This document shows, in pieces, positions 1 through 64,000 of a stretch of 64,000 nt of DNA. The notes under the pieces were generated by a model that saw only the letters and a list, made by a program, of their open reading frames with translations, made no database searches and had not been told where the DNA came from. The DNA comes from Verrucomicrobiota bacterium (GTDB taxonomy: Bacteria; Verrucomicrobiota; Verrucomicrobiia; Limisphaerales; AAA164-E04). Location of the stretch: the NCBI GenBank assembly GCA_047947115.1, contig CP170459.1, positions 3,328,001 through 3,392,000 of the forward strand. The letters run 5' to 3'. The translations under genes were made by a program, and so were the position numbers. The number at the start of each line of letters is the position of its first letter. Position 1 is the stretch's first letter.

Positions 1-1731
1 GGGTGATTGAACGGTCATTTTGGCTCCAATCCCCTGGGTGTTAGGAGACGTGCCCTTGAGCTGTATGCGGATGCGCGCCTGCCCTGCGTTGTTGCGGTAG
101 ATCAGGGGAGCATGGTTCAGGCAGTTAACCACCGCGTCGAGATCCCCGTCATTGTCGAGATCGGCCAGCGCCATGCCATGGGATACTTGTGTGGCGTCAA
201 ATCCCCATTCACTTCCCAGTTCGGTGAAGGTCCCGTCTCCATTATTCCGAAATGCCACGTTGGGTGTGTAAAGGATAGGGAACTTTTTGCGTAAGGCGAT
301 TTGCTCCGGGTGGGAGAGATGCTGACTTTTGGTGGCTTCATCCAACTGTCGCGCGACATCCGCGTTTTGGGCGTCGCGCCAGTGTCCGGTGGTGATCAGT
401 AAATCTTCGTAGCCGTCCAGATCCACATCCAGAAAGACCGGACACCACGACCATTCAGACGCTTCCACCCCGGCGTAACGGGCCAGCTCGGCGAAGGTGC
501 CATCGTTTTGTTGCAACAGGAGTGTGTTTCGGGGGGATTGAGGCCGGCCGGAAAGGCTGTCACGAAACTGGCTGAACGCGGTTCCGTCCATGACCTGCAC
601 CATGCGGCGCTTGTGCGATCGGCTCAACATGTCTGCCACAAAGAGATCATCCAGCCCGTTGCGATCGATGTCTGCGAAATCGAGTCCCATGGAGAACAGG
701 CTTGTCTGACGAAGCGTGGTGTTGTCGGCTTCCTTGAACCGTCCCTTACCCTGGTTGATCCAAAGCCGGTCGGGCGATTGGAAATCATTGCAGACATACA
801 AATCCGGAGCGCCATCCCCATTTGTATCCCGAAACATGGCCGAGAGTCCCCAATCAAAGGGCGTTGATGCGGGGTTTCCATCGACGTCCAGAAAACTCCC
901 CGTTTCCCATGAAACCGCCTCGAAACCTACCTTTCCAGTGTGTAAGTATAATTGATCCGGCTGACCATTCTCAAGCACACCATTTGTCCGGTCAAAAGTG
1001 AACCTTCCTTTTAGTTCGGGACTGTCTGAGGGTTGCCCGTTGAAGGAAATGAGTTTGTAGGCCCCGTTTTCCATGCGGATGTCGAATTGACCCGGCGGCA
1101 TGTCGCGCATGGTTTCGTTGCGGTAATGAACAACATAAAGATCCAGCCACCCGCTGCCGTCGACGTCGGCCAAGGCCATGGAGGCTCCGGCTTGTGTGCC
1201 TTTCAGATGCCAGGTGTCGGTGTTTTCGGTAAAGGCTCCGGTTCCGTCGTTCAGAAAAAGTCGAACACCACGGCGATGTCCTGTGACCAATAAGTCCAGA
1301 TCCTGATCCCCATCCATGTCGGCCAGCATGGCTCCGGTGGAGGATTGGTCAATGCATGCAGCACCTCCGGCATTGGGCTGTTCCTTGAAATGCCAGTTTC
1401 CTTCTCCCAAAAACAGCTTGTTCGGACTGTCCAAACAGCAAAAATAAAGATCACACCAGCCGTCACCGTTGACATCGCCTGCTGCGACTCCGGAACCGTT
1501 CAGGAGGATTTGATTTTGGATGCCTCGCTCTGCATCAAGGTTGTTTGTGAAGTTGACACCTGCCGTTTCACCTTTGATCAGGCTGAAACCGACTTGTTTA
1601 TCTGGCTGAGGTGGAATGGGTGCCCAATCGTATCCTTCTTCGTGGGACCATGATTGTCCATAGCTCAGGATGCTTGTTTTGCATAAAAGCAAAACGAAAC
1701 CAAGCAATGCTGTTCTCATCCATCCGGGCAT
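1..1731 (-). CDS. FG-GAP/VCBS repeat protein with ASPIC/UnbV domain (CRTAC1 family), 3' end runs off the window
   Basis: Not in the ORF track; translated by hand. ATG at 1731 (in-frame TAA upstream at 1743-1741) gives MPGWMRTALLGFVLLLC (signal-like), then GVAAGDVNGDGWCDLYF, LADMDGDQDLDLL, LADVDGSGWLDLYV, and LKGTSPNTQGIGAKMTV at the window edge (start of ASPIC/UnbV). Confidence 0.9.
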   Translation of the reverse strand, partial: MPGWMRTALLGFVLLLCKTSILSYGQSWSHEEGYDWAPIPPQPDKQVGFSLIKGETAGVNFTNNLDAERGIQNQILLNGSGVAAGDVNGDGWCDLYFCCLDSPNKLFLGEGNWHFKEQPNAGGAACIDQSSTGAMLADMDGDQDLDLLVTGHRRGVRLFLNDGTGAFTENTDTWHLKGTQAGASMALADVDGSGWLDLYVVHYRNETMRDMPPGQFDIRMENGAYKLISFNGQPSDSPELKGRFTFDRTNGVLENGQPDQLYLHTGKVGFEAVSWETGSFLDVDGNPASTPFDWGLSAMFRDTNGDGAPDLYVCNDFQSPDRLWINQGKGRFKEADNTTLRQTSLFSMGLDFADIDRNGLDDLFVADMLSRSHKRRMVQVMDGTAFSQFRDSLSGRPQSPRNTLLLQQNDGTFAELARYAGVEASEWSWCPVFLDVDLDGYEDLLITTGHWRDAQNADVARQLDEATKSQHLSHPEQIALRKKFPILYTPNVAFRNNGDGTFTELGSEWGFDATQVSHGMALADLDNDGDLDAVVNCLNHAPLIYRNNAGQARIRIQLKGTSPNTQGIGAKMTVQSP

Positions 1732-1843
1732 GTGGATATGTTATGAATTTTTTTTGCCAGGGAACCAGCAAAATGTATTTGAGCCAACGCTTGTCGAATC
1801 AGGACTCGACTTTTATGCGGGAATGATTTTTCTTAAAACAACC

Positions 1844-3781
1844 ATGTCCCACTTTCAGATCAATCCCTCTAAAATTCTGTCCATTGCATCCTTGATCCCT
1901 GTTGGCTGTTTCGGCTTGCCCAATGGAACGACCGCACAGGATGTTTCAGCGGAACATGCATATGCCATCAATCGACTGGAAGCCCGCCGCGTTTATCAGG
2001 AACAGTTGGCCCGGCAGATGAAAGCAAAGCACGACTTTGGATTTGTGGATGCGGTTCTATCCAGTGGCGTAAACTTTGAGCATCATGTGGTGGATGATGC
2101 GGGATTGACATACAAGGCGGCGCATTATGACCACGGCAACGCGGTTGCGGCGGCTGATGTGGATGGTGACGGATGGGTGGATCTCTACTGGACCACACAA
2201 GGCGGAGAAAATGAACTGTGGCGGAATCTTGGGAAGGGTCGCTTTGAAAACATCACTTCAAAGGCTGGGGTGGGTTTGAAGGATCAAATATCAGTAGGAG
2301 CCTCCTTTGCGGATGTCGATAATGATGGCGATGTTGATTTGTTTGTGACCACCGTTCGTTTTGGGAATTATTTGTTTCAAAACAAAGGTGATGGGACATT
2401 CGAAGACGTTACGAAGGCATCCGGGTTGAGTTACACGGGGCATTCTTCCGGAGCAGTCTTTTGGGATTACAACCGGGATGGATGGTTGGATCTTTTTGTG
2501 ACGAATGTCGGGAAATACACCATGGAGAGTCAGGGAAGGGGAGGTTTTTACGAAGCCTATCCGGATGCTTTTTCGGGGCACCTTTTTCCTGAGCGAACTG
2601 AAACCAGTATTTTGTATCAAGGGATGGGAAACGGGAAATTTAAGGATTTCACCGAGGAGACCGGGCTTAAGGACGGTAGTTGGAGCGGTGATTGTTCGTT
2701 TTCTGACGTGAATGGGGATGGCTTTCCAGACCTTTATGTTGTCAATATGCAGGGAGACGATCACTTTTATCTGAATCAAGCCGGGAAAACGTTTGTTGAA
2801 AAAGGTTCAGAATATTTTCCCAAAACACCGTGGGGTGCCATGGGAGTAAAGTTCTTCGATGCCAATCAGGATGGGAAACTCGATCTTTACATCACCGACA
2901 TGCATTCGGACATGAGTCAGGGGCAGACTGTTGAAGCGCTGCGGTTCCATCCGGACGCTGAAAAGGCCAAGAGTGAGGGGTTTTGTTCCGTGCAGTGGAC
3001 CGACGATTATTTGCAGGGTGCTTCCAATAACATTTTTGGCAACGCCCTTTATTTGAGTCAATCCAACGGCCGATACGCGGAAAGATCATCCTCATTCAAC
3101 GCCGAGACCTATTGGCCCTGGGGGTTCAGTGTGGGAGATTTGAATGCCGATGGTTTTGATGATGTGTTTGTCGCCGCAGGGATGGGGTATCCCTTTCGGT
3201 ATGGAATCAATTCCGTTCTTTTGAATGAAGGTGGTCGCCGGTTTTTCGATAGCGAGTTCGTGTTGGGTGTGGAACCGCGGGGAGACGGACGGACGGAAAA
3301 GGTTTGGTTCACCGTGGATTGTGACGACAAGGACAAAGACCACCGGGAATGTCAGGACCAAAGCGGGATGAAACCGGTGCTCGGCACCTTGAGCACTCGA
3401 TCATCCGTAATACTCGATGTGGATAAGGATGGTGATCTGGATATCGTGACCAATGAATTCAATGATCGCCCACAGATTCTGTTGAGTGATTTATCCAACA
3501 AATCACCCGCCAATTACCTTCAAATCAAGTTGCTTGGTAAAACCTCCAATCGGGATGCGTTGGGTGCCATGGTGACGGTGACAGTTGATGGAAAAGAGTT
3601 TGTTCAGTTACATGATGGCAAATCTGGTTATCTGGCGCAAAGCTCCATGCCGTTATATTTTGGTTTGGGACAATCAAAACAAGCAGAACGAATAAAAATA
3701 GTCTGGCCATCCGGCAAGGTGCAGGTGTTGAGCAAGGGGTTGAAAGCCGGGAAGACCTTAACCGTTGAAGAATCTGAATAG
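1844..3781 (+). CDS. FG-GAP repeat protein with C-terminal ASPIC/UnbV domain (CRTAC1 family)
   Basis: Repeated DxDxDGxxDL motifs (DVDGDGWVDL, DVDNDGDVDL, DYNRDGWLDL, DLNADGFDD). C-terminal NRDALGA...GYLAQSSMPLYFGLG...IVWPSG. Start moved from 1670 to ATG 1844 (1823 possible) because 1670 overlaps the divergent gene. Confidence 0.9.
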   Translation: MSHFQINPSKILSIASLIPVGCFGLPNGTTAQDVSAEHAYAINRLEARRVYQEQLARQMKAKHDFGFVDAVLSSGVNFEHHVVDDAGLTYKAAHYDHGNAVAAADVDGDGWVDLYWTTQGGENELWRNLGKGRFENITSKAGVGLKDQISVGASFADVDNDGDVDLFVTTVRFGNYLFQNKGDGTFEDVTKASGLSYTGHSSGAVFWDYNRDGWLDLFVTNVGKYTMESQGRGGFYEAYPDAFSGHLFPERTETSILYQGMGNGKFKDFTEETGLKDGSWSGDCSFSDVNGDGFPDLYVVNMQGDDHFYLNQAGKTFVEKGSEYFPKTPWGAMGVKFFDANQDGKLDLYITDMHSDMSQGQTVEALRFHPDAEKAKSEGFCSVQWTDDYLQGASNNIFGNALYLSQSNGRYAERSSSFNAETYWPWGFSVGDLNADGFDDVFVAAGMGYPFRYGINSVLLNEGGRRFFDSEFVLGVEPRGDGRTEKVWFTVDCDDKDKDHRECQDQSGMKPVLGTLSTRSSVILDVDKDGDLDIVTNEFNDRPQILLSDLSNKSPANYLQIKLLGKTSNRDALGAMVTVTVDGKEFVQLHDGKSGYLAQSSMPLYFGLGQSKQAERIKIVWPSGKVQVLSKGLKAGKTLTVEESE

Positions 3782-3905
3782 TTTTTTAGACAGCCACTGC
3801 AGTCGCGGGATCTGCGAGATAGACAGGATAAACAGAATGGCTTCACAGAGTGCTGTGCTGGTTCTGAACCTAAAGTGTTCCTATGTCCTGACCTCACCCT
3901 CACCC

Positions 3906-3940
3906 CCTCATTCACTATTCACTATTTTTTATTCACCATT
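3906..3940. repeat. Degenerate heptamer tandem repeat (consensus CACTATT)
   Basis: CCTCATT-CACTATT-CACTATT-TTTTATT-CACCATT at a 7-nt period. Confidence 0.55.
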
Positions 3941-3973
3941 TAAAAGGCCGGTTTCCCAAGGGAAACCGGCCTT
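3941..3973 (-). terminator. Rho-independent terminator of the large repeat-protein gene
   Basis: Perfect stem AAGGCCGGTTTCC (3944-3956) / GGAAACCGGCCTT (3961-3973), 4-nt loop, ending in TTTT on the minus strand, ~25 nt after the stop at 3997. Confidence 0.85.
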
Positions 3974-3996
3974 GCAGTTTTCAGATTGAGTATCGA

Positions 3997-6900
3997 TTAC
4001 TGAGCAATAAAGAATCGGTTGCCGTCTCCGATCTCGATGCTTGAGCTGGGCGGTGTAGCGCCTGCTACGGGAGTGAACGGCCCGGTGACCGTTGAGGATT
4101 CCAGTAACTGGTTGCCTGTCCATTCGATGACCAGATTGCCTTCCTGAACGGAGAAGCTGCTGATCTCGGCCGCTGCGACAAATGGGACGGATCCACCTTT
4201 GATCACGGCATTGTCGAAGTTACCAATAGTCTGGTTGCCCTGGATTTCACCTGTTTCCGGATCAGCGCCACCCACATTGTCAGCATAGGCACCGATGCCA
4301 AACTGCAATCCGCTGGAGAACGGGAAGTCAATTTCGACTCCGAACACGTCATCCAGGAACAATTTGGCGGTGGCACCGTTCAGGGTGATTTTCATCCGAT
4401 GATCGCCTCCATTATCAAAAGGAGGTCCATCGAAGGCGGGAATGTTGACACCGATGCCGGTCGCATCGTCGTCCGGAGCGCCCGTTACCTTGTTGTAGTG
4501 CCAGCCGTAGTTGCGTCCATCATGGGTGGTGTAATCGTTGAACAGGATGAAGTTTCCATTTCCATCGCGAACCCACAGACCGGTTCTTGATTCCGAACCG
4601 GTTCCTTCTTCAAGCACGAAGTCGACATTGGATCGGTCGATTTCGAAGGTCAGCGGTTCCGCAGAACTTGCGGAATAACTGTCGACCGTGAAGATGGCAA
4701 TACCCGGCCACAGTGCTTGTTCCACTTCCACATGAATAACCACTTCACCGTTTTCGAAACGAATTTCGGATTCGGGAGCAGGTTTCAGGATGCCGCTTGG
4801 GTCGAAGGGGGTTTCGTCCACTGTCCATTTGCTGCCGTCCAACGATGCCCCGGAGAAATCATCGGTGAGGAACGTTTCCGGCACCGACACAATCTCCACG
4901 CTGACGGAACCATCCACACAGGCGCCAGCGTCATTCGTGGCGGTGAACGATGCAGAACCGAGCCCGACGGCGGAAACACCCACTGTTTGCTTGTTGGATG
5001 AACCAGCAGGGAAGGTCAAGGTGAGCGATCCGTTTGAAGCCCCTGCAGGAACCGCGACGGCAGGATTGTTACTGGTCAGGGTGACTGATACATCCGCCGA
5101 ATCGTTCAGCAGGCGAGGCACCGTGACAGTGATTTCGCCTCGCTCGGCCAGTGTGAGCAACACATTTGACGGAGACAGGTCGATGCACGGAATCACGTTT
5201 TCGATTTTGACGTTGTCAAAAAGTCCGATCACATCATCGTCCGCATTCTGTGCATAAGCGCCCAGTTCAACGTGAATGCCGGCGCTGACTTCGAAGGCAA
5301 ATTCACCGCCGGAAACACCATCCACAAAGACTTCGACGGTGCTGCCGTTTGCCACGAGTTTCAACTGGTGTTCCCCAAAGTCCTCGAAAGGAGCAAATGC
5401 GGCGATAATCGTGCCTCCTCCGGTAGGTGAACCGGGATTGGTGTTCACTCGCCACGCGGCATTGTTGGCGTCATCCAGTTCCTGTGACAGGAAAACGAAT
5501 CGGGAGCGATCGTCGTTGGTGAGGAATACACCGGTTCGACCGGCGGTTCCGAATTGATCAATGGAAACTCGATCCACTTCAACAACGAGGTTCAGATCTT
5601 CCGTTGCGAGATAGGAATCCACTGTCTTCAGCGAAGCACCCGCCCAGTTGGCCGTATCGACGATGCCTTCGATCTGTATTTGACCACCCGAGGCTTCCAC
5701 GGTGAAACTGCCGCTGCCATTACCGAAGGGTTCTTCGGAGATCTGCCAATTTGAGCCATCAATGGAACCGGCGAAATCGTCTTCCAAGACCACACCTGGG
5801 TCGGAAATGACCGCGACACTCAGGCGATTGCCGCCTGCGATGTCACCCTGGAGACTGAACTCAGTTCCACCAAGACTCACGCCTGAAATGCGGAACGTTT
5901 GTGAGTTGTCGCCTCCGGCAGGGAAGGTCAAGGTGAGTTTGCCGCCTGTTCCGCCTTCCGGTGTGGCGATGCCTGGATCGGCGCTCACGACTGTCACGGA
6001 CACGGCTCTTTGGGAGTTTAATCCTTGAGGAATGCGGACAGAAACAGGCTGGCTGGTTCCGCCTTCACGAACCCCGATGCCTCCGGGTGAGAACGTTGCT
6101 CCCCCTTCGCTCTCGATGACCAGGTTGTCCCAAACAACATTGGCATTGTCGTTGTTGGCACGTGCATAAGCACCGAAGTGGAAAACAACTGGTGAAAAAG
6201 GGAAGGGAACTTCAGCTCCTTCGACTCCATCCAGAAGCAGTTTCACTGTTTGGCCGTTGGCCACCATGCTCATGTTGTGCAGTCCCGTGTCGCCATCCAA
6301 TGAATCGAAGGCTGCAATGTTCGCTCCACCGCCGGTCGGGGTATCGCCTTCCTGCCCGATTTTTCGGTTGAATTGCCATCCGTTTTCCCCCGCATTTTGG
6401 GCAAAGAGAACATAATTGGATTGAGATTCATCAAGGATCCATAAGGCACTACGCGTGGCAGTGCCGACATCTTCTACCGATACGCGGTCGATGGAAATGG
6501 TGATTTTTTCCGAATCGGAAGGAGCAAATGTCGGAACGATCTGCAAGGTGCCACCTGACCACCATTGTTGGGTCGTTGTGCCAACGAATCGCATCACTCC
6601 ATCGCCAGGTTCTCCACGAATATCACCTACACCGCCTTCGAAGAACGGGGAACCGGCGACGTATTTAGCGGGATTGATGTCATTTGATTCGAAGTCATCG
6701 GAGAAAACAATGTTGCTTTGTTGGGGCACTCCGACGATTTCCAAATTGTCCCAGGTAACGTTTGCCTGATCATTATTAGCCCGAGCATATGCTCCGAAAT
6801 GGAAGACCACGGGAGAAAACGGGAATGGAACTTCGGCTCCTTCTTCGCCGTCGAGGAGGAGTTTTACGGTGGAACCGTTTGCTACAATGCTCATGCGATG

Positions 6901-8094
6901 CAGTCCAAGGTCCCCGTCCAACGAATCAAATGCCGCGATGTTGGAGCCTCCACCGGTAGGGTTGTCCCCGGCCTGGCCTATTTTTCGATTGAACTGCCAG
7001 CCGTTTTCACCTGCATTTTGAGCAAATAGCACATAATTGGTTTCTGATTCGTCAAGAATCCATAGTGCGCTGCGAGCAGCTGTTCCCACATCGGTGACCT
7101 CCACCCGGTCAATGGAAGCAGTCACAGGAGCATCCTGGGTGGGGGCGAATGTTTCTTTGATGCGAAGCGTGCCGCCTGACCACCATTGTTGAGTGGTGGT
7201 GCCTGTGAAGCGCATGACCCCGTTTCCAGCTTCCGCATGGATGTCGCCTACACCACCTTCGAAGAAGGGTGCTGCAGGTTCAAATTTAGCTGCATCAATC
7301 GAATCTGATTCAAAGTCGTCCTCAAAAAGAGTGGTGGTTCTGACCACGGTTTCAATGGTTAGATTATCCCAGGTCACATTCGCGGCGTCATTGTTCGCTC
7401 GTGCGTAGGCGCCGAAATGGAAGACCACGGGAGAAAACGGGAATGGAACTTCGGCCCCTTCTTCGCCGTCGAGGAGGAGTTTCACGGTGGAACCGTTTGC
7501 CACAATGCTCATGCGATGGAGTCCGAGATCACCGTCCAGCGAGTCAAACGCAACGATATTGGAGCCCCCACCGGTGGGATTGTCCCCGGCTTGGCCTATT
7601 TTTCGATTGTATTGCCAGCCGTTTTCTCCGGCATTTTGAGCAAAGAGCACGTAGTTGGTTTCCGATTCATCAAGAATCCAGAGCGCGCTTCGCTCGGCAG
7701 TTCCGACGTCTGCTATTTCAACTCGGTCGATACTTGCTGTTACCGGAGTGTCAGGTGTGGCATCGAACGTTTCCTTGATTCGGAGTGTTCCACCTGACCA
7801 CCACTGCTGGGTGGTGGTGCCGACAAATCGCATGACACCATCTCCCGCTTCCGCGTGAATGTCTCCTACACCACCCTCAAAAAAGGGGGAAGCCTCCTCG
7901 AATTTGGAGCTGTCAATGGTGTTCGATTCGAAGTCGTCCTGGAAGACAACCGTGGATACTTGTGCGTTTGCTTTCTGGATTTGACCGACAAATCCAACCC
8001 ATAGTGCACACACAAGTGCGAAACTGAGCTTGCCGTGATGCCGCCAGAAGGCGTTTTCACGCAGCTCATTCATGTGGTTTGCTTTTATGTCCAT
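3997..8094 (-). CDS. Large secreted acidic protein: five copies of a ~206-aa beta-rich (possibly ConA/LamG-like) domain, two Ig/Calx-beta-like linkers and a short C-terminal domain
   Basis: Signal peptide (KLSFALVCALWVGFVGQIQKANA-Q). Repeats start xxDDF and end W/FDNxxI. Two linkers share LTLTFPAG. Start ATG 8094 or 8073 rather than 8178. Confidence 0.9.
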   Translation of the reverse strand: MDIKANHMNELRENAFWRHHGKLSFALVCALWVGFVGQIQKANAQVSTVVFQDDFESNTIDSSKFEEASPFFEGGVGDIHAEAGDGVMRFVGTTTQQWWSGGTLRIKETFDATPDTPVTASIDRVEIADVGTAERSALWILDESETNYVLFAQNAGENGWQYNRKIGQAGDNPTGGGSNIVAFDSLDGDLGLHRMSIVANGSTVKLLLDGEEGAEVPFPFSPVVFHFGAYARANNDAANVTWDNLTIETVVRTTTLFEDDFESDSIDAAKFEPAAPFFEGGVGDIHAEAGNGVMRFTGTTTQQWWSGGTLRIKETFAPTQDAPVTASIDRVEVTDVGTAARSALWILDESETNYVLFAQNAGENGWQFNRKIGQAGDNPTGGGSNIAAFDSLDGDLGLHRMSIVANGSTVKLLLDGEEGAEVPFPFSPVVFHFGAYARANNDQANVTWDNLEIVGVPQQSNIVFSDDFESNDINPAKYVAGSPFFEGGVGDIRGEPGDGVMRFVGTTTQQWWSGGTLQIVPTFAPSDSEKITISIDRVSVEDVGTATRSALWILDESQSNYVLFAQNAGENGWQFNRKIGQEGDTPTGGGANIAAFDSLDGDTGLHNMSMVANGQTVKLLLDGVEGAEVPFPFSPVVFHFGAYARANNDNANVVWDNLVIESEGGATFSPGGIGVREGGTSQPVSVRIPQGLNSQRAVSVTVVSADPGIATPEGGTGGKLTLTFPAGGDNSQTFRISGVSLGGTEFSLQGDIAGGNRLSVAVISDPGVVLEDDFAGSIDGSNWQISEEPFGNGSGSFTVEASGGQIQIEGIVDTANWAGASLKTVDSYLATEDLNLVVEVDRVSIDQFGTAGRTGVFLTNDDRSRFVFLSQELDDANNAAWRVNTNPGSPTGGGTIIAAFAPFEDFGEHQLKLVANGSTVEVFVDGVSGGEFAFEVSAGIHVELGAYAQNADDDVIGLFDNVKIENVIPCIDLSPSNVLLTLAERGEITVTVPRLLNDSADVSVTLTSNNPAVAVPAGASNGSLTLTFPAGSSNKQTVGVSAVGLGSASFTATNDAGACVDGSVSVEIVSVPETFLTDDFSGASLDGSKWTVDETPFDPSGILKPAPESEIRFENGEVVIHVEVEQALWPGIAIFTVDSYSASSAEPLTFEIDRSNVDFVLEEGTGSESRTGLWVRDGNGNFILFNDYTTHDGRNYGWHYNKVTGAPDDDATGIGVNIPAFDGPPFDNGGDHRMKITLNGATAKLFLDDVFGVEIDFPFSSGLQFGIGAYADNVGGADPETGEIQGNQTIGNFDNAVIKGGSVPFVAAAEISSFSVQEGNLVIEWTGNQLLESSTVTGPFTPVAGATPPSSSIEIGDGNRFFIAQ
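6110..7950 (-). repeat. Three near-identical intragenic tandem repeats (periods 618 and 621 nt)
   Basis: The first Phe codon of FxDDFES lies at 7944, 7326 and 6705. PFFEGGVGDI, GTTTQQWWSGGTL and VPFPFSPVVFHFGAYARANND occur in all three copies. Confidence 0.95.
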
Positions 8095-8519
8095 GTGTTT
8101 GTTTAGATTAAGGTTGTGCGCCGGTTGGTACACAACCACCTTTTTGGGGCACAATTCACCCCGGTTAATGGTTAGCACATTGCTGTTTATGTTCTGGAAT
8201 CGGACAGATTTACTCAGAAAAGGCTGAGCTTGTCAAATTTTCCTTACACAACAAATCAAGCTCAATCGAGCGCCTTCAGAGCATTCCGTGGCAGAGGTTC
8301 CCTCTGCCGGGGGATTGGGCTATCGCTTTCCAAAAGCGCTTCCAAATCATCGCCGCGTTGAGTGGTTTTTGTGTGTTTTCCGGCCGCCTTACTGGATGAG
8401 TTAAACAGCAACATCCCAGATTGATAGAGTTTCATGGATAATGTTTGCATTATATCAAAGACTCCACAGGTTTTTTTCGAAATGCCATTCCAACAATTCT
8501 TCCGATGCATCAGTTGATG

Positions 8520-8547
8520 TTGACTTTCAAATCACTTTTCATACTGT
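8520..8547 (+). promoter_or_regulatory. Putative sigma70 promoter of lexA
   Basis: TTGACT (8520-8525), 16 nt spacer, TACTGT (8542-8547). Overlaps the SOS box, as expected for autorepression. Confidence 0.5.
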
Positions 8548-8576
8548 TCAAAAAAACAGTATGAAAAGTGATTTGA
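8527..8576. repeat. Perfect 22-bp inverted repeat with 6-nt spacer spanning the lexA start codon
   Basis: TCAAATCACTTTTCATACTGTT (8527-8548), CAAAAA, AACAGTATGAAAAGTGATTTGA (8555-8576). Confidence 0.97.
8544..8559. promoter_or_regulatory. LexA operator (SOS box)
   Basis: CTGTTCAAAAAAACAG immediately upstream of the lexA ATG. One mismatch to the Verrucomicrobia motif TGTTC-N4-GAACA and an exact match to CTGT-N8-ACAG. Confidence 0.8.
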
Positions 8577-9202
8577 CGCAGCGCCAGCAGGAGGTGCTGA
8601 GCTTTATTATCAGACATCAACAAACGAATGGCGCGCCACCCAGCCAAAGGGAGGTGGCGCTCGAATTCGGCTTTCGCAGTACCACGGCGGTGGCGGACCA
8701 TTTGAGAGCCCTGCGACGCAAGGGTTACCTGGATCATCGACCACATCAGGCGCGATCACTCAGAGTGTTGTCCCGGACTGATTCGACAGAGCTCTCCCCG
8801 ACTCGTCCTATGATTGTCGATATTCCCGTTTTTGGATGTATTCCGGCCGGGTTTGCGGATGAGAGACGGCAGGATGCTTCCGAGGGTTGCATTTCGGTAG
8901 ATGTGGAAACACTTGGGGTCAAATCAACCGCACGGACCTTTGCGCTGGAAGTCAGGGGGGATTCCATGATCGGTCGTCACATCATGGAAGGGGATTACGC
9001 TGTTTTGGAACATGGGGTGGATCCGCGACCGGGAGATGTGGTCGCAGCATTGATCGACAATGAGTCGACCCTCAAGACATTCGTGAAACAAGGCGGAAAA
9101 CCCTGTCTCAAGGCAGAAAACCCGAAGTATCCGAACTTGATTCCGGCACAGGAACTGGTCATTCAGGGTGTGATGGTGGCGCTCATAAGGAAGTATCGAT
9201 GA
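8561..9202 (+). CDS. lexA: SOS transcriptional repressor LexA
   Basis: LTQRQQEVL...PPSQREVA...HLRALRRKGYL winged HTH; IPAG cleavage site; GDSM catalytic Ser; TLK catalytic Lys. Start at ATG 8561 (MKSDL). Confidence 0.97.
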   Translation: MKSDLTQRQQEVLSFIIRHQQTNGAPPSQREVALEFGFRSTTAVADHLRALRRKGYLDHRPHQARSLRVLSRTDSTELSPTRPMIVDIPVFGCIPAGFADERRQDASEGCISVDVETLGVKSTARTFALEVRGDSMIGRHIMEGDYAVLEHGVDPRPGDVVAALIDNESTLKTFVKQGGKPCLKAENPKYPNLIPAQELVIQGVMVALIRKYR

Positions 9203-9239
9203 GGTTCGTGTGAATGATGCTATCCTCAATGCTATCTTT

Positions 9240-9268
9240 TTGACAGGTTCCCAGCTAGTTGTTAGGTT
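9240..9268 (+). promoter_or_regulatory. Putative sigma70 promoter
   Basis: TTGACA (9240-9245), 17 nt, TAGGTT (9263-9268), upstream of the methyltransferase gene. Confidence 0.6.
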
Positions 9269-9343
9269 CGGCTACTGTTTGAAACAATAACTTTTGGATT
9301 CTTGATGGAAGCTATTGGCGAAACGGTTCTGTAATTGATCACT

Positions 9344-9937
9344 ATGACGAACAAATCAACATCGGGCTTGGCGTCGGCTGCCTTGTTTTTCAAGGAAATA
9401 TTCGCCAATCAGCGAACCGTTGGCGCCGCCGCGCCCAGCGCTCCGGCTTTGGGTAAGCATATGGCTTCCAAAGTGCCAGCCTTGGCAGATGGGCAATATG
9501 TCGTGGAATTGGGCGCCGGCACGGGGGCCATCACCGCACAGTTGTTGAACAGCGGCATCCAGGGTGATCAGCTTGTTTCCGTCGAACGATCCGAAGTCAT
9601 GTCCGGGCATTTGCGTAAACGATTTCCCGATATCAAGGTGGTACAGGGGGACGCGTCCCGGCTCAAGTGTCTGCTGGAGGATGATCATGGCATCTGCAGC
9701 AAATCCGTTTCCTGCATCGTATCGGGCCTTCCGCTTCGGTCACTACCCAAAACAGTCGTTAAGTCCATCTTGTCCGAAGCGCAGGAGATCCTTCCCTCCG
9801 GTGGACGATTTATTCAATTCACCTACGATATCCGTAAAGGGGCCAATCCTGCCTTGTCGGCATTCAGTCGTCGGGATACTCAGGTGGTCTGGATGAATTT
9901 TCCTCCTGCCCGCGTGGATGTTTACATCAAGCCGTAA
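9344..9937 (+). CDS. Class I SAM-dependent methyltransferase, phospholipid N-methyltransferase (PmtA/OlsG-like)
   Basis: TVGAAAPS N-terminal motif, VVELGAGTGAIT SAM motif, IVSGLPL, FIQFTY, VWMNFPPARV. Confidence 0.85.
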   Translation: MTNKSTSGLASAALFFKEIFANQRTVGAAAPSAPALGKHMASKVPALADGQYVVELGAGTGAITAQLLNSGIQGDQLVSVERSEVMSGHLRKRFPDIKVVQGDASRLKCLLEDDHGICSKSVSCIVSGLPLRSLPKTVVKSILSEAQEILPSGGRFIQFTYDIRKGANPALSAFSRRDTQVVWMNFPPARVDVYIKP

Positions 9938-9995
9938 TGTTCAGGCCTGGACTCATTCGGATCGATCATTTCGAACTTTAGCAATTATCCTAATT

Positions 9996-10301
9996 ATGAT
10001 GGAATCACTCACCGGGGCACAAAAGCGTCAACTGAAATCCATTGCCCAACGACTGGAGGCGACTGTCCGGGTCGGAAAAAATGGTTTGAGCGATGGATTC
10101 TTCAAAGAGTTGAACGATGCGCTGGAACGTTCCGAACTGGTGAAAGTGCGCTTTTCCGATTTCAAGGATGAAAAGAAGGAGCTGGCACCCCAAATTTCCG
10201 AGAAATCGGGAAGCCATTTTGTCACGCGCGTAGGAAACGTTGCTGTGTATTTTCGGCAACAACCCGATCCTGAGAAGAGACGGGTCAAGTTCAGCTCATA
10301 A
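9996..10301 (+). CDS. yhbY: YhbY/CRM-domain RNA-binding protein
   Basis: LTGAQKRQLKSIAQRL...VGKNGLS...ELVKVRF...VGNVAVYFR. Confidence 0.9.
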   Translation: MMESLTGAQKRQLKSIAQRLEATVRVGKNGLSDGFFKELNDALERSELVKVRFSDFKDEKKELAPQISEKSGSHFVTRVGNVAVYFRQQPDPEKRRVKFSS

Positions 10302-10353
10302 ACTCCGCTTCTCGATGTTGCCAATGCCTTGCTTTGGCAGGTAGCATCAGGGA

Positions 10354-11778
10354 ATGAAATCATTCTGGTTCTCGCTGCTGTGGTGCTTTTTAGCCTCCGT
10401 TGCTCTCCGTGCCGAATCTGCCCAAAAGAACAACGTTGTCCTGATACTCGCTGATGATCTCGGGTGGAGCGATCTGGCGTGTTATGGGAGCGATCTTCAT
10501 GAAACACCGCATTTGGATCGCCTGGCGGGAGAACAGATTCGTTTTAATCAGGCCTATGCGGCGAGTCCTGTTTGCACACCGACCCGTGCGTCCATATTGA
10601 CCGGACGTCATCCTGCCCGGCTCAACATGACCATCTGGCGTGAAAACGCCTTGAACCGAGGCAATCGGCGCTTGTTGGAACCCGTGACCTTGGATGCCTT
10701 GCCTCTGGAGGAAACCACCTTGGCAGAGGTCTTGAAACAGGCGGGCTATTATACGGCACATGTTGGAAAGTGGCATCTGGGATCTGCGGAAGCCTATCCG
10801 CAGTCGCATGGATTTGATGTCAACATTGGAGGAACCTTGTGGGGAGCTCCCCAGAGCTTCTTTTATCCATTTAAAGGAGATCAGTATTTTTCAGACTGGC
10901 GTTATGTGCCGGATCTTGAACCGGGTGAGGAAGGGGATTATCTGACGGATCGACTGACTGATAAAGCCATTGAGATCATGGACCGATGTGCAGGAGAGCA
11001 GCCCTTTTATATCAATCTCTGGTATCATTCGGTTCATACCCCCATTGAGGGTAAACCAGCCCTTGTCCAGAAATACAAAGACAAAATCAAGCGAGTGCGT
11101 CCCGTGAACCATCTGAATCCGGACTACGCGGCGATGGTGGAAAGCCTCGATGAAAACGTGGGGCGGGTCTTAACCCGACTGGATGAACTGGGTCTTCGGA
11201 ATCAGACGCTGGTCGTTTTTCTTTCCGACAACGGAGGTTTCATCAACGGTTCTCGTTTGCAGAACGGGATGCCCGTGACTTCCAATGCGCCTCTCCGATC
11301 TGGAAAGGGTTCCTGCTACGAAGGTGGCATCAGGGTGCCGATGATCATTGATCTTCCAGGTGCGAACCAGAAGCCACGCGTGGTCGAGACCCCCGTGACG
11401 ACCTGTGATTTGTTTCCCACCATTTTACGTTCGCTCGAAGTGGCGTGGCCGGAGGATTTGGTGTTGGACGGTGTGGATGTCCGGTCGTTGTGGTCCGATG
11501 TCCATGCCAATTTGGATCGTCATGCGTTGTATTTTCATTATCCTCATTATTATCCCACCACGACTCCTGTTTCATCCATTCGACAGGGTCCCTGGAAGTT
11601 GCTGGAGTATTATGAAGACCAGACGCTCGAACTTTATCATTTGACAGATGATCCGGGTGAGATCCGCAATCTGCTTGACAGTCAACCGTCGGCTGCCGAA
11701 CGCCTGCGCACACAATTGAAATTATGGCGCGAATCGGTGTCGGCATCCATGCCAGAGAAAAATCCTCATCAGCCATAG
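10354..11778 (+). CDS. Secreted sulfatase (S1, formylglycine-dependent)
   Basis: Signal peptide; ILADDLG; CTPTR (CxPxR) with ASILTG; GKWHLG; SDNGG; YEGGIRVP. Confidence 0.95.
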   Translation: MKSFWFSLLWCFLASVALRAESAQKNNVVLILADDLGWSDLACYGSDLHETPHLDRLAGEQIRFNQAYAASPVCTPTRASILTGRHPARLNMTIWRENALNRGNRRLLEPVTLDALPLEETTLAEVLKQAGYYTAHVGKWHLGSAEAYPQSHGFDVNIGGTLWGAPQSFFYPFKGDQYFSDWRYVPDLEPGEEGDYLTDRLTDKAIEIMDRCAGEQPFYINLWYHSVHTPIEGKPALVQKYKDKIKRVRPVNHLNPDYAAMVESLDENVGRVLTRLDELGLRNQTLVVFLSDNGGFINGSRLQNGMPVTSNAPLRSGKGSCYEGGIRVPMIIDLPGANQKPRVVETPVTTCDLFPTILRSLEVAWPEDLVLDGVDVRSLWSDVHANLDRHALYFHYPHYYPTTTPVSSIRQGPWKLLEYYEDQTLELYHLTDDPGEIRNLLDSQPSAAERLRTQLKLWRESVSASMPEKNPHQP

Positions 11779-11838
11779 CCGGGCGAACAGTTTTTCGAGG
11801 TTGATCAGAGGTCTGTCTTGGTGCAGATTCGCTTCCGT

Positions 11839-12894
11839 ATGCAATCTCGTTTCTCAATGCTACTGTTCGTGCTGTTCACAGGCAGTCAATGGCTCCTGTC
11901 CTCAGCGGAGACTCCTGCTCATTCGGCTGTCACACCTGCTCCCCGCGAAGGTGGATGGATGAATCGACATGAGTCGTTCAATCAAAAAGTCCAGGCTAAT
12001 CAGGGCAACATTGATCTGGTGTTCATCGGTGATTCCATCACCCAAGGATGGGAGGGGCGTGGCAAAATGGTTTGGGAAACATATTACGGACACCGCAAAG
12101 CATTGAATCTTGGGATCGGCGGTGATCGCACACAGCATGTTCTATGGCGTTTGGATCACGGCAACATGGATGGGATTCAACCCAAGGTGGCCGTGGTAAT
12201 GATTGGCACCAACAACTCTGGCGACGACCGCAACACCGCCAACGAAATGGTGGATGGCGTGACGGCGGTGGTGGAGAAACTGCGTGCCAAAAGTCCCGAC
12301 ACCAAGATCCTGTTACTGGCCATTTTTCCGAGAGGAGAAACGTTCAACGATCAACGCGGCAAGATTCTTCAGGTTAACCAGGCCATCCGGAAATTGCAGG
12401 ACAACAAGCATGTTTTCTTTTTGGATATTGGCCATCGGTTCATGGACAAAAATGGGGTGATTCCGAAGGCCATCATGCCTGATTTTTTTCATTTCTCCAC
12501 AGCGGGGTATGGTGTGTGGGCTCAGGCGATAGAATCCAAGCTTGCTTCTTTGCTGGGAGACGAAGCGGTCAAAGCAATCGCGGCCGAGTTGAATGGAACG
12601 TGGACGTTTTCGATCAATGGTCCTGACGGGCAGGTGGATTCTGAAATGAAACTACGCCGCAAGGGCGCGCAATTGTTTGGTTCAATTGTCATGGGCAATG
12701 ATCGTGAATTTCAATTGGAGCAAGGAGGTGTATTCGGGAATCGGGTTGAATTCACTATCCGCCGCGACCGTCCTCAAGGCGGGGAGGCAGTGTATCATTT
12801 GGTTGGAGAAATAAAAGGAGGCAAACTTGAGGGAGAAGTCACCGCCACGCTGAATGACGAAAAGACCACCCAACCCTGGTGGGCGGTGAGATAG
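11839..12894 (+). CDS. SGNH/GDSL esterase (PAF-acetylhydrolase IB-like) with an extra C-terminal beta domain
   Basis: FIGDSIT, GIGGD, IGTNN and DFFH blocks; signal peptide; ~100-aa C-terminal extension. Confidence 0.9.
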   Translation: MQSRFSMLLFVLFTGSQWLLSSAETPAHSAVTPAPREGGWMNRHESFNQKVQANQGNIDLVFIGDSITQGWEGRGKMVWETYYGHRKALNLGIGGDRTQHVLWRLDHGNMDGIQPKVAVVMIGTNNSGDDRNTANEMVDGVTAVVEKLRAKSPDTKILLLAIFPRGETFNDQRGKILQVNQAIRKLQDNKHVFFLDIGHRFMDKNGVIPKAIMPDFFHFSTAGYGVWAQAIESKLASLLGDEAVKAIAAELNGTWTFSINGPDGQVDSEMKLRRKGAQLFGSIVMGNDREFQLEQGGVFGNRVEFTIRRDRPQGGEAVYHLVGEIKGGKLEGEVTATLNDEKTTQPWWAVR

Positions 12895-13094
12895 TTGGTG
12901 GAAATACAATATCCTGGTTAGTGCATAGGTGATCGCGCAGGTTAATGCCGGTAGATTCCCAACGAACTGGTATCTGTTGTGCCCGCTGGCATCAGCCATC
13001 TGGATGTGGGGTGTTGGGTGCGGCAGGGATTTCCACTGGGAGATGAAATGCGGGTTTTGGATGTCATGCTGTTTACGCGCCGAGACAACACACT

Positions 13095-13421
13095 CTACCT
13101 TTGGTGGTTGTCGATGTGGAATACTTCGCGGCAATCGGTCGATTGAGGGCTTTTGTCCGGATTTGTTTCCATAAGGAGGCTCATATGTTGCCACCATTTT
13201 CGACAGATGGGGGTTTGCGCGATGCTGTTCCATCTGGCTTCATCTTCGATTTCTGCGTAGGCAAAGAGTTGGCGTCCGTCGGGGTGTAGAAAGATGCTGT
13301 AGGTGGTCACTCCGTGTTCGAAAAGGACTTGTTCGAGTTCCGGCCAGATGGGGTTGTGACGCGTTTCATACTCGGATTCAAATCCGGGTTTGAGAGTCAT
13401 GACAAATGCTTTGCGGATCAC
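13095..13421 (-). CDS. rhaM: L-rhamnose mutarotase
   Basis: MIRKAFVM...EYETRHNPIWPEL...YSIFL...LFAYAE...WWQHM...EVFHID; GTG start. Confidence 0.93.
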   Translation of the reverse strand: MIRKAFVMTLKPGFESEYETRHNPIWPELEQVLFEHGVTTYSIFLHPDGRQLFAYAEIEDEARWNSIAQTPICRKWWQHMSLLMETNPDKSPQSTDCREVFHIDNHQR

Positions 13422-13426
13422 GGTGC

Positions 13427-13921
13427 TTAAAGAGGGAGGTCCACTCGTTGAGGGGTTTTTGTGTCAGTGTTGTAAATGACCAGTGTTGAGTTTCCGGTCA
13501 GGCCCCCGTAAACCTCACCCGGATTGATCAGCTGACAGTCGCCGGTTTGGGTGAGTTCAAATCGGTGGTTATGACCAAAGCAGACGACGTCGTATCGTCC
13601 GGATTCAGCGAGTACGCGCGCGATATTGTCGAAATGATTCATGCCAAACCTTACATCATTGAATGTCAGCTCCGCCAATTCGCCGTGGAGTTGGATCTGG
13701 GGGTAGGCTTTGCTGTTTTGGGTGATTCGGAACAGATCGCCGTCGTTGTTGCCGAAGACCACATGAATCGGTTTTTGATATCCTTCCCCAAGTGCTTTGA
13801 TGACAAAGGGGGAGCATAGGTCGCCACAACAGAGCAGGGCGTCCGTTTCTTGAATGGCAACCAGCGCCTTCTTCAACTGGGGCAACTGGTCGTGGATGTC
13901 TGATAGGATGCCTATTTTCAT
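13427..13921 (-). CDS. YfcE/MJ0936-family metallophosphoesterase
   Basis: SDIH, GD, GNND, GHNH and INPG motifs. Confidence 0.9.
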   Translation of the reverse strand: MKIGILSDIHDQLPQLKKALVAIQETDALLCCGDLCSPFVIKALGEGYQKPIHVVFGNNDGDLFRITQNSKAYPQIQLHGELAELTFNDVRFGMNHFDNIARVLAESGRYDVVCFGHNHRFELTQTGDCQLINPGEVYGGLTGNSTLVIYNTDTKTPQRVDLPL

Positions 13922-13931
13922 GTTTTGATTT

Positions 13932-15320
13932 CTATTCTTTAGTGGTTTTCATCATGCGTTGAACCGCTTGGGTTATCTGAAATTCAACATCCGAGGACCA
14001 TCGTGTAGGTTGCCCGTAATAGACCATCGAACCTCCGCCCTCATAACCACCTTCCGTCCAGACACGCTTGGATGGAATGTATCCCATGATGTCGTGAGAG
14101 TAACCTGCGACCCAGACATGTGGACCGTATTCCTTTTTGAAACGCAGGGCGAAATCCACCACGACTTCCCCGCCCAAAGTGATCCATTCAATTTGATCAC
14201 CCAGCCGCCAAAGTCCGACCGGGTAGTCATAGGTTTGCGGGATGGATTCTCCGGATTCCAGATGTTTCAACCATTTGTTGGCTCTGGAAGCTGCGTAACG
14301 GTTTTCCGAACTTGCTTCCTCCTCAAGCGATTCCTTGCTTGGGAGACTGTCGAACCGTAACGGGATTTCATTGTAATCGGTCTCGAGAGAAGCTTCGACC
14401 TCTGGCAAGGCTCCTTCGATGCCACGGATGACGGCTTCTCCGAGAGCTTTTCCATAAGCTTCCGCCAGTTCGACTTTTCGGCGTGGAAGGGGATTGATAT
14501 CCGCTCCACAGCCGGCCCAGAACATGGCTTGGACACCCTCGTACGCATTTTCAAGGTAGGCTTGTGCGTAACCCGGATAATCACCCGACCATTGATAATC
14601 ACTCAACACCGTTGCATGGCAGGCGTAGCCAAAGATCAGGCCTTGAAGTTCGTTGTCTTGATTGCGAACCTCCAGGATGGGGACGGAATAATCCACCGGA
14701 CCCAGCAGTTTACCGGCTGCACGCCATGCTGGAACGTGTGACTCAGGGTTTTGCCTTCGGTTGGTGGCGAAGGTGGCGTGGGATTGACCAGCTCTCAATC
14801 GGGCGGTTTGTCGGTTTTGAAAGGCTTTCTTGCCCAGTTCAACGAGTTGTGATTTCAGTTGAACCGTGTAGGTTCGAATGAGCTTGGAGTCCGTTTCTTC
14901 GAGAATGTACATGGTGCGGAGATTCTCCCCCACCACAGGACCGGTATGTGTGTGTGAACAATTGATCAGAATATCGCCGAGGGTTAATCCGAGATCTTCC
15001 GCCAACTGCCTGCGCACAGGACCGGTCACATCTGCTGAAACTCCAACCAGGTCCAAGGTGATTAATAGCGCCTGTGAGCCCGACGCATCTTCAAGAGCCA
15101 TGGCTTTCGCCCAAAGGGGGGTGCGGGTTCCTTCGGCTCCCCGGTCTCGGGAGGCGTAACCACTCATCCAGACCGATGCCTGCGGTGTGATTTCCTTTCG
15201 GGCAAAACCGATTTTCCACCCTGCGGAGGTGACAAGTTGCCATGAGATCAATCCTGACAGGTACACAGTGACAAGCATTGCTCGTGGTACAAAAACTCTC
15301 TGAAATGACAAGGATTGCAT
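13932..15320 (-). CDS. Neutral/alkaline ceramidase N-terminal-domain amidohydrolase
   Basis: ITP...MSGYASR, SHTHTGP, YACHAT, SGDYPG, GCGADINP, GYIP...EGGYEG. Confidence 0.85.
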   Translation of the reverse strand: MQSLSFQRVFVPRAMLVTVYLSGLISWQLVTSAGWKIGFARKEITPQASVWMSGYASRDRGAEGTRTPLWAKAMALEDASGSQALLITLDLVGVSADVTGPVRRQLAEDLGLTLGDILINCSHTHTGPVVGENLRTMYILEETDSKLIRTYTVQLKSQLVELGKKAFQNRQTARLRAGQSHATFATNRRQNPESHVPAWRAAGKLLGPVDYSVPILEVRNQDNELQGLIFGYACHATVLSDYQWSGDYPGYAQAYLENAYEGVQAMFWAGCGADINPLPRRKVELAEAYGKALGEAVIRGIEGALPEVEASLETDYNEIPLRFDSLPSKESLEEEASSENRYAASRANKWLKHLESGESIPQTYDYPVGLWRLGDQIEWITLGGEVVVDFALRFKKEYGPHVWVAGYSHDIMGYIPSKRVWTEGGYEGGGSMVYYGQPTRWSSDVEFQITQAVQRMMKTTKE

Positions 15321-15660
15321 GTGTCGAATCCTACCTTGAACGGCACGGATTGAAAAGAAGATCTGATTACGTCACCTGATAAAATGGCCGTTCAGTTGAT
15401 TCCCGGTCAGGAGTTGACATGGGAGCTGTCCGGCTCCGAGTCATCGTCATGCGGGATACGGTGTGAATAAGGAAGAGGTAATCGGTTGTCATGGTTGGGC
15501 GCCCCCAGCATTAGAAATGGGATGGTATCGGCCTGAGTAGGAATCGCTGCATGTGCTGGCGTATCCAAAGAGGTGTCGAGCCACTCCAGACCACAACCAA
15601 GACGCTCCCATGCATTATCTTGAAGGAAACACAGAGGATGTTGTGAAGAGTAATGGCTTG

Positions 15661-18600
15661 TTACCTGGTTTGTTTTAACTGCATGACATCGCTGCGCCGG
15701 TTTTGAAAGAAAACCCTGTAAAAGTAGTTGTTCATGTTTGTGTCCGGGTTGTTGCTTTGGGATTCCTCGAACATCCAGGCTTCCATGCGGCTGTCGGGTT
15801 CATACGTAAATGACACCAGTTGGTCGAGGTATTGAGTGAGTCTGGGGAAATTGTAAGGCTGATTGACCCAATCCTTGAATTGTTGGGAGCCTCCATAGAA
15901 TCCGTTGTAGGGTCTTGTGCCAAAGGATAGGTCGGCATCCCATTGCAGAAACTGGAAACGATGATCGTTTGGACGCCGATAGAAGTAGGCGTTCTTTCCG
16001 CGCGACTGGGTGAATGTGTCCCAATCGGCAATGAAACCCAATACCGCCGTCATTTTCAGTATGGCCTCCGAATCGAGAATGGCTTCCACTTTGTCCTGAG
16101 TGTAGTCGGGCCGGTTGATCAACTGAATGAAATCGATGAACGCCGTGTAATCGTCATCTTCCTCTCGGGAACGTTTCATCCAGGAATGTCGATAATGGGC
16201 GGGATGGTCCGGGCCGAAATTGTGCCAGCTAGCGTCCCTGGGCTGTTGTGACCAGTGGTCCGACATCCACCAATCGTCGTCAACGCGGTAGAGTTCCCCC
16301 TCGTTGCCGTTTTTGAAGTTTCGGTTGAGATAGTCGGAATCCACGGGTTCAACGTCTTCTCTCACATGAATCCCTCCTGCATTGATGATGACATAAACGA
16401 ACTCGTTTTGACCGCTGACATGTCCCAAAAGGTAGAGCCGATACCGTGCAATGCGATTGTGGTGGCGATAGGCGCCTCCGTTGCGGGTGGGATCGTTGTC
16501 GAATGCAAATTTTCCGTGGTCGCGGAATCGTCGGTCATTCGGGAGTTTCCATTTGCCTCGATCCATGCTGTTTCGGCGTGTCCAGGGACTGCCGCTTGGT
16601 CTCAGAACGGCACCTGTATAGATATCCCGTTCGTTGGAGATGAAAGTTGCATTGAAGTATTGGTTGGAAAGTCGAGGGTAACGGAATCCGTATGCCTCGC
16701 TTTGCTCCCGGTAAATGGCGTTCAGATGGTTGTTGGAAATCAACAAGCGCACCACTCGCAGATCTGAAGGGATAGGGCGGCCGTCAAACACGCACAAGGC
16801 CGGGGCGGCAGCAGCGCCTCTTGGCAAGGTGGTGCGCGGTCCTTTGGTAGGGATGGTTTCGATGTAATACTGGATTAATTCACCTTGCTGGTATGTGTTT
16901 TCCAACTGGATTTGATAAGTGGTGAGTGCTGTTGAAGATGGGCTGCCAGGTGCCAACGGTGACATGGGGGCCCGTTTCCACGGTTCCTTGTAATCACCAT
17001 CCAACCGATAAACCAGATTCACCAAGCCGGGTTCGCGGTGCCATCCAATGTCAGCCTCAATGGTCAAAGTTTCTCCGGGTGCGGGGACGGCCGGAGATTG
17101 ACGGAGTGCTTCCACCAGAGCAGGTGGATCGAGGTGCCACCTGGAATTTTGCTTGCCGGGTGTGCCGATGTCTACGGGGACCGAAAGGAGAATGGATTCT
17201 GAAAGGCTGTTCTCCCAGGTTCGGGCGATGAGCCTTGGGGAGCCATGCACCCAGCGGGCTTCAAAGGACAGTTCGTAATCGGTGTTGCGCTTCAGTTCGG
17301 TGATGTCTATCTCTGCGCGGTTGGCCCGGTTGTCCCCGTGACCGTTGGAAATGAGGTGAAGACGTCCGTTCTCCACGTAACTGTCCGCATGATTGCCCTG
17401 GATCAACCAACCGGTGGAACCGTCGCCTTCAATGGACAGCCGATCCGGATGTTCCAACAGGTTTTTGGAACTTCCTTTTTCCCGTAGTTGAATGTTTTGC
17501 AGGATGACATGACTCTCCCCGACCAGATACAAGTGCAATTCCTGATGATCCATGGGATGCCAGTATTGCTCATGTGCGAAATAACGGTTGGAGAAGGAAA
17601 AAGACTGGAACTCGGTGGTGCGGGATTCGCGGCTGTCTTTCCATGCGGAAGAATGGACGTTGTCCATATATGGATTGATCAACTCCATGCTGCTGCCTTT
17701 GCCTTGTGCCAGAGTGGGCCAGTCGCCTTCGGTTTGATAATCGATTTCGTCGGCGAGGTTGCCCTGAGCGTCGAGGAGCGTGATGTGTTCTCCATCATTG
17801 CTCAATTTTCCTTTCATCGGTCCGAGCGCGTTTAGATCCGGATGAGCGGTGTTCAATGCCTCAGGGTGATCTGCGATCACCAGGAACCCCCCAGGCTCTA
17901 TGGAAGTGCCTTCCGGAAATGTGTATTCAATTCCGCCGGCGAGTTTCCATCCATGCAAATCGATTGCCCGATCGCCGCGGTTGAATAGTTCGATGAATTC
18001 AAGATCCGGCTGGCCATAGGGTGGGTCATACATGATTTCGTTGATGACCACGTCCTCGCTGCGTTGGATGATGTTCGGCTGGTTCCGGGTATTGTCGATG
18101 GTCGTAAACCATTGCTTGCCTCCATCCGGGAACCGTTGGATGGAGGCATTATCCGGGACACTCAGTTTCTGTGCGTCCATGACAAGACCGGTGTTGCGAT
18201 GGATCAGAAAGATGCGAAATGTTTGGTCAGACGTTTTTTCCATCGTCAACTTGAAGGTGGCAAAACTGAACGGGGAAAGAGCCCCTTGGATCGGTAATGC
18301 GTTTTGAAATTTCGTTCCCATCGAAAGAGCCAGCTCATCGAGTTGCAAGATTCGGTCCGTATTGTTGAATAATTCAATGTCCAGAGTGTCGGAATGCCTT
18401 CGAGTGATCTCATTGAGGAAGATTTCTCCTCGTGCTGCTATTCCGCTTTCCGGGAAAGGAGCCGCTCCCGGTGTGCCTCCCGGGTGCTTGCTCGCTTTCC
18501 AGTTGCGCCCATCATTGATGCGGCGATCAGGGTGGCGAACCACCATGCTGTAACCGGCTCCGGCTGCCTCAATCGGCCAGGGAGGATCGTTGTCGAATTC

Positions 18601-19104
18601 GATTTCGCACAGCACGATGCCGTTCTTGTCGGATAGTTGCAGGCGCTCTTTTTTATGGTTCAATGTTCCCGTCCATGGCCCCCAGATGCGTGTGTGCGGG
18701 GGGATGGTATGAGCTTTTCGGAATGTTTCCGGTTCAGATTCGGTAAGGATGATCTGTTCAAAGGGACGGATAAAACTTGCGCGGGGCTCTTGGCGATCAA
18801 AGTCCGGAAAGGTGAATGTCAGGTCCCTGCCTTTTAATTCCCATTGAGCACAATCCATGGGGGTCGCAGTCAGGTTGGTGATCTCCACCCAGGCGGCTGC
18901 TTTCTCGTCCTGCGGGTGATACATGATTTCCGTGAAAATGACCTGATCCGCCATGAGGAGACCATTGGGCGTCAGGGCGCAACAAAGGAGCAGGCAAACA
19001 AGAAAGTTCCTTCCCGCCTTGTATGGACAACTTTGGCCGCTTCGTGTCATGTGCGTTTTCCTCCGGGGTCCTGCTCCATCCTGAAAACAGCGATTGGCCT
19101 CCAT
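15661..19104 (-). CDS. Secreted lamin-tail-domain protein with C-terminal CotH-family kinase domain
   Basis: LTD starts (FTEIMYHP, FLNEI, INEIMYDP...EFIELFN); CotH-like DWD...GKNAYFY and FLQWDADLSFG. Start 19104 or 19050. Confidence 0.85.
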   Translation of the reverse strand: MEANRCFQDGAGPRRKTHMTRSGQSCPYKAGRNFLVCLLLCCALTPNGLLMADQVIFTEIMYHPQDEKAAAWVEITNLTATPMDCAQWELKGRDLTFTFPDFDRQEPRASFIRPFEQIILTESEPETFRKAHTIPPHTRIWGPWTGTLNHKKERLQLSDKNGIVLCEIEFDNDPPWPIEAAGAGYSMVVRHPDRRINDGRNWKASKHPGGTPGAAPFPESGIAARGEIFLNEITRRHSDTLDIELFNNTDRILQLDELALSMGTKFQNALPIQGALSPFSFATFKLTMEKTSDQTFRIFLIHRNTGLVMDAQKLSVPDNASIQRFPDGGKQWFTTIDNTRNQPNIIQRSEDVVINEIMYDPPYGQPDLEFIELFNRGDRAIDLHGWKLAGGIEYTFPEGTSIEPGGFLVIADHPEALNTAHPDLNALGPMKGKLSNDGEHITLLDAQGNLADEIDYQTEGDWPTLAQGKGSSMELINPYMDNVHSSAWKDSRESRTTEFQSFSFSNRYFAHEQYWHPMDHQELHLYLVGESHVILQNIQLREKGSSKNLLEHPDRLSIEGDGSTGWLIQGNHADSYVENGRLHLISNGHGDNRANRAEIDITELKRNTDYELSFEARWVHGSPRLIARTWENSLSESILLSVPVDIGTPGKQNSRWHLDPPALVEALRQSPAVPAPGETLTIEADIGWHREPGLVNLVYRLDGDYKEPWKRAPMSPLAPGSPSSTALTTYQIQLENTYQQGELIQYYIETIPTKGPRTTLPRGAAAAPALCVFDGRPIPSDLRVVRLLISNNHLNAIYREQSEAYGFRYPRLSNQYFNATFISNERDIYTGAVLRPSGSPWTRRNSMDRGKWKLPNDRRFRDHGKFAFDNDPTRNGGAYRHHNRIARYRLYLLGHVSGQNEFVYVIINAGGIHVREDVEPVDSDYLNRNFKNGNEGELYRVDDDWWMSDHWSQQPRDASWHNFGPDHPAHYRHSWMKRSREEDDDYTAFIDFIQLINRPDYTQDKVEAILDSEAILKMTAVLGFIADWDTFTQSRGKNAYFYRRPNDHRFQFLQWDADLSFGTRPYNGFYGGSQQFKDWVNQPYNFPRLTQYLDQLVSFTYEPDSRMEAWMFEESQSNNPDTNMNNYFYRVFFQNRRSDVMQLKQTR

Positions 19105-20613
19105 TCAGGTCAGTGACGCTTTGGATTCTTTCGGATTGCGGCAAAGGATCAAGGACAAACCGACGGCAACTGTCAGGTTGGCGGCCAATCCAAAAAGGCC
19201 CTGGTGAAAGCCGGTTGATTTGATCCATGCGTTGCCATACAGCCCGAAGGTGACGACGAGTCCGGTTATCAATCCCCAGAAGACCGCTGTTCCGGTCAGA
19301 CGACGCCAGTGGAGCCCCAGCATGAATCCCGGAGCCAATTGAACAAGCATGTCGAATTTAAGGTCCAGCAGCTTGACCAGTGTGGGTTTGGTTTCCAGTG
19401 AATTCATGTAGATGGCGACCCCGGCGAGCAGAGCCACCACGATCCAGGAGAGCCATTTTCCGAGCTGGGTCAACCGTTCTTCGCTGGCATTTGGTTGGAT
19501 GAATCCCAAATAAATATCCTTGGTGACCATCGATGAAATGGTCAGCATGCAGGAATCGGCGGTGGACATCAGAGCACCCAGAATGGCCGAGAACAAAACC
19601 ACCACCAACCAATAACCCAGCAGGGAGGATTGCTGCACTTCACGACACAAGATGGTGAGGATGCGGTCGCTCTGCGCTCCATCCAGTCCCGGCACGTACG
19701 CTGCACCGGTGACACCCACCAGCACTGCTATCCAGGCTGTTGTGAGTGGCAAAAAAGCCATGAATATCAAACTGGTTCGTAAAGCTTTGGCGGATCGCGC
19801 GGCGTAGATCCTTTGAACGGCCTGAGGATAAAGAGAAGCACCCAGACCGAAAATGATGACATAACTGAGCCAGTTGCGAGCGCCCATTCCATCTGGTGGC
19901 AGCACTTTTGCCCGATCCGTGTCCGATCCGGCTAGCAGTTTTTGGGTGGTTTCAGCGATCCCTCCGTATTGGGTCCAGATGAGGATGATCAGGACCCCGA
20001 ATCCGATCATCAGGATGGTGCCTTGCAGCACATCCGTCCAGGCCACTGCGCGAAATCCGCCGAGTGTTTCGTAAACCACCATGATCAATGCCAATAGCAC
20101 GACTCCGACGATGTAGGCAGTTTCCGGCGGCATCGTGGTGAGCCCTTGCAGGGCGCGGCCCATGGCCATCAGTTGCGCCAGTAGATAATTGCCCAAAGCC
20201 AGGACCATCAGGATGGGGGCGACGATGTTAATCCCTTTGTGGCGGTACCGGTGGTTCAGGAAATCATTGGGTGTAATGAAACCGTGCCGATGGCTGAGGT
20301 GATGCAGTTGCGGGGCAAAAAGCAGGTAGCCCACTATGATGGCCGTCATGAAATGCACCGACGTGAGCCATGAAAATCCGATCCGGTAAGCTTTGCCGCT
20401 GAACCCGAACATGGTGTTACCGCTGTATTGGGTGGCATACAGGGTCAACAACAGCACCACAACGCCGACTCCCTTGCCGCCCAGATAAAAGTCGCGCAGG
20501 GAATTGTCCTCTCTTGCTCGGCGTCCCATCCAACCGATGCAGAGCAGTCCGAAGAGGTAAAAGGCGATGAAGGTGATCCCCCCCCATCCGAATGGCATCA
20601 CGCTGTCATTCAT
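19105..20613 (-). CDS. Sodium:solute symporter (SSS/SLC5 family)
   Basis: About 13 hydrophobic segments; DFYLGGK, ATQYSG, GGFRAVAWTDVLQG, ALMSTADS. Confidence 0.93.
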   Translation of the reverse strand: MNDSVMPFGWGGITFIAFYLFGLLCIGWMGRRAREDNSLRDFYLGGKGVGVVVLLLTLYATQYSGNTMFGFSGKAYRIGFSWLTSVHFMTAIIVGYLLFAPQLHHLSHRHGFITPNDFLNHRYRHKGINIVAPILMVLALGNYLLAQLMAMGRALQGLTTMPPETAYIVGVVLLALIMVVYETLGGFRAVAWTDVLQGTILMIGFGVLIILIWTQYGGIAETTQKLLAGSDTDRAKVLPPDGMGARNWLSYVIIFGLGASLYPQAVQRIYAARSAKALRTSLIFMAFLPLTTAWIAVLVGVTGAAYVPGLDGAQSDRILTILCREVQQSSLLGYWLVVVLFSAILGALMSTADSCMLTISSMVTKDIYLGFIQPNASEERLTQLGKWLSWIVVALLAGVAIYMNSLETKPTLVKLLDLKFDMLVQLAPGFMLGLHWRRLTGTAVFWGLITGLVVTFGLYGNAWIKSTGFHQGLFGLAANLTVAVGLSLILCRNPKESKASLT

Positions 20614-20891
20614 GAGGGATCCGAGCTTGGTTCATTGCCGTCCTCGCACTCTGAAGGCCAATGGGTCAGGATCAGCCAGGTGGTCAACAAGGAAGCGCCC
20701 AGAGATGCGAGTAGTGAAACACAAGTCCAGGCCGGCATTCCCAACAGTTGTGAGGCATGATCCTCAGGCCAGTACCAGGGAATGCCGATGACAGTCAACA
20801 CGGCATACATCGTCCAAATGCGCCAACAGAGAAATGTTTTCTGCCGTGTGCAACACTCGACTGCCGGTTTTTTAGCCGACAACTCAGCCAT
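20610..20891 (-). CDS. Small two-TM accessory protein of the SSS transporter (DUF997/DUF3311-like)
   Basis: GIPWYWP...LLGMPAW motif; stop overlaps the symporter start (ATGA). Confidence 0.75.
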   Translation of the reverse strand: MAELSAKKPAVECCTRQKTFLCWRIWTMYAVLTVIGIPWYWPEDHASQLLGMPAWTCVSLLASLGASLLTTWLILTHWPSECEDGNEPSSDPS

Positions 20892-20936
20892 ACCAGTTGA
20901 TGAATTTGTCCAATGTGACTTCGATACCAAAAGGTC

Positions 20937-21734
20937 TTATCTTGCCACCAGTTCCTGGAAGTCGGTGTCGGGTTTGTCGAGGTCCAGCTCTTTGATCCAG
21001 ATGTTGCGATAGCGCACGTCGTGGCCTTCACATTGGAGCTTCAATCCGCCGGGACGATCGGTGATGCCGAGACCGTCGTTGTTGCCGCCGTCGATACCGG
21101 AATTGGGGCCGCCCCAGACTTTGTTGATGGGGAAATTGGTGTGCACTTTCTGCCCGTTGAAGTACATGGTGACCATGGCTTTTTCGGTGCGTTTATTGCC
21201 GTCGAACCGTGCGGCCCGAAAGGTGATGTCGTAAGCGTTCCATTTACCGAGTCCGTTGTAGGCGTGGTAGGGGGATTCGCTCTCGTTGATCACTGCCGCC
21301 ATGCCGTGCTTGGTCTTGTCGCCGTCCAGAACTTGGATCTCGTATCGGTTCTGGAGATAGACTCCGCTGTTGCCGCCCTGGTTGGGGATGAGGAATTCGA
21401 TGTGCAAACGGAAGTCTCGAAATTTCTTTTTGGTGACTATGTCTGCCGTGCCGTACTTACCGCCAGCAGCGACAGGGTCGTCGGTCATCATTGCGGTGCC
21501 GGGATCCACCGGGTCATCGACGATTTTCCATTTGATGGGAAGGCTGGATGCAAAGCGGGGGCCTTCCCAATAGGTCCATTTTTCGTCCAGCATGGAGCGG
21601 CTTCCGTCAAAGTAGATTTCCGCGCCTGCAACAGGTTTGGCGCCCACGCCGATTTCGGCACGGGCCGAGGAGGAGAAGACTGACAAAAGGACGATGCAGA
21701 TCGCTGGTTTCCAAATCAAATAATGTGTTTTCAT
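20937..21734 (-). CDS. DUF1080 (3-keto-disaccharide hydrolase-like) secreted protein
   Basis: Signal peptide; FRDFRLHIEF, GNSGVYLQNRYEIQVLD, WNAYDITF, LQCEGHDVRYRNIWI. Confidence 0.9.
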   Translation of the reverse strand: MKTHYLIWKPAICIVLLSVFSSSARAEIGVGAKPVAGAEIYFDGSRSMLDEKWTYWEGPRFASSLPIKWKIVDDPVDPGTAMMTDDPVAAGGKYGTADIVTKKKFRDFRLHIEFLIPNQGGNSGVYLQNRYEIQVLDGDKTKHGMAAVINESESPYHAYNGLGKWNAYDITFRAARFDGNKRTEKAMVTMYFNGQKVHTNFPINKVWGGPNSGIDGGNNDGLGITDRPGGLKLQCEGHDVRYRNIWIKELDLDKPDTDFQELVAR

Positions 21735-21818
21735 AAGTTTGAGCGAAAAAATACTGAGGGCATCATTACGCTGAATGCGCCCGGCAGCAAGTAAGATTCT
21801 TGATCGCTGTTTGTGAGA

Positions 21819-21995
21819 CTAAAATTCGCCTCTAAGCACCAGAGCCTGACAGAAGACCAGATCGGCTCCTTTGGTCTGCATGCCCGGGATGCCGTGCAGT
21901 TCGTAGCCTTTTTTCAGCAGTTCGTTGACTTGGGATTCCAAATCATCACCTGAGTTGGTGACGATCATTTTGTATTCCTGGATTTTGTGACTCAT
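21819..21995 (-). CDS. Small DUF1737-like protein (58 aa)
   Basis: Hand translation: MSHKIQEYKMIVTNSGDDLESQVNELLKKGYELHGIPGMQTKGADLVFCQALVLRGEF. Pattern V-x-x-x-L-x-x-G-Y-x-L-x-G-x-P...QALV. Too short for the ORF track. Confidence 0.8.
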   Translation of the reverse strand: MSHKIQEYKMIVTNSGDDLESQVNELLKKGYELHGIPGMQTKGADLVFCQALVLRGEF

Positions 21996-22166
21996 GAGCT
22001 TGTGTGGGTTAACCGTGTCTCTCTTGCTTTAACAAATCCAACGGGGCATGTTTCAGGAAATCCTGTTGCCTAACCATTCCCCTTGTTTTGACGGATAGAA
22101 CAGTCCAGACTTGTTTGATCCTGATATTTTTCCTGAATGACTGCAGTATGCCCCTATTTGAGTGCA

Positions 22167-24473
22167 ATGAGCAAGTATTTCGTTAAGATGGTCCTTCTTC
22201 TGGCATGGTTGATCTTTTCGGGTTGTGACGCGCCTGTGCCTCCTCTGATCGAACGATCCGGCGGAGGCAAGCAGAATGCTGAAGCATGGCCTCTTTCTGT
22301 GGATCATGCTGCAAGACGCGCCGAATTGGATCGTGGCCCCCTGGTATCTGAAATGGAATCGGCGATATATGAACAATTCTTGAATGCCATTTGGGATGAT
22401 TTTAACCGGACGGTGGGACAATGGCAGACCTTTCGCTCGATACACATGCCTTCTCTCAGTTTCGGAACTTGGGGAATTTCACGGGAATTGGAACACCATA
22501 TTCAGCAGTCTGTCATGAACGATGCATCAAAAGTCCATTGGGGGGATGACCAATGGAAAGTCTGGTTGGATGAGCTGGAATCGAACAATATCCGGCTGGA
22601 ACAGATGCAGTGGCGTCATGTCGGGTTTGATCCATCGCAAAAGAACCGTCCTGTGTCTCGAGTGAGATTCGAATTTCACGCCCGCCGAAGCGAACCTCAT
22701 CGTCGCTGGATTTTGCGAGGTTTGCTTGGAGTGGCGTGGATTCCGCCTGTTGGCCAGGGAGCATTTCCCGAAGTATCCCGCGTCGAAGTGTTGGATGCGG
22801 AATTGTTGCAGCGCGAAGGTCTGCCTCCTTTTGAGCACGTCGTCGCGGCCGACATTTCTCCTGCCGATCAAGATTTGGTCCTGGAACCGAATTTACAGGC
22901 TGTGGATTTGAACGCAGACGGATTGTCCGAACTGATGGTGTCCCGCATCAATCGGGTGTTTTGGAACAGTGGGCAGGGGAAGTTCCGCACAGGCAGCATG
23001 GTCGAGTTTCCAATCGAGCATTTTCATCAGGGAGTGTTGGCTGATTTCAACGGGGATGGGTTGCTGGATTTTCTGGCGGTGTCAACTGAAGGACTGGGGC
23101 TTTACGCCGGTGACGGGAAAGGAGCCTTTTCCGAAGCCCCCATGCGACAAGCTCTTTTTGGGGATGCGCTCAAGAATCCTTTCGTTTTGACGGCCGGAGA
23201 TATCGATGGAGACGGGGATCTGGATGTTTGGCTTGGTCAATACAAAGTGCCTTATCAAAACGGTCAGATGCCAACTCCCTTTTATGACGCCAATGACGGT
23301 CACCCGTCCTTTTTGTTGCGGAACGACGGACTTGGGAGATTCACCGATATAACGTCCGGTTCCGGTTTGGAGGCGAAACGTTTTCGGCGCACTTACAGCG
23401 GTTCCCTCGTGGACCTGGATCAGGATCGTGATTTGGATCTTCTGGTTGTGAGCGATTTTGCAGGCGCGGATGTTTACCTCAATCAAGGAGACGGAACCTT
23501 TGAAGACGTCACCGCCCCCTGGCTGGGAGTAAGTCAGGGATTCGGGATGGCGCATGCCTTCGGGGATTGGAATGAGGATGGTTATCTGGATTTTTTAATG
23601 ATTGGGATGCATTCCTCCGCCGCCCAGCGCATGCAAACGCTTGGAATCCGGCTGACCCAAGACCCAAACGAAGTTTCCATGAAAGAGGCAATGTCCTTTG
23701 GTAACCGCGTGTTCTATGGTGCCCCAGATGGATTCAGTCAACAGGGCGGGTTTTCTCCCGTTCACCAAACCGGGTGGTCTTGGGGGGTGGCGAGTTTGGA
23801 CTTTGATTTGGATGGAGATGAGGACATTTACATCGTCAATGGGCATATATCCGGTGCCCGAACGCACGATTATGAAGCTGAATTCTGGCGCGAAGACCTA
23901 TTCATGGGGGATTCGCAGGATGACCCTGCTCTCAATGATTACATTGAATCCAAACAACTTCGTTATCAGCAATCCGGCGCGTCCTACGGGGGCTATGAGC
24001 GAAATCGTTTTTTCCTGAATCTTGATGGCAGGGAGTGGGTGGAAGTGGCTTATCTTTTCGGACTTTCGATGGGAGAAGACTGTCGAAATGTGGTGAGCGC
24101 TGATCTGGACGGGAACGGATTGCCGGATTTGGCCGTGACCACCTTCGAGCTATGGCCAGATGAAAAACAGGTCCTCCATTTGTTTCCGAATTTCTATCAA
24201 TCAGAGCATGAGTGGGTTGGGGTGAATCTGCTGCACGATAAAGAATTTCCGCCATTGATGGGGGCGCAGTTGAAGATTGAGACCAACCGGCGTGTACATA
24301 CGCATCACATTGTCTCAGGAGATGGGTATCGTACCCAGTCACCTTATCAGTATGTCCTTGGATTGAGAGATTCAGAGCATGTTCAAACAATGGTTGTGGA
24401 ATGGCCGAACGGTCAATCAGTTGCTGTAGATCGTGTGAAAGTTAATGAATATAATGTGGTTGGGACGAAATGA
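22167..24473 (+). CDS. Lipoprotein with FG-GAP repeats and ASPIC/UnbV domain (CRTAC1 family)
   Basis: Lipobox-like IFSG-C; DFNGDGLLD, DIDGDGDLD, DFDLDGDED; C-terminal SGDGYRTQS...VEWPNG. Confidence 0.9.
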   Translation: MSKYFVKMVLLLAWLIFSGCDAPVPPLIERSGGGKQNAEAWPLSVDHAARRAELDRGPLVSEMESAIYEQFLNAIWDDFNRTVGQWQTFRSIHMPSLSFGTWGISRELEHHIQQSVMNDASKVHWGDDQWKVWLDELESNNIRLEQMQWRHVGFDPSQKNRPVSRVRFEFHARRSEPHRRWILRGLLGVAWIPPVGQGAFPEVSRVEVLDAELLQREGLPPFEHVVAADISPADQDLVLEPNLQAVDLNADGLSELMVSRINRVFWNSGQGKFRTGSMVEFPIEHFHQGVLADFNGDGLLDFLAVSTEGLGLYAGDGKGAFSEAPMRQALFGDALKNPFVLTAGDIDGDGDLDVWLGQYKVPYQNGQMPTPFYDANDGHPSFLLRNDGLGRFTDITSGSGLEAKRFRRTYSGSLVDLDQDRDLDLLVVSDFAGADVYLNQGDGTFEDVTAPWLGVSQGFGMAHAFGDWNEDGYLDFLMIGMHSSAAQRMQTLGIRLTQDPNEVSMKEAMSFGNRVFYGAPDGFSQQGGFSPVHQTGWSWGVASLDFDLDGDEDIYIVNGHISGARTHDYEAEFWREDLFMGDSQDDPALNDYIESKQLRYQQSGASYGGYERNRFFLNLDGREWVEVAYLFGLSMGEDCRNVVSADLDGNGLPDLAVTTFELWPDEKQVLHLFPNFYQSEHEWVGVNLLHDKEFPPLMGAQLKIETNRRVHTHHIVSGDGYRTQSPYQYVLGLRDSEHVQTMVVEWPNGQSVAVDRVKVNEYNVVGTK

Positions 24474-24642
24474 ATGTCTGAGCCCGCTCGATTTGGTAAG
24501 GGGTTTATCGTGGACGGAGCCGAGTTCAGAAATCGGGTTGATAGCCGCGTGACTGTGACTGAAGCCGGTGGAGATGCGCTTGAAAGGGGTTTCAAATAAA
24601 ATGACGCTTTCCTTCGGTATGCCAGATGGTAAGATCCTGTGC

Positions 24643-25893
24643 ATGACAGAGGTTGCAGCAACCAAACCCAAAAAGATCAATTTACGACGTCCGGACGTTA
24701 TGAAAGAGGTGCAGGCGGAAGTGGTGACCCATTACCGAAGCACCTTGGTGGAATACATTCGAGAACATGACAATCGGGTGGTGGTCCCTGGTCGGATGAC
24801 CATTCGTCTGGCAAAGCAATTTGGCTTTTGTTACGGGGTGGAGCGGGCGATTGATCTTGCTTACGCGGCTCGGAAGGTGTTTCCGGAGCCCAAACGGATC
24901 TTTTTGCTGGGCGAAATTATTCATAATCCCGAGGTTAATGAGCAGATAGAGCAAATGGGCATCCGGGCCATTGCCAGTCGTCCATCGCAGGAGGAATTGG
25001 AGGATTTGACGGCGGATGATGTTGTGATCATTCCCGCTTTTGGCACCGAAGTCAGCACGCGTCAGGCCATTCAGGAAAAGGGGTGCTTGATGGTGGACAC
25101 AACCTGCGGGGATGTGATGAGCGTCTGGAAACGTGTGAAGCAATATTCCAAGGACCAGGTCACCAGTATCATTCATGGAAAGGCCTGGCATGAAGAGACC
25201 AAGGCGACCAGTTCCCAGGCCACGGCTGCCAATGGACATTATCTGGTGGTCTTTACCCTCGAGGAAACAGAGCGCATCTGTGATTACATTTTGAATGGAG
25301 GCGACAAGGAAGCCTTTCTGGAATCGTTCAAAGGAGCTTATTCGGATGGGTTTGATCCTGATGTTCATCTCAATGCGGTGGGAGTGGCCAATCAGACCAC
25401 CATGTTGCGAGGGGAGACAGAAGAGGTGCAGCGACGATTGAAAGACGCTCTCGAAAAAAAATACGGAACCAAGGATCTGGATCAACACTTCCGTTACTTT
25501 GATACCATCTGCAGCGCGACGCAGGATCGTCAGGATGCATTAGGCAAATTGTTGAAAGAGCCCATGGATCTTTTGATTGTGGTGGGTGGATACAACTCCA
25601 GCAATACGTCTCATCTGGCTGAAATGGGTGAGGCCAAGCTGCCTACCTATTTTATTAAGAATGCCGCCAAGATGGAATCGGCAGAAGTGATCAGTCATTT
25701 CAATCAGCACAAACAGGAAGAATTGAGGACCAGAAACTGGCTGCCAGAGGGCGACATCGTCATCGGCATCACGGCAGGCGCCAGTTGTCCGAACAATTTG
25801 ATTGAAGATGCGATTCGACGATTGTTTGAGTTGAAATCGGTGCCTCTTGCAATGGCGTTTCCCGAGGAAGTGATCAGCATTTCCAAGCCTTGA
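24643..25893 (+). CDS. ispH: 4-hydroxy-3-methylbut-2-enyl diphosphate reductase
   Basis: GFCYGVERA, IIHN, DTTC, QTT, DTICSATQDRQ, SSNT, TAGASCP. Confidence 0.96.
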   Translation: MTEVAATKPKKINLRRPDVMKEVQAEVVTHYRSTLVEYIREHDNRVVVPGRMTIRLAKQFGFCYGVERAIDLAYAARKVFPEPKRIFLLGEIIHNPEVNEQIEQMGIRAIASRPSQEELEDLTADDVVIIPAFGTEVSTRQAIQEKGCLMVDTTCGDVMSVWKRVKQYSKDQVTSIIHGKAWHEETKATSSQATAANGHYLVVFTLEETERICDYILNGGDKEAFLESFKGAYSDGFDPDVHLNAVGVANQTTMLRGETEEVQRRLKDALEKKYGTKDLDQHFRYFDTICSATQDRQDALGKLLKEPMDLLIVVGGYNSSNTSHLAEMGEAKLPTYFIKNAAKMESAEVISHFNQHKQEELRTRNWLPEGDIVIGITAGASCPNNLIEDAIRRLFELKSVPLAMAFPEEVISISKP

Positions 25894-25898
25894 TCCCT

Positions 25899-27137
25899 AT
25901 GCCCTGTGATCGGCTGGAATTGGAAAAACGGGAGCAAGGGATTCTTGCTCCGTATGCGCAGCTCAGTTGCGAAAGTCTGGGGCGTGTCCATCCCGAGGAT
26001 TCGCCGGAGTGGCGTACCGAGTTTCAACGCGATCGGGATCGAGTGATCCATTCGCGTGCGTTTCGTCGTCTGGAATACAAGACCCAGGTATTTCTGAACG
26101 GAACGGGGGATCACCTGCGGACCCGCCTCACCCATACGATGGAAGTCGCCGGTATTGCCCGGAATATTGCCCGAGCCTTGCGGCTGAACGAGGATCTATG
26201 CGAGACAGTGGCTTTGGCGCATGATCTGGGCCATGCTCCCTTCGGGCACAAGGGGGAGGAAGCGTTGAACCAATTGATGATCGATCACGGCGGTTTTGAA
26301 CACAATGTGCAGAGCCTCCGAATCGTCGAAGAGCTGGAACAAAAGTATCCGGGTTTTCCCGGTCTCAACCTTACCTGGGAAACCAGAGAAGGCCTGGCCA
26401 AACACTACCTGTTCAAGGGAGGAGTCAAACCTGAGATGACCGGCTCTTTCAAACAACCTTCCCTTGAAGCACAGGTGGCTAATCTGGCGGATGAGATCGC
26501 TTATTACAGCCATGATCTGGACGACGGTTTGGAATCCGGTCTGATTAACGAATCCCATCTCAATCAACACGTGGAAATCTGGAGACTCTCCTGTGATCAG
26601 GTGCAAAAGCACACCTCTTCGCTCAGTAAGGAGGGGCGGCGATATTTCGTGATCCGGTGTTTGATTGATGACATGGCAAAAGATGTGGTGTTGACGACCG
26701 AGCAACGCATTGAAGCGTCCGGTGTTCGGCATGCCAACGAAGTCAGATGCCTGACTGGAAAACTGGTGGATTACAGCTTTGAGCGCAAGCGCTGGAATGC
26801 CGAGTTGCGCGAATATCTTTACCGAAACCTTTATTACAACCCCATCGTACATGAACCCAATTTGAAGGCGGTTCGGATGTTGGTTCCTTTGTTTCATTAT
26901 TACATGGAACATCCGGATCAAATGGGGGCACAATTCGGCAGGCAGGATGTGGAGCAGGGGCGTCCGCGGGCGGTCTGCAATTACCTTGCGGGCATGACCG
27001 ATCGTTTTGTCATGCTTGAATGTCAGCGCCTCTTTGGTGCCGAGACCGAGCAGGGGGAAGGGGTGGGGGGATTGCCCCATCCGGTTGAGACTCTCAAATC
27101 TAAACAGGCAACGCACAGTGGCAATCAGCCATCTTAG
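25899..27137 (+). CDS. dgt: Deoxyguanosinetriphosphate triphosphohydrolase (HD domain)
   Basis: RTEFQRDRDRVIHSRAFRRLEYKTQVF, RTRLTHTMEV, HDLGHAPFGH, AGMTD. Confidence 0.93.
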   Translation: MPCDRLELEKREQGILAPYAQLSCESLGRVHPEDSPEWRTEFQRDRDRVIHSRAFRRLEYKTQVFLNGTGDHLRTRLTHTMEVAGIARNIARALRLNEDLCETVALAHDLGHAPFGHKGEEALNQLMIDHGGFEHNVQSLRIVEELEQKYPGFPGLNLTWETREGLAKHYLFKGGVKPEMTGSFKQPSLEAQVANLADEIAYYSHDLDDGLESGLINESHLNQHVEIWRLSCDQVQKHTSSLSKEGRRYFVIRCLIDDMAKDVVLTTEQRIEASGVRHANEVRCLTGKLVDYSFERKRWNAELREYLYRNLYYNPIVHEPNLKAVRMLVPLFHYYMEHPDQMGAQFGRQDVEQGRPRAVCNYLAGMTDRFVMLECQRLFGAETEQGEGVGGLPHPVETLKSKQATHSGNQPS

Positions 27138-27151
27138 AACGATGAACAAAA

Positions 27152-28798
27152 ATGAAACGGGAATTCAATAAACAGTGGATTTCATGGGGCGCTTTCGTCC
27201 TGACTTTTCTGTGGGTGTTGCTGCCTGAAAGTTGGCAGGGGCCGGCGGTGATATGGCCCAGTCTGATTGCTGTTGCCCTGGCTTTCCTAACCAGGGACAT
27301 ATACATTTCCCTTTTTGTGGGCGCTTTTTCAGGGGCCATCCTTTTGAAGGACGGTCATGTGATCAAAGGTTTCATAGCCTTGTTTGCCGAGCATTTGATA
27401 CCGGTGCTGGCAGATCCCTGGAAGGTTTGTGTGATTTTGTTTTCCTTTATGATGGGCGGTTTTGTGGAGGTGCTCAATCGCAATGGCAGCATGCAGGCAT
27501 TGGCGCATCGGTTTCTTGGTCAGAATGCTTCCCGGCGTCGGGCGGGCATGGGAGCTTTCGCCATGGGTTGGGTCGTGTTTTTTGATGGTTTGGCCAATTG
27601 CATGCTCGTCGGTAAAACCATGCGTGCCGTGACGGATCGAGCGGGTATCTCAAGGGAAAAACTGGCCTTCATTGTAGATTCCACGGCTTCTCCTATTGCC
27701 TCCTTTGCACTGGTCTCGACCTGGATTGCCACGGAGATGGGATTGATTCTTGCCGGATTCGAGAATGCCAATGTCACCTCCATGACGCCCGAGATTTCTC
27801 CCTACAAGTTGTTGATAGAAAGTCTGCCTTTTCGGTTTTATAACTATTTTGCCCTGATCATGGTTTTCCTGACCATATGGCTGGGACGTGAATATGGTCC
27901 GATGCTTCAGGCAGAACGCCGAAAGAAAACATCCGGTCCTGTACGATCGACGCCCCGGCAAGTGCCTCTGGACAACAAAGGGATCGCTGTTGCGGTGGTT
28001 TCATTACTTGTATTGGTGCTGGGGGTTTTCGTCGGCCTTTATGTCGAAGGGGGCGGACTGCAGGAGTCCTTGAGTGTTTCCGGGTTGATTCAGGTTTTTG
28101 GGCGGGCGCGGGCGGATGTCGTGTTCATTTGCGCAACGGCTCTGGCGGTCATCGTGGCGCTTTTATTGACCCGGTTTGTGCTTCCGGACCGAAGCAAAGG
28201 ATCACCCGTTCAGGCTTTTTTCGAAGGGATGCAACACATGTTCATGCCTATGTTGATTCTCATTTTCGCCTTTATGCTGAGTGATGTGATCCGGGAACTT
28301 GAAACCGCCCAATGGCTGGTGGGCATGTTGGGTAGTTGGCTTCCGGCGGCCACCTTGCCGGTGCTGGTTTTTCTGCTTGCAGCCTTGATGTCGTTCAGCA
28401 CCGGAACCTCCTGGGGCACGATGGGAGTGTTGATGCCTTTGGCGATTCCGATTGCTTTGAGTTTGACCGGCTGGGAACCTGGTCAATCGGTGAATCAAGT
28501 CGTGATAGCAACGATTGGATCCGTCCTGGCGGGATCGGTCTTCGGGGATCACTGTTCACCTATCAGTGACACCACGATTGTGTCTTCTTTCTCCAGTGGG
28601 TGTGATCCCATGGACCATGTGCGCACACAGATGCCTTATGCTTTGGTGGCGGGTGGAATGGCTGTTGTGTTGGGCTATTTGCCTGCGGGGTTTGGCGTGA
28701 GTGCATGGATTTTGTTGCCTCTTGGAGTGATGGGTTGCTGGGCTTGGTTACGGTATCAGGGCGAACCGGTCACCCCTGAAACCACAAGAGATTCATGA
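27152..28798 (+). CDS. NhaC-family Na+/H+ antiporter or amino-acid permease
   Basis: FFD, ISREKLAFIVDSTASP, FSTGTSWGT, FGDHCSPISDTT, HVRTQMPYA. Confidence 0.9.
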   Translation: MKREFNKQWISWGAFVLTFLWVLLPESWQGPAVIWPSLIAVALAFLTRDIYISLFVGAFSGAILLKDGHVIKGFIALFAEHLIPVLADPWKVCVILFSFMMGGFVEVLNRNGSMQALAHRFLGQNASRRRAGMGAFAMGWVVFFDGLANCMLVGKTMRAVTDRAGISREKLAFIVDSTASPIASFALVSTWIATEMGLILAGFENANVTSMTPEISPYKLLIESLPFRFYNYFALIMVFLTIWLGREYGPMLQAERRKKTSGPVRSTPRQVPLDNKGIAVAVVSLLVLVLGVFVGLYVEGGGLQESLSVSGLIQVFGRARADVVFICATALAVIVALLLTRFVLPDRSKGSPVQAFFEGMQHMFMPMLILIFAFMLSDVIRELETAQWLVGMLGSWLPAATLPVLVFLLAALMSFSTGTSWGTMGVLMPLAIPIALSLTGWEPGQSVNQVVIATIGSVLAGSVFGDHCSPISDTTIVSSFSSGCDPMDHVRTQMPYALVAGGMAVVLGYLPAGFGVSAWILLPLGVMGCWAWLRYQGEPVTPETTRDS

Positions 28799-28855
28799 AA
28801 GGTTTCTGAGTCGTCTTTTCAGGCAAGCCTGGTGTATCAATAGAGCCAAATAAAC

Positions 28856-31800
28856 ATGGACATCGTTTTTACAGAGCTGACATTGAATTACCTGACGGTG
28901 ACTCTGCTGGCTGCTGCGTTGTCTGCTTTTGCCCTGTTTGATTTGTGCAAAGGTCCTTTGCAACCTCTCCGAATCTCGTTTGCGGGCATGTCCTGCAGCA
29001 TGTTCATGCTGGCAGTCTCGTTGATGGGGGATAGCTTGTTTTACCAAAAATGGAGTTACTGGTTTTTGATTTCTCAGACAGTGTTTCTTGTTCCGATTGC
29101 AGGTTTTTTCCTGATATTTGCCTATCATTTTCCACGAAAACTGGCCACGCGCTCAAGGGAGTTGCCTTTCTGTATCCTGCTGGCCAGCCTGATTGAAGTA
29201 CGTGAAATTTATATTTTTTTCCATCGTGCCTGGGTGGCACATCAGGATGTCACTATTTACTGGCGCTCCCATGTGTCAGACGTGTTCATTTCTCTTTTGT
29301 TCTGTTGGGGTGTTATTGTGTTGCTGCGGCAATCGGCTCGTCCAGCTGAAGGGGAAGAGTCTGCGGGTGCGATTCGACGTCTCATCAAACCTGTCAGTCA
29401 TTCCGAACGACGGGCAAGAAACATGGGAGTGGTCTTTCTTTTCCCAACTTTGTTCACAACACAGCCGACCGACTATCCTTTGATGTCCTGGGTGGTGCTT
29501 GTTGTGTTGAGTCTCTTTGTATTGCTGTACTTGAATGAATCGCCGGAGAAGACCTCCTTCATGGTGAAGTTGACCGGTGTGTTTTTATGTTTCAATCTGC
29601 TGGTGTTGAGCGTCTGTGGAGGTCTCCTGATCATGAATGACCGGCGGGCCTCTCTAGAACCGGATCAGCAGGCGTATTCTGTTCATACAAGCAAACAATG
29701 GTTGGTTCAGGAGAATCAAAGTGTTGTGTTTACGCCTCTGCAGGGGCAGCCGGGATATCAGTTAGCGAAAACCTCGTTTGATTGGCACGCATCAGAAGGG
29801 GAACCGGTTTTCCCGCATGACGAGGAAGAAGGAGGGCAAAAACGGGTCATCTTGCCCTTCCTCTTCCCTTATTTCGGCCATTCTTTTCAGGAAGCCTTTG
29901 TCGCTTTGGACGGTTACCTGTCCTTTGATAAATTCGTCAATTTCAAGGTTTTTCGGTATGCTTATGGGAATGCCCCCCTGATCATACCTGCCCTGATGGA
30001 TGTTGGGGAACGGGATATGCAGCCCGGAGGGGGTGTTTTCGTGGATCGATCTACTGATCAGGTGGTGATCACCTGGCTTGAAATACCTTCGGATCGTCGC
30101 CCCGAATTAAAACATTCCTTTCAGCTTGTCCTGTTTCCGGATGGTCGGGTTCGCATGAACTACCGAAACTTGGATTCATTGAATGCGCTATACTATGACG
30201 CTCATTATCCGGTGGATATCCAGATGGCCGGTTTGGTGTCAGATGGTATCCGCGCAAGGCCGGAGAGACTGCATCAACGTCGTTGGAATCTTGAAGATCG
30301 ATTGCTTGTCGGGGTGGAAGGCCTGGTGGAGGACAATACCTTGATGCTGCTTCAGGCAGGTTGGTTTCATGGGCGGACTTTTACCTGGACGCTGTTGGCC
30401 GTTTTCTTTCTTTCACTCATCGGGTTGCCTCTGTTTTTTTATCACACATTGATTCGACCACTCCAGTCCCTGGTGGCGGGAGTGGATACGGTGAATCGTG
30501 GCAAGTTTGATGTGCAGGTGCCGGTGGGGTTCATGGATGAAATTGGTTTTCTGACCAAATCATTCAATCGTATGGTTCAGTATGTATCTCAAAGCACACA
30601 GCTACTCCATTCCTATCGAACCCAACTGGAAGACAAGGTCAAGGAACGCACCAAAGCACTTGAGGCGGCCAAGGCGGAAGCCGAACGGGCCAACGATGCA
30701 AAAGCTGCCTTTCTGGCAAATATGAGCCATGAGCTGCGCACACCGTTGCACCCAATCATTGGTTTCAGCCGGTTGGTGGCCGAAGGCAACAACCTGAACG
30801 ATGAGCAGTTGGAATCGTTGAACATCATCCATACAAGCGGTAATCATCTGCTCAACCTGATCAGTGACATCCTCATTGTCAGCAAAGCCGAGGCAGGAAA
30901 GGATCGGATCGTTGAATCAGAATTTAACTTGGTTGAGCTTCTGGATGATTTACGAGGGATTTTAAGCATGCAGATCAAGGAGCGGAATATGCCGTTGGAG
31001 TGGCACATTCCCACGGACATGCCGCTTCGCTATCGCAGTGATGCCAACAAAATCAAGCAGATCCTCCTGAACCTTGTCGGGAATGCGTTGAAGTTCACAT
31101 CCCATGGTAAAGTGGAGGTGAGTGTCCAATGGAACGATGAACCTCGCCAGATCAGTTGTTCACATATGGACCGTAAGATTCACCTGCAATTCATGGTGTC
31201 GGATACAGGGGAAGGCATTGCACAGGAGGACCAGAAGGATCTCTTCAAACCGTTTTTTCAATCCCCTCATTCCAATCGCAGGCACAAGGGAACCGGGCTT
31301 GGTTTGTCGATTTGCAAGCATTTTGCAGACATTCTCGGTGGTTCCATTCGCATTGAAAGTGAATTGACGGTTGGGACGACGGTGTATTTTGATGTCACCC
31401 TTAACGCGGTTGGTGAGCAAAAGATGGAATTCAAGCAGTCTGGTTCACAAGACTTGGTAACATTGGATGCAGTTGATCTGGAGCCGGCTTCCGTTCGCAT
31501 CCTGGTGGCCGAAGATGACCCGATCAATGCCAAGCTGATTCGATCCATGTTGGCTCCAGCGGGATTCCAACTAAAGATCGTTTCGGATGGTTTGCAGGCG
31601 TACGAGACTGCCAAGGATTGGAAACCACATTTGATCTGGATGGATATTCGCATGCCGGTCATGGACGGGCGTGATGCGACTCGAGCCATTCGCCAGTATG
31701 TTGAGGATGAAAAGATCGTGCCGAAACCCCTCATCATTGCTCTGACCGCTGATGTCAACCAGATTGAGAAGGAGGAGAAATTGTTGTCGGGATTTGATCG

Positions 31801-31894
31801 GGTGATGGTCAAGCCCAGTTCCAAGCAAGATCTAATGAACGCGATTCATGAACTGGTACCGCAAGCTGGTGATGCATCGATTTTTTGCGCGTGA
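28856..31894 (+). CDS. Multi-TM hybrid sensor histidine kinase (extracytoplasmic domain, HAMP, HisKA, HATPase, REC)
   Basis: DEIGFLTKSFNRM (HAMP), FLANMSHELRTPL, NLVGNALKFT, DTGEGI, GTGLGLSI, ILVAEDD...WMDIRMP...KP. Confidence 0.95.
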   Translation: MDIVFTELTLNYLTVTLLAAALSAFALFDLCKGPLQPLRISFAGMSCSMFMLAVSLMGDSLFYQKWSYWFLISQTVFLVPIAGFFLIFAYHFPRKLATRSRELPFCILLASLIEVREIYIFFHRAWVAHQDVTIYWRSHVSDVFISLLFCWGVIVLLRQSARPAEGEESAGAIRRLIKPVSHSERRARNMGVVFLFPTLFTTQPTDYPLMSWVVLVVLSLFVLLYLNESPEKTSFMVKLTGVFLCFNLLVLSVCGGLLIMNDRRASLEPDQQAYSVHTSKQWLVQENQSVVFTPLQGQPGYQLAKTSFDWHASEGEPVFPHDEEEGGQKRVILPFLFPYFGHSFQEAFVALDGYLSFDKFVNFKVFRYAYGNAPLIIPALMDVGERDMQPGGGVFVDRSTDQVVITWLEIPSDRRPELKHSFQLVLFPDGRVRMNYRNLDSLNALYYDAHYPVDIQMAGLVSDGIRARPERLHQRRWNLEDRLLVGVEGLVEDNTLMLLQAGWFHGRTFTWTLLAVFFLSLIGLPLFFYHTLIRPLQSLVAGVDTVNRGKFDVQVPVGFMDEIGFLTKSFNRMVQYVSQSTQLLHSYRTQLEDKVKERTKALEAAKAEAERANDAKAAFLANMSHELRTPLHPIIGFSRLVAEGNNLNDEQLESLNIIHTSGNHLLNLISDILIVSKAEAGKDRIVESEFNLVELLDDLRGILSMQIKERNMPLEWHIPTDMPLRYRSDANKIKQILLNLVGNALKFTSHGKVEVSVQWNDEPRQISCSHMDRKIHLQFMVSDTGEGIAQEDQKDLFKPFFQSPHSNRRHKGTGLGLSICKHFADILGGSIRIESELTVGTTVYFDVTLNAVGEQKMEFKQSGSQDLVTLDAVDLEPASVRILVAEDDPINAKLIRSMLAPAGFQLKIVSDGLQAYETAKDWKPHLIWMDIRMPVMDGRDATRAIRQYVEDEKIVPKPLIIALTADVNQIEKEEKLLSGFDRVMVKPSSKQDLMNAIHELVPQAGDASIFCA

Positions 31895-33048
31895 AGATTC
31901 TAATTGTTCATAACAGCCTGAATGACGGCACTTCCATGTCGGGAGTGCTGAAGCACTATTTGTTGATGGCGAGGGCATGGTCGCAAAGGGGGAATCAGGT
32001 GGATTTTTTGGTTGCGCGGGCGGGGTATCCTCAAATTCAGTCAATGGCGCCCCAATGTGGATGGGTCTGTTCGGATCGTTACTTTGATGCCAGTCGGTAT
32101 CTGGATCAGACCTGGCGTTATTTTCCTGCCTTCGGGTTTCGATTGCTCTCGGCCCATTGGCGACGATTGCCCTGTGCCTATGATGTGGTGTATGCCTCCA
32201 ATTTTTTGATCTTCGAAGTTTACCCTGCCTGGAAACTGGCCAGACGTTACGGCGCGAAGTTCGTTGTTAAAGTACAGCATTTGTTGCATGCTCAATCCAA
32301 TCGACATTCTCTGTTCGACCGGCTGTTTTTAGCCTCTGAAAAGTGGGCCTTTCGTCTTGCTGATCGGTATGCTGATCTGGTCATGTGCCTGAGTCGTCCG
32401 GTTGAGCAGGATTGTTTGAATTTAAAAAAACAACTTGGATTGCATCGCGTCCATCCCCGAGTGGTTGGGTGTGGGCTGGATTTTTCGGAATTGGACAGCA
32501 CTCCCGCTGCTGCTCACAAATATGACGTGGTGATACTTGGCAGAGTGCATGAGCAGAAAGGCGTGTTTGATATTCCCGAAGTTTGGCGGCGGATTGTGAC
32601 TGCCAAACCGGATGCGCGCCTGGTGGTGATTGGGGAGGGACCTCACCGCCCCCGGTTGATGCAACTGATGCGTGAGCAGGGACTGGGTGCCACCGTCGAA
32701 TTTACGGGTGGCGTTTCCGAGGAAAGGAAGAATACACTGTTGAAGCAAGCTCGAGTGGGGTTGAGTCTTTCTTTTGAAGAAGGGTGGGGCTTGAGTGTGA
32801 CCGAGTTTTTGGCTGCCGGATTGCCGGTGGTGGCATATGAGTTGCCGGTTTTTCAGGAACTGTTTGCCGGGGTGTTGCAAATGGTCCCTTCCAGATCATG
32901 TCCGGAAGCCGCCGACAATGTTTTGCGCTTACTGGAAGACGCCGGAAGAAGGCAATCCCTGGGCGAAATCGGTCGACAGCATGTTAACCAATATCAGTAT
33001 GAAAAGGTCGCCGACCAGGAAATGGACCTGATGCGGGAGTTGTTTTGA
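31891..33048 (+). CDS. Glycosyltransferase family 4
   Basis: LGRVHEQKG, EEGWGLSVTEFLAAGLPVVA. The GTG start overlaps the kinase stop (GTGA). Confidence 0.9.
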   Translation: MKILIVHNSLNDGTSMSGVLKHYLLMARAWSQRGNQVDFLVARAGYPQIQSMAPQCGWVCSDRYFDASRYLDQTWRYFPAFGFRLLSAHWRRLPCAYDVVYASNFLIFEVYPAWKLARRYGAKFVVKVQHLLHAQSNRHSLFDRLFLASEKWAFRLADRYADLVMCLSRPVEQDCLNLKKQLGLHRVHPRVVGCGLDFSELDSTPAAAHKYDVVILGRVHEQKGVFDIPEVWRRIVTAKPDARLVVIGEGPHRPRLMQLMREQGLGATVEFTGGVSEERKNTLLKQARVGLSLSFEEGWGLSVTEFLAAGLPVVAYELPVFQELFAGVLQMVPSRSCPEAADNVLRLLEDAGRRQSLGEIGRQHVNQYQYEKVADQEMDLMRELF

Positions 33049-34199
33049 TGATGATGGATTGTTCAGAAACTATGAAACGTTCAGTGGTGATGCCAATCGA
33101 TGTCATCCGAATCCACCGGGTGTGTCTGCTTTGTGCCGCTATTTTTTCCATGATATCGATGAAGGCTGAAAACCAGATGATTCAAACTTGGGATCAATTG
33201 GCATCCTTTGCAGTGCGGCAGCAGGGATCCGCTGGGCCAAGGCAGGAGTACCGGATTCCGGTCATGATGCCCGATTTTGAAGTGAAGGAGCTTATTCCTT
33301 CATGGAACATGGTGGCCGGGAAAGGCGACCTGATGACGATTGAAGCGACGGTGACCTTTCGGGATGAAACCACTCGGTCCTATCATTTTGGCAGATGGGC
33401 TACCGGGCGACAATCGTTGGGCTGCGGAACCGGCACGCGCACCAGTTTGAACGACCAGAAAGATGATTATGCGGCGGTCTATACCGACACGCTGGTGTTC
33501 AAGCGGAAACCCATTGCATGCTCATTGAAACTCACATTGAGTTCCGCCTTACAAGATCCACTCCCCACATTGAAGCTGGTGGGAGTCTGTTTGTCAGGGG
33601 ATTCGGACGGTGCTTTCATTGATGAATTCCTGACTGGTCAGAAGGCTCCTATCGAATTGGACGTTCCGAAACGTTGTCAGTTTGATTATATCGGAGGCAG
33701 AGTATGGTGCAGTCCGACGTCCGTGACAATGGTTCTGGGATACTGGGCAAACATTCTCCATCGCCCCGAACTCGAATACCCGGTGCCAACGGCTGCCGAT
33801 CGGATATTCGATCCAGGCTGGCCGGGCACCGGTAACTGGCCGTTTAATACCGCTTTTGCCGGTGAACACGCCGGTTTACGGGCCTTTGTGGCAAGGTTGG
33901 ATTCCGTCGATGCTTTGTATGAGATCCTGTCTCAGGGTATCCCGGTGGCCACATCCGTTTCTTACGACCTGTTGAAGGGGAAACCTGAAAAAGGAAAAAA
34001 CGACGGGCACTTGGTGGTCTGTATCGGCTTTGACGCAGACGGAAATCCTGTTTTCAATGATCCGGCCCGATGTCCCGAGGTGAGATGGTCTTACCCCATG
34101 GCGCATTTCTCCAAGGCATGGCAATCGTCGAAACGGACGGTCTACCTGATCCTTCCCGAGGATCGTCGGTTGGTCTTGCAAAACATGCGTTTGTTTTGA
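33048..34199 (+). CDS. Peptidase C39-like family protein, probably secreted
   Basis: LDVP..Q, WCSPTSVTMVL (Cys), GNWPFN, GHLVVCIGFD (His), NDPA. Start uncertain (33048 or 33072). Confidence 0.85.
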   Translation: MMMDCSETMKRSVVMPIDVIRIHRVCLLCAAIFSMISMKAENQMIQTWDQLASFAVRQQGSAGPRQEYRIPVMMPDFEVKELIPSWNMVAGKGDLMTIEATVTFRDETTRSYHFGRWATGRQSLGCGTGTRTSLNDQKDDYAAVYTDTLVFKRKPIACSLKLTLSSALQDPLPTLKLVGVCLSGDSDGAFIDEFLTGQKAPIELDVPKRCQFDYIGGRVWCSPTSVTMVLGYWANILHRPELEYPVPTAADRIFDPGWPGTGNWPFNTAFAGEHAGLRAFVARLDSVDALYEILSQGIPVATSVSYDLLKGKPEKGKNDGHLVVCIGFDADGNPVFNDPARCPEVRWSYPMAHFSKAWQSSKRTVYLILPEDRRLVLQNMRLF

Positions 34200-34211
34200 C
34201 CGTGGCAGGTG

Positions 34212-35117
34212 TTAGCCTTTGCCCTTTGTTCGGGTTTTCCCCGGTTTGGCATTTTTCTCAATGAATTCGATTATGCGTCCCGCCACATCCTTTTGAGTGC
34301 ATTCTTCAATGCCTTGCAAACCTGGAGAGGAATTGACCTCCATCACCACCGGACCATGGTTGGAGCGTAGAATGTCCACACCCGCGCAATTGAGCCCCAG
34401 GATTTTTGCTGATCGAATGGCTGTGGACCGTTCCTCGGGCGTGAGTTTTACCATGGCCGAACTACCCCCACGGTGGAGATTGGATCGGAATTCCCCTTCT
34501 TTTGCTGTTCGCTTCATGGATGCCACCACCTTTTCACCCACAACGAAGCACCTGATATCCGATCCGCCGGCTTCCTGAATGAATTCCTGCACCATGATGT
34601 TTGCGTGCAGCCCGCGAAAGGCGTCAATCACACTTTCCGCAGCCTGGTTGGTTTCGGCCATCACCACGCCGACTCCCTGGGTGCCTTCAAGCAGTTTCAA
34701 GACCAGCGGGGCGCCCTTGACCAGTTCAATCACATTTTTGGTGTCGTCGGGATTGTGGGCGAAGGCGGTGATCGGCATGCCGATTCCCTTTCTGGACAAC
34801 AGTTGTAGACTGCGCAGTTTGTCTCTGGAGCGACCAATGGAAACCGATTCGTTCAGACTGTAAACCGACATCATCTCAAACTGCCTGAGCACAGCCAATC
34901 CATAGAAGGTAATCGAAGCACCAATGCGCGGAATGACCGCATCAAATCCGGTCAATGCTTCCTGCTTGTAATAAACTTCAGGCCGATGTGCCGAGATGTT
35001 CATGTAGCACCGGAGAGGATTGATGACTCTGGCCTTGTGGCCCCTTTGTTCCGCTGCCTCCACCAGTCGTTTGGTGGAATAGAGATTTGGGCCTCGTGAT
35101 AAGATGGCAATGTTCAT
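34212..35117 (-). CDS. rimK: Ribosomal protein S6--L-glutamate ligase / poly-alpha-glutamate synthase (ATP-grasp)
   Basis: [59 protein letters not shown]. Confidence 0.96.
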
Positions 35118-35206
35118 GGATGCTGTGTTAGCTCGTAAAAAAATGATTCGGAGCTGGAACTCGCGGCCACTGTATGGGCATTATTTTTCAAAATCAATGC
35201 ATGATT

Positions 35207-35653
35207 ATGCGCTCTAGACTTATCATTGGGTGGAGAGAATTGATCAGTCTCCCTGATCTTGGCGTGCGACGTTTGCATGCCAAAATTGATACTGGCGCAC
35301 GAAGTTCGGCGATTCATGCTGAATCGGTCCTTGAAGTTTTCCAACGAGGGCAGATGTGTGTTCGGTTTGAAGTGATCACCGATGATGATCTGGGGACCCG
35401 TTCAGTTTGCACGTTACCGGTGCTGGATCGGCGTCATGTGATGAATTCTGGAGGCAAGAGAGAATTGCGTTATTTCGTACATACCACCCTTTGCATGGGA
35501 GGCAGATGCTGGCCCATCCAACTGAGTTTGACGACTCGTCATCAGTTGAGGTATTCCATGTTGATTGGTCGGCAGGCCTTGGGGGGGAGAGTGGTCATTT
35601 ATCCGGGACGCCGTTATCTGGCTGGTGAACCCACTGCCGACTTGAGTGAATAG
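35207..35653 (+). CDS. RimK-associated protease (RimB-like, annotated as putative ATP-dependent Zn protease; retropepsin-like)
   Basis: IGWRE.I.LP.LG, AKIDTGARSSAIHA, MLIGRQAL. Start 35207 or 35201. Confidence 0.9.
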   Translation: MRSRLIIGWRELISLPDLGVRRLHAKIDTGARSSAIHAESVLEVFQRGQMCVRFEVITDDDLGTRSVCTLPVLDRRHVMNSGGKRELRYFVHTTLCMGGRCWPIQLSLTTRHQLRYSMLIGRQALGGRVVIYPGRRYLAGEPTADLSE

Positions 35654-35661
35654 GAAACATT

Positions 35662-36759
35662 TTGAACTTACCGCGCATTTCAGTCCATTCGCAGCCGGCC
35701 TTTCAATTGGGAGGTGAAACCGTGCCGGCAGGGAGTCGTAGGACGATCAACCTGCCCATTACCCAGTTGTATACCCAGACCAGACTGCACATGCCCGTAC
35801 ACGTGGTCAACGGGCGGAGGCCCGGCCCGAGATTGTTCGTTTGCGCTGCCATACATGGAGATGAATTGAACGGAGTCGAAATCATTCGCCGTGTCCTGCG
35901 GTTGAAAGCTCTCAACGGATTGTGCGGGTGCCTGGTTGCCGTCCCCATTGTCAATGTGTTGGGGTTTATATCCCAAAGCCGCTATCTTGCCGACGGGCGT
36001 GATTTGAACCGGTTTTTTCCCGGAGCGGAAACCGGCTCGTTTGCGAGCACGCTGGCATCTCTTTTCATGAAAGAGATTGTGGGACGATCCACTCATGGGA
36101 TTGATTTGCACACGGGTGCGCGACATCGTTCCAATTTCCCCCAAATCCGAATCAGTGATGATGATCCGGCGGCCTTCGAATTGGCTGAAGCTTTTGGTGC
36201 TCCGATCATCATACCCAGTTCAGTAAGGGACGGATCCCTGCGGGATGCGGTAAGAGTCAAAAAGATTCCGTTGCTTCTGTATGAAGCCGGCGAGGCCCTG
36301 CGTTTTGACGAAGTGAGCATTCGTATTGGTGTGCGTGGGGTTCTGAATGTGATGAGACGACTGGGAATGTTAAAGGATAAGCGCAAGGTTGGAAGAGGGA
36401 AAACGCATCCGATACGATGCAGTTCCAGTCTTTGGTTGCGTGCGCCTGCGGGAGGTATTTTCAGAACCAAAGTTCCGCTGGGTTCCGCAGTGAGGACGGG
36501 ACAGGTTCTTGGGACCGTTTCAGACCCGTTCGGTGAAAATGAACAAGAAATTGTTGCTCCAAAGGCCGGGCATGTGATTGGAGGAATGGAAAAACCCCTG
36601 GTAAATGAGGGCGATGCCCTTTATCACATCGCATCGGCGGATGAAAAAGAATTGCGTACGGTAGATATCATTCAAACCGTTGCAGAGATGGATTCCGACT
36701 CGTCTCAATCCGCGTCGGGAGAAACGTTTCAGAGCGAATTAAGCGGGGAACCGGTTTAG
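35662..36759 (+). CDS. Succinylglutamate desuccinylase/aspartoacylase (M14-like) family protein
   Basis: AAIHGDELNG, DLNRFFPG, IDLHTG, YEAGE; C-terminal biotinyl-like beta domain. Confidence 0.92.
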   Translation: MNLPRISVHSQPAFQLGGETVPAGSRRTINLPITQLYTQTRLHMPVHVVNGRRPGPRLFVCAAIHGDELNGVEIIRRVLRLKALNGLCGCLVAVPIVNVLGFISQSRYLADGRDLNRFFPGAETGSFASTLASLFMKEIVGRSTHGIDLHTGARHRSNFPQIRISDDDPAAFELAEAFGAPIIIPSSVRDGSLRDAVRVKKIPLLLYEAGEALRFDEVSIRIGVRGVLNVMRRLGMLKDKRKVGRGKTHPIRCSSSLWLRAPAGGIFRTKVPLGSAVRTGQVLGTVSDPFGENEQEIVAPKAGHVIGGMEKPLVNEGDALYHIASADEKELRTVDIIQTVAEMDSDSSQSASGETFQSELSGEPV

Positions 36760-36793
36760 AGCACTCCCGGCGAGGTAAAGCATCGAAAACCGA

Positions 36794-37672
36794 TCATCCA
36801 AAAGCGTAATCGGATCGCTTCGCGTGAAGCCAGTGGCGGACAAAGCTCCGGGCCACCAGCCAGAGTTTGCCGGTTTTGGATAGTTTGAACTTGCTAGGTC
36901 GCATGACTTTGTATCCGCTCTTTTCAATCTTAAGCAGGATCCGCCAGTAAACGGCCCCCATCATTTCCGAAGCCACGAGCGATTGGCGATCATCCGGGTG
37001 GATGCATTTGCTGGATTCGGCGTAGTGGTATCTGGCCCTTTCTGCCAGCTCACGGGCCATATCTCGCACATTTTGACTATCTCGAAATTGATAAAGGTCT
37101 TCTTCGGTGACACCATGCTTTTCCATCAGAGTCCGGGGGACATAAATGCGCTTATTCTTGGCATCCTGACGGATGTCTCTCAGAATATTGGTCAATTGCA
37201 GTGCTTGTCCGATCTGATAACCGTAGTGTTTGGTTGCTGGATGGGTGTATTCAAAGATCTCGATGCTCAATAGCCCAACGACCGATGCGACGTGATAGCA
37301 GTATTTTGCCAGATCATCCCATGTTTCGTAATACGTCCCCTCCAGATCCATTTCCATCCCATCTATCAATGCTTCAAACAATTCGCACGGCAGTTTGAAG
37401 CGTTCGATAAATGGCTGAAGCTCTATGTTGACGGGTAAATCGGGGGTTCCGCCATGACATGCTTTGCGGATGTCTTCTCGCCATCGAGCCAGTTCACGGC
37501 GTCGATCTTCAACGGGAACTGATTCTTCGTCGGCGACATCATCGACCTCCCGGCAGAATGCGTAAAGGGCGCACATGGCGTCCTTTTTTTCTTTGGGAAG
37601 CAATACGAACGCCATCGCAAGGTTGGAGGCGCTTTTTTTTGTAACATTTTGACTGACTTTAACTTTACTCAT
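36794..37672 (-). CDS. Squalene/phytoene synthase family protein (HpnD-like presqualene diphosphate synthase)
   Basis: YAFCREVDDVAD, GMEMDL, YCYHVASVVG, ALQLTNILRD, RIYVP. Confidence 0.88.
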   Translation of the reverse strand: MSKVKVSQNVTKKSASNLAMAFVLLPKEKKDAMCALYAFCREVDDVADEESVPVEDRRRELARWREDIRKACHGGTPDLPVNIELQPFIERFKLPCELFEALIDGMEMDLEGTYYETWDDLAKYCYHVASVVGLLSIEIFEYTHPATKHYGYQIGQALQLTNILRDIRQDAKNKRIYVPRTLMEKHGVTEEDLYQFRDSQNVRDMARELAERARYHYAESSKCIHPDDRQSLVASEMMGAVYWRILLKIEKSGYKVMRPSKFKLSKTGKLWLVARSFVRHWLHAKRSDYAFG

Positions 37673-37678
37673 CAGCCA

Positions 37679-38065
37679 TCAGGGGGATTTCGGGGTTGAA
37701 TCCTTGCGTTGGGGAAGTCCTCCGGTTTCTGAAAGCGTTGGATTCCGGGGGCGATGATCGCGCCGTCTTCTTCGCCGCTTTTTACGCCTTCGCTCGGAGT
37801 CCGAGAGGTTGTCACTCAAAGAGGAGGCATCGGGAACGTTTCGGAACTCGTCTTTGCGTTTGGAATCCTTGCCGCTCACCGACCGAAAGAATTTTGCCCA
37901 TATCGCCAATATAACCATCAAAACCAATCCGACACCCGCCACGATGGCCATGTCATCGAACCATTGGATCTCTTTCGTGCCCTCTTCCGGGGTGGGCAAC
38001 GAAGAGCCGGTGGTGCGGTATGGATCAGATTGCGCCAGGATCCAGATTGGTTGAAACTCTGTCAT
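37679..38065 (-). CDS. Hypothetical single-TM protein with Arg-rich C-terminal region
   Basis: One TM (AIVAGVGLVLMVILAIW) followed by RRRKKRRRRRRDHRPRNPTLSETGGLP. Fills the gap in a minus-strand gene run. Confidence 0.75.
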   Translation of the reverse strand: MTEFQPIWILAQSDPYRTTGSSLPTPEEGTKEIQWFDDMAIVAGVGLVLMVILAIWAKFFRSVSGKDSKRKDEFRNVPDASSLSDNLSDSERRRKKRRRRRRDHRPRNPTLSETGGLPQRKDSTPKSP

Positions 38066-38119
38066 AGGAACGTTGTTAACACGTGATGGTTAGGATGTCG
38101 AATGCTTGTTTTGAAAAAC

Positions 38120-39505
38120 TTAAGACGGCTCCAATTCGATTTTCAGGCGGTGCATTCTGTAGTGGAGGGAGTGTGGCGTCATTTGGAGGGCGCCGGCTGT
38201 CGCATCGACGTTGAAATCATATTCTGAAAGCTTTTTGAGGATCAATTCATGCTCAAACTCACTCAGTTGCTCCTCCAGTGAGGCGGAGGAGATTGGAATC
38301 GAACTGTCTGCGCTGCCCAGTCTGGATTCGACTTTGAAATTTGGCAGACTGGATGCCTGGATGCTTTCCTGAGTTTCCAGAATCACGCTGCGTTCGATCG
38401 CATTTCGAAGTTCACGAACGTTACCCGGCCAGTGGTGGGCCAGCAGTAGTTTTTCCGCTTCGGGAGAGAATTCTTTGATGGGTTTGTTCATCCCCGTGGC
38501 GAATTGCTTCAGAAAATGATTTGCCAGAATCAAAACATCTCCTTCTCGTTCACGCAGGGAAGGAGGGGTGAACTGAACGACATTGAGCCGGTGGAATAGG
38601 TCTTCACGGAACTGATTGGCCCGGATGGCATTGACGATGTCTCGATTGGTGGCCGCTATCAGTCGGACGTCCACCTTGAGTTCCTGATTGCCTCCCACCC
38701 TGGTAAAGGTGCCATCCTCCAGAAATCTTAACAGCTTTGCCTGTAAAGGGCGGCTCATGTCACCGATTTCATCCAGAAAGACGGTGCCGCCATCCGCTTC
38801 TTCCATGCGGCCGGACTTGTTGCGTACGGCTCCGGTAAAAGCGCCTTTTTCATGGCCGAAAAGCTCGCTTTCCAGCAATTGATCCGGAATAGCGGCGCAA
38901 TTGATTCGGGTATAGGATTCCTCTCGGCGTTGGCTCAATGCGTGGATGGCCCCCGCAATCAGTTCCTTGCCGGTTCCGCTTTCCCCAAGAATCAACACGG
39001 TGGCATTCGTTGGGGCAACGGTCATGATCAATTTGCGTACATCATCGATTCCTTTTGAATCACCGATGATTCGTTCCAGGCCGAAAGAGGGCTGGTTGGC
39101 CGATTTTAAGGCCTGATTTTCGGCGATAAGAGTATGGCGTTCGGCGCATCTGGATACGGCGTGCAGTAGTTCTTCCGGAGCAAACGGCTTTGCAAGGTAA
39201 TCGATGGCGCCCGACTTGATGGCTTCCACTGCGAGTTTAGGAGTCGCATAGGCAGTGATCATGAGAATCGGCAGGTCGGGTTTCCGTTGCCGCATTTCTT
39301 TCAAAAAATCGTAACCGCTCATGCCGCCCAGACGTGCATCGGTAATGACCAGAAAGAAGGATTCGGTTTTGAGGATCTCCAGCGCTTCCTCCGCGGATTC
39401 CACGGCCTGCACCTTGTAACCTTCATCTTTCATGACGGTTTCAAGCGAAAGCCGCATGTTCTTTTCGTCGTCGACGATCAATATGGGTGGAAGTTCCTTG
39501 TTCAT
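38120..39505 (-). CDS. Sigma54-dependent response regulator (NtrC family: REC, AAA+, HTH)
   Basis: [45 protein letters not shown]. Confidence 0.96.
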
Positions 39506-39511
39506 CCTTTC

Positions 39512-40876
39512 TCACTTTCGCAACTTCATCAAAGTGCGGGCAGGGAACTGTAATATAAATGTAGTGCCTTCGCCAAGCTGGGATTCCACTTTAAGGTGTC
39601 CACCGTATATCTCCACATTGTGTTTCACGATGGCAAGTCCCAGCCCGGTTCCTTTTTCCTTGGTTGTAAAATAGGGCTCAAATACTTGATCCAGCAGCTC
39701 CTGTGACATGCCTGGTCCGGAGTCTTTTAAGGTGACTAATATAGAGTATCCTTCTCCATTTGTGGCTGTTATGGTCATAGTTCCACGGTTGCCCAAGGCT
39801 TCACGAGCATTCTGAAGAATGTTCACCACAATTTCACTGAAATGACCTCGCTGCATGAAAACGGTAGGGAGCGCCGGGGCGTAATGGCGTTCCACTTTGA
39901 TGTCAAAATCAACTGCTTTTGGAAACACCTGATCAATAGCGTTGTCCAATTCGTCCGTGATTTTCAACGCTTCGATCGTCCCTTCGGCCAATTGGGCAAA
40001 TCCCATCAAATCGGTGATGATTCGATCGGAGCGATGCACCTCTTCGCGTATCAGCGTGATTTGTTGGGTGATGGTTTTTCCTTCTTTCACGGTGCGTTGC
40101 AGGGTGAATGCTGCGTTGTTGATGATTCCCAACGGATTCTTCAATTGATGGGCTATTTCCGCCGCAAGCCGACCGGTTGCCTGGAGCTGTTCCTGGCGGA
40201 TTTTGAATTCTCTGGCTTCATCTTCCACTTTGCGTTGTTTGTCAAAAAGGGTTTGAAACCCGTAGCACCATAGAATCATTGTGCCCAGAATAACAATGCG
40301 CAGGATGAATGAATCTGTATTGGTATCAATGGTTTCTAACTCAATTTCTGCAATGGCGATGTCTGTCAGTCCCGCCATGATGAAACAGAGCACCGTCAGG
40401 GCATTCACGGTAATTTGAGTCGTGGGCGCAGGGATGCTCAGGGCGTTCCGTATGATCAGCAACAGAAAGATCCAATACAGCAAACTGTCAAACCCACCTG
40501 TCACCAATGTCAAAGCCGACAGAAGCAGCACGTCAAAAATCGCGATGACCAGCACAACCAGTTGGTTCATCCACAAGGGGAGTTGATGCATGCCTGCAAT
40601 CATGATACCGCCTCCGATGTTGATGACCGTGTATATGAGGAAAAAGAGACGCACCGTCGCCAATGCCACATCGCGAGTGCTTTGGATATCGTTGAACCAA
40701 TTGGAAAAGAAAAGGTAGTAACCTAGTAAAAGAATTGCACAAATTTTCACCGGCAGACCAAAATGACATTCGACGGTCTTGATTCGTTCTTCTATGCGAC
40801 GCCTGGCCACATCACGATCCGTCCCCAGATGGGGCCATCGTTTTTGAAAAAAGTTGGCTATTTGATCAAACGGCAT
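39512..40876 (-). CDS. Membrane sensor histidine kinase, probable partner of the NtrC-family regulator
   Basis: About 6 TM segments; AAEIAHQLKNPL, NILQNA, DSGPG, FEPYFTTKEKGTGLGL. Confidence 0.95.
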   Translation of the reverse strand: MPFDQIANFFQKRWPHLGTDRDVARRRIEERIKTVECHFGLPVKICAILLLGYYLFFSNWFNDIQSTRDVALATVRLFFLIYTVINIGGGIMIAGMHQLPLWMNQLVVLVIAIFDVLLLSALTLVTGGFDSLLYWIFLLLIIRNALSIPAPTTQITVNALTVLCFIMAGLTDIAIAEIELETIDTNTDSFILRIVILGTMILWCYGFQTLFDKQRKVEDEAREFKIRQEQLQATGRLAAEIAHQLKNPLGIINNAAFTLQRTVKEGKTITQQITLIREEVHRSDRIITDLMGFAQLAEGTIEALKITDELDNAIDQVFPKAVDFDIKVERHYAPALPTVFMQRGHFSEIVVNILQNAREALGNRGTMTITATNGEGYSILVTLKDSGPGMSQELLDQVFEPYFTTKEKGTGLGLAIVKHNVEIYGGHLKVESQLGEGTTFILQFPARTLMKLRK

Positions 40877-40891
40877 GATAGCAGTGCTGCG

Positions 40892-41446
40892 TTAATGGTC
40901 ATTTGACAGCAATTCCAATGCCTTATCGAGGATTCCCTGGATATTCCACAAACGACCGATTCCCTCGTATCCGCAGGCGAGGAGACCTTCTTCAGGTCCG
41001 ATGAAGACCACTCCGCGTTTGACGAGCTTCTGGACGTTTTCCTGCGTTGCCGGATGCAGCCACATTTTGCCGTTCATGGCTGGTGCCAACAGGATGGGAA
41101 CGTTTGGGTTCAAGGAAAGCGCGATGCAGCTCAGGGCGTCATCCGCCAGCCCATGAGCCAGTTTTGCAATGGTGTTGGCCGTGGCAGGAGCTATCAGAAG
41201 CAAATCCGCTTCATCCGCGACTCGAATGTGCGAGGGTTTCCAACCCTCTTCTTCATCATACAGATCAGTCAGGACGGGCTGGCGTGACAAAGTTTTGAAG
41301 GGAAGGGGGGTGATGAATTTCTGGGCATCGGGTGTCAATATCACCGAGACTTGATGCCCTAGTTTGGTTAAATTGCTGGCAATGTCCACGGCCTTATGGG
41401 CGGCGATGGAACCCGTGACTCCCAGTGCGATGTTTTTCATTTTCAT
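40892..41446 (-). CDS. coaC: Phosphopantothenoylcysteine decarboxylase (stand-alone CoaC flavoprotein)
   Basis: LGVTGSIAAHK, IAPATANTIAKLAHG, APAMN, LACGYEGIGR; no CoaB domain. Start 41470, 41446 or 41440. Confidence 0.9.
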   Translation of the reverse strand: MKMKNIALGVTGSIAAHKAVDIASNLTKLGHQVSVILTPDAQKFITPLPFKTLSRQPVLTDLYDEEEGWKPSHIRVADEADLLLIAPATANTIAKLAHGLADDALSCIALSLNPNVPILLAPAMNGKMWLHPATQENVQKLVKRGVVFIGPEEGLLACGYEGIGRLWNIQGILDKALELLSNDH

Positions 41447-41469
41447 TGGCTTTTCGGTGACTCGGAACA

Positions 41470-42096
41470 TCAAGACGGGTCGAAAGAGCGACGCTTTGAT
41501 TTTAAACGTTCTGCTTGCACGATGGAAAGCAGGTTTTGCAGATCCTGCTCTCTTGTTCCGGAAACGATCAAGTAATCAAAATTCGGCCATTCGCTCAATT
41601 CCGTCTTTGCATGCTTCAGACGCTGGAGGATGATTTCCTCCTTGTCCTGGGCGCGATTCCTGAGTCTGTCCTCCAGTTCCACAAGACTTGACGGAGACAG
41701 AAACACGGTAACCAAAGCCTTGGCAATCGTCGCATCCTCCATGACCATTTTTCGAATGGAATGGGCCCCTTGCACATCAATATTGAGGAGAACGTCCTTT
41801 TTATCTTTCATTTCCCTGAGGACATCTTCCTTGCGCGTGCCATAAAGGTTTCCGTACACCTCGGCAAATTCCAGAAATTGTCCCTGGTTTATCGCAAGTT
41901 TAAACTCTTCGCGTGGCAGAAAATGATAGTCCACACCGTCTTGTTCGCCAACACGAGGGGGACGGGTGGTGCAGGTTGTGACTCGGCGGACTTTCGAGTC
42001 AGAGTCGAGTAGTCCCTGGCACAAGGTTGTTTTTCCCGCACCTGAGGGGGCGGAGACGATGATTAGAAGTGAATCTGATTCCGGAGTGTTGAGCAT
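41470..42096 (-). CDS. gmk: Guanylate kinase
   Basis: SAPSGAGKTT, TTRPPRVGEQDGVDYHF, YGNLYGT, IDVQGA. Confidence 0.96.
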   Translation of the reverse strand: MLNTPESDSLLIIVSAPSGAGKTTLCQGLLDSDSKVRRVTTCTTRPPRVGEQDGVDYHFLPREEFKLAINQGQFLEFAEVYGNLYGTRKEDVLREMKDKKDVLLNIDVQGAHSIRKMVMEDATIAKALVTVFLSPSSLVELEDRLRNRAQDKEEIILQRLKHAKTELSEWPNFDYLIVSGTREQDLQNLLSIVQAERLKSKRRSFDPS

Positions 42097-42103
42097 GACC
42101 GGG

Positions 42104-42988
42104 TTATTCCAGATTTTGAACCTGTTCTCTGAATTTTTCCAATTCAGTCTTCAACGTCACCACAATATGTGCAATTTCGTGATTGCTGGCTTTGGAACCG
42201 ATGGTGTTGATCTCACGGAACATTTCCTGAGCAAGAAAATCAAGACTTCTGCCTACCTGGTTTTGTCCTTCACAGAGGGTTTTAAAATGACTGAAATGAC
42301 TCTCCAGTCGTGTCATTTCTTCCGATATATCACATTTGTCTGCAAAAATGACCAGTTCCTTCAGGATGCGATCGTCGTTCAGGTCGATTTGCTCCAGTCC
42401 CGCCTGTTGCAATCGTTCCATCAACTGACGACGGTGACGTTCAGGAAGGTCCGCTGCCAGTTTGCGGACGTCTTCTAAAGCATTGCGCATGGTTTCAATA
42501 CGCGAGGAGAGATCGGTGTAAAGGTGTTGTCCTTCAGTTTCCCGCATGGCGATCAGTCCCTTTACCGCGTCACTTGCAGCCGATTCGACGGCTTGCCAGA
42601 TTAAATCCGGATCGGGGATCTTTAGATCTATCTTCAATACGCCGGGTATGCGTGCCAGCAGTTCGAGGGTGACATCCGGTTTGGCTCCCAAGTTACCGGC
42701 AACATCCTGCAAAGCGCCGACGCATGAGGCGGCCAGTGCCTGGTTCACTTTTGGTTCCGCGCAATCGTTGCCATCCAGATCAGAGAGCTTCACCCGCACC
42801 TGAACCCGGCCCCTCGAGATATAGCCGTTGAGGAAAGTTTTGATTTTGCCTTCCAAAGCATCCAGTTCTTTGGGCAAGGCGACTGCAAATTCGAGTTGCT
42901 TTCGGTTGACGGATTGCAATTCCACCGTCAATCGATAGTTCTGGCTGGTGGATTCTCCTCGACCGTAGCCGGTCATTGATTTGATCAT
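42104..42988 (-). CDS. yicC: YicC/YloC family endoribonuclease
   Basis: MIKSMTGYG, SVNRK, DISEEMTRL, GRSLDFLAQEMFREINTIGSK, REQVQNLE. Confidence 0.95.
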   Translation of the reverse strand: MIKSMTGYGRGESTSQNYRLTVELQSVNRKQLEFAVALPKELDALEGKIKTFLNGYISRGRVQVRVKLSDLDGNDCAEPKVNQALAASCVGALQDVAGNLGAKPDVTLELLARIPGVLKIDLKIPDPDLIWQAVESAASDAVKGLIAMRETEGQHLYTDLSSRIETMRNALEDVRKLAADLPERHRRQLMERLQQAGLEQIDLNDDRILKELVIFADKCDISEEMTRLESHFSHFKTLCEGQNQVGRSLDFLAQEMFREINTIGSKASNHEIAHIVVTLKTELEKFREQVQNLE

Positions 42989-43104
42989 GCCCCGATTCAA
43001 GCGGACCGCCGGGGTGCAAGTCAATCATGGCTTGGGTTATTCCAAGCTTATTTGAATGAAGATTCCGAAGGTGAGGATGTGAAATCTGGTAAGTTCGCTT
43101 GAAT

Positions 43105-44070
43105 CTATGCGTTGTCTGTCACGACGCTTTTTATGACGGGCAGTACTGCGTTGAAGAACTGCCGGATTTGATCAATCAACAACTGTGCTTCTTCCTTGTT
43201 ATCGCTCAGAGCCTGCATCTCCAGTTTGGCGCAGAGAGAGGACATGAGTGTCAGTCCGTAAATCTGGCATACTGCTTTGTAAGAGTGTGCGATACGCCTC
43301 AAGTCTGTCATGGAATCTAAACTCAATGCAGTCTGCATCTCGTTCATGCGCTCGGGAGTGCCTTCGATAAAATCCTGGATGAGTTCGTTGGTGGCTTCAC
43401 TGCCGATTTCACTTCGAAGGTTGGCAAGTGTCGTCGCTACTTCCTCGAATTCATTGATAATGTCTTCCGCCATGGTCTGGTCTAGTCTGTTGAGATTAAG
43501 CTCAATCCACAAGTTCATCAACCTTTCGTTTAATGGATTGCTCATGAGTGGTTTGCTTATGAATGAATCCATGCCGGCGTCCAGGCACGATCGTTTTTCT
43601 GATAAGCTGGCATTGGCAGTGACGCCTATGATCTGAATGGGGCGCAGATTTGGGAGGGCGTTTTCGTTTTCCAGACGGCGAATGATGCGTGTTGCTTCTC
43701 TTCCGTCGACTTCCGGCATGTAGCAATCCATGAGGATGAGATCACATGGGGACGTTTGAACCTTTTCAACGGCTTCAAGACCGTTCTTCACCGTCTCCGG
43801 GTGGTATCCCAGTTTCTTGAGGAGGTTTTTGGAATATTCCCTGTTTGCAGCATGGTCTTCAGCGATAATGATCTTTAATGATGAAAAAGGAAAGCGGTTT
43901 GCCTCGATGTCTGCTTGACTTGCCATGCGACCATTGTTGCGTGATCCAGAGTCGTGCGTGACGCTTGCATTGGCCCTGTTCTCTCCCAGCTCTCTGGCCG
44001 CTGGCATCTGGTGATCTTTCTGTTGAAAAAAAACTCGATCCGTTGAGTATGTCTGGTGTTTGATTGGCAT
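43105..44070 (-). CDS. Response regulator receiver plus Hpt domain protein
   Basis: IIIAEDH...LILMDCYMP...VTANA...GMDSFISKP; C-terminal helical LRRIAHSYKAVCQIYG...CAKLE; strong RBS TAAGGAGA. Confidence 0.9.
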   Translation of the reverse strand: MPIKHQTYSTDRVFFQQKDHQMPAARELGENRANASVTHDSGSRNNGRMASQADIEANRFPFSSLKIIIAEDHAANREYSKNLLKKLGYHPETVKNGLEAVEKVQTSPCDLILMDCYMPEVDGREATRIIRRLENENALPNLRPIQIIGVTANASLSEKRSCLDAGMDSFISKPLMSNPLNERLMNLWIELNLNRLDQTMAEDIINEFEEVATTLANLRSEIGSEATNELIQDFIEGTPERMNEMQTALSLDSMTDLRRIAHSYKAVCQIYGLTLMSSLCAKLEMQALSDNKEEAQLLIDQIRQFFNAVLPVIKSVVTDNA

Positions 44071-44115
44071 TCGATCTCCTTATTGGTTGGTTAAAATAAA
44101 ACGAAGGAGCTTTCA

Positions 44116-44131
44116 TGCAGGTAGCATGCCA
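44116..44131 (-). promoter_or_regulatory. Putative sigma54 (-24/-12) promoter of the REC-Hpt gene
   Basis: Minus strand TGGCATG-CTAC-CTGCA, exact GG-N10-GC spacing, two mismatches to TGGCACG-N4-TTGCW, 46 nt upstream of the ATG. Confidence 0.65.
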
Positions 44132-44270
44132 CAATTGGTAAAACGTCAATAAAGTCGTTAAGGAAGGTATGCGTCAATCTGCATAAAACCAGTTTGAGAT
44201 ATATTTAATTAGCTATATACAAGCGCTTTACTAAAAGTCGCCAGTCGAATATATCAATAGGGATCTGATG

Positions 44271-44324
44271 TTGCGATGTTTTCGCAATGCTTGAAAACAC
44301 CTGTTCGCAATGCATATGCATTGC
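44271..44324. promoter_or_regulatory. Cluster of enhancer-like repeats (candidate upstream activator sequences)
   Basis: TTGCGA-N5-TCGCAA (44271-44287); direct repeat TTCGCAATGC at 44281 and 44304; perfect palindrome GCAATGCATATGCATTGC (44307-44324). Confidence 0.5.
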
Positions 44325-44363
44325 TGGAATGTGAGTGAATGCTCCTTGCCCTTCACTTGGAAA

Positions 44364-46043
44364 CTACGAATGACAGGGTTTTGATTTGATGTGTTGCAAT
44401 GATTTCATCAAATCACTCAGGGAGGATGTTGGTTCCTGGTTTCCTCCAAAATGATCATGCAATTTTACGTAAAGCACGTAGAGTGAATCGTAAACATCAG
44501 CCGCCGTCGATGTCGGGGAATATTGTTTTTGGGCCTGCTGGCACATTTTTGACTGAGCAGTGCCGATATCGGGGTGAATTTTCGCCGCTACACTGGCCGC
44601 TATGGCTGAGCCTAAAGCACATGTCTGACTGGACTTGGAGACTTGAATGTTGCGGCCTGTGATATCCGCATAAATCTGCATGAGCATTGGATTGTTGCTG
44701 GCCAACCCACCACAAGCAATGATTGTATCAACCACAATTCCATACCGTTCAATGCGCTCCAGAATCATGCGCGCACCAAACGCCGTCGCTTCAATGAGTG
44801 CCCTGTAAATCTCGTGGGCCTGTGTCTGTAATGTTTGACCCAGTAGGACGCCGGTTAACAGCGGGTCGCAGAGCAGGCAGCGGTTTCCATTATTCCAATC
44901 CAGTGCCAGCAATCCGGATTCTCCCGGTTGAAGTTTTTCAGCCGCTTCGGTGAGGCTTTCATGTGAATCGGAGGAATGTTCGAGAACGTGATCCACCCAC
45001 CAGTGAAAAAGATCTCCTACAGCCGATTGGCCGGCTTCCAGGCCATGATGCTTTGGAAGCACTGTTTCCGGTACGATTCCACATAGACCCTGAATAAAGG
45101 GCAGCTCCTGGGACAATGGTGCCACGATGATATCGCAGGTCGAAGTCCCCATGATCTTGACCATGGCCCCCGGGCGAATACCGCTTCCTACAGCACCAAG
45201 GTGTGCATCCAGTGCTCCTGTGGCCACCGGAGTGCCCGCCGATAAGCCCAACCTGTCAGCCCAATCCGTGCAAAGCATTCCTGCGGGTTGATCGATGGCG
45301 CTCGTTTTTATCTCTCTGAGAGATTGACCGATTCTCGCCATTTCGGGATGAAGTTGATTGAGGAAGGATTCATCGGGATAACCTCCCCATTTGGCATGGT
45401 AAAGTGCTTTATGGCCGGCGGCGCAAAGGTTTCTTACCGGAGATTCCTGGTTGCCCGTCAGGACAGCTGGCAACCAGTCTGAAATCTCAATCCAAGAATG
45501 GGCGGCTTCAATGACTTCCGGATATTGCCGGATGCAACGGAGCAATTTTGCCCAAAACCATTCGGACGAATATACTCCCCCGCAATGGTTCAGATATTCA
45601 GGGCGGAAATTACCTGCCTGCTTGGTAAGTTCCTTGGCTTCTTCGGAGGATGTGTGGTCTTTCCAGAGCCATGCCATGGCTCCGGGATGATCTCTGAATG
45701 TCGGTAAATCGGTGAGCGGGTTTCCTTGGTGGTCAACTGGCAGGGGTGTGCTGCCTGTGGCGTCAATACCGATGCCTCTGACCTGTTCCGGGCTGAACGT
45801 GGGTTCGGTTGCTGAAGCTTGTTGCAGGGCCTGCCTGACGGATTGTTCCGCTCCGAAGAGGTAATCGGAAGGATGCTGACGGGCCAGGTCGGGATTCTTG
45901 GAATCGGTCAAGATCCCCTGATCCCCTTGAGGGTAAACACAGACTGCGCTTGCAATTTCCTTGCCTTGATGTGTGTCAACAATGAGGCAGCGCACGGAAT
46001 TGGTGCCATAATCCAATCCCAAAGTATAAGCAGGTTCCGGCAT
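44364..46043 (-). CDS. araB: Ribulokinase (FGGY family)
   Basis: LGLDYGTNSVR, GIDATGSTPLP, LWKDHT, YSSEWFWAK, CAAGHK, EAGQSAVGD, LDWNNGNR. Confidence 0.92.
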   Translation of the reverse strand: MPEPAYTLGLDYGTNSVRCLIVDTHQGKEIASAVCVYPQGDQGILTDSKNPDLARQHPSDYLFGAEQSVRQALQQASATEPTFSPEQVRGIGIDATGSTPLPVDHQGNPLTDLPTFRDHPGAMAWLWKDHTSSEEAKELTKQAGNFRPEYLNHCGGVYSSEWFWAKLLRCIRQYPEVIEAAHSWIEISDWLPAVLTGNQESPVRNLCAAGHKALYHAKWGGYPDESFLNQLHPEMARIGQSLREIKTSAIDQPAGMLCTDWADRLGLSAGTPVATGALDAHLGAVGSGIRPGAMVKIMGTSTCDIIVAPLSQELPFIQGLCGIVPETVLPKHHGLEAGQSAVGDLFHWWVDHVLEHSSDSHESLTEAAEKLQPGESGLLALDWNNGNRCLLCDPLLTGVLLGQTLQTQAHEIYRALIEATAFGARMILERIERYGIVVDTIIACGGLASNNPMLMQIYADITGRNIQVSKSSQTCALGSAIAASVAAKIHPDIGTAQSKMCQQAQKQYSPTSTAADVYDSLYVLYVKLHDHFGGNQEPTSSLSDLMKSLQHIKSKPCHS

Positions 46044-46081
46044 GGAGGTTTGTGTTGGGTTAAAGGGGGGGGATCTATTTC

Positions 46082-46804
46082 CTACCAGTAGCCTATGATA
46101 TTCCCGAAAGGAATGGTTGCGTTGTGGGGGCGCATTTGATTTTGTTTGCGAAAATTGACCGAGCCGTCGACCAGACCAATGTTTCCGCCCTGTGATTTCA
46201 GTTCCTCCGGCTCGGGAAACACACGCTCGGCGCTTTTGACCGGTCCTGTCGGACCGTGAGGTGCAGAGGTGATCGGTGGATTGACGGTTCCTTTTTCAAT
46301 GACATCCCCAATCATGGGCCAGGTAGGGTTGTCGGTAGCACGCTGGGGGGAATCCCATGGCCACGGATTGTCTCCGTAATCCGCATTTCGATCCCTTTCG
46401 TCCTGATTTGTTCGATGTCCCCAGAGGAAGTAATAACCCAGGCGATAGCCCACACCTGGTTGAACACGAAACCAATTTTGTTTGCTCGGACAATTGAATG
46501 AATTGGTGGCCAAACCACCGGAATTTTTCATGTAGTCAAAGACCTGTGAGTGAATGAATGAAAAATGTTCGATCCCATTGTCACGTAATCCTTCAGGGAA
46601 TTTTTGTTCATTGTCGTTGGCATACATCAACATCGTGAGAACAATCTGACGTTGATTAGACTTACATACCGCTCGTTTGCTTTGTTCCTTGGCTTTGCTG
46701 AGTGCCGGTAATAGCATCCCCGCCAGAATTGCGATGATGGCAATGACGACGAGAAGTTCGATCAGGGTAAAACCTGACTTCGGGGAATTTGTTGTGTATT
46801 TCAT
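46082..46804 (-). CDS. Prepilin-type N-terminal cleavage/methylation protein (DUF1559-like pseudopilin)
   Basis: [29 protein letters not shown]...C.SN.RQI; C-terminal [11 protein letters not shown]. Confidence 0.93.
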
Positions 46805-46840
46805 GTCAGCTAATACTGGTTCTCATTCCGGATTGGCGGT

Positions 46841-47590
46841 ATGATAGTTGAAATGCAGTGGATTGCAATAAGTCAAATTGAACGGCTGAACGTGTTGTTC
46901 CCTATATGGTTGTGCGTTGCAGGGGGGGTGCTTATTTGCTTGGGGCGGCCTACTGTCCTGATGGGGCAGGAATCGGTCACATTGCCTGCCTCCAATGACC
47001 TTGAGGAAGTTTACCAGGCGTGTGTTCTTTGCCATGGAACGAAGGAAATGCAAAGGGGACCGATTTTGGATGGATTGCCCGCTTGGTATATCGAGCGACA
47101 ACTCTCCAAGTTTGCCTCCGGGTTACGTGGACAACAGGAGGAAAACCGCAGCGCCCTTCTGATGGTTCCCGTTGTGCAGCAATACAGCGATCCTCGATTG
47201 TGGGCAAAACTGGCAAAACGTTTCGAATCTTCACCCAAACCGGATCATATCAAGACTATTCGAGGAAATCCTTCTCGCGGGAAACTCCTTTTTGCCATTT
47301 GCGCCAGCTGTCACGGCCCCAGGGCACAGGGCAATTTAACCATCAATGCGCCTCCATTAAATGTGCAGGAGGATTGGTATCTGATGGATCAGTTGAGGAA
47401 ATTCAAAATGGACTGGCGCGGAAGTGATCCTGAGGATGTGGAGGGAAATTTGATGCGCAATATTGCCAAAATATACTCTATCAACGACCTGAAGGACATT
47501 GTGGCCTACATTGTCCGCATGGAGAAGGATGTTGAGGCCAACAATTCAGATGCCCTCAAAGAAGGTGTGGTTGCGGAACCGGAGCGTTAG
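46841..47590 (+). CDS. Dihaem c-type cytochrome (cytochrome c4-like)
   Basis: Two CxxCH motifs (CVLCH, CASCH), each followed by P.L....WY...QL.KF and a distal Met. True start may be later (e.g. GTG 46892). Confidence 0.9.
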   Translation: MIVEMQWIAISQIERLNVLFPIWLCVAGGVLICLGRPTVLMGQESVTLPASNDLEEVYQACVLCHGTKEMQRGPILDGLPAWYIERQLSKFASGLRGQQEENRSALLMVPVVQQYSDPRLWAKLAKRFESSPKPDHIKTIRGNPSRGKLLFAICASCHGPRAQGNLTINAPPLNVQEDWYLMDQLRKFKMDWRGSDPEDVEGNLMRNIAKIYSINDLKDIVAYIVRMEKDVEANNSDALKEGVVAEPER

Positions 47591-48311
47591 AATTCGATGT
47601 CTTAAGTGTTCGACTATAAAACTCCGATGCCTCGCGGCAGGCATGTCTCAGGCGTTTTACGGCATAGCGCATGTTGCGTTGCTTGAAAAGATGCGATCCA
47701 CTTACAAAGGTGTCGGCACCTTCACGGGCACACATGGCGCCGGTTTTATCGTTGATGCCACCATCAACCTGGATCCGAAACTTCAGTTTTTTCTCGTCAC
47801 GCCACCGATTTGCCTGCTGGATTTTTGGCAATGTTTCCTCAATGAATGATTGCCCTCCAAAGCCCGGGTTGACGGTCATGACCAACAGCAGGTCAATTTT
47901 GTCCAGAAACGGTGTCACATCATGAATCGATGTTGGCGGATTGATTGCCAGCCCCACTTTCTTGTTCAAAGATCGAATTTGCCAGATGAGATCATCCACT
48001 CGACGATCGCCTAGTTCGACATGTATCGTGATGGAATCTGCTCCTGCTGAGTCAAAAGGTTTCAGCAGGATGTCCGGTTTGGAACACATCAAATGGACAT
48101 CAAAAAATAAGTCCATGTGCGGACGCAGTGATTTGACGACATCAGACCCAAAACTGAGGTTGGGAACAAAATGTCCGTCCATGATGTCCAGATGCAGCCA
48201 TTCCGCCTGCGATCGAGTCACTCTTTCTGAATCGCGATGAAAATGTCCGAAATCTGCCGCCAACAGACTTGGCGCTATGACAACCGGATGTTTCAAGGTG
48301 GACCGACTCAT
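47556..48311 (-). CDS. rpe: Ribulose-phosphate 3-epimerase
   Basis: IAPSLLAADF, HLDIMDGHFVPNLSFG, DVHLM, MTVNPGFGGQ, QVDGGI. Start ATG 48311. Confidence 0.96.
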   Translation of the reverse strand: MSRSTLKHPVVIAPSLLAADFGHFHRDSERVTRSQAEWLHLDIMDGHFVPNLSFGSDVVKSLRPHMDLFFDVHLMCSKPDILLKPFDSAGADSITIHVELGDRRVDDLIWQIRSLNKKVGLAINPPTSIHDVTPFLDKIDLLLVMTVNPGFGGQSFIEETLPKIQQANRWRDEKKLKFRIQVDGGINDKTGAMCAREGADTFVSGSHLFKQRNMRYAVKRLRHACREASEFYSRTLKTSNSNAPVPQPHLL

Positions 48312-48324
48312 CAGTTGAAGCGCA

Positions 48325-50397
48325 TTAAGCCGTAGCGGGGGAAGCCCCGCCAAATCCTGGATCCAACTCAGTCTTCTTGGGAGGCACCTCCGGGGTGGGG
48401 GTGCTGGCTTGTGCTCCCATGGGAGGAGCAGGAGGGGTTGTTGGCTTTTCCGGTGGATTGAACTTGCCTGTTCGGACAATCTCTTCCACTTGTGACCCGT
48501 CCAGCGTTTCATACTCCAGCAAACTGTCCGCAATGAGCTCCAATTTGGCACGGTTGTCGTCAATCAACTTTTTGGCCGTCTGATATCCGTCGTCAATCAG
48601 TCGCTTGACTTCCGTGTCGATTTCCTGGGAGGTATGCTCGCTGTAGGCGCGGGATCGCGACATTTCTTTCCCTAAAAAGACATAATCATTATCTTCTCCA
48701 TATTGCACCATGCCCAGGCGGTCGCTCATGCCATATTGACAGACCATGGCTTTCGCCAACTGGGTGGCTTGCTGGATATCCCCGGAAGCTCCGGTGGATA
48801 TGTCATGCGTGACGATTTCCTCAGCAATACGCCCGGCCATCATGACCGCAATCATGTCTTCCATTTCCCGCTTTTGGCGATTGAGGACGTCCTGCTTGGG
48901 GAGAGACATGGTGGAACCGAGGGATTGACCGCGGGGAATGATGGTTACCTTGTGGAGCGGGTGCGTGTGATCCAGCATGACGTTGACCAGAGCGTGGCCG
49001 GCTTCGTGCCAGGCAGTCGTTTTCTTGTCTTCATCGGTCATCGCCAGACTCCGGCGTTCTCGGCCCCAGCGGACCTTGTCACGCGCCTCTTCCAACTCGC
49101 CCATTCCGATGGATTTTTGATTGCTCCTGGCTGCAAGCAGTGCGGCTTCGTTCAGCAAATTGGCGAGTTCCGCACCTGAATAACCAGGGGTGCCCCGGGC
49201 GATCACACCCAAATCCACATCGGGTCCCAGTTTCACATTCTTGGCATGAACTTTCAGGATCTGTTCGCGTCCTTTGATGTCCGGTAAATTCACCGAAATC
49301 TGTCGATCAAAACGGCCGGGCCGAAGCAGTGCTGGGTCCAGAACATCCGGACGATTGGTGGCGGCAATGATGATGATGCCATCCTGGGTGTCAAAGCCGT
49401 CCATTTCGACCAACAGCGCATTGAGTGTTTGTTCCCGTTCATCGTTCCCGCCGCCCAATCCGTGACCACGACTTCGACCGACAGCATCAATCTCATCAAT
49501 GAAAATCAAACACGGGGTACTCTTGCGAGCCTGATCGAACATGTCGCGGACTCGACTGGCTCCAACGCCGACGAACATTTCGACAAAATCCGAACCGCTG
49601 ATGCTGAAAAAGGATGCATCCGCTTCACCGGCAATAGCTTTTGCGAGAAGTGTTTTTCCGGTTCCCGGCGAGCCGATCATCAGGATACCTTTGGGAATTC
49701 TACCCCCAAGTTTTTGAAATTTCTTTGGATCTTTAAGGAACTCAACAAGTTCTGATACCTCTTCCTTGGCTTCGTCCACACCGGCCACGTCTTTGAATGT
49801 AGTGCGGTTCTTCTCTTTGCTGAGCATGCGGGCCTTGCTCTTGCCAAAGCTGAGCGCACCCTTACCGGCCATGCGAATCTGCCGGATCAGAAAGACATAA
49901 ATCAAAATGGCTATAATGAGAAATGGAAGGATCGAGAAAAGAAATCCAGTCAGCAGGGTGCTTGGCTGTGTGGCACGAAACCGGGCACTTTCCAACATCT
50001 GCTGTTCCATGGAATCCATCAGCACCGTTTTGATGTAAAAAGCCTGAAGGATTTCCTGGCCGTTTTCATCCGTCTGGATCTCGATCTTCTTGTCTCCGTT
50101 TGCGTTTTCGCCGGTTACCCGGTAGAGCTTGTACCGCCCGGTGATCTCCTGCAGCCGGCTCTGAGGATCATAATTAATGATCCCTTTTTCCACCAGATCG
50201 TTGTCGACCAGGAGTTTGAGTTCTGCGTAGTTAATCTGTTTCTGTTCACCGGTTTCGGCCTGGCGTTGCAGGAACATGATCAAGGGGATCAATCCAAGAA
50301 TGGCGATCCAAATCAATAGCGTTCTTGGCGGGACTTTCATCTCGCCATTTTCGTTATCGTCTTCCGGTCTTTTGTTGTTTGGTCCGTTTTTTGACAT
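48325..50397 (-). CDS. ftsH: ATP-dependent zinc metalloprotease FtsH
   Basis: Two TMs; [38 protein letters not shown]. Confidence 0.98.
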
Positions 50398-50552
50398 CTC
50401 TGCTTCCCGAGAGATTACACCTTGATAAGGATGGATGCAACCATCTATACATGACTATCCATTCACAAGAATGGGATACGCACTTTCCATAGCTGTTATC
50501 GGTTGGAAACTAGGCGGACTCCAAAGGACACAACTGCAAAAAAAGGTAATGG

Positions 50553-51200
50553 GTGAACGCACAGGCAGAAGATACGAACGATCCATGTCGGAGAAGGTGT
50601 TTTATTGCCGCTGACAAAAAGGCGCTTTACCGGATATGCCAGCAGACAGGGGACGCCGGCAAGGATGCCACCCATATATTTCACGACGTGGACTTGCTGG
50701 GGGATCTTTATGTGGGACCTTATCTGGAATTTGAACCGGAGTTGGCCTGGACCATTGAAGATGGCCGGGGTGTCTGTGGGTATGTGCTGGCTGTGTCGGA
50801 CACGGTTGCCTATCAAAAATGGCATTTGCGTAATTGGTTGCCCAAGATTAGGAAAGGGCGGCATTTTCCTAAAATCCCAGAAGAGGACTGGACCATGGAT
50901 GATGCACTGCGGGCATCCCTTTTTGAGTTTGAGTTTGATCGTCCGGAATGGCTGGAACAATTTCCATCTCACATCCATATCGATCTCCTTCCACGCATCC
51001 AGGGCAAGGGGTGGGGGAGCCGCTATGCTCAGGACATGTTGGACACACTTTGCCAGAAAGGCAGTGTGGGGGTGCATCTGGGCATGCACCCGGAGAATCT
51101 GCAGGCGCTCTCATTTTACCAAAAACTGGGCTTTCAAGTTCTGGAACAGGTTGAACTCAGGTGGGAAGAAGTTCTTTATTTGGGAAAATACTTGCAGTGA
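50553..51200 (+). CDS. GNAT N-acetyltransferase resembling the O-GlcNAcase C-terminal acetyltransferase-like domain
   Basis: GDAGKDAT, GDLYVGPYL...PELA, GYVLA, SHIHIDLLPRIQGKGWG, N..A..FYQKLGF. Confidence 0.85.
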   Translation: MNAQAEDTNDPCRRRCFIAADKKALYRICQQTGDAGKDATHIFHDVDLLGDLYVGPYLEFEPELAWTIEDGRGVCGYVLAVSDTVAYQKWHLRNWLPKIRKGRHFPKIPEEDWTMDDALRASLFEFEFDRPEWLEQFPSHIHIDLLPRIQGKGWGSRYAQDMLDTLCQKGSVGVHLGMHPENLQALSFYQKLGFQVLEQVELRWEEVLYLGKYLQ

Positions 51201-51218
51201 TGGCCATCTTGACGGCCA

Positions 51219-51974
51219 ATGTGCACCATGATTGAATCGATGTTCGACTCTCAAAGGTATCTGGATACGGTCTCAGACCAAATACGCAAAGTAAGAGAAA
51301 CGCAATGGCAGGCCATTGAAACAGCGGGTCAGTGGATCGCCAAGGCCCTGACCCAGGATCACTGGTTTTATACATTTGGGACCGGGCACTCCAGATTATT
51401 GGCTGAAGAAGTGTTTCACCGTGCTGGTGGGCTTGCAAGAGCGGTGCCGATTCTGGATCCAATGATCTATTTCTCCGCAGGGGCCGAAAACGCCACTGCT
51501 TTCGAACGCAAGGAAGGGGCAGCCAAAGTGCTCCTGGACCAGTACCCTGTTGAGGCGGGAGATGTCATCATGATTTCCTCCAACTCCGGACGCAATGCCC
51601 TGCCTATCGAAATGGCATTGGACGCCAAAGAACGGGGATTGAAAGTCATCGCTTTGGTCAACCTGCAACATAGCCAGGCCTGGCCCACCCGGCACTCGTC
51701 CGGAAAGAATCTCGCGGAAATTGCCGATCTGGTATTGGACAACTGCGGTATTGAAGGAGATGCCGCACTCGAAATAGAAGGTATACCCGGAAAGGTGGCT
51801 CCGACATCGACCATCACGGGAGCGCTGCTGGTTAATCTGGTGCTGGTATCCACCGTCTCCACAATGAAGAAAATGGGGCAAGATCCTGAAATTTACATCA
51901 GCAGCAACAGTAATGGAGACGATCACAATACCAAGCTGGCCAACAAATACCGAGGTCGCATTCGGCACCTGTAA
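51219..51974 (+). CDS. SIS (sugar isomerase) domain protein, UPF0309-like
   Basis: FGTGHS..LAEEVFHRAGGL, SNSGRN, DLVLDN...GDA, PTSTITG. Start could be 51228 or 51240. Confidence 0.9.
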   Translation: MCTMIESMFDSQRYLDTVSDQIRKVRETQWQAIETAGQWIAKALTQDHWFYTFGTGHSRLLAEEVFHRAGGLARAVPILDPMIYFSAGAENATAFERKEGAAKVLLDQYPVEAGDVIMISSNSGRNALPIEMALDAKERGLKVIALVNLQHSQAWPTRHSSGKNLAEIADLVLDNCGIEGDAALEIEGIPGKVAPTSTITGALLVNLVLVSTVSTMKKMGQDPEIYISSNSNGDDHNTKLANKYRGRIRHL

Positions 51975-52104
51975 CAGCGGTGTGTCTCTGAAGCCGCAGG
52001 GGATCATCCTGCGTGCCTTTTGAATGATGCTTGTCGATGGGATTTCCTGCCTTGTTTACGATTTTGCTTTTTTTCGGGCCTGAAATCCGCTTTTTTCAAG
52101 GACT

Positions 52105-53421
52105 ATGATACCGCGTTATTCACGCCCCGCCATGCGGGAAATTTGGACCGAACAGCGAAAACTGGAAATCTGGTTGAATGTCGAACTGCTGGCCACCGAA
52201 GCTTTGGTGGACCAGGGAATCGTGCCTGCGCGCGATTTTCAGAAAATGAAGAAAGGGGCTGCTTTCAGCATTGATCGATGCAAGGAGCTGGAGAAAACCC
52301 TCAACCACGACGTCATCGCCTTCACCACCAACGTCGCTGAAAATATCAACGACAAGGCCTCGCGCTGGTTGCACTACGGATTGACCAGCAGCGATTTGAT
52401 CGATACGGCTTTTGCTGTGCAGATGGTTGAATCCGTTGACATCCTGATCAAGGATGTGGTGGATCTGAGGAAAGTGATTGGCCGGAAAGCCAAGAAACAC
52501 ATGTTCACCCCCATGATCGGGCGCAGTCACGGTATCCATGCCGAACCCACCACGTTTGGTTTGAAAATGGCGCTGATGTTCGATGAATTTGGTCGGGCCG
52601 AACGTCGATTGAAAGATGTGCGCAAGCATGTCGCTTTTGGAAAATTATCTGGTGCCGTGGGAACCAACGCACACCTCTCACCCAAGGTTGAAAACTTTGT
52701 ATGCCGTAAGCTTGGGTTGAAGCCAGCGCCGATTGCCACTCAGGTCATTCAGCGCGATATCCACGCCGAATTCATTTCCACCATCGCCCTGGTGGGTGCC
52801 AGCATCGAGCGATGGGCCACCGAGTTTCGTCATCTCCAGCGCACCGAAGTTCTGGAAGCCGAAGAATTTTTCGCCAAAGGCCAGAAGGGTTCCAGTGCCA
52901 TGCCCCACAAGCGGAACCCGATCACCGGCGAACGGCTCACCGGCCTGGCCCGGGTGCTTCGCGGCAATGCCGTGGCCGCATTGGAAAATGTCGCCCTCTG
53001 GCACGAACGTGATATCAGCCACAGTTCGGTGGAACGAGTGATCTTCCCTGACTCATGCGTGTTGTTGGATTACATGCTTTACAAGTTGACCGACCTGACC
53101 GACGGATTGATTGTCTATCCCGAGAACATGGACAGGAATATGAAGCTGTCCCTGGGGATGTGGAATTCTCAAACGGTGTTGCTCGCCCTGATTCAAAAGG
53201 GGTTGACGCGTGAAGATGCCTATTCCCTGGTGCAACGTAACGCCATGTTGACCTGGAAGAGCAAACACGCGGGCGATGTGGACGCCGATTTCAAGAAGCA
53301 ATTAATGTCCGATCCGGATGTGGCAAAACACTTCAAGGCCGGTGAATTGGACAAGCTTTGTTCCACCGATTTCCATTACAAGCAGATCAAGTCCCGCTTC
53401 AAGAAATTGGGGATCAAGTAA
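52105..53421 (+). CDS. purB: Adenylosuccinate lyase
   Basis: MIPRYSR, HYGLTSSD, GRSHGIHAEPTTFG, GSSAMPHKRNP, WHERDISHSSVER. Confidence 0.97.
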   Translation: MIPRYSRPAMREIWTEQRKLEIWLNVELLATEALVDQGIVPARDFQKMKKGAAFSIDRCKELEKTLNHDVIAFTTNVAENINDKASRWLHYGLTSSDLIDTAFAVQMVESVDILIKDVVDLRKVIGRKAKKHMFTPMIGRSHGIHAEPTTFGLKMALMFDEFGRAERRLKDVRKHVAFGKLSGAVGTNAHLSPKVENFVCRKLGLKPAPIATQVIQRDIHAEFISTIALVGASIERWATEFRHLQRTEVLEAEEFFAKGQKGSSAMPHKRNPITGERLTGLARVLRGNAVAALENVALWHERDISHSSVERVIFPDSCVLLDYMLYKLTDLTDGLIVYPENMDRNMKLSLGMWNSQTVLLALIQKGLTREDAYSLVQRNAMLTWKSKHAGDVDADFKKQLMSDPDVAKHFKAGELDKLCSTDFHYKQIKSRFKKLGIK

Positions 53422-53458
53422 TCCCCATACATCTCATGAGGCGCTATTCTTTTTTCGC

Positions 53459-54241
53459 ATGGATCTGAACGGAAAAACCATCCTGGTCGTCGGCGGGACC
53501 AGTGGACTGGGTGAGTCCGCGGCCAGGATGTTCTTGAAATGCGGAGCCAGAGTGGTCGTTACGGGTCGAAACGAAGACAAACTGCAAGCGGCAACATCCT
53601 GGTTGGGGGATGATGGGATGGCGCTTTCATGTGATGCCTCCAGTTCGAAGGAAACCCATGAAGTTTTTCGTAAATTGAAGGAAGCCTTCGGTGATTTGCA
53701 TGGAGTTTACCACGTGGCAGGCGGGAGTGGACGTCGTTTTGGGGATGGTCCGTTGCATGAAATCACCGATGAAGGTTGGGATTTAACCATGAAATTAAAT
53801 CTGGATTCGGTCTTTTACTCCAACCGGGCGGCCATCCGAATTTTTCTGGAGCAGGGCAAGGGGGGCGCCATTGTCAATTGTGGGTCGGTCCTTGGTTTTT
53901 CTCCATCCCCTCGTTTTTTTACCACGCATGCCTATGCCGCCGCAAAATCCGCGATGATCGGCATGACCAAGTCTGCCGCCGCTCATTATGCTGGCAACGG
54001 CATCCGTATCAACCTGCTTTGCCCCGGCCTGGTGGCAACCCCCATGTCCGAACGTGCCCAAACCAATCAACCTATCATGGACTTTATCCGTACAAAGCAA
54101 CCATTGGACGGCGGACGCATCGGTATGCCCGAGGACTTGGACGGAGCGGCTGCCTTCTTGTTGTCCGATGCGGCTTGTTTTGTGACAGGACAGGTTCTGT
54201 CCGTGGACGGAGGCTGGAGCGTCAGCGAAGGTAAGACATGA
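53459..54241 (+). CDS. Short-chain dehydrogenase/reductase
   Basis: GGTSGLG, YAAAK, PG, VTGQVLSVDGG. Start ATG 53459. Confidence 0.93.
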   Translation: MDLNGKTILVVGGTSGLGESAARMFLKCGARVVVTGRNEDKLQAATSWLGDDGMALSCDASSSKETHEVFRKLKEAFGDLHGVYHVAGGSGRRFGDGPLHEITDEGWDLTMKLNLDSVFYSNRAAIRIFLEQGKGGAIVNCGSVLGFSPSPRFFTTHAYAAAKSAMIGMTKSAAAHYAGNGIRINLLCPGLVATPMSERAQTNQPIMDFIRTKQPLDGGRIGMPEDLDGAAAFLLSDAACFVTGQVLSVDGGWSVSEGKT

Positions 54242-54384
54242 AAGAACCATAGTGAATTTGAATAAGGGATCGGGCTGTTCAGTAAAAAAATGCCACCCCG
54301 GCATCGCCCATCCGCCACTCTGAATTCATTATGTCAACTCACGTTTTTTGCCAACGGAGGAGGGTAGCCCATGAAGGAGTCATT

Positions 54385-57300
54385 ATGAGACATTTTTCTA
54401 TCATCAATATTTGTGCAATCCTTCTGTTGTTTGAGGGCTGGGGTGTGCTTGCGGATACCGAGGTGCCTGTCGTCAGCTCGGTCGATCCACAACCGGGTTT
54501 GGTGGAGAAGTTCGATGAAGTGACTATTCGGTTTTCGGAGCCGGTCCGTGGAGTGGATCGGGGGGATCTTGTCTTGAATGGCAATTCTGCCGTTCGAATG
54601 TCGGGTAGTGGGGATACTTATCGTTTTACCTTTGCAGGCACCCAGGCACGTGAACTCACACTTCGTTGGCAGCAGGATCCGGGCATCGAAGATCTGGCAT
54701 CGCCACCCAATGTGTTCGACTGGCAGGCGGCTTCAGAAATCAGAGTGTATCAATTACTGGATCAGAATGCCCCTTATGTCACTCAGATCTTTCCGCGTCC
54801 TGGTCAGCGGCTTTCTTCATTTTCCAAGGTGGAAGTGTTTTTTTTGGAGCCCGTTTTTGGGTTGGATGCCCTGGATTTGTTGGTCAATGGCGCGCCTGCT
54901 GAATCACTGAGTGGAGCAGGGGCGGGTCCTTATGTGTTCGAGTTTCCCGCTCAATCAAATGGTGGGCTGCGCCTGACTTGGCGTGAGGATCATGGAGTGG
55001 AGGATGACGCCCCTGAACCGAATGCTTTTCAACCTGGAGAGTGGCGTTATGAAGTTGATCCCAATGTACGCTATAAGGGGGTCGAAATCACCGAGATGCT
55101 GGCGGGAAATCAGAGTGGATTGATGGATGATGATCGGGATCACGTGGATTGGATTGAGTTGCACAACACAACCGATACTAAAGTGGACTTGACGGGGTGG
55201 TCCTTATCGGACGATCCGGATCAGCCGGGGAAGTGGGTGTTTGATGGATTACTCATCGGACCGGACGATTATTTGATTGTGTTCGCTTCTTCCAAGGATC
55301 GTCCCAACAGGCGGACAGGATTCTCCCCACATACGAATTTCAGTTTGAGTCGAGCTGGTGAGTTTCTTGGTTTGTATAGTCCGGAAATGCCTCGCCGGCT
55401 GGTGAGTGATTTGGGAGATCGCTATCCGGTCCAGCGCAATGATCATTCCTACGGTCGGCTGGACGACGGCACGTTTGCTTATTTTTCTTCGCCGACTCCG
55501 GGACGAGATAACGAGGGACCCTCGATAACGGAAATTTTACCGGAACCGCATTTCAGCGCATCAAGAGGCTATTACGATCGTGCTTTTCAGCTTGTTTTGT
55601 CCACTCCCGTGGATGGGGCGGTGGTCCGTTTTACGTTGGACCAGTCGGAACCCACAATGGAAAATGGTGTTACCTACGAGTCTCCCATTGAACTCAGTCG
55701 TACCTCCACCGTACGTGCGGCGGTTTTCAAAACAGGACTCCTTCCCTCCAAAACAGAAACGCATACTTATCTCTTCAGGATGAGCCGATCCAGGCGTGCA
55801 TTTCCGGTTCTTTCACTGGTTACCGATGAGGAGCATTTGTGGGGACGGCAGGGGATCATGGAAACAAGACCCCGCAATACCACCAAGCGTGGGCGGTCCT
55901 GGGAACGGCCGGTGTCAGTCGAGTATTTTCTACCGGATGGTTCCACCGGGTTTCAGATCGATGCTGGTCTGCGTATCCAGGGAGGGAATTATGTAAGGGA
56001 ACGGTATGATCCAAATGGGGGACTGCCTTTTCGAAAGTATTCTTTCCGATTGTATTTCCGAGGCGATTACGGAGAGTCGACGTTGAACTACCCGCTGATA
56101 CCCCGTTCACCCGCTCATTCGTACAAGCAAATTGTTTTGCGCGCGGGAATGAATGATCATTCCAATCCGTTTGTGGTGGATGAATTGGTGCGGCGACTTT
56201 CGGCAGATATGGGGCAGGTTTCCAGTCAGGGCACGTTGGTTCACCTCTACATCAACGGAGTTTACAAGGGATATTACAATCCGACCGAACGCATAGACGA
56301 AGACTTTCTCGACACCTGGCAAGGGGGCAACGGTGAATATGATATCATCGCGCAGTTCGGTGAGGTCAGGTCCGGGGATACGTTGGAATGGAATCGACTC
56401 AAGACGGCGATGAACCGTGATTTGTCTGTGGCTTCCAATTACCGGACAGCGGGCCAGTTGCTGGATATCGACAGTTTTATCGATTATTTGATCCTCAATA
56501 TCTATACCGGGACCCGCGATTGGCCCCATAACAACTGGCGTGCCGCCAGGGAACGAGTCGATGGAGCCCGTTGGCGGTTTTATGTTTGGGATGCAGAGTG
56601 GTCCTTTTTTAATGCCGGTGGAGATGTTCGCCATAATACGCTGACGACGGAACTGGTGGTTGAGCAGGACATCGCACGCTTCTACCAGTCACTTGCAAAG
56701 AACAGCGATTTTCGAGTGCGTTTTGCAGACCGCGTCCATCAACATTTTTTCGGCAATGGAGCGCTGACCGATGAACATATACTCAAGCGTTACGAGGAAT
56801 TAAGGGATGGTATCGCAGGGGTGGTCAGGATCACTGACACGATCGCAACCAGTTGGATTCCTCAACGCCGTAACATTGTTCTGGAGCAGCTTGCCGAGCA
56901 GGGTTTGTTCCTTGCTGACAATGTGCCGCAATTTTCAGCGCCGCCAGGTGGTGTGCGTGATGGACAGGTCAGTTTATCTGCTGATGGCGAGCAGATTTAT
57001 TACACACTCGACGGCTCTGATCCTTTTCTGCCCGAAAGTTCGTCTGGAAATCATCTGCCATTGGTGACCGGGCGAGCGACCAAATATGTGCATGTGCCGA
57101 TTGATGGAACCATCCGAAGTTCCTGGCGGTCGAATGTTACCGATTTTGACGATTCGGACTGGCTGCGGGGACGGGGCGGAGTGGGATTTGATCGGGCGCA
57201 GACTTACGATGCTCATATCAGAATCGATGTGGGGGATGAGATGATTGGGAAAAGTACGTCCGTCTACGTCCGCATTCCTTTCAATGTTCGGATGCGGGAC

Positions 57301-60156
57301 ATTGAACATCTGAATGTCATGAATTTGCTCATGAAATATGACGACGGATTTACAGCGTTTTTGAACGGTCGACGCATTGCGGACGCCAACGCTCCAACTT
57401 CGCTTCGCTGGAATTCAGTCGCAAATTCTGAACATGCCGATTCTGAGGCGATTGAATATCAAGTGTTCAATGTGACGAGTCAGATGAATCTGCTTCGTGA
57501 CGGTGCCAATTTATTGGCCATCCACGGAGTGAATGTCAGTCTGCGCAGTTCGGACTTTCTGATCGACGCTTTGCTGGAAGCTGGAATATTGGAGTCAGGA
57601 AAACCGTCGCCGGAAGCGTTGGTGTATCGTTCGCCGATTGTTGTGGATGGTCTTGTTGACATTAAGGCCCGCAGCCTGACGAATGGAAAATGGAGCGCCT
57701 TGAGCCATGGGGTTTTCTATCCCGGTAATTTGACCCCGTTGATCAAGTGGACCGAGGTAATGTATCATCCCCCGGGAGGTGATGCCTTCGAGTTTGTCGA
57801 GTTAACGAATTTCAGTCCGGTGGCCTACGATTTATCCGGTCACCATTTAAGGGGAGTGTCCTATGATTTTGTTCCCGGCACCCGGCTGGATCCAGGCGCT
57901 TCGATGGTGCTGGCTTCCAATGAAAACCCCGTTGCTTTTCAATCGAGATATCCCGAAGTCAGTGTCGGGGGGCACTTTGGCGGTAATTTGTCGAACAGCG
58001 GGGAATGGCTTTCGCTCGAGGATGGCTCTGGTAATTTTGTTACCGGCGTGCGGTATGATGACAAGGGGGTATGGTCCAAAGAGGCTGATGGGAAAGGATA
58101 CAGTCTGGTATTGAGGCATGCATCGGGTGATCCCTCCGTTCCGGCCGATTGGAGTCGATCCAGCATCCCGGGCGGCAGTCCCTCAGTATTCCAATCAGGA
58201 GTTCAGATGGAGGGTGTGGCGCTGAGTGAGATAGTCGCTGCGATGGGCGAACCGACAACAGTCGATCAACCGGAGGGAGATTGGATCGAACTGGAAAATC
58301 GGGGGACGACTCCAGTTGATTTGATCGGGTATCGAATGATCGATGAAACCGGTCGATCCGAATATGTGTTCGAAAACGATCGCATCCTGCGTCCCGGAGA
58401 GCGTCTGCTGATTTCTCAACAGATTCCGGATGGGGGTGGAACCGGTTTTCCTTTTGGACTAGATCGGGATGGGGATTCAGTGGTGTTGTTGAATGATTTC
58501 GGAGAGGTGGTCGATTCCGTGTCATTCGGCCGCCAGGTGCCTGGGTTTTCATTGATTCAAGGCAAAGCGGGCCAGTGGTTGCTTGGTGTGCCCACACCCG
58601 GCGCTTCCAATTTGCCGGCATCGACCGCACCTCTCTCGGCTCTGCGGATCAATGAGTTGATGGCAGCACCTTTGGCGGGGCAGGGTGATTGGGTGGAATT
58701 GTTCAATTCACATGGGGAACTTCCGGTGGATCTAAGCGGATTGCATTTTCGATTCAATGATCACACGGTAAGCAATACCCCCAATGCGTTCGTTGAACCG
58801 CATGGCCATATACTTTACGAGTCTTCCTCGTCCAGCTTGCAGGGCACCCTTCGCTTTAAACTTCCTTCGCAGGGGGGAACATTAGCTTTGTTGGATGACC
58901 AGGGAGTATCGGTGGATCAAGTTGAGTATCGGGAGCACCAGGAAGGGGAATGGTTTGGGCGTTTTCCTGATGGAAATGGCAGGTTCAGAAGTTTGTCGGG
59001 CATACCAAGTCCCGGCGCGCCGAATGCCAGAGAATTGCCATCGAGTCTGGTGATCAACGAACTGATGGCCAGGAACCGGTCCATTCCGTATGAGGGGATG
59101 AAAGGAACTCCTGATTGGATCGAGTTAAAGAATGTGACCGGCGATTTGCTTCCATTGGGTGGGATGAAGTTGCGTTTAAATGGGAGTGACGTGTGGGTTT
59201 TTCCCGATGGTTACCATCTGGAAGCGGGGGAATACCTGGTGGTATGGGGCGGTAGCTCCGAATGGGGGAATGACGTCGGGCCTGGTAAGTTTTACATGGA
59301 GACTTCTCTTGAAGGATCCGGGGGGCTTCTTGAGCTGCTGAATACACAGGGGCAGGTGATGGATCGGATCCAATATGGTATTCAGATTGCAGATCAATCG
59401 ATCGGACGTGGAGGGGATCAATGGGAACTGCTTTCCCTTCCCACCCCAGGGCAAGCCAATGAAGTTCCATCGATTTTGGGAGATGTGAATCAACTTCGTT
59501 TCAATGAATGGATGGCAGGTGGCGAGGGGGATGATTGGCTGGAACTATACAATATCGGGGATGCGCCGATTGCTCTTGGAGGGGTGTTCTTAACGGATGA
59601 TCCTTCGTTGAATGGAACAACCAAACATGCCATGGCAGCCTTGAGCTTTATAGCGCCTCATGGACATGTGGCGCTATGGGCGGACAATAACCCGGGTAAA
59701 GGGCCGGATCATTTGAATTTCAGCCTCTCCAATCAGGGAGAAACTTTGAGGATGTATGCTTCCAATTTTACAATGATTGATGAAGTGCTGGTGACCGGAA
59801 ATCTTTTTCAACCCGGGTCCAACGGTCGCCTGCCGGACGGATCGGATTTCTTTACTTTTTTTACGACGGATGAAGCCACTCGAGGGTTGCCAAACAGAAG
59901 CGGAGCGACCGGTCACATAGTTCAACATCTCATCCGATCCATTTCCCTTTCGGAGGATGGCCTCATTCTGGAGGTAGCCACCGAAAAGGGTCAGAAGTAC
60001 CGCCTGCAAGCCATCGATGACCTGTCATCCGATCATTGGATCGATCGACAATTTTTTGATGGAACGGGCGAACTGGTTCGCCTGGTGGATGAGTTCTCGT
60101 TGGGGAAAACCCGGTTTTTCAGGGTGCTTGTGGCTGGGCAATCGTCGTTTCCTTGA
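54385..60156 (+). CDS. Giant secreted protein: two Ig-like repeats, LTD, FN3-associated/chitobiase-like domain, CotH kinase, beta-sandwich, about five more LTDs, C-terminal domain
   Basis: Signal peptide; repeated I(N/T/S)E.(M/V)A...DWIEL.N...PTPG LTD units; FTLDQSEPT and YTLDGSDP; CotH RDWPHNNW...WDAEWSF. Confidence 0.9.
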   Translation: MRHFSIINICAILLLFEGWGVLADTEVPVVSSVDPQPGLVEKFDEVTIRFSEPVRGVDRGDLVLNGNSAVRMSGSGDTYRFTFAGTQARELTLRWQQDPGIEDLASPPNVFDWQAASEIRVYQLLDQNAPYVTQIFPRPGQRLSSFSKVEVFFLEPVFGLDALDLLVNGAPAESLSGAGAGPYVFEFPAQSNGGLRLTWREDHGVEDDAPEPNAFQPGEWRYEVDPNVRYKGVEITEMLAGNQSGLMDDDRDHVDWIELHNTTDTKVDLTGWSLSDDPDQPGKWVFDGLLIGPDDYLIVFASSKDRPNRRTGFSPHTNFSLSRAGEFLGLYSPEMPRRLVSDLGDRYPVQRNDHSYGRLDDGTFAYFSSPTPGRDNEGPSITEILPEPHFSASRGYYDRAFQLVLSTPVDGAVVRFTLDQSEPTMENGVTYESPIELSRTSTVRAAVFKTGLLPSKTETHTYLFRMSRSRRAFPVLSLVTDEEHLWGRQGIMETRPRNTTKRGRSWERPVSVEYFLPDGSTGFQIDAGLRIQGGNYVRERYDPNGGLPFRKYSFRLYFRGDYGESTLNYPLIPRSPAHSYKQIVLRAGMNDHSNPFVVDELVRRLSADMGQVSSQGTLVHLYINGVYKGYYNPTERIDEDFLDTWQGGNGEYDIIAQFGEVRSGDTLEWNRLKTAMNRDLSVASNYRTAGQLLDIDSFIDYLILNIYTGTRDWPHNNWRAARERVDGARWRFYVWDAEWSFFNAGGDVRHNTLTTELVVEQDIARFYQSLAKNSDFRVRFADRVHQHFFGNGALTDEHILKRYEELRDGIAGVVRITDTIATSWIPQRRNIVLEQLAEQGLFLADNVPQFSAPPGGVRDGQVSLSADGEQIYYTLDGSDPFLPESSSGNHLPLVTGRATKYVHVPIDGTIRSSWRSNVTDFDDSDWLRGRGGVGFDRAQTYDAHIRIDVGDEMIGKSTSVYVRIPFNVRMRDIEHLNVMNLLMKYDDGFTAFLNGRRIADANAPTSLRWNSVANSEHADSEAIEYQVFNVTSQMNLLRDGANLLAIHGVNVSLRSSDFLIDALLEAGILESGKPSPEALVYRSPIVVDGLVDIKARSLTNGKWSALSHGVFYPGNLTPLIKWTEVMYHPPGGDAFEFVELTNFSPVAYDLSGHHLRGVSYDFVPGTRLDPGASMVLASNENPVAFQSRYPEVSVGGHFGGNLSNSGEWLSLEDGSGNFVTGVRYDDKGVWSKEADGKGYSLVLRHASGDPSVPADWSRSSIPGGSPSVFQSGVQMEGVALSEIVAAMGEPTTVDQPEGDWIELENRGTTPVDLIGYRMIDETGRSEYVFENDRILRPGERLLISQQIPDGGGTGFPFGLDRDGDSVVLLNDFGEVVDSVSFGRQVPGFSLIQGKAGQWLLGVPTPGASNLPASTAPLSALRINELMAAPLAGQGDWVELFNSHGELPVDLSGLHFRFNDHTVSNTPNAFVEPHGHILYESSSSSLQGTLRFKLPSQGGTLALLDDQGVSVDQVEYREHQEGEWFGRFPDGNGRFRSLSGIPSPGAPNARELPSSLVINELMARNRSIPYEGMKGTPDWIELKNVTGDLLPLGGMKLRLNGSDVWVFPDGYHLEAGEYLVVWGGSSEWGNDVGPGKFYMETSLEGSGGLLELLNTQGQVMDRIQYGIQIADQSIGRGGDQWELLSLPTPGQANEVPSILGDVNQLRFNEWMAGGEGDDWLELYNIGDAPIALGGVFLTDDPSLNGTTKHAMAALSFIAPHGHVALWADNNPGKGPDHLNFSLSNQGETLRMYASNFTMIDEVLVTGNLFQPGSNGRLPDGSDFFTFFTTDEATRGLPNRSGATGHIVQHLIRSISLSEDGLILEVATEKGQKYRLQAIDDLSSDHWIDRQFFDGTGELVRLVDEFSLGKTRFFRVLVAGQSSFP

Positions 60157-60199
60157 TGTTTTCCACGGACCTGACGATGCCCCTCCATTTACAACCTGC

Positions 60200-62107
60200 T
60201 TAAGCCTCTTCGATGGCTGCCAGCTCTTCCCAGCGCTTGTATAACCTGGCGACGTTTTGTTTGGCGAGTTCGAGTTTTTTGGTGAGTTCCACCGCTTCGT
60301 TGGCGTGGTCGATGTAGTAAGACGGATCGTTGAGAATGGTTTCCATGGATTCCACTTCGGATTCGGCTTCCAGGATGGCTTCCTCCATGCTGTCCAGTTC
60401 GCGTTTTTCCATATAACTCAAACGCCGTGGTCGGTTCTTTTTCTCGCGTGGGGATGGAGATTCTGCAGGAGTCGAGGAAGGTGGGGTGACGGCCTTTTGT
60501 CGTGCCTCCCTTTCGTGTCTTTTTTCGAGATAGTAAGAGTAGTTTCCCGGTTGAGCAAAAACACCATCCGGTTCAAAGGCGATGATTTGATCACAGATAC
60601 GATCGAGAAAATAGCGGTCATGACTCACCACGATGACACTTCCGTCGAAATCGGCCAATGCCTCTTCGAGCATGCGGAGGCTGGGGAGGTCCAGATCGTT
60701 GGTGGGTTCGTCCAGGATCAGAAAGTTGCCCCCCCGTTTTAACACTTTGGCAAGCATCAACCGGGCGCGTTCTCCTCCCGATAACTGGTTGACGGGTTCG
60801 TTTGCCCGATGTTCCGGAAATTGGAAGCGTCTGAGATAGCCTCTGGCACTGATGCTTCGGTTGCCGAAGGTAACGGATTCATCGCCATCGGCAATCTCCT
60901 CCAGCACGGAACCTTTTCCCACCAATTGCATACGTGATTGGTCGATGTAATTAATTTGAATTTTCTTTCCGATGACCACGTTTCCCTCAGTGGGCGCCAG
61001 TTCCCCCATGCATACTTTCAGAAGAGTCGTCTTGCCGACACCGTTTTTCCCAACAATGCCAATGCATTTGCCGGGTGTGAGCGATAGATCCAAATTCCGG
61101 AACAACCACCTTTCCTGGTCTCCTTCACCGACCTTTACGCCGGCTTGTTCGAGTTCCACCCCAATGTTGCCAATCTCGGGAGGAGGGGGAATGAGGACGT
61201 CCATTTCGCGTTCTTCGGGAGGTGCTTCCAGTCCCTTGACTTCGTAATAGGTATCCAGCCGATGCTTGGCTTTGGTGCGCCGCGCGCGCACGCCCGCCCG
61301 GACCCATTCGAGTTCTTCACGCAGGAAGCGTTGTCGACGGCGCTCGGCTTGATCGGCGATTTGTTGTCGAATGGCTTTGTTTTCAAGGAATGTGGTGTAA
61401 TTGCCCGGATGCGAAAAGGCGCGTCCCTGGTCCAGCTCCACCACGCGCGTTGCGATGGTGTCCAGAAAGTAACGGTCATGCGTGACAAACATCACCGCTC
61501 CCCCGAAATTTTTGAGGTATTCTTCCAGCCAATTAATGGTGGTCGCATCGAGATGGTTGGTGGGTTCATCGAGAAGCAGCAGATCCGGTTGCGCCACCAG
61601 CGCTCTGCACAGCGCGACTCTTCGTTTTTCACCTCCGGACAATCCGGCAACGAGCGTTTTAAAGTCTGGAGCGGACAATGAAGTGGCAATGGATTCGGCG
61701 CGTGTGTTGAGGTTCCAGCCATCCGCCAGTTCAATGCGTTCGAGCCAGTCGGCCTGATCGGATTCCGAACCTTCTCCGGCCTCGTAACGACGCATCCATT
61801 CGCGAACATCCGCCGCACCTGAAAGAATGTTGTCCTCGACGGTTGCTGTCTCGTCCAATTCAAATTCCTGGGGCAGGTAGCCGACACGCAGACCCTTCCG
61901 GCGGGATACGTCTCCATCGTCTGGTTGCGATTGGTTGGCAAGGATTTTGAAAAGGCTTGTCTTGCCGCATCCATTTCTCCCCACCAACCCGACCTTTTCT
62001 CCGGAAGTGATGGCAACTGTCACGCCGTCCAGCAGGCGCAAGTGGTCGTACACCAGGACAAGGTCGTTGGCGGATAACAGCATGGTATTGGTCGGCAATG
62101 TTCCCAT
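60200..62107 (-). CDS. ABC-F family ATPase (Uup-like)
   Basis: Two ABC domains (GRNGCGKT / LSGGE / DEPTNHLD; GKNGVGKT / LSGGE / DEPTNDLD), no TM, C-terminal coiled domain ending RWEEL. Confidence 0.93.
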   Translation of the reverse strand: MGTLPTNTMLLSANDLVLVYDHLRLLDGVTVAITSGEKVGLVGRNGCGKTSLFKILANQSQPDDGDVSRRKGLRVGYLPQEFELDETATVEDNILSGAADVREWMRRYEAGEGSESDQADWLERIELADGWNLNTRAESIATSLSAPDFKTLVAGLSGGEKRRVALCRALVAQPDLLLLDEPTNHLDATTINWLEEYLKNFGGAVMFVTHDRYFLDTIATRVVELDQGRAFSHPGNYTTFLENKAIRQQIADQAERRRQRFLREELEWVRAGVRARRTKAKHRLDTYYEVKGLEAPPEEREMDVLIPPPPEIGNIGVELEQAGVKVGEGDQERWLFRNLDLSLTPGKCIGIVGKNGVGKTTLLKVCMGELAPTEGNVVIGKKIQINYIDQSRMQLVGKGSVLEEIADGDESVTFGNRSISARGYLRRFQFPEHRANEPVNQLSGGERARLMLAKVLKRGGNFLILDEPTNDLDLPSLRMLEEALADFDGSVIVVSHDRYFLDRICDQIIAFEPDGVFAQPGNYSYYLEKRHEREARQKAVTPPSSTPAESPSPREKKNRPRRLSYMEKRELDSMEEAILEAESEVESMETILNDPSYYIDHANEAVELTKKLELAKQNVARLYKRWEELAAIEEA

Positions 62108-62309
62108 ATGGTGCAGCTATCAAATGGAGGTTTTCGTCGGATAACAAGGAATTCTTTTCACACAGACATTTCAACGGCGATGGTCTGGATTTGTCCGGTG
62201 AAAGAGATGCTGTTTGTAGGGCCGGTTTTGGCTTCGCTTTCTGATTTGAATGGGGAACCGGTTGCCTCGAACTGACGCGCCGGAGGTGACACGTGCTGCC
62301 TGCTCGGCG

Positions 62310-63080
62310 TCACCCCTTGGCCGGATCCAGTAGCAACAGCCCTTCCAGCGTGAGGTGGGGGCGAACTTCGGTGATGCAATCCAGTCCGCCGGCTATCAAC
62401 TCGGCGTAACTGCCGGTGGCAATCACTGGGATTTGGGTGGTACCGAGTTCTTGTTGCAATCCTTCGATCAGTTGGCGGATCAATCCCCGGTAACCGTGTA
62501 CCGCTCCTATTTGCATGGCTTGTTCGGTGTTCTTTCCTATGACCGAACCAGGATCCTTGATCTCAATGCGCGGGAGTAATGCGGTTTTTTCGTGCAGATA
62601 ATCCGTCATGACTGATACTCCGGGAGCGATGATGCCTCCCACATAATCGCCGTGAAGGTTCAATACATCGAATGTCACGGCGGTTCCGAAATCGACCACC
62701 ACCGAAGGTGTTCCATAGTGATGCGATGCGGCCATTGCATTGGCAAGCCGGTCCGGTCCGATGCTTTCCGGTTTTGGGTAATCAATGCCGATGCCTGTCA
62801 CGGTTCGGTGATTCAGTTCACAAAAGCCCCGGGGAAGCTCTTGTGATTGCAACCAGGCCCGAACTTTTTCAGACGCTTTCGGGACGACACTGCAGAATGC
62901 CGCCCAGTCGGGCTTGGAGTCAGGGAACCAGATGGATTCGAGCAGATCAAGACGGCCTTGAAGAAGCGGTTGGGTGGGAATCTCATCCAGCTTGCTCCAT
63001 GTGCCGTTTTCATGCCGACCGACATGGATGTGCGTGTTGCCAATGTCGATGACCACTCTGGATTTTTGCGAAATCTCCAT
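62310..63080 (-). CDS. coaX: Type III pantothenate kinase
   Basis: IDIGNT, CSVVP, IGPDR, VVDFGTAVTFD, GGIIAPG, TALLP. Confidence 0.95.
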   Translation of the reverse strand: MEISQKSRVVIDIGNTHIHVGRHENGTWSKLDEIPTQPLLQGRLDLLESIWFPDSKPDWAAFCSVVPKASEKVRAWLQSQELPRGFCELNHRTVTGIGIDYPKPESIGPDRLANAMAASHHYGTPSVVVDFGTAVTFDVLNLHGDYVGGIIAPGVSVMTDYLHEKTALLPRIEIKDPGSVIGKNTEQAMQIGAVHGYRGLIRQLIEGLQQELGTTQIPVIATGSYAELIAGGLDCITEVRPHLTLEGLLLLDPAKG

Positions 63081-63091
63081 GTTTCGGCGTT

Positions 63092-64000
63092 TTAGTCTTT
63101 TTTAAAGGTCACATCACCTCCAGTGACACGTTCCAGATGTCCTGTAGGGTTCCGAATCATGAGCGCTCCTTCACTGTCCAATGATTCCGCGTAACCCTCG
63201 AAGGTACGGTCCATCTGGTGGATGCGAACATGTTTCCCCAGCGTGATGCATTGTGATTCCCATTCTTCAGCGACAGCTTCAAATTCACCTTTCAGGATGC
63301 GCTTGTAGTCCTGGTCCAGGGCTTCCAGCAAGCGCACCGCAAGAGTTGATCGCATCACGGGTGCTCCGGATTCCAATCTGAGCGAAGTGGCAATGGAATG
63401 AAGTTCGGGGGGAAAATCCGTTTCCTCCAGATTTACATCGACCCCGATGCCAAGCACGGCATGTAATACTCGATCCGGTTCCGCACTCATTTCCGTCAGA
63501 ACGCCTGCCACCTTCCGTCCATTGATGAGGATGTCGTTGGGCCATTTGATATCCGGTTTCAGATCGGTCACTTGCCGGATGGCTCGGGTCAGGGCGGTGG
63601 CGGCAATCACGGTTAATTGGGTCATTTCGGGCGGACGGAGCGGGGGACGCAACAGCACGGAAAACCATAGTCCTTTGTTTTGAGGTGAAATCCATTTGCG
63701 CCCAAGACGGCCTCTGCCATGAGTTTGGGATTCGGCAAAGACTGCCAATCCTTCATTTTCCCCGTTCAGCCCCATTTGGTCCACCAACTGATTGGTGGAA
63801 GCGGTTTCCCTGAAAATTCGAATGTCCCGTCCGAGAAGGATGTCTGGCGGTAGTTGTGACCGGATGTCATCTCCCAGCAGCACGTCGGGTATCGAGGTCA
63901 TCCGATAACCCGAGTGAGGTTCCGCATCTATGCCAAACCCCAGACTTCGCAGTTCCTCGATATGTGACCAGACGGCCGTTCGGCTGATGCCCAGCGTTTC
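63092..64000 (-). CDS. birA: Bifunctional biotin--[acetyl-CoA carboxylase] ligase/repressor, 5' end beyond the window
   Basis: The frame stays open to the window edge: ETLGISRTAVWSHIEELRSLGFGIDAEPHSGYR (HTH), then STN, QTHGRGRLGRKW, KWPND, KVAGVL. Confidence 0.96.
   Translation of the reverse strand, partial: ETLGISRTAVWSHIEELRSLGFGIDAEPHSGYRMTSIPDVLLGDDIRSQLPPDILLGRDIRIFRETASTNQLVDQMGLNGENEGLAVFAESQTHGRGRLGRKWISPQNKGLWFSVLLRPPLRPPEMTQLTVIAATALTRAIRQVTDLKPDIKWPNDILINGRKVAGVLTEMSAEPDRVLHAVLGIGVDVNLEETDFPPELHSIATSLRLESGAPVMRSTLAVRLLEALDQDYKRILKGEFEAVAEEWESQCITLGKHVRIHQMDRTFEGYAESLDSEGALMIRNPTGHLERVTGGDVTFKKD

What the first reader, a model, noticed from the sequence alone, without database searches (positions are those of the whole stretch)
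3997..8094. Secreted protein made of five copies of an unrecognised ~206-aa beta domain
Seen: architecture is signal peptide, R1-R2-R3, linker, R4, linker, R5, C-terminal domain. R1-R3 are near-identical (PFFEGGVGDI, TTTQQWWSGGTL, SALWILDES, QNAGENGWQ.NRKIGQ, FHFGAYARANND). R4 and R5 are diverged but keep DDF, (I/V)DR, ANG/LNG, GAYA and FDN. The two ~100-aa linkers are homologous (LTLTFPAG). The protein is acidic and Gly-rich, with no recognisable catalytic motif. Inference: a multivalent ConA/LamG-like lectin, adhesin or surface-layer protein; the invariant WW in R1-R3 could form a glycan-binding platform. I cannot assign the repeat to a named family.
Basis: partly seen in the sequence, partly recalled or inferred. 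Interest (0 to 1): 0.7.

Follow-up and report, generated by a model that had tools for sequence, protein, structure and literature searches.

The report
Sugar-binding repeat protein with propeller partner
This real, conserved Verrucomicrobia gene encodes a likely exported protein with five copies of an uncatalogued domain predicted to fold like a sugar-cutting enzyme but lacking its cutting residues, so it likely binds sugars, and it travels with one specific propeller-protein gene and ends in a likely export tag shared by over a hundred other proteins.

Summary
Observation confirmed. The 1365-aa ORF (3997-8094, minus) is signal peptide-R1-R2-R3-L-R4-L-R5-tail. R1-R3 are 75-87% identical, R4/R5 32-38%. 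The repeat folds (pLDDT 97.5) as a GH16-type beta-jelly roll (Z 17.3, 13% identity). None of 545 repeats has the GH16 or PL7 catalytic motif, and no Pfam family covers it. It recurs as an accessory module on GH78 rhamnosidases and PEP-CTERM proteins. It is most likely a new carbohydrate-binding module using Trp55/Arg91/Asn119, not the WW pair. The 'linkers' are Ig-like domains.

(1) The 55-aa tail ends 117 proteins in this genome, matches no Pfam/NCBIfam model, and swaps with PEP-CTERM: a candidate undescribed sorting signal. (2) The gene sits beside two specific FG-GAP/ASPIC-UnbV propeller genes in 36 of 39 verrucomicrobial loci. Among 401 genomes of the order, the 51 scoring highest for the larger propeller all carry the repeat. 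Other propeller clades pair with other lectin-repeat proteins.

Best reading: a multivalent surface glycan-binding protein working with a cognate propeller (60%). Ligand, export route and propeller function are untested.

The parts
3997..8094 (-). Gene for the 1365-aa repeat protein (R protein)
   Evidence: 247 homologues; sequence held in 20 RNA runs of 17 studies
7963..8094 (-). Predicted signal peptide (aa 1-44, ending A-N-A|Q)
   Evidence: read from the sequence; homologue N-termini show a hydrophobic stretch ending A-x-A-Q just before the first repeat; no signal-peptide predictor was available
7345..7962 (-). Repeat R1 (N-type), predicted GH16-like jelly roll, non-catalytic
6724..7344 (-). 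Repeat R2 (N-type), 87% identical to R1
6103..6723 (-). Repeat R3 (N-type), 75-77% identical to R1/R2
5800..6102 (-). L1, likely Ig-like spacer domain
   Evidence: 40% to L2; weak Calx-beta hit on the same region of homologue P0118
5191..5799 (-). Repeat R4 (middle type)
4882..5190 (-). L2, likely Ig-like spacer domain
   Evidence: Big_9 E 0.0036, LapA E 0.0053, both under cut-off; Atlas Big_2 leads
4189..4881 (-). Repeat R5 (end type)
4000..4179 (-). C-terminal ~55-60-aa beta domain shared by 117 proteins of this genome; candidate sorting/anchoring signal
1670..3781 (+). Partner B: single FG-GAP propeller + ASPIC/UnbV protein (longest ORF 703 aa; true start probably about 1847)
   Evidence: Pfam; 23 neighbour ORFs in other loci hit it best
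1..1731 (-). 5' part of partner A: double FG-GAP propeller + two ASPIC/UnbV domains, 1243 aa (G000:C1:3326000-3329731; runs off the window)
3944..3973 (.). G+C-rich hairpin between the convergent R and B genes, possible terminator
   Evidence: seen by eye; not listed by the terminator scan; RNA contig ends lie at 3924-3979

Best explanation
The protein is likely an exported, surface- or matrix-held multivalent glycan binder: five uncatalogued domains predicted to have a GH16-type fold, but without its catalytic residues, would each grip a sugar, and the protein likely works with the two FG-GAP/ASPIC-UnbV propeller proteins encoded beside it. Shown: the repeat architecture, the absence of GH16 and PL7 catalytic motifs, transcription, the shared C-terminal tag, and the gene pairing. 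Predicted: the jelly-roll fold and the Ig-like spacers. Inferred: (1) Sec export. (2) The C-terminal tag routes or anchors the protein outside the cell, as PEP-CTERM or type IX tails do. (3) A GH16-like structural Ca2+ site (D10/G42/D199; position recalled from GH16 structures). (4) The concave groove (W55, R91, W95, Y104, N119, R188, with E29 from a loop; faces assigned from strand alternation and the GH16 register, not from coordinates) binds a probably acidic or rhamnose-containing glycan. (5) R1-R3 give avidity for one ligand while R4 and R5 bind others. (6) The cognate double propeller A binds or processes the same glycan.
For: Fold: AlphaFold pLDDT 97.5, 13 strands. The top nine VIA rows are GH16 enzymes or GH16-fold glycanases (Z 17.3, rmsd 2.9, 195 aligned, 13% id). 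Rows at Z 15.2-15.9 include GH43 enzymes and galactocerebrosidase (matched ranges are their C-terminal, non-catalytic domains by recall), a phage Dit CBM2 and ERGIC-53. No catalytic motif: 0 of 545 repeats have E-x-D-x(x)-E, 0 have QxH. Accessory-module behaviour: R is appended to GH78 rhamnosidases (P0194, P0205, P0234), Glyco_hydro_cc proteins (P0208, P0235), subtilases (P0180, P0251), CotH kinases and LamG arrays. A conserved polar/aromatic set persists in 51 distant full-length domains: W55 51, N119 50, W116 49, R80 49, R91 47, R188 42, E29 40, W95 40. Seven unlinked paralogues in G596 (six aligned) vary mostly in the loops assigned to this groove while R5 and the tail stay nearly constant. 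N-type copy number is 1-3, and copies within a gene are more alike (0.77-0.81) than same-position copies between genes (0.72-0.75). Tag: 117 proteins of G000, 0 hits on reversed tails, 120 of 140 whole-protein hits terminal. Among 146 new R-bearing representatives, 40 end in the tag and 23 in a PEP-CTERM-like tail, none in both. Pairing: 36 of 39 loci; 58 of 58 neighbour ORFs hit A or B best among 23 paralogues; 51 of the 51 top A-scoring genomes carry R; the 18 R-neighbour propellers in the tree form one clade, support 0.87. Other tagged proteins beside propeller genes carry LamG, CBM9, F5/8, PA14 or CBM4_9 domains. Precedent: FG-GAP-type propellers of Vibrio Bap1/RbmC bind exopolysaccharide (10.64898/2026.08.03.742583, abstract; the FG-GAP label is recalled).
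Against: No binding data exist, and a shared fold shows no function. No CAZyme, TonB receptor or EPS gene recurs beside the R gene; the other recurrent neighbours scanned were DUF1559, PSCyt, DUF1549/1553 and DUF1501 genes, so the ligand is not named by context. 17 of 68 R-positive genomes have no top-scoring A: 8 of genus g230, 2 of g232 and G700 with divergent repeats, the rest fragmentary or weak. B occurs in 44 genomes without R and only 41 of 68 with R. The A profile was built from R-neighbours, which inflates their scores, and the gap is thin (G596 948.4 bits, R-positive; G460 948.3, R-negative). Kin are not independent. Nearest-neighbour identity still favours same-position orthologues for 204 of 237 repeats, so homogenisation is partial.
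Confidence: 0.6

Rival explanations
1. Scaffoldin-like docking platform: the near-identical R1-R3 domains are protein-binding modules, like cohesins, that hold several copies of the cognate propeller A on the cell surface.
For: Strict pairing of N-type repeats with the A clade. Proteins whose first repeat lacks the PFFEGG/QQWW signature, and G596 paralogues with mutated loops, have no propeller neighbour where flanks were read. A-specific invariant residues cluster in the first half of A, 26 of 35.
Against: R is appended to unrelated enzymes, and to proteins of genus g230, whose genomes have no match to the A family where listed (G444). The sister cassettes use recognised carbohydrate-binding domains (CBM9, LamG, F5/8) in the same slot.
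Confidence: 0.14
2. The repeat is an unrecognised polysaccharide lyase or hydrolase that uses Tyr186 with Arg91/Arg188 in a PL7-like groove.
For: PL7 lyases match at Z about 15. The only Pfam hit on the protein is Alginate_lyase2 (E 0.0068, under cut-off) over the G-A-Y strand. R91 is 544 of 545 and Y186 496 of 545.
Against: Y186 is Phe in 43 of 545 close repeats and Tyr in only 5 of 51 distant ones. No QxH or E-x-D-x(x)-E motif is present. Five tandem copies and C-terminal placement on glycosidases fit a binding module better.
Confidence: 0.1
3. A structural surface-layer or sheath subunit whose repeats self-assemble.
For: Acidic, beta-rich and exported. In one RNA run the gene's contigs are 80-204 deep against about 10 for A and B (contig depth is a poor measure, and the runs were selected with this gene).
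Against: Found in only 68 of 401 genomes of the order, missing from close kin G432 and G508. Copy number varies from 1 to 3. The same domain sits singly on enzymes.
Confidence: 0.08

Closest known systems
GH16 glycoside hydrolases (PDB 7fgz, 6t2o, 4bow, 3dgt; carrageenase 9efl)
   Same: Predicted beta-jelly roll over the whole domain (Z 16-17; TM 0.69). N-terminal DDF..IDxxKW motif (9efl, E 0.002 and 0.0007). RSALWI aligns with WPAIWL.
   Different: 9-16% identity. The catalytic E-x-D-x(x)-E strand is replaced by NYVLFAQ-type sequence (0 of 545). Five copies per chain.
Non-catalytic ConA-clan binding domains (GH43 C-terminal sandwich, galactocerebrosidase lectin domain, phage Dit CBM2 5ly8, CBM66, L-type lectins, LamG)
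   Same: Fold at Z 14.5-15.9. Use as an accessory module on glycosidases and surface proteins.
   Different: No full-length sequence match to any of these families; Laminin_G_2 hits on homologues cover only 30-60 residues.
PL7 alginate lyases (1uai, 2cws, 5zqi)
   Same: Fold (Z 14.9-15.3). G-x-Y on the penultimate strand.
   Different: No QIH motif; the Tyr is not conserved family-wide.
Vibrio cholerae Bap1/RbmC biofilm adhesins (bioRxiv 10.64898/2026.08.03.742583, abstract only)
   Same: A beta-propeller and surface-binding functions act together outside the cell; the propeller binds exopolysaccharide.
   Different: There the propeller and lectin domains share one chain (recalled); here they are separate genes, the propellers carry ASPIC/UnbV domains, and no EPS genes are linked.
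C-terminal sorting signals: type IX secretion CTD and PEP-CTERM
   Same: One short terminal domain on many unrelated exported proteins, including a C25 (gingipain-family) peptidase. It fills the same slot as PEP-CTERM in R proteins.
   Different: No Pfam/NCBIfam match for 62 tails. No transmembrane helix in 117 of 117. About 55 aa, five strands, weakly like the first ~75 residues of FnIII (Z <= 5.2).

Membership tests
GH16 | beta-jelly-roll fold | tested here: met
   (predicted model; Z 17.3, rmsd 2.9, 195 aligned)
GH16 | catalytic E-x-D-x(x)-E motif | tested here: not met
   0 of 545 repeats between positions 95 and 116; register
GH16 | Pfam PF00722 match | tested here: not met
   not listed at E <= 0.1 for the protein or at E <= 1 for 11 homologues and single repeats
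PL7 lyase | QIH motif | tested here: not met
   0 of 545
PL7 lyase | invariant catalytic Tyr of YFKAGxY | tested here: not met
   Y186: Tyr 496, Phe 43 of 545; Tyr in 5 of 51 distant domains
Laminin G (PF02210/PF13385) | full-length profile match | tested here: not met
   none for this protein; homologues pass the summed cut-off through partial stretches only
Carbohydrate-binding module | non-catalytic domain appended to carbohydrate-active enzymes | tested here: met
   GH78 proteins P0194, P0205, P0234; Glyco_hydro_cc proteins P0208, P0235
Carbohydrate-binding module | demonstrated glycan binding | not testable with these tools
   needs a glycan array or ITC
Type IX secretion CTD | terminal beta-sandwich on many exported proteins | tested here: met
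   117 proteins; 120 of 140 hits terminal; all-beta model, pLDDT 95.6
Type IX secretion CTD | match to type IX CTD models | tested here: not met
   0 of 62 tails in Pfam or NCBIfam at E <= 0.1
Type IX secretion CTD | SprA/PorP machinery in the genome | tested here: inconclusive
   no match, but the controls did not ring either
Type IX secretion CTD | structural match to solved CTDs | tested here: inconclusive
   not among the listed rows; best Z 5.2 to FnIII-type domains
PEP-CTERM | PEP motif, transmembrane helix, basic tail | tested here: not met
   no PEP-CTERM hit on this protein; no hydrophobic helix in 117 tagged tails; met by planctomycete R proteins L065 and L082
CRTAC1/ASPIC-UnbV family (partners A and B) | FG-GAP repeats plus UnbV_ASPIC domain | tested here: met
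   B; A, two ASPIC stretches
S-layer protein | self-assembly into a lattice | not testable with these tools
   needs microscopy

The most novel reading that the evidence does not exclude
Limisphaerales have an undescribed outer-surface system. A non-membrane ~55-aa C-terminal tag (a truncated FnIII-like sandwich) sorts more than 100 proteins per genome without PEP-CTERM or a recognisable type IX machine. A subset of tagged multi-lectin proteins each comes with its own cognate ASPIC/UnbV double propeller, forming modular 'lectin + propeller' cassettes: a Verrucomicrobia counterpart to surface glycan-capture or matrix modules. The pairings would give the first systematic handle on what bacterial CRTAC1-like propellers bind or catalyse, and R would found a new CBM family.
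Probability: 0.35. Interest if true: 0.75.

Novelty: new variant of a known kind. Interest (0 to 1): 0.52.

Why it matters
Limisphaerales are abundant, mostly uncultured aquatic Verrucomicrobia (own knowledge), and how they display proteins and bind glycans is little studied. This locus gives three testable items: a candidate new carbohydrate-binding module derived from the GH16 fold; a candidate new C-terminal sorting signal on over 100 proteins of one genome; and a strict lectin-propeller gene pairing that narrows the search for the function of bacterial ASPIC/UnbV (CRTAC1-like) proteins. I found no paper describing any of these in nine full-text searches. The library lacks most subscription papers, so this is not proof of novelty.

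Tried and rejected
- PDB sequence search with R1: 0 hits at E <= 10. Profiles gave only short N-terminal GH16 matches.
- NCBIfam: nothing over cut-off for the protein or nine Verrucomicrobia homologues.
- Atlas first hit DUF6645 (score 0.95, 144 shared features, under the 170 typical of true members): not supported by any Pfam scan; kept as a lead only.
- Complex prediction of A's first half with R1: score 0.00, no verdict; not used for or against binding.
- Link to the divergent lexA gene: no lexA in the ORFs of the 41 related loci; rejected.
- Link to the window's sulfatase or rhamnose mutarotase: they do not recur among the neighbour clusters.
- The 332-aa tagged gene beyond A is not an R homologue (probability 0.8%).
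- No GH16 gene found in G000.
- Type IX machinery searches were uninformative.
- The sigma-70 scan found no site upstream of the gene.
- Earlier-findings look-ups by sequence and by the first word set were empty.
- The ice-binding-protein paper (PMC9957290, passages) only lists IBP-FG-GAP-ASPIC fusions as 'cell adhesion'.
- The sorting-signal preprint (10.1101/2023.06.07.544157, passages) mentions Verrucomicrobiota only for PEP-CTERM. Its supplements were not seen.
- No fusion of R with an FG-GAP propeller appeared among the 63 proteins scanned or the top 120 longer hits; weak evidence.
Full report
OBSERVATION. The minus-strand ORF 3997-8094 encodes 1365 aa. It divides into a signal-peptide-like N-terminus, R1 (45-250), R2, R3, L1, R4, L2, R5 and a 63-aa tail. 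R1/R2 are 86.9% identical, R3 75-77%, R4/R5 32-38% to the others, and L1/L2 39.8%. All repeat pairs score z >= 30 over shuffles. The sequence is held in 20 metatranscriptome runs from 17 studies. In two studies the RNA contigs end at 8185 followed by adapter sequence, a weak hint of a 5' end about 90 nt before the ATG.

DISTRIBUTION. A whole-protein search gave 247 homologues; the 120 listed are 42-100% identical, and those with a taxon name are Verrucomicrobia. Their architecture is (R)1-3-L-R-L-R-tail, with a few R-L-R-L-R-L-R forms. The tail is present in 116 of 119; the three without look truncated. The repeat was found in 68 of 401 genomes of the order and 3 of 401 sampled from the phylum. 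G000 has this one gene. A profile search of 50%-identity representatives gave 328 clusters. Related domains also occur in planctomycete proteins.

FOLD. No Pfam or NCBIfam family passes cut-off on the protein. Homologues collect partial hits to ConA-clan families: Laminin_G_2, 3keto-disac_hyd, Laminin_G_3, GH32 C-terminal. AlphaFold with 114 repeats gave pLDDT 97.5 and 13 strands. Foldseek's first hit is a GH16 glucanase (TM 0.69), with L-type lectins and PL7 lyases close behind. VIA-align ranks GH16 first (7fgz Z 17.3, rmsd 2.9, 195 aligned, 13% identity), with non-catalytic sandwiches at Z 15-16. L2 gives weak Ig-like signals, so the 'linkers' are probably folded spacers.

NOT AN ENZYME OF THESE FAMILIES. 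Profile alignment with three GH16 proteins from relatives puts RSALWI on WPAIWL and NYVLFAQ opposite the EIDIME strand; the register inside that strand is low-confidence. A direct count makes the register unnecessary: none of 545 repeats has E-x-[DE]-x(1,2)-E there, and none has the PL7 QxH. The PL7-like Tyr186 is Phe in 43 of 545 and Tyr in only 5 of 51 distant domains. What persists in distant domains is W55, G57, R80, R91, W116, N119, and mostly E29, W95, R188. From strand alternation and the GH16 register I infer that W55, R91, W95, Y104, N119 and R188 line the concave groove, while R80 and W116 are structural.

BEHAVES LIKE A BINDING MODULE. Among 63 R-bearing or context proteins scanned, R occurs with GH78 rhamnosidase domains (3), Glyco_hydro_cc (2), subtilases (2), CotH/LTD, LamG, DUF642-like, Ig and LRR arrays. 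In G596 one canonical copy sits beside a propeller gene. Seven more copies (six in tandem) lie elsewhere. In the six of these that I aligned, the inferred groove loops of the first two repeats are rewritten, often with added Trp/His, while the last repeat and tail are nearly constant. That pattern suits a diversifying ligand-binding surface. In 79 three-copy proteins, R1-R3 are more alike within a gene (0.77-0.81) than between genes (0.72-0.75), although 204 of 237 repeats still find their best match at the same position in another protein.

THE TAIL. A profile from the homologues' tails hit 39 G000 proteins, 37 at their C-terminus. Four iterations reached 117 proteins (not converged), with no hits on reversed tails and 120 of 140 whole-protein hits terminal. 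Median length is 898 aa; 106 end with an F/Y/W-x-R-type strand and none has a terminal membrane helix. A crude N-terminal hydrophobicity test separated them only modestly from other long ORFs, 78% against 60%. Sixty-two tails match no Pfam or NCBIfam model. The model is a confident five-stranded sandwich resembling, weakly, an FnIII domain without its last strand (Z <= 5.2). Among 146 new R-bearing representatives, 40 end in this tail and 23 in a PEP-CTERM-like tail, none in both; Phycisphaerae-type forms end in a dockerin-like tail (by eye). A C25 peptidase of G000 also carries it. A sorting or anchoring role is inferred, not shown. Searches for type IX components were inconclusive.

THE PARTNERS. 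In 36 of 39 verrucomicrobial loci an FG-GAP/ASPIC-UnbV gene lies within about 3 kb of the R gene, upstream or downstream and in either orientation. The three exceptions have under 1.8 kb of flank; the two planctomycete loci have no such gene. G000 has 23 such genes, yet all 58 neighbour ORFs (some are pieces of split genes) hit best the two beside R: A, a 1243-aa double propeller (35), or B, a single propeller (23). Across the same 401 genomes, 201 hold the A family. The 51 highest-scoring genomes all carry R, and of the next 29 only one does. R-negative close kin (G432, G508, G729) lack a top-scoring A. Seventeen R-positive genomes lack it, mostly those with divergent repeats or fragmentary assemblies. 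Caveats: the profile came from R-neighbours, the score gap is thin, and kin are not independent. A tree using half of the 32 full-length neighbours, plus G596's and G000's copies, groups all 18 in one clade (support 0.87). A separate clade (1.0) holds the propellers found beside a CBM9-repeat tagged protein. B is less specific: 85 genomes, 41 shared with R. In 13 of 20 B loci from R-negative genomes a tagged gene lies within 5 kb. In G000, 12 of 23 propeller genes lie within 2 kb of a tagged gene, against a mean of 3.9 and a maximum of 11 in 3000 circular shifts. The enrichment is in tails most like this one: 9 of 37 against 4 of 80 within 5 kb. Those neighbours carry LamG, CBM9, F5/8, PA14 or CBM4_9 domains. 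No CAZyme or transporter recurs beside R.

MECHANISM. Most likely (0.6), the protein is exported, held outside by its tail, and presents five groove-bearing domains on Ig spacers; R1-R3 bind one glycan avidly, and propeller A binds or processes the same glycan. The family includes marine, lake, groundwater and treatment-plant genomes by their record titles and has no linked degradation genes, so the ligand could be the cell's own matrix polymer. The precedent is the Bap1/RbmC propeller binding Vibrio exopolysaccharide (abstract). The GH78 fusions point instead to a rhamnose-containing glycan. Rivals: a cohesin-like dock for A (0.14), a cryptic lyase (0.10), a surface layer (0.08).

NOVELTY. 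The fold and the general design (multi-lectin surface protein) are known kinds. The domain family, the tail and the cognate lectin-propeller cassettes were not found in Pfam, NCBIfam or nine literature searches (listings only, apart from the passages and the abstract). Verdict: new variant of a known kind, interest 0.52.

Noticed in passing
window 8527-8576: Perfect 22-bp inverted repeat overlapping the likely ATG (8561) of the divergent lexA gene. Its core reads CTGT-N8-ACAG, like an SOS box (motif recalled); probably the LexA autoregulatory operator.
   Followed up: partly
G596:C1:921500-940100, 1280000-1283000 (L109, L110, L118): Six tandem and one dispersed paralogue of the three-repeat form, with hypervariable Trp/His-rich groove loops and a constant C-terminal half; looks like a diversified adhesin repertoire.
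   Followed up: partly
G000:C1:14793-20900: 2035-aa tagged protein with two C25 peptidase domains of identical score, 3408 nt apart; a recent duplication or an assembly repeat.
   Followed up: no
G000:C1:3505079-3508825 and 5557762-5561625 (L170, L172): FG-GAP ORF followed directly by an ASPIC-redoxin-TPR ORF, the layout that earlier notes read as a UGA-split selenoprotein; the stop codon was not examined.
   Followed up: no
L179, L180, L183, L190, L194: Sister cassette: CBM9-repeat protein, its own double-propeller clade, a B-type propeller, and a small gene whose best G000 hit looks like a formylglycine-generating-enzyme-family protein (family recognised by eye).
   Followed up: partly
G000:C1:4248085-4250613 (L174): The L spacer also separates DUF642-like repeats in another tagged protein, and does so in P0170, P0174 and P0177 together with R.
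   Followed up: partly
genus g230 genomes (L111, L112, L114, L115, L120): Small (1.8-2.9 Mb) genomes with many divergent R domains in 400-2900-aa Ig/LamG/PA14 proteins and no propeller neighbour in the regions read.
   Followed up: partly
L063, L072: Records titled Akkermansia muciniphila carry typical Limisphaerales-type R loci; the titles are probably mislabels.
   Followed up: no
window 10354-19104: Sulfatase, GDSL esterase, L-rhamnose mutarotase, metallophosphoesterase, ceramidase-like and LTD/CotH genes; ordinary, and not conserved beside R.
   Followed up: partly

Follow-up and report, generated by a model that had tools for sequence, protein, structure and literature searches.

An uncatalogued terminal domain on exported proteins of Verrucomicrobiota with a putative role in sorting or anchoring

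Two large exported proteins and their C-terminal tails

The window is a stretch of 64,000 nucleotides (G000:C1:3328001-3392000) from a Verrucomicrobiota genome, G000, which is a single contig of 6.08 Mb and is 95.8% complete. Two long open reading frames (ORFs) of the window, cargo 1 and cargo 2, end in the domain discussed here, and their features are the following (window coordinates).

3997..8178, minus strand: cargo 1, ORF of a 1393-residue repeat protein with the short form of the domain at its end; no Pfam match
7963..8094, minus strand: residues 29-72 of cargo 1 (A-N-A, then Q), predicted as a Sec signal peptide from inspection and a rough hydropathy rule
4000..4179, minus strand: terminal domain, short form (tail 1), residues 1334-1393 (HMM E 4.2e-8; pLDDT 92.6)
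54385..60156, plus strand: cargo 2, protein with six LTD stretches, CotH and Fn3_assoc, 1923 residues from Met19 (Pfam scan, homologues)
54385..54453, plus strand: residues 19-41 of cargo 2, predicted as a Sec signal peptide from inspection and a rough hydropathy rule
56029..56823, plus strand: CotH kinase domain of cargo 2, residues 567-831 (PF08757, E 9e-21)
59920..60126, plus strand: terminal domain, long form (tail 2), residues 1864-1932 (HMM E 7e-9; pLDDT 91.8, six strands)

Cargo 1 likely starts at Met29 (8094), where its ESM Atlas entry also begins, and its translated ORF ends in ISSFSVQEGNLVIEW...GNRFFIAQ, with the stop codon directly after the last residue of tail 1. The ORF of cargo 2 (54331-60156, plus strand; Met19 at 54385) ends in IRSISLSEDGLILEV...KTRFFRVLVAGQSSFP, and nine residues separate the end of tail 2 from the stop. 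The Pfam scan adds CHB_HEX_C to the domains of cargo 2 and has no match in either tail, while the named homologues of cargo 2 belong to Verrucomicrobiota. A preliminary description of this DNA had quoted the two tails, which are indeed found in both ORFs, and had credited both proteins with Sec signal peptides, which agrees with what is predicted by eye, namely an h-region followed by A-x-A or V-L-A.

Just after cargo 1 lies a terminator-like element (3944-3973), in which a perfect GC-rich inverted repeat precedes a T run on the minus strand. The window also encodes a second LTD-bearing protein of 1147 residues (15661-19104, minus strand) without the domain, and a solitary N-methyl pilin-like gene (TIGR02532; 46082-46804, minus strand), which is 7.5 kb from cargo 2 and not adjacent to it; about 80 genes of this kind are present in G000.

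The two tails belong to one domain family

Direct comparison of tail 1 with tail 2 by BLASTP stays at chance level (E 0.73), hence the pair alone is no proof of kinship. An iterated HMM with tail 1 as its single seed collects 37 copies at E<0.001; when continued at E<0.01 on all 17,594 ORFs of G000 and their reversed decoys, it reaches 131 copies and no decoys after 15 rounds, still gaining one or two per round. Tail 2 is picked up at iteration 10 (E 1.3e-4; final E 7e-9). As a check on drift, one profile was built from 37 short forms including tail 1 and another from 81 long forms including tail 2, with no member in common; the two align over 51 columns (profile-profile probability 97.3%, E 2.6e-11). 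Tail 1 matches the HMM of its own subfamily at E 2.7e-17 and is missed by an HMM built from the long forms alone, so that its link to tail 2 runs through intermediates. Judged by these profiles, tail 1 and tail 2 are copies of one domain family.

The family signature reads h-x-[WF], Y-x-L-[EQ]-x-[SA]-x-[DS]-L, W (78%) and F (82%)-[FY]-R (73%). The marks proposed earlier fare less well: the literal motif shared by the two tails occurs, genome-wide, in these two proteins only and is thus not a family signature, and the near-terminal RFF is found in 11 of the 131 copies as against 87 with [FY][FY]R. The underlying idea of a shared C-terminal element survives in that the element is common to many unrelated exported proteins, but it is a folded domain and not a short motif.

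Position of the domain and the proteins that carry it

The 131 copies detected in G000 are distributed over 125 proteins, of which 113 carry the domain at the C-terminus only, eight near the N-terminus, inside their first 110 residues (mostly right behind the signal peptide), three internally and one as a tandem array. The expected C-terminal position therefore holds for the large group of 113 and fails for the eight near the N-terminus. Among proteins of at least 300 residues, a crude hydropathy rule finds an N-terminal hydrophobic stretch in 88 of 110 carriers; for the other ORFs, among which are also shadow ORFs and membrane proteins, the count is 1310 of 2771. Transmembrane segments are nearly absent from the carriers, and 17 of the 32 ORFs of at least 1500 residues with an N-terminal hydrophobic stretch are carriers. 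Cargo families include CotH/LTD, S8, LamG, GH16, GH5, GH25, PA14 and CHRD.

The terminal position recurs in other genomes. The domain ends 105 of 120 cargo 2 homologues, with no internal match in any, and about five of the 15 homologues missed by the HMM show the tail by eye. A terminal domain is also present in 29 of 29 loci of G011 and G217 (30 of 65 matches were examined, the other one being from G071), in 47 of 49 database matches (the window's own protein left out) and in all 45 GTDB loci with an HMM match, out of 48. As for the GTDB loci with a short-form tail, 42 of 48 are titled Verrucomicrobiota, including Pedosphaera and Limisphaerales. A search of the whole library returns up to 38,969 clusters at E<=0.001, which is an upper bound. 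Among the best 150 of these, a sample that favours multi-copy proteins, 84 have a terminal array only, 21 combine a terminal copy with others upstream, 28 lack a complete copy at the end and 17 show only partial repeats, and many resemble ordinary FN3 or CBM repeat proteins.

Two proteins of G000 show extremes of copy number. One is an S8 protease of 3021 residues with seven to eight tandem C-terminal copies, encoded directly downstream of a pilin-like gene cassette (L048:1356-19033; G000 476355-494032), whose G011 homologue has seven copies. The other is an ORF of 131 residues that has only the domain besides its signal peptide (G000:C1 5097987-5098382).

The tandem arrays (seven copies in G000 and G011) and the spaced internal copies (21 of the best 150) are more than a one-time address needs. 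They suggest avidity, as would be expected of a non-covalent surface anchor, that is, a module which after export binds a surface glycan, LPS, an S-layer or a scaffold protein and thereby holds enzymes and adhesins at the cell surface. Dockerin, SLH and choline-binding modules are analogues of such anchors in other systems. This explanation, which we regard as possible though on balance unlikely, also agrees with the occurrence of the domain at either terminus, with the conserved surface-type W (78%) and R (73%), and with the carriers, in which no transmembrane anchor or convincing lipobox was found. On the other hand, an unsystematic look brought up no scaffold protein with repeats of a partner domain and no linked glycan locus, and the domain trades places with a true secretion signal on homologous enzymes. 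Five GH16 proteins that end in the domain are 33-40% identical in their GH16 part (E 1e-34 to 1e-44) to P0160, a GH16 protein that ends in a type IX secretion system (T9SS) domain scoring above the TIGR04183 cut-off. Tail swapping of this kind is one of the marks used to define GlyGly-CTERM, according to PMC3237569.

Predicted fold and status in the libraries

The domain comprises 60-75 residues and is predicted by AlphaFold2 to form six strands in a fibronectin-III-like arrangement. Six strands are obtained for tail 2 from an alignment of 42 sequences and the same strand order for tail 1 from 30 sequences (for the pLDDT see the feature list); the two alignments overlap, hence the agreement between the models is partly by construction. 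The long form matches FN3 domains with Z up to 7.4 and rmsd of 2.3-3.0 over 65-73 residues, many of the matches being tied, and the short form matches FN3-type folds with Z only up to 4.9; Foldseek gives no match at E<=0.001. The matches span about the first 75 residues of FN3 chains of 90-100 residues (2kbg 2-78/102, 3mpc 3-77/96, 1oww 2-76/93) and thus end about 15-25 residues short of the FN3 chain ends, whereas the chain of the domain ends at strand six. Since the match ranges stop early, strand G appears to be missing, and the model predicts a domain that lacks the last FN3 strand.

The sequence libraries searched do not describe the family. For 42 members no relevant family was found in Pfam, NCBIfam, PADLOC or PHROGs, and none of the 42 matches Pfam fn3 (PF00041). 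F5/8 type C (CBM32) gives weak partial matches in five of the 42 (best E 1.7e-4), which explain some false positives; an identity with F5/8 type C was rejected because no match is full-length and the fold searches point to FN3. The PDB sequence search has only partial CBM32/lectin matches, the viral fold library has no match at E<=0.001, and the ESM Atlas holds only unnamed Verrucomicrobiota clusters, with no named match. Literature searches, whose scope left most subscription journals outside, found no description of the domain.

An ordinary degenerate FN3 module, which would cap, space or stabilise large extracellular proteins and have no sorting role, is compatible with the FN3-like predicted fold, with the low conservation (22% mean column identity in the domain alignment) and with a profile that shades off into F5/8-C repeats and canonical FN3 ones, a complete terminal copy being absent from 45 of the best 150 library matches. 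Nevertheless, usual FN3 repeats are not limited to chain ends, and 104 of the 113 terminal copies in G000 end within seven residues of the stop. The single copy per protein across more than 100 unrelated cargos and the absence of Pfam fn3 matches also speak against it, which makes this alternative improbable.

Distribution in the order and the phylum

Within the order, 19 of 20 relatives have the domain, with 24-147 matches each, and in the phylum it is found in 94 of 200 genomes. The per-genome copy counts of the phylum survey are lower bounds (28 means at least 28), and the HMM is biased to its own order and misses diverged tails. Accordingly read, eight CotH loci from 'domain-free' genomes include one that ends in a copy at E 2e-5 and one at E 0.35; two others have what by eye resemble diverged copies, one ends in a different module and three are short types without a tail. 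The different module ends a CotH/LTD protein of 1715 residues in G065, a member of a domain-free family (L189:2842-7986). It is presumably typical of Opitutaceae, its motif was not found in G000, and it is possible that it represents a second lineage-specific tail.

The preliminary description had foreseen a lineage-specific terminal module, and the range of the domain together with its absence from Pfam and NCBIfam bears this out. The family is neither rare nor cytoplasmic, its two forms share a predicted fold, and no secretion system has already been assigned to it. It is a real, uncatalogued, phylum-wide terminal domain of a portable sorting or anchoring type, its role being putative.

Pilin and secretin genes in the neighbourhood

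In G000, 16 of the 125 carriers have an N-methyl pilin-like gene no more than 1 kb away, where 3.5 are expected and none of 2000 shifts reaches this number; a looser shift test, in which shifted genes may overlap, gives p 0.026. Exported non-carriers are found at this distance in 69 of 1442 cases (Fisher p 7e-4 against the carriers). In G011 the number is 6 of 34 carriers with 1.1 expected, as determined from estimated gene starts, and at least one pair is orthologous to G000, while G217 has 0 of 25. This company of pilins and secretins is a further point against the surface anchor.

Three carriers lie between a pilM-secretin operon and coaE in G000, and the arrangement is kept in G009, G011, G018 and G019.

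L042:1368-19006 (G000 5784867-5802505): order-specific operon with pilM, two pilN/O/P-like genes, secretin, carrier (638 residues), unknown protein (491 residues), carrier (943 residues), S8 protease carrier and coaE-like gene

A conserved, domain-bearing S8 protease inside a secretin operon is what a signal for an undescribed outer-membrane translocon or sortase-like system might have beside it, that is, for a T9SS analogue separate from type II secretion (T2SS). The many-to-one pattern and the interchange with the T9SS domain fit such a system, and T9SS parts were not found in G000: TIGR04183 has no match there (nor in the controls of that scan, though the model matches P0160 over cut-off), PorV (PF19572) has none, with a positive control in 1 of 14, and SprA (PF14349) has none, as in the controls. 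However, the operon of this protease did not turn up beyond the order (0 of 5, and one weak match in 200), and the operon genes were consequently rejected as general machinery, being restricted to the order. The N-terminal copies argue against cleavage and reattachment at the C-terminus, and T2SS-family genes are present in every domain-rich genome tested. We therefore consider this explanation the least probable of those weighed here.

More widely, the proximity of secretins to carriers in G000, with 2 of 9 within 1 kb, is not persuasive, and 3 of 14 T2SS loci hold a carrier.

Type II secretion genes in domain-bearing genomes

G000 has eight secretin loci, two canonical gsp clusters, a dispersed gsp set and the pilM-secretin operon. 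The cluster at 5.05-5.06 Mb contains gspE, F, G, minor pseudopilins, K and D (TIGR02517 over cut-off) and amounts to a complete T2SS, the second cluster is at 2.37 Mb, and the dispersed set is made up of gspF-H-I-J-K and gspE-L-M-D.

The 2.37-Mb cluster encodes its secretin in two pieces (L043:639-3394; G000 2365138-2367893), ORFs of 508 residues (TIGR02517 positions 1-333) and 394 residues (positions 281-599) that both have a signal peptide of their own. Secretin-domain frames of 399 and 446 residues in G009 and G011 suggest that the split may be conserved. Between gspJ and gspK the same cluster is broken (L043:7390-9283) by an ORF of 223 residues and a transposase-like ORF of 419 residues, which we take to be ISL3-like.

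In the phylum, GspG was detected in 171 of 200 genomes, including 93 of the 94 that bear the domain and 68 of 68 with at least three copies, and a further 78 genomes have GspG without a detected domain. The sole GspG-less genome with the domain, G071, has a non-terminal match that resembles an F5/8-C domain. This nesting is confounded, since CotH, a typical cargo, is likewise lost without GspG: none of the 37 genomes in which GspG is weak or missing has it, and these genomes span only eight families. The nesting would also be expected of a surface anchor if its cargo uses T2SS. Two other markers were set aside, GspD N0 (PF21305) being less sensitive (145 of 201) and left out of the counts, and many matches of PF03934 (GspK) being frames of 750-1270 residues that are not GspK. 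The nesting is further blurred by G014 (90% complete), which has 53 copies and the same dispersed gsp set, with only a weak GspG match and no GspD-N0 match.

G020, of the same order, has neither the domain nor GspG yet keeps the gspF-H-I-J-K and gspE-L-M-D clusters, and for this reason a clean joint loss of the domain and T2SS was rejected for it. Its secretin-operon protein is cut off by the contig end at the place where the domain would start. The CotH protein of G020 has no tail, whereas four of four homologues in G015, G018 and G019 end in the domain; as evidence this was discarded, because the protein is 200-1000 residues shorter and G020 keeps T2SS. A CotH/LTD gene of G000 is apparently split by a 22-kb element (G000:C1 4516576-4538803), which we take to contain an integrase-like gene and type I-E Cas-like genes, and its two parts correspond to successive stretches of a single G020 protein.

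The preliminary description had looked to a new dedicated machinery, which finds no counterpart in the loci compared: 14 T2SS loci of domain-rich genomes and 11 of domain-poor ones have canonical gene sets, with no accessory gene special to the former. The lack of a dedicated export gene at these loci would also suit a surface anchor. Taken together, the evidence, all of it indirect, speaks more for a known machine of the type II secretion family than for a new one.

A possible address tag for type II secretion

The explanation that we favour, tentatively, is that the domain is a portable address tag which hands Sec-exported cargo to a T2SS (secretin/pseudopilus) machine. The carriers are large soluble proteins with Sec peptides and no membrane anchor in a genome where no T9SS was found, so the simplest exit would be a secretin. 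An address tag fits a module that stands once per protein at the chain end, swaps with the T9SS domain, appears confined to genomes with T2SS and is encoded beside pseudopilins. The cargo would cross the inner membrane by Sec and fold in the periplasm, and the tag, exposed at the chain end, would be bound by a T2SS component. Candidate receptors are GspC, the N-domains of GspD, the pseudopilins of the tip and, for this order, a solitary pseudopilin encoded together with the cargo. The missing strand would leave an open edge beside the conserved F-[FY]-R strand and thereby offer a possible route of receptor binding, perhaps by strand addition. The cargo would then leave via the secretin, and no cleavage is implied.

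A more specific version, which has to be called doubtful as a whole, is that Verrucomicrobiota possess a portable T2SS signal domain in the form of an incomplete FN3 that is completed by a strand of the T2SS receptor, acts at either end of the chain, is present on half of the giant exoproteins and, in this order, uses solitary pseudopilins as adaptors. A surface anchor would account for the arrays, the N-terminal copies and the nesting with T2SS almost equally well, and signal and anchor roles are not mutually exclusive.

How T2SS chooses folded cargo is a long-open question because the known signals are scattered loops, as set out in PMC7949064. If the address-tag explanation is true, a discrete domain on about a hundred cargos per genome would open T2SS recognition to direct tests with fusions and deletions. 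Irrespective of its function, the domain flags the enzymes and adhesins exported by an abundant phylum of polysaccharide degraders, a set that Pfam and NCBIfam leave unannotated.

Comparison with known systems

With FN3 (PF00041) the domain shares strand order and fold (best Z 6-7.4), and it differs in the apparently missing last strand, the lack of a PF00041 match and the terminal position. A precedent for an FN3 module with T2SS signals is the Fn3 module of PelI/Pel3 (PDB 3b8y, 4u49), to which the predicted fold is similar (Z 6.9, rmsd 2.3 over 65 residues; TMq 0.66). The Pel3 match ties with generic FN3 domains and is absent from the top 50 of the short form. The PelI/Pel3 module is likewise an FN3 module at the chain end and carries T2SS recognition loops, and in PMC7949064 these signals of Pel3 are variable loops and not a portable domain. 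The module has seven strands, shows 6-13% identity, belongs to one enzyme family only and is not sufficient alone, whereas the domain described here is six-stranded and common to more than 100 cargos.

PEP-CTERM, GlyGly-CTERM and LPXTG resemble the domain as many-to-one terminal tags of sporadic range that are subject to tail swapping, and GlyGly-CTERM moreover nests within the wider range of T2SS (PMC3237569). In contrast, the domain is folded and without the motif, transmembrane helix and basic tail, none of which was found in the sequences or the alignment; no cognate sortase was identified and no CTERM model matches.

The T9SS type A C-terminal domain is similar in its length of about 70 residues, its all-beta structure and its C-terminal place on many unrelated Sec-exported proteins, and it occupies the place of the domain on homologous GH16 enzymes. 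It differs in that there is no sequence match (TIGR04183 and PF18962 match none of 42 members) and no PorV was found, and in that the domain here also occurs N-terminally and in arrays. The earlier statement that the tails match neither T9SS nor PEP-CTERM models is thus upheld. The T9SS domain has a seven-stranded, Ig-like fold of the RgpB/PorZ type, while six strands are predicted for the domain here; no T9SS-domain chain is among the 50 fold matches listed, which does not exclude a T9SS fold. If the more specific version with a portable T2SS signal domain is true, this domain would be to T2SS what the C-terminal domain is to T9SS.

What the first reader, a model, noticed from the sequence alone, without database searches (positions are those of the whole stretch)
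8527..8576. Perfect 22-bp inverted repeat centred on the SOS box and extending into the lexA coding sequence
Seen: TCAAATCACTTTTCATACTGTT-CAAAAA-AACAGTATGAAAAGTGATTTGA. The right arm contains the ATG and codons for MKSDL. The left arm fills the predicted promoter spacer and -10. This is much longer than the 14-16 bp a LexA dimer needs. Inference, with alternatives: (a) a supercoiling- or ssDNA-dependent cruciform that removes the operator, adding a second damage input; (b) an mRNA hairpin hiding the start codon in transcripts from an upstream promoter, while the proximal promoter yields a nearly leaderless, translatable mRNA; (c) a neutral template-switch event that perfected a quasi-palindrome.
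Basis: partly seen in the sequence, partly recalled or inferred. Interest (0 to 1): 0.7.

Follow-up and report, generated by a model that had tools for sequence, protein, structure and literature searches.

The report
Copy-extended LexA operator at lexA promoter
A real, perfect 22-base mirror repeat sits on the promoter of the DNA-damage repressor gene lexA; its centre matches the clade's ordinary LexA binding site, and the extra length most likely comes from a known replication slip that copied the start of the gene into the promoter spacer, so it is probably not a new switch.

Summary
The repeat is real: 8527-8548 / 8555-8576, perfect, the longest in the window, and unchanged in 4 of 4 DNA runs. 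Its inner 9 bp form the order-wide LexA operator, whose left half overlaps the predicted -10 and whose right half ends in the A of the ATG. Of 141 related lexA promoters, 131 keep only this core; 10 are extended (0.9 expected), in three or four lineages. The outer left arm is a reverse copy of lexA codons 1-5. Two strains of a related genus that are 99.7% identical differ by three clustered changes, all of which perfect the repeat. This lineage also gained 21-25-bp perfect repeats inside a coding gene and a gene relic. These point to template switching (quasi-palindrome correction), reading (c). Reading (b) has no support: RNA contigs start at 8568-8572 and none covers the left arm. Reading (a) is physically possible, but extrusion would also fold away the promoter. 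Selection is not excluded: the extension persists, with compensation, across five related LexAs. The scan has reached the same reading on other DNA. Low interest.

The parts
8520..8525 (+). predicted -35 element TTGACT; the extended arm stops 1 nt short of it
   Evidence: sequence; TTGAC upstream of the box in 122 of 141 lexA promoters, with a 16-nt spacer in 66 of the 122. The consensus scanner did not call this promoter.
8527..8548 (+). left arm of the inverted repeat; 8527-8540 is a reverse-complement copy of lexA codons 1-5 filling the promoter spacer
   Evidence: single copy in the genome
8542..8547 (+). predicted -10 element TACTGT, also the outer part of the left operator half-site
   Evidence: T, A and T at its positions 1, 2 and 6 in 93, 96 and 85% of 141 promoters; inferred, no start site mapped
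8542..8561 (.). predicted LexA operator TACTGTTC-AAAA-AAACAGTA (one inner mismatch)
   Evidence: pairing 0.75-0.99 at positions 1-9 across 141 promoters; half-site variants follow recognition-helix variants; the only other near-perfect copy in the genome is at imuB-dnaE2
8549..8554 (+). 6-nt loop CAAAAA; predicted transcription start at about 8552-8554
   Evidence: about 7 nt after the -10 (inference); RNA contigs begin 14-18 nt further on, much as those of the divergent gene stop 12-15 nt short of its predicted start; weak evidence
8555..8576 (+). right arm: short leader, ATG and codons M-K-S-D-L; likely the template that was copied
   Evidence: homologous to the lexA starts of relatives (MKxDLT)
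8561..9202 (+). lexA (213 aa)
   Evidence: TIGR00498 above cut-off; Pfam LexA_DNA_bind and Peptidase_S24
8207..8236 (-). candidate promoter of the divergent 1393-aa gene (-35 TTGACA 8236-8231; weak -10 8212-8207), used only to calibrate RNA contig ends

Best explanation
The centre of the repeat is likely the ordinary LexA self-repression site of a Verrucomicrobiota lexA promoter, and the outer 13-14 bp were likely added by replication template switching that copied the first lexA codons into the promoter spacer. Shown: the repeat; its core is conserved across the order while the extension is rare; the outer left arm mirrors the coding sequence; the same kind of de novo perfect repeat occurs at non-regulatory sites of this genome. 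Inferred: the nascent strand folds back on the 9-bp operator palindrome and copies the right arm over the spacer. The event survives because the spacer sequence is free, while the protein, the -10 and the -35 are untouched (the copy ends 1 nt before the -35). Once long, the repeat decays by point mutation and is re-perfected by further switches, which gives apparent compensation without selection. Regulation would remain the classical one: a LexA dimer covers the -10 and start site until RecA-driven cleavage releases a nearly leaderless mRNA.
For: (1) 131 of 141 lexA promoters with a box keep only the core; pairing drops from 0.75-0.99 (positions 1-9) to 0.13-0.35 beyond, against a null of about 0.24. 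All 6 other genomes of the genus with a lexA hit besides the sister genome are unextended. Among 64 further lexA upstream regions from many phyla, 1 has an arm of 12 bp and none is longer. (2) L010 and L030 are 99.71% identical over 3400 bp; 3 of their 10 differences lie in the left arm and all three make L030 perfect; P about 1.5e-5 for such clustering under a uniform model. (3) Of 11 other long perfect repeats of this genome looked up in relatives, 3 arose since the split from G001: 25 bp inside a coding gene (ortholog 8 of 25 pairs), 21 bp in a frameshifted gene relic (9 of 21) and 22 bp where G001 lacks about 55 bp. Two more are partly paired there (14 of 20, 11 of 18), 3 are retained (21 of 21, 17 of 18, 16 of 17) and 3 had no usable G001 alignment. 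(4) The imuB-dnaE2 promoter has the same layout and 9-bp arms only, in both G000 and G001. (5) G001 keeps 10 of 13 outer pairs, close to the 9 expected from neutral decay. (6) The innermost mismatch is left uncorrected, as a fold-back copy primed on the core would leave it (sequence; inference). (7) The mechanism is in print for bacteria (PMC5941160, PMC7202029) and for dimeric-factor sites in yeast promoters (PMC13100816).
Against: The extension is shared by five related LexAs (L001, L002, L009, L010, L030; one branch, support 86/88, not starred) despite 49-61% divergence at four-fold sites and a 4-nt shift between box and ATG. It shows 2 compensatory changes between G000 and G001 and 1 between L009 and L030. 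Neutral survival of 14 perfect pairs in G000 has P about 0.006, so this reading needs repeated switches at a rate I could not measure. The direction of the L010/L030 change is unknown: the outgroup L009 has the paired state, all three L010 letters are GC-to-AT, and two more differences lie within 60 bp, so a recombined tract or a decay is possible. A shorter extension (12-13 bp) is kept across a distant Spartobacteria-like lineage. In yeast, one of two tested expansions changed expression (PMC13100816), so a mutational origin does not prove neutrality.
Confidence: 0.72

Rival explanations
1. The extension arose by template switching but is kept by selection as a supercoiling-sensitive cruciform. 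Lying between two divergent promoters, it would extrude under negative supercoiling, remove the operator and also fold away the spacer and -10. It would then act as a LexA-independent off-switch or reset, not as an inducer.
For: Persistence and compensation in a five-member clade. A+T-rich perfect stem with a 6-nt loop, -27.2 kcal/mol for the 86-nt stretch. Estimated relaxation 14.7-35 kcal/mol for 22 bp against 6.5-15.5 for the bare core (elastic constant recalled), around a formation cost of about 17-20 kcal/mol (recalled). The divergent gene is found in all 4 RNA runs. Supercoiling-driven extrusion occurs in vivo at attC sites (PMC8946536 passages).
Against: Absent from 131 of 141 relatives and from the paralogous imuB-dnaE2 promoter. 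Decayed in G001 and L010. The other members of the clade have only 17-18 bp and, in the g2 genus, a different gene context. Equally long repeats arise at non-regulatory sites. lexA RNA is present.
Confidence: 0.14
2. The repeat works as an RNA hairpin that hides the start codon in transcripts from an upstream promoter, while the proximal promoter makes a translatable, nearly leaderless mRNA.
For: In every extended lineage the stem covers an ATG. The mismatch opposite the G of the ATG is T in both G001 and L010, which RNA would tolerate as U-G. A stable hairpin could stop reverse transcription and so produce contig ends at 8568-8572; a short upstream leader would be invisible in contigs.
Against: No RNA contig covers 8189-8567 in 4 of 4 runs (contigs only, a weak hint). 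The upstream gene is divergent. No upstream promoter was called (which also missed the proximal one). The box sits on the ATG in most relatives, so any extension must cover it. C-to-T is also the commonest decay, and the T is the state of the unextended relatives.
Confidence: 0.07
3. The flanks are read by protein: an extended LexA site or a second factor that favours symmetric A/T tracts.
For: The five extended family members have imperfect inner box positions, and L001, L002 and L009 share recognition-region residues (SQRE; AVADHL) that differ from the unextended genus members (SLRE; AAADHV).
Against: The outer sequence differs between lineages and simply mirrors each gene's codons. The second operator of the same LexA has no such flanks.
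Confidence: 0.05
4. Assembly or amplification artefact, or a mobile palindromic element.
For: None found.
Against: Identical in 4 of 4 DNA runs; homologous in a sister species; single copy.
Confidence: 0.01

Closest known systems
Template-switch expansion of inverted repeats at dimeric transcription-factor sites (yeast GRE2 9 to 24 bp, and ERT1; PMC13100816, abstract and Discussion read)
   Same: A short factor-binding palindrome grown to over 20 bp by copying one arm onto the other; independent repeated gains at the same kind of locus.
   Different: Here it is bacterial, the template is the gene's own first codons and the overwritten part is the -35/-10 spacer; no expression effect has been measured.
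Quasi-palindrome correction in bacteria (E. coli thyA hotspot, lacZ QP reporters; PMC7202029 passages; PMC5941160 abstract and Introduction)
   Same: Clustered changes that all perfect the repeat; perfect repeats conserved beyond expectation.
   Different: Rate and direction are not measured here; the 2018 survey covered Proteobacteria, not Verrucomicrobiota.
LexA autoregulatory operator: E. coli CTGT-N8-ACAG (PMC8565304 passage); Verrucomicrobia TGTTC-N4-GAACA (Erill et al. 2016; motif recalled, paper not held, seen only as a reference in PMC8565304)
   Same: The core fits CTGT-N8-ACAG exactly and the recalled motif with one mismatch; it overlaps the lexA promoter; a second copy precedes the imuB-dnaE2 mutagenesis gene.
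   Different: A single box whose left half is the predicted -10 and whose right half ends in the start codon; the 13-14-bp extension is not part of either motif.
Cruciform extrusion at integron attC sites (PMC8946536 passages)
   Same: A perfect or near-perfect repeat with a short loop that negative supercoiling could extrude.
   Different: No known partner that needs the folded form; extrusion is not shown here.

Membership tests
LexA operator (SOS box) | Palindrome fitting a LexA motif, overlapping the lexA promoter | tested here: met
   CTGT-N8-ACAG at 8544-8559 (motif from PMC8565304); conserved in 141 of 178 distinct lexA promoters
LexA operator (SOS box) | Same motif upstream of other SOS genes | tested here: met
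   Perfect copy on the start of the imuB-dnaE2 fusion in G000 and G001. No copy was listed near recA.
LexA operator (SOS box) | Sequence follows the repressor's recognition helix | tested here: met
   Half-site classes group with helix classes, seen by inspection and not tested statistically; kin are not independent
LexA operator (SOS box) | LexA binds and represses; damage induces | not testable with these tools
   needs EMSA and induction assays
Template-switch-extended inverted repeat | One arm is a copy of the other while orthologs are shorter or imperfect | tested here: met
Template-switch-extended inverted repeat | Clustered multi-nucleotide changes that all perfect the repeat | tested here: met
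   L010 vs L030, in a related genus, direction not established; all 3 right-arm differences between G000 and G001 coincide with left-arm differences
Template-switch-extended inverted repeat | Event observed, or rate measured, during replication | not testable with these tools
   needs a reversion reporter
Translation-blocking mRNA hairpin | Both arms lie on one transcript | tested here: inconclusive
   No RNA contig covers the left arm in 4 of 4 runs, but contigs cannot show 5' ends; the evidence leans against
Regulatory cruciform | Extrusion at physiological supercoiling, with an effect on expression | not testable with these tools
   rough energy estimate only
Mobile palindromic repeat | Many copies in the genome | tested here: not met
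   single copy at up to 3 mismatches

The most novel reading that the evidence does not exclude
In one clade of Verrucomicrobiota, a copy-extended LexA operator has been recruited as a supercoiling sensor: at 17-22 bp it crosses the threshold for cruciform extrusion, ejects LexA and folds away its own promoter, so that DNA topology gates the SOS master regulator, and template switching keeps the two arms matched as the protein's N-terminus evolves.
Probability: 0.14. Interest if true: 0.65.

Novelty: new member of a known kind. Interest (0 to 1): 0.22.

Why it matters
On the best reading it is a clean bacterial example of a known mutational process: operator palindromes seed their own extension and then appear to co-evolve. 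It warns that compensatory changes in a DNA palindrome are not proof of a functional structure. The locus also offers a ready natural series for testing whether such extensions change regulation: unextended, decayed and perfect alleles, including two strains that are 99.7% identical. If the cruciform reading held, it would add a topological input to SOS control that I did not find in print (searches; a limited library).

Tried and rejected
Artefact: rejected. Mobile repeat: rejected. Upstream transcript: absence of RNA cover at 8189-8567 is only a weak hint, since all runs are contigs. The promoter scanner found no promoter in 8100-8700, so the -35 and -10 calls rest on conservation. An order-wide control at imuB-dnaE2 promoters failed because the gene usually follows lexA in one operon; only G000, G001 and one further locus (L154) had their own box. 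The pattern search found boxes in 33 of 401 genomes, mostly at lexA; I did not score extension at the non-lexA hits. Leading or lagging strand bias from GC skew gave no consistent pattern and is not used. The ortholog alignment for the repeat at genome position 4311410 landed on the imuB-dnaE2 box and was discarded; those for 221151 and 4695321 were incomplete. One search had wrong coordinates and is not used. Rows dropped: of the lexA hits I fetched the listed loci plus 60 further regions, not all; loci with a truncated start or under 75 nt upstream were left out; 37 of 178 promoters lacked a box by my score and were not counted; of the 80 loci, 77 were usable and 64 were new. Monophyly of the genus on the LexA tree is not rejected (p-AU 0.103), so one or two origins within the family cannot be told apart. 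Erill et al. 2016 was not held and its motif string was not found in the library. No paper held lexA, leaderless and cruciform together. No supplements were read.

Full report
Observation. The window holds TCAAATCACTTTTCATACTGTT-CAAAAA-AACAGTATGAAAAGTGATTTGA at 8527-8576, a perfect 22-bp inverted repeat and the longest of 10 in the window. The right arm contains the ATG (8561) of a 213-aa LexA (TIGR00498 above cut-off; both LexA Pfam domains). Block-shuffled genomes give no arm over 14 bp; the real genome has 53 of 15 bp or more. Contigs from 4 of 4 DNA runs of 4 studies cross it unchanged, and it is single-copy. The closest named relatives of this LexA are Verrucomicrobiota, several of them Limisphaerales.

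The core. In 141 of 178 distinct lexA promoters from the order and from metagenomes I found a box-like palindrome. Pairing is 0.75-0.99 over the 9 positions outward from a 4-nt spacer and 0.13-0.35 over positions 10-22, against a null of about 0.24. Half-site variants group with recognition-helix variants (by inspection). The only other near-perfect copy in this genome lies on the start of the imuB-dnaE2 fusion. The core fits the E. coli motif CTGT-N8-ACAG (PMC8565304, passages) and, with one mismatch, the Verrucomicrobia motif that I recall from Erill et al. 2016 (not held). TTGAC precedes the box in 122 of 141, with a 16-nt spacer in 66 of those; the ATG begins on the last A of the box in 74 of 140; an SD-like motif occurs in 2 of 140. 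I infer -35 at 8520-8525, -10 at 8542-8547 and a start in the loop at about 8554, giving a nearly leaderless mRNA. The consensus scanner did not call this promoter.

RNA. lexA contigs begin at 8568, 8568 and 8572 in 3 of 4 RNA runs (8639 in the fourth), and none covers 8189-8567. That is 14-18 nt inside the predicted start, much like the 12-15 nt by which contigs of the divergent gene fall short of its predicted start near 8200. Contigs cannot show 5' ends and a hairpin could stop reverse transcription, so this is a weak hint against an upstream transcript.

The extension. Ten of 141 promoters have 8 or more pairs in positions 10-22 (0.9 expected) and 4 have 10 or more (0.03 expected). They fall into G000 with G001; genus g2 (L009, L030, and L010 with 7 pairs); L112; and a distant lineage with 12-13-bp arms that resembles a Spartobacteria locus. 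The six other genomes of the genus are unextended. Of 64 further lexA regions, one has 12 bp and none has more. The right arm matches the lexA starts of relatives, so the spacer is the copy; it ends 1 nt before the -35. G001 keeps 19 of 22 pairs, with 2 compensatory changes. Its 10 of 13 outer pairs match neutral decay (9 expected), whereas 14 perfect pairs in G000 would have P about 0.006 without repair or selection.

Signs of template switching. L010 and L030 are 99.71% identical over 3400 bp, yet 3 of their 10 differences lie within 9 bp of the left arm and all three perfect the repeat in L030 (P about 1.5e-5). The direction is open, since L009 has the paired state and two more differences lie nearby. 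Of 11 other long perfect repeats of G000 looked up in relatives, three are new since the split from G001: 25 bp inside a protein-coding gene (8 of 25 pairs in the ortholog, with residue changes and a one-codon insertion), 21 bp in a frameshifted gene relic (9 of 21), and 22 bp where G001 lacks about 55 bp. Two are partly paired in G001 (14 of 20, 11 of 18), three are retained (21 of 21, 17 of 18, 16 of 17) and three gave no usable alignment. So repeats of this size arise in this lineage where no regulatory role is apparent. The imuB-dnaE2 promoter, with the same layout, has 9-bp arms in both genomes. In print, template switching perfects and conserves short repeats in bacteria (PMC5941160, abstract and Introduction; PMC7202029, passages) and expands repeats at dimeric-factor sites in yeast, 9 to 24 bp at GRE2 with a four-fold rise in expression and little change at ERT1 (PMC13100816, abstract and Discussion).

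Evidence for selection. The five extended LexAs of the family form one branch (86/88, not starred; monophyly of the genus not rejected, p-AU 0.103). They keep the extension across 49-61% four-fold divergence and a 4-nt shift between box and ATG. A self-repairing repeat predicts this too, so compensation does not discriminate. A 22-bp cruciform would relax about 15-35 kcal/mol against 6.5-15.5 for the core (constants recalled), near a formation cost of roughly 17-20 kcal/mol (recalled), so extrusion is plausible; supercoiling-driven extrusion is known at attC sites (PMC8946536, passages). Searches for lexA with leaderless and cruciform found 0 papers; cruciform extrusion with promoter, repress and LexA found 5, none on this by listing and start of abstract (one read in passages).

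Verdict. Real; an ordinary predicted LexA operator, most likely extended and maintained by template switching (0.72); selected cruciform 0.14; mRNA hairpin 0.07; protein-read flanks 0.05. Earlier notes of this scan give the same reading for other DNA; I had reached it before the look-up. New member of a known kind; interest 0.22.

Noticed in passing
lexA promoters across the order (window 8520-8563; L003-L131, L171-L230): A compact layout is widespread: TTGAC, 16 nt, a -10 that is the left operator half-site, and an ATG whose A ends the right half-site, with no Shine-Dalgarno motif. The operator core shows symmetric variants that follow the LexA helix, more varied than one motif per phylum suggests.
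   Followed up: partly
G000:C1:4305460-4310130 (L132, L141); G001 L231: In G000 and G001 the imuB-dnaE2 fusion is separated from lexA (about 1 Mb in G000) and carries its own leaderless LexA-box promoter, whereas most relatives have a lexA, imuB-dnaE2 operon.
   Followed up: partly
window 9335-10301: lexA is followed by a PmtA-like phospholipid methyltransferase and a YhbY-like gene (both below cut-off); single RNA contigs run from lexA into the first in 2 of 4 runs, which does not show one transcript.
   Followed up: no
G000:C1:1341800-1399000: Two families of dispersed intergenic inverted repeats (15-26-bp arms, about 25 copies) lie between polysaccharide genes and small nucleotidyltransferase-like or toxin-antitoxin-like ORFs; some centres resemble the LexA core.
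   Followed up: no
G000:C1:1704261 and 5325140 (L134, L140): Both BlaI/MecI-type repressor genes have long perfect repeats (18 and 15 bp) made of two mirrored operators at their own promoters.
   Followed up: partly
G000:C1:3243512 (L136) vs L266: A 25-bp perfect repeat inside a coding gene rewrites several residues and adds one codon relative to G001: likely a protein change by template switching.
   Followed up: partly
L112 (G068): An independent 18-bp extension whose right arm holds a short ORF (M-T-I-stop) overlapping the next ATG in front of lexA.
   Followed up: no
G000:C1:1538686 (L137): No operator match was listed upstream of recA at up to 4 mismatches over the 16-letter pattern.
   Followed up: no
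window 3997-8178 (-): Divergent 1393-aa protein with repeated domains and no NCBIfam match; covered by RNA contigs in 4 of 4 runs.
   Followed up: no
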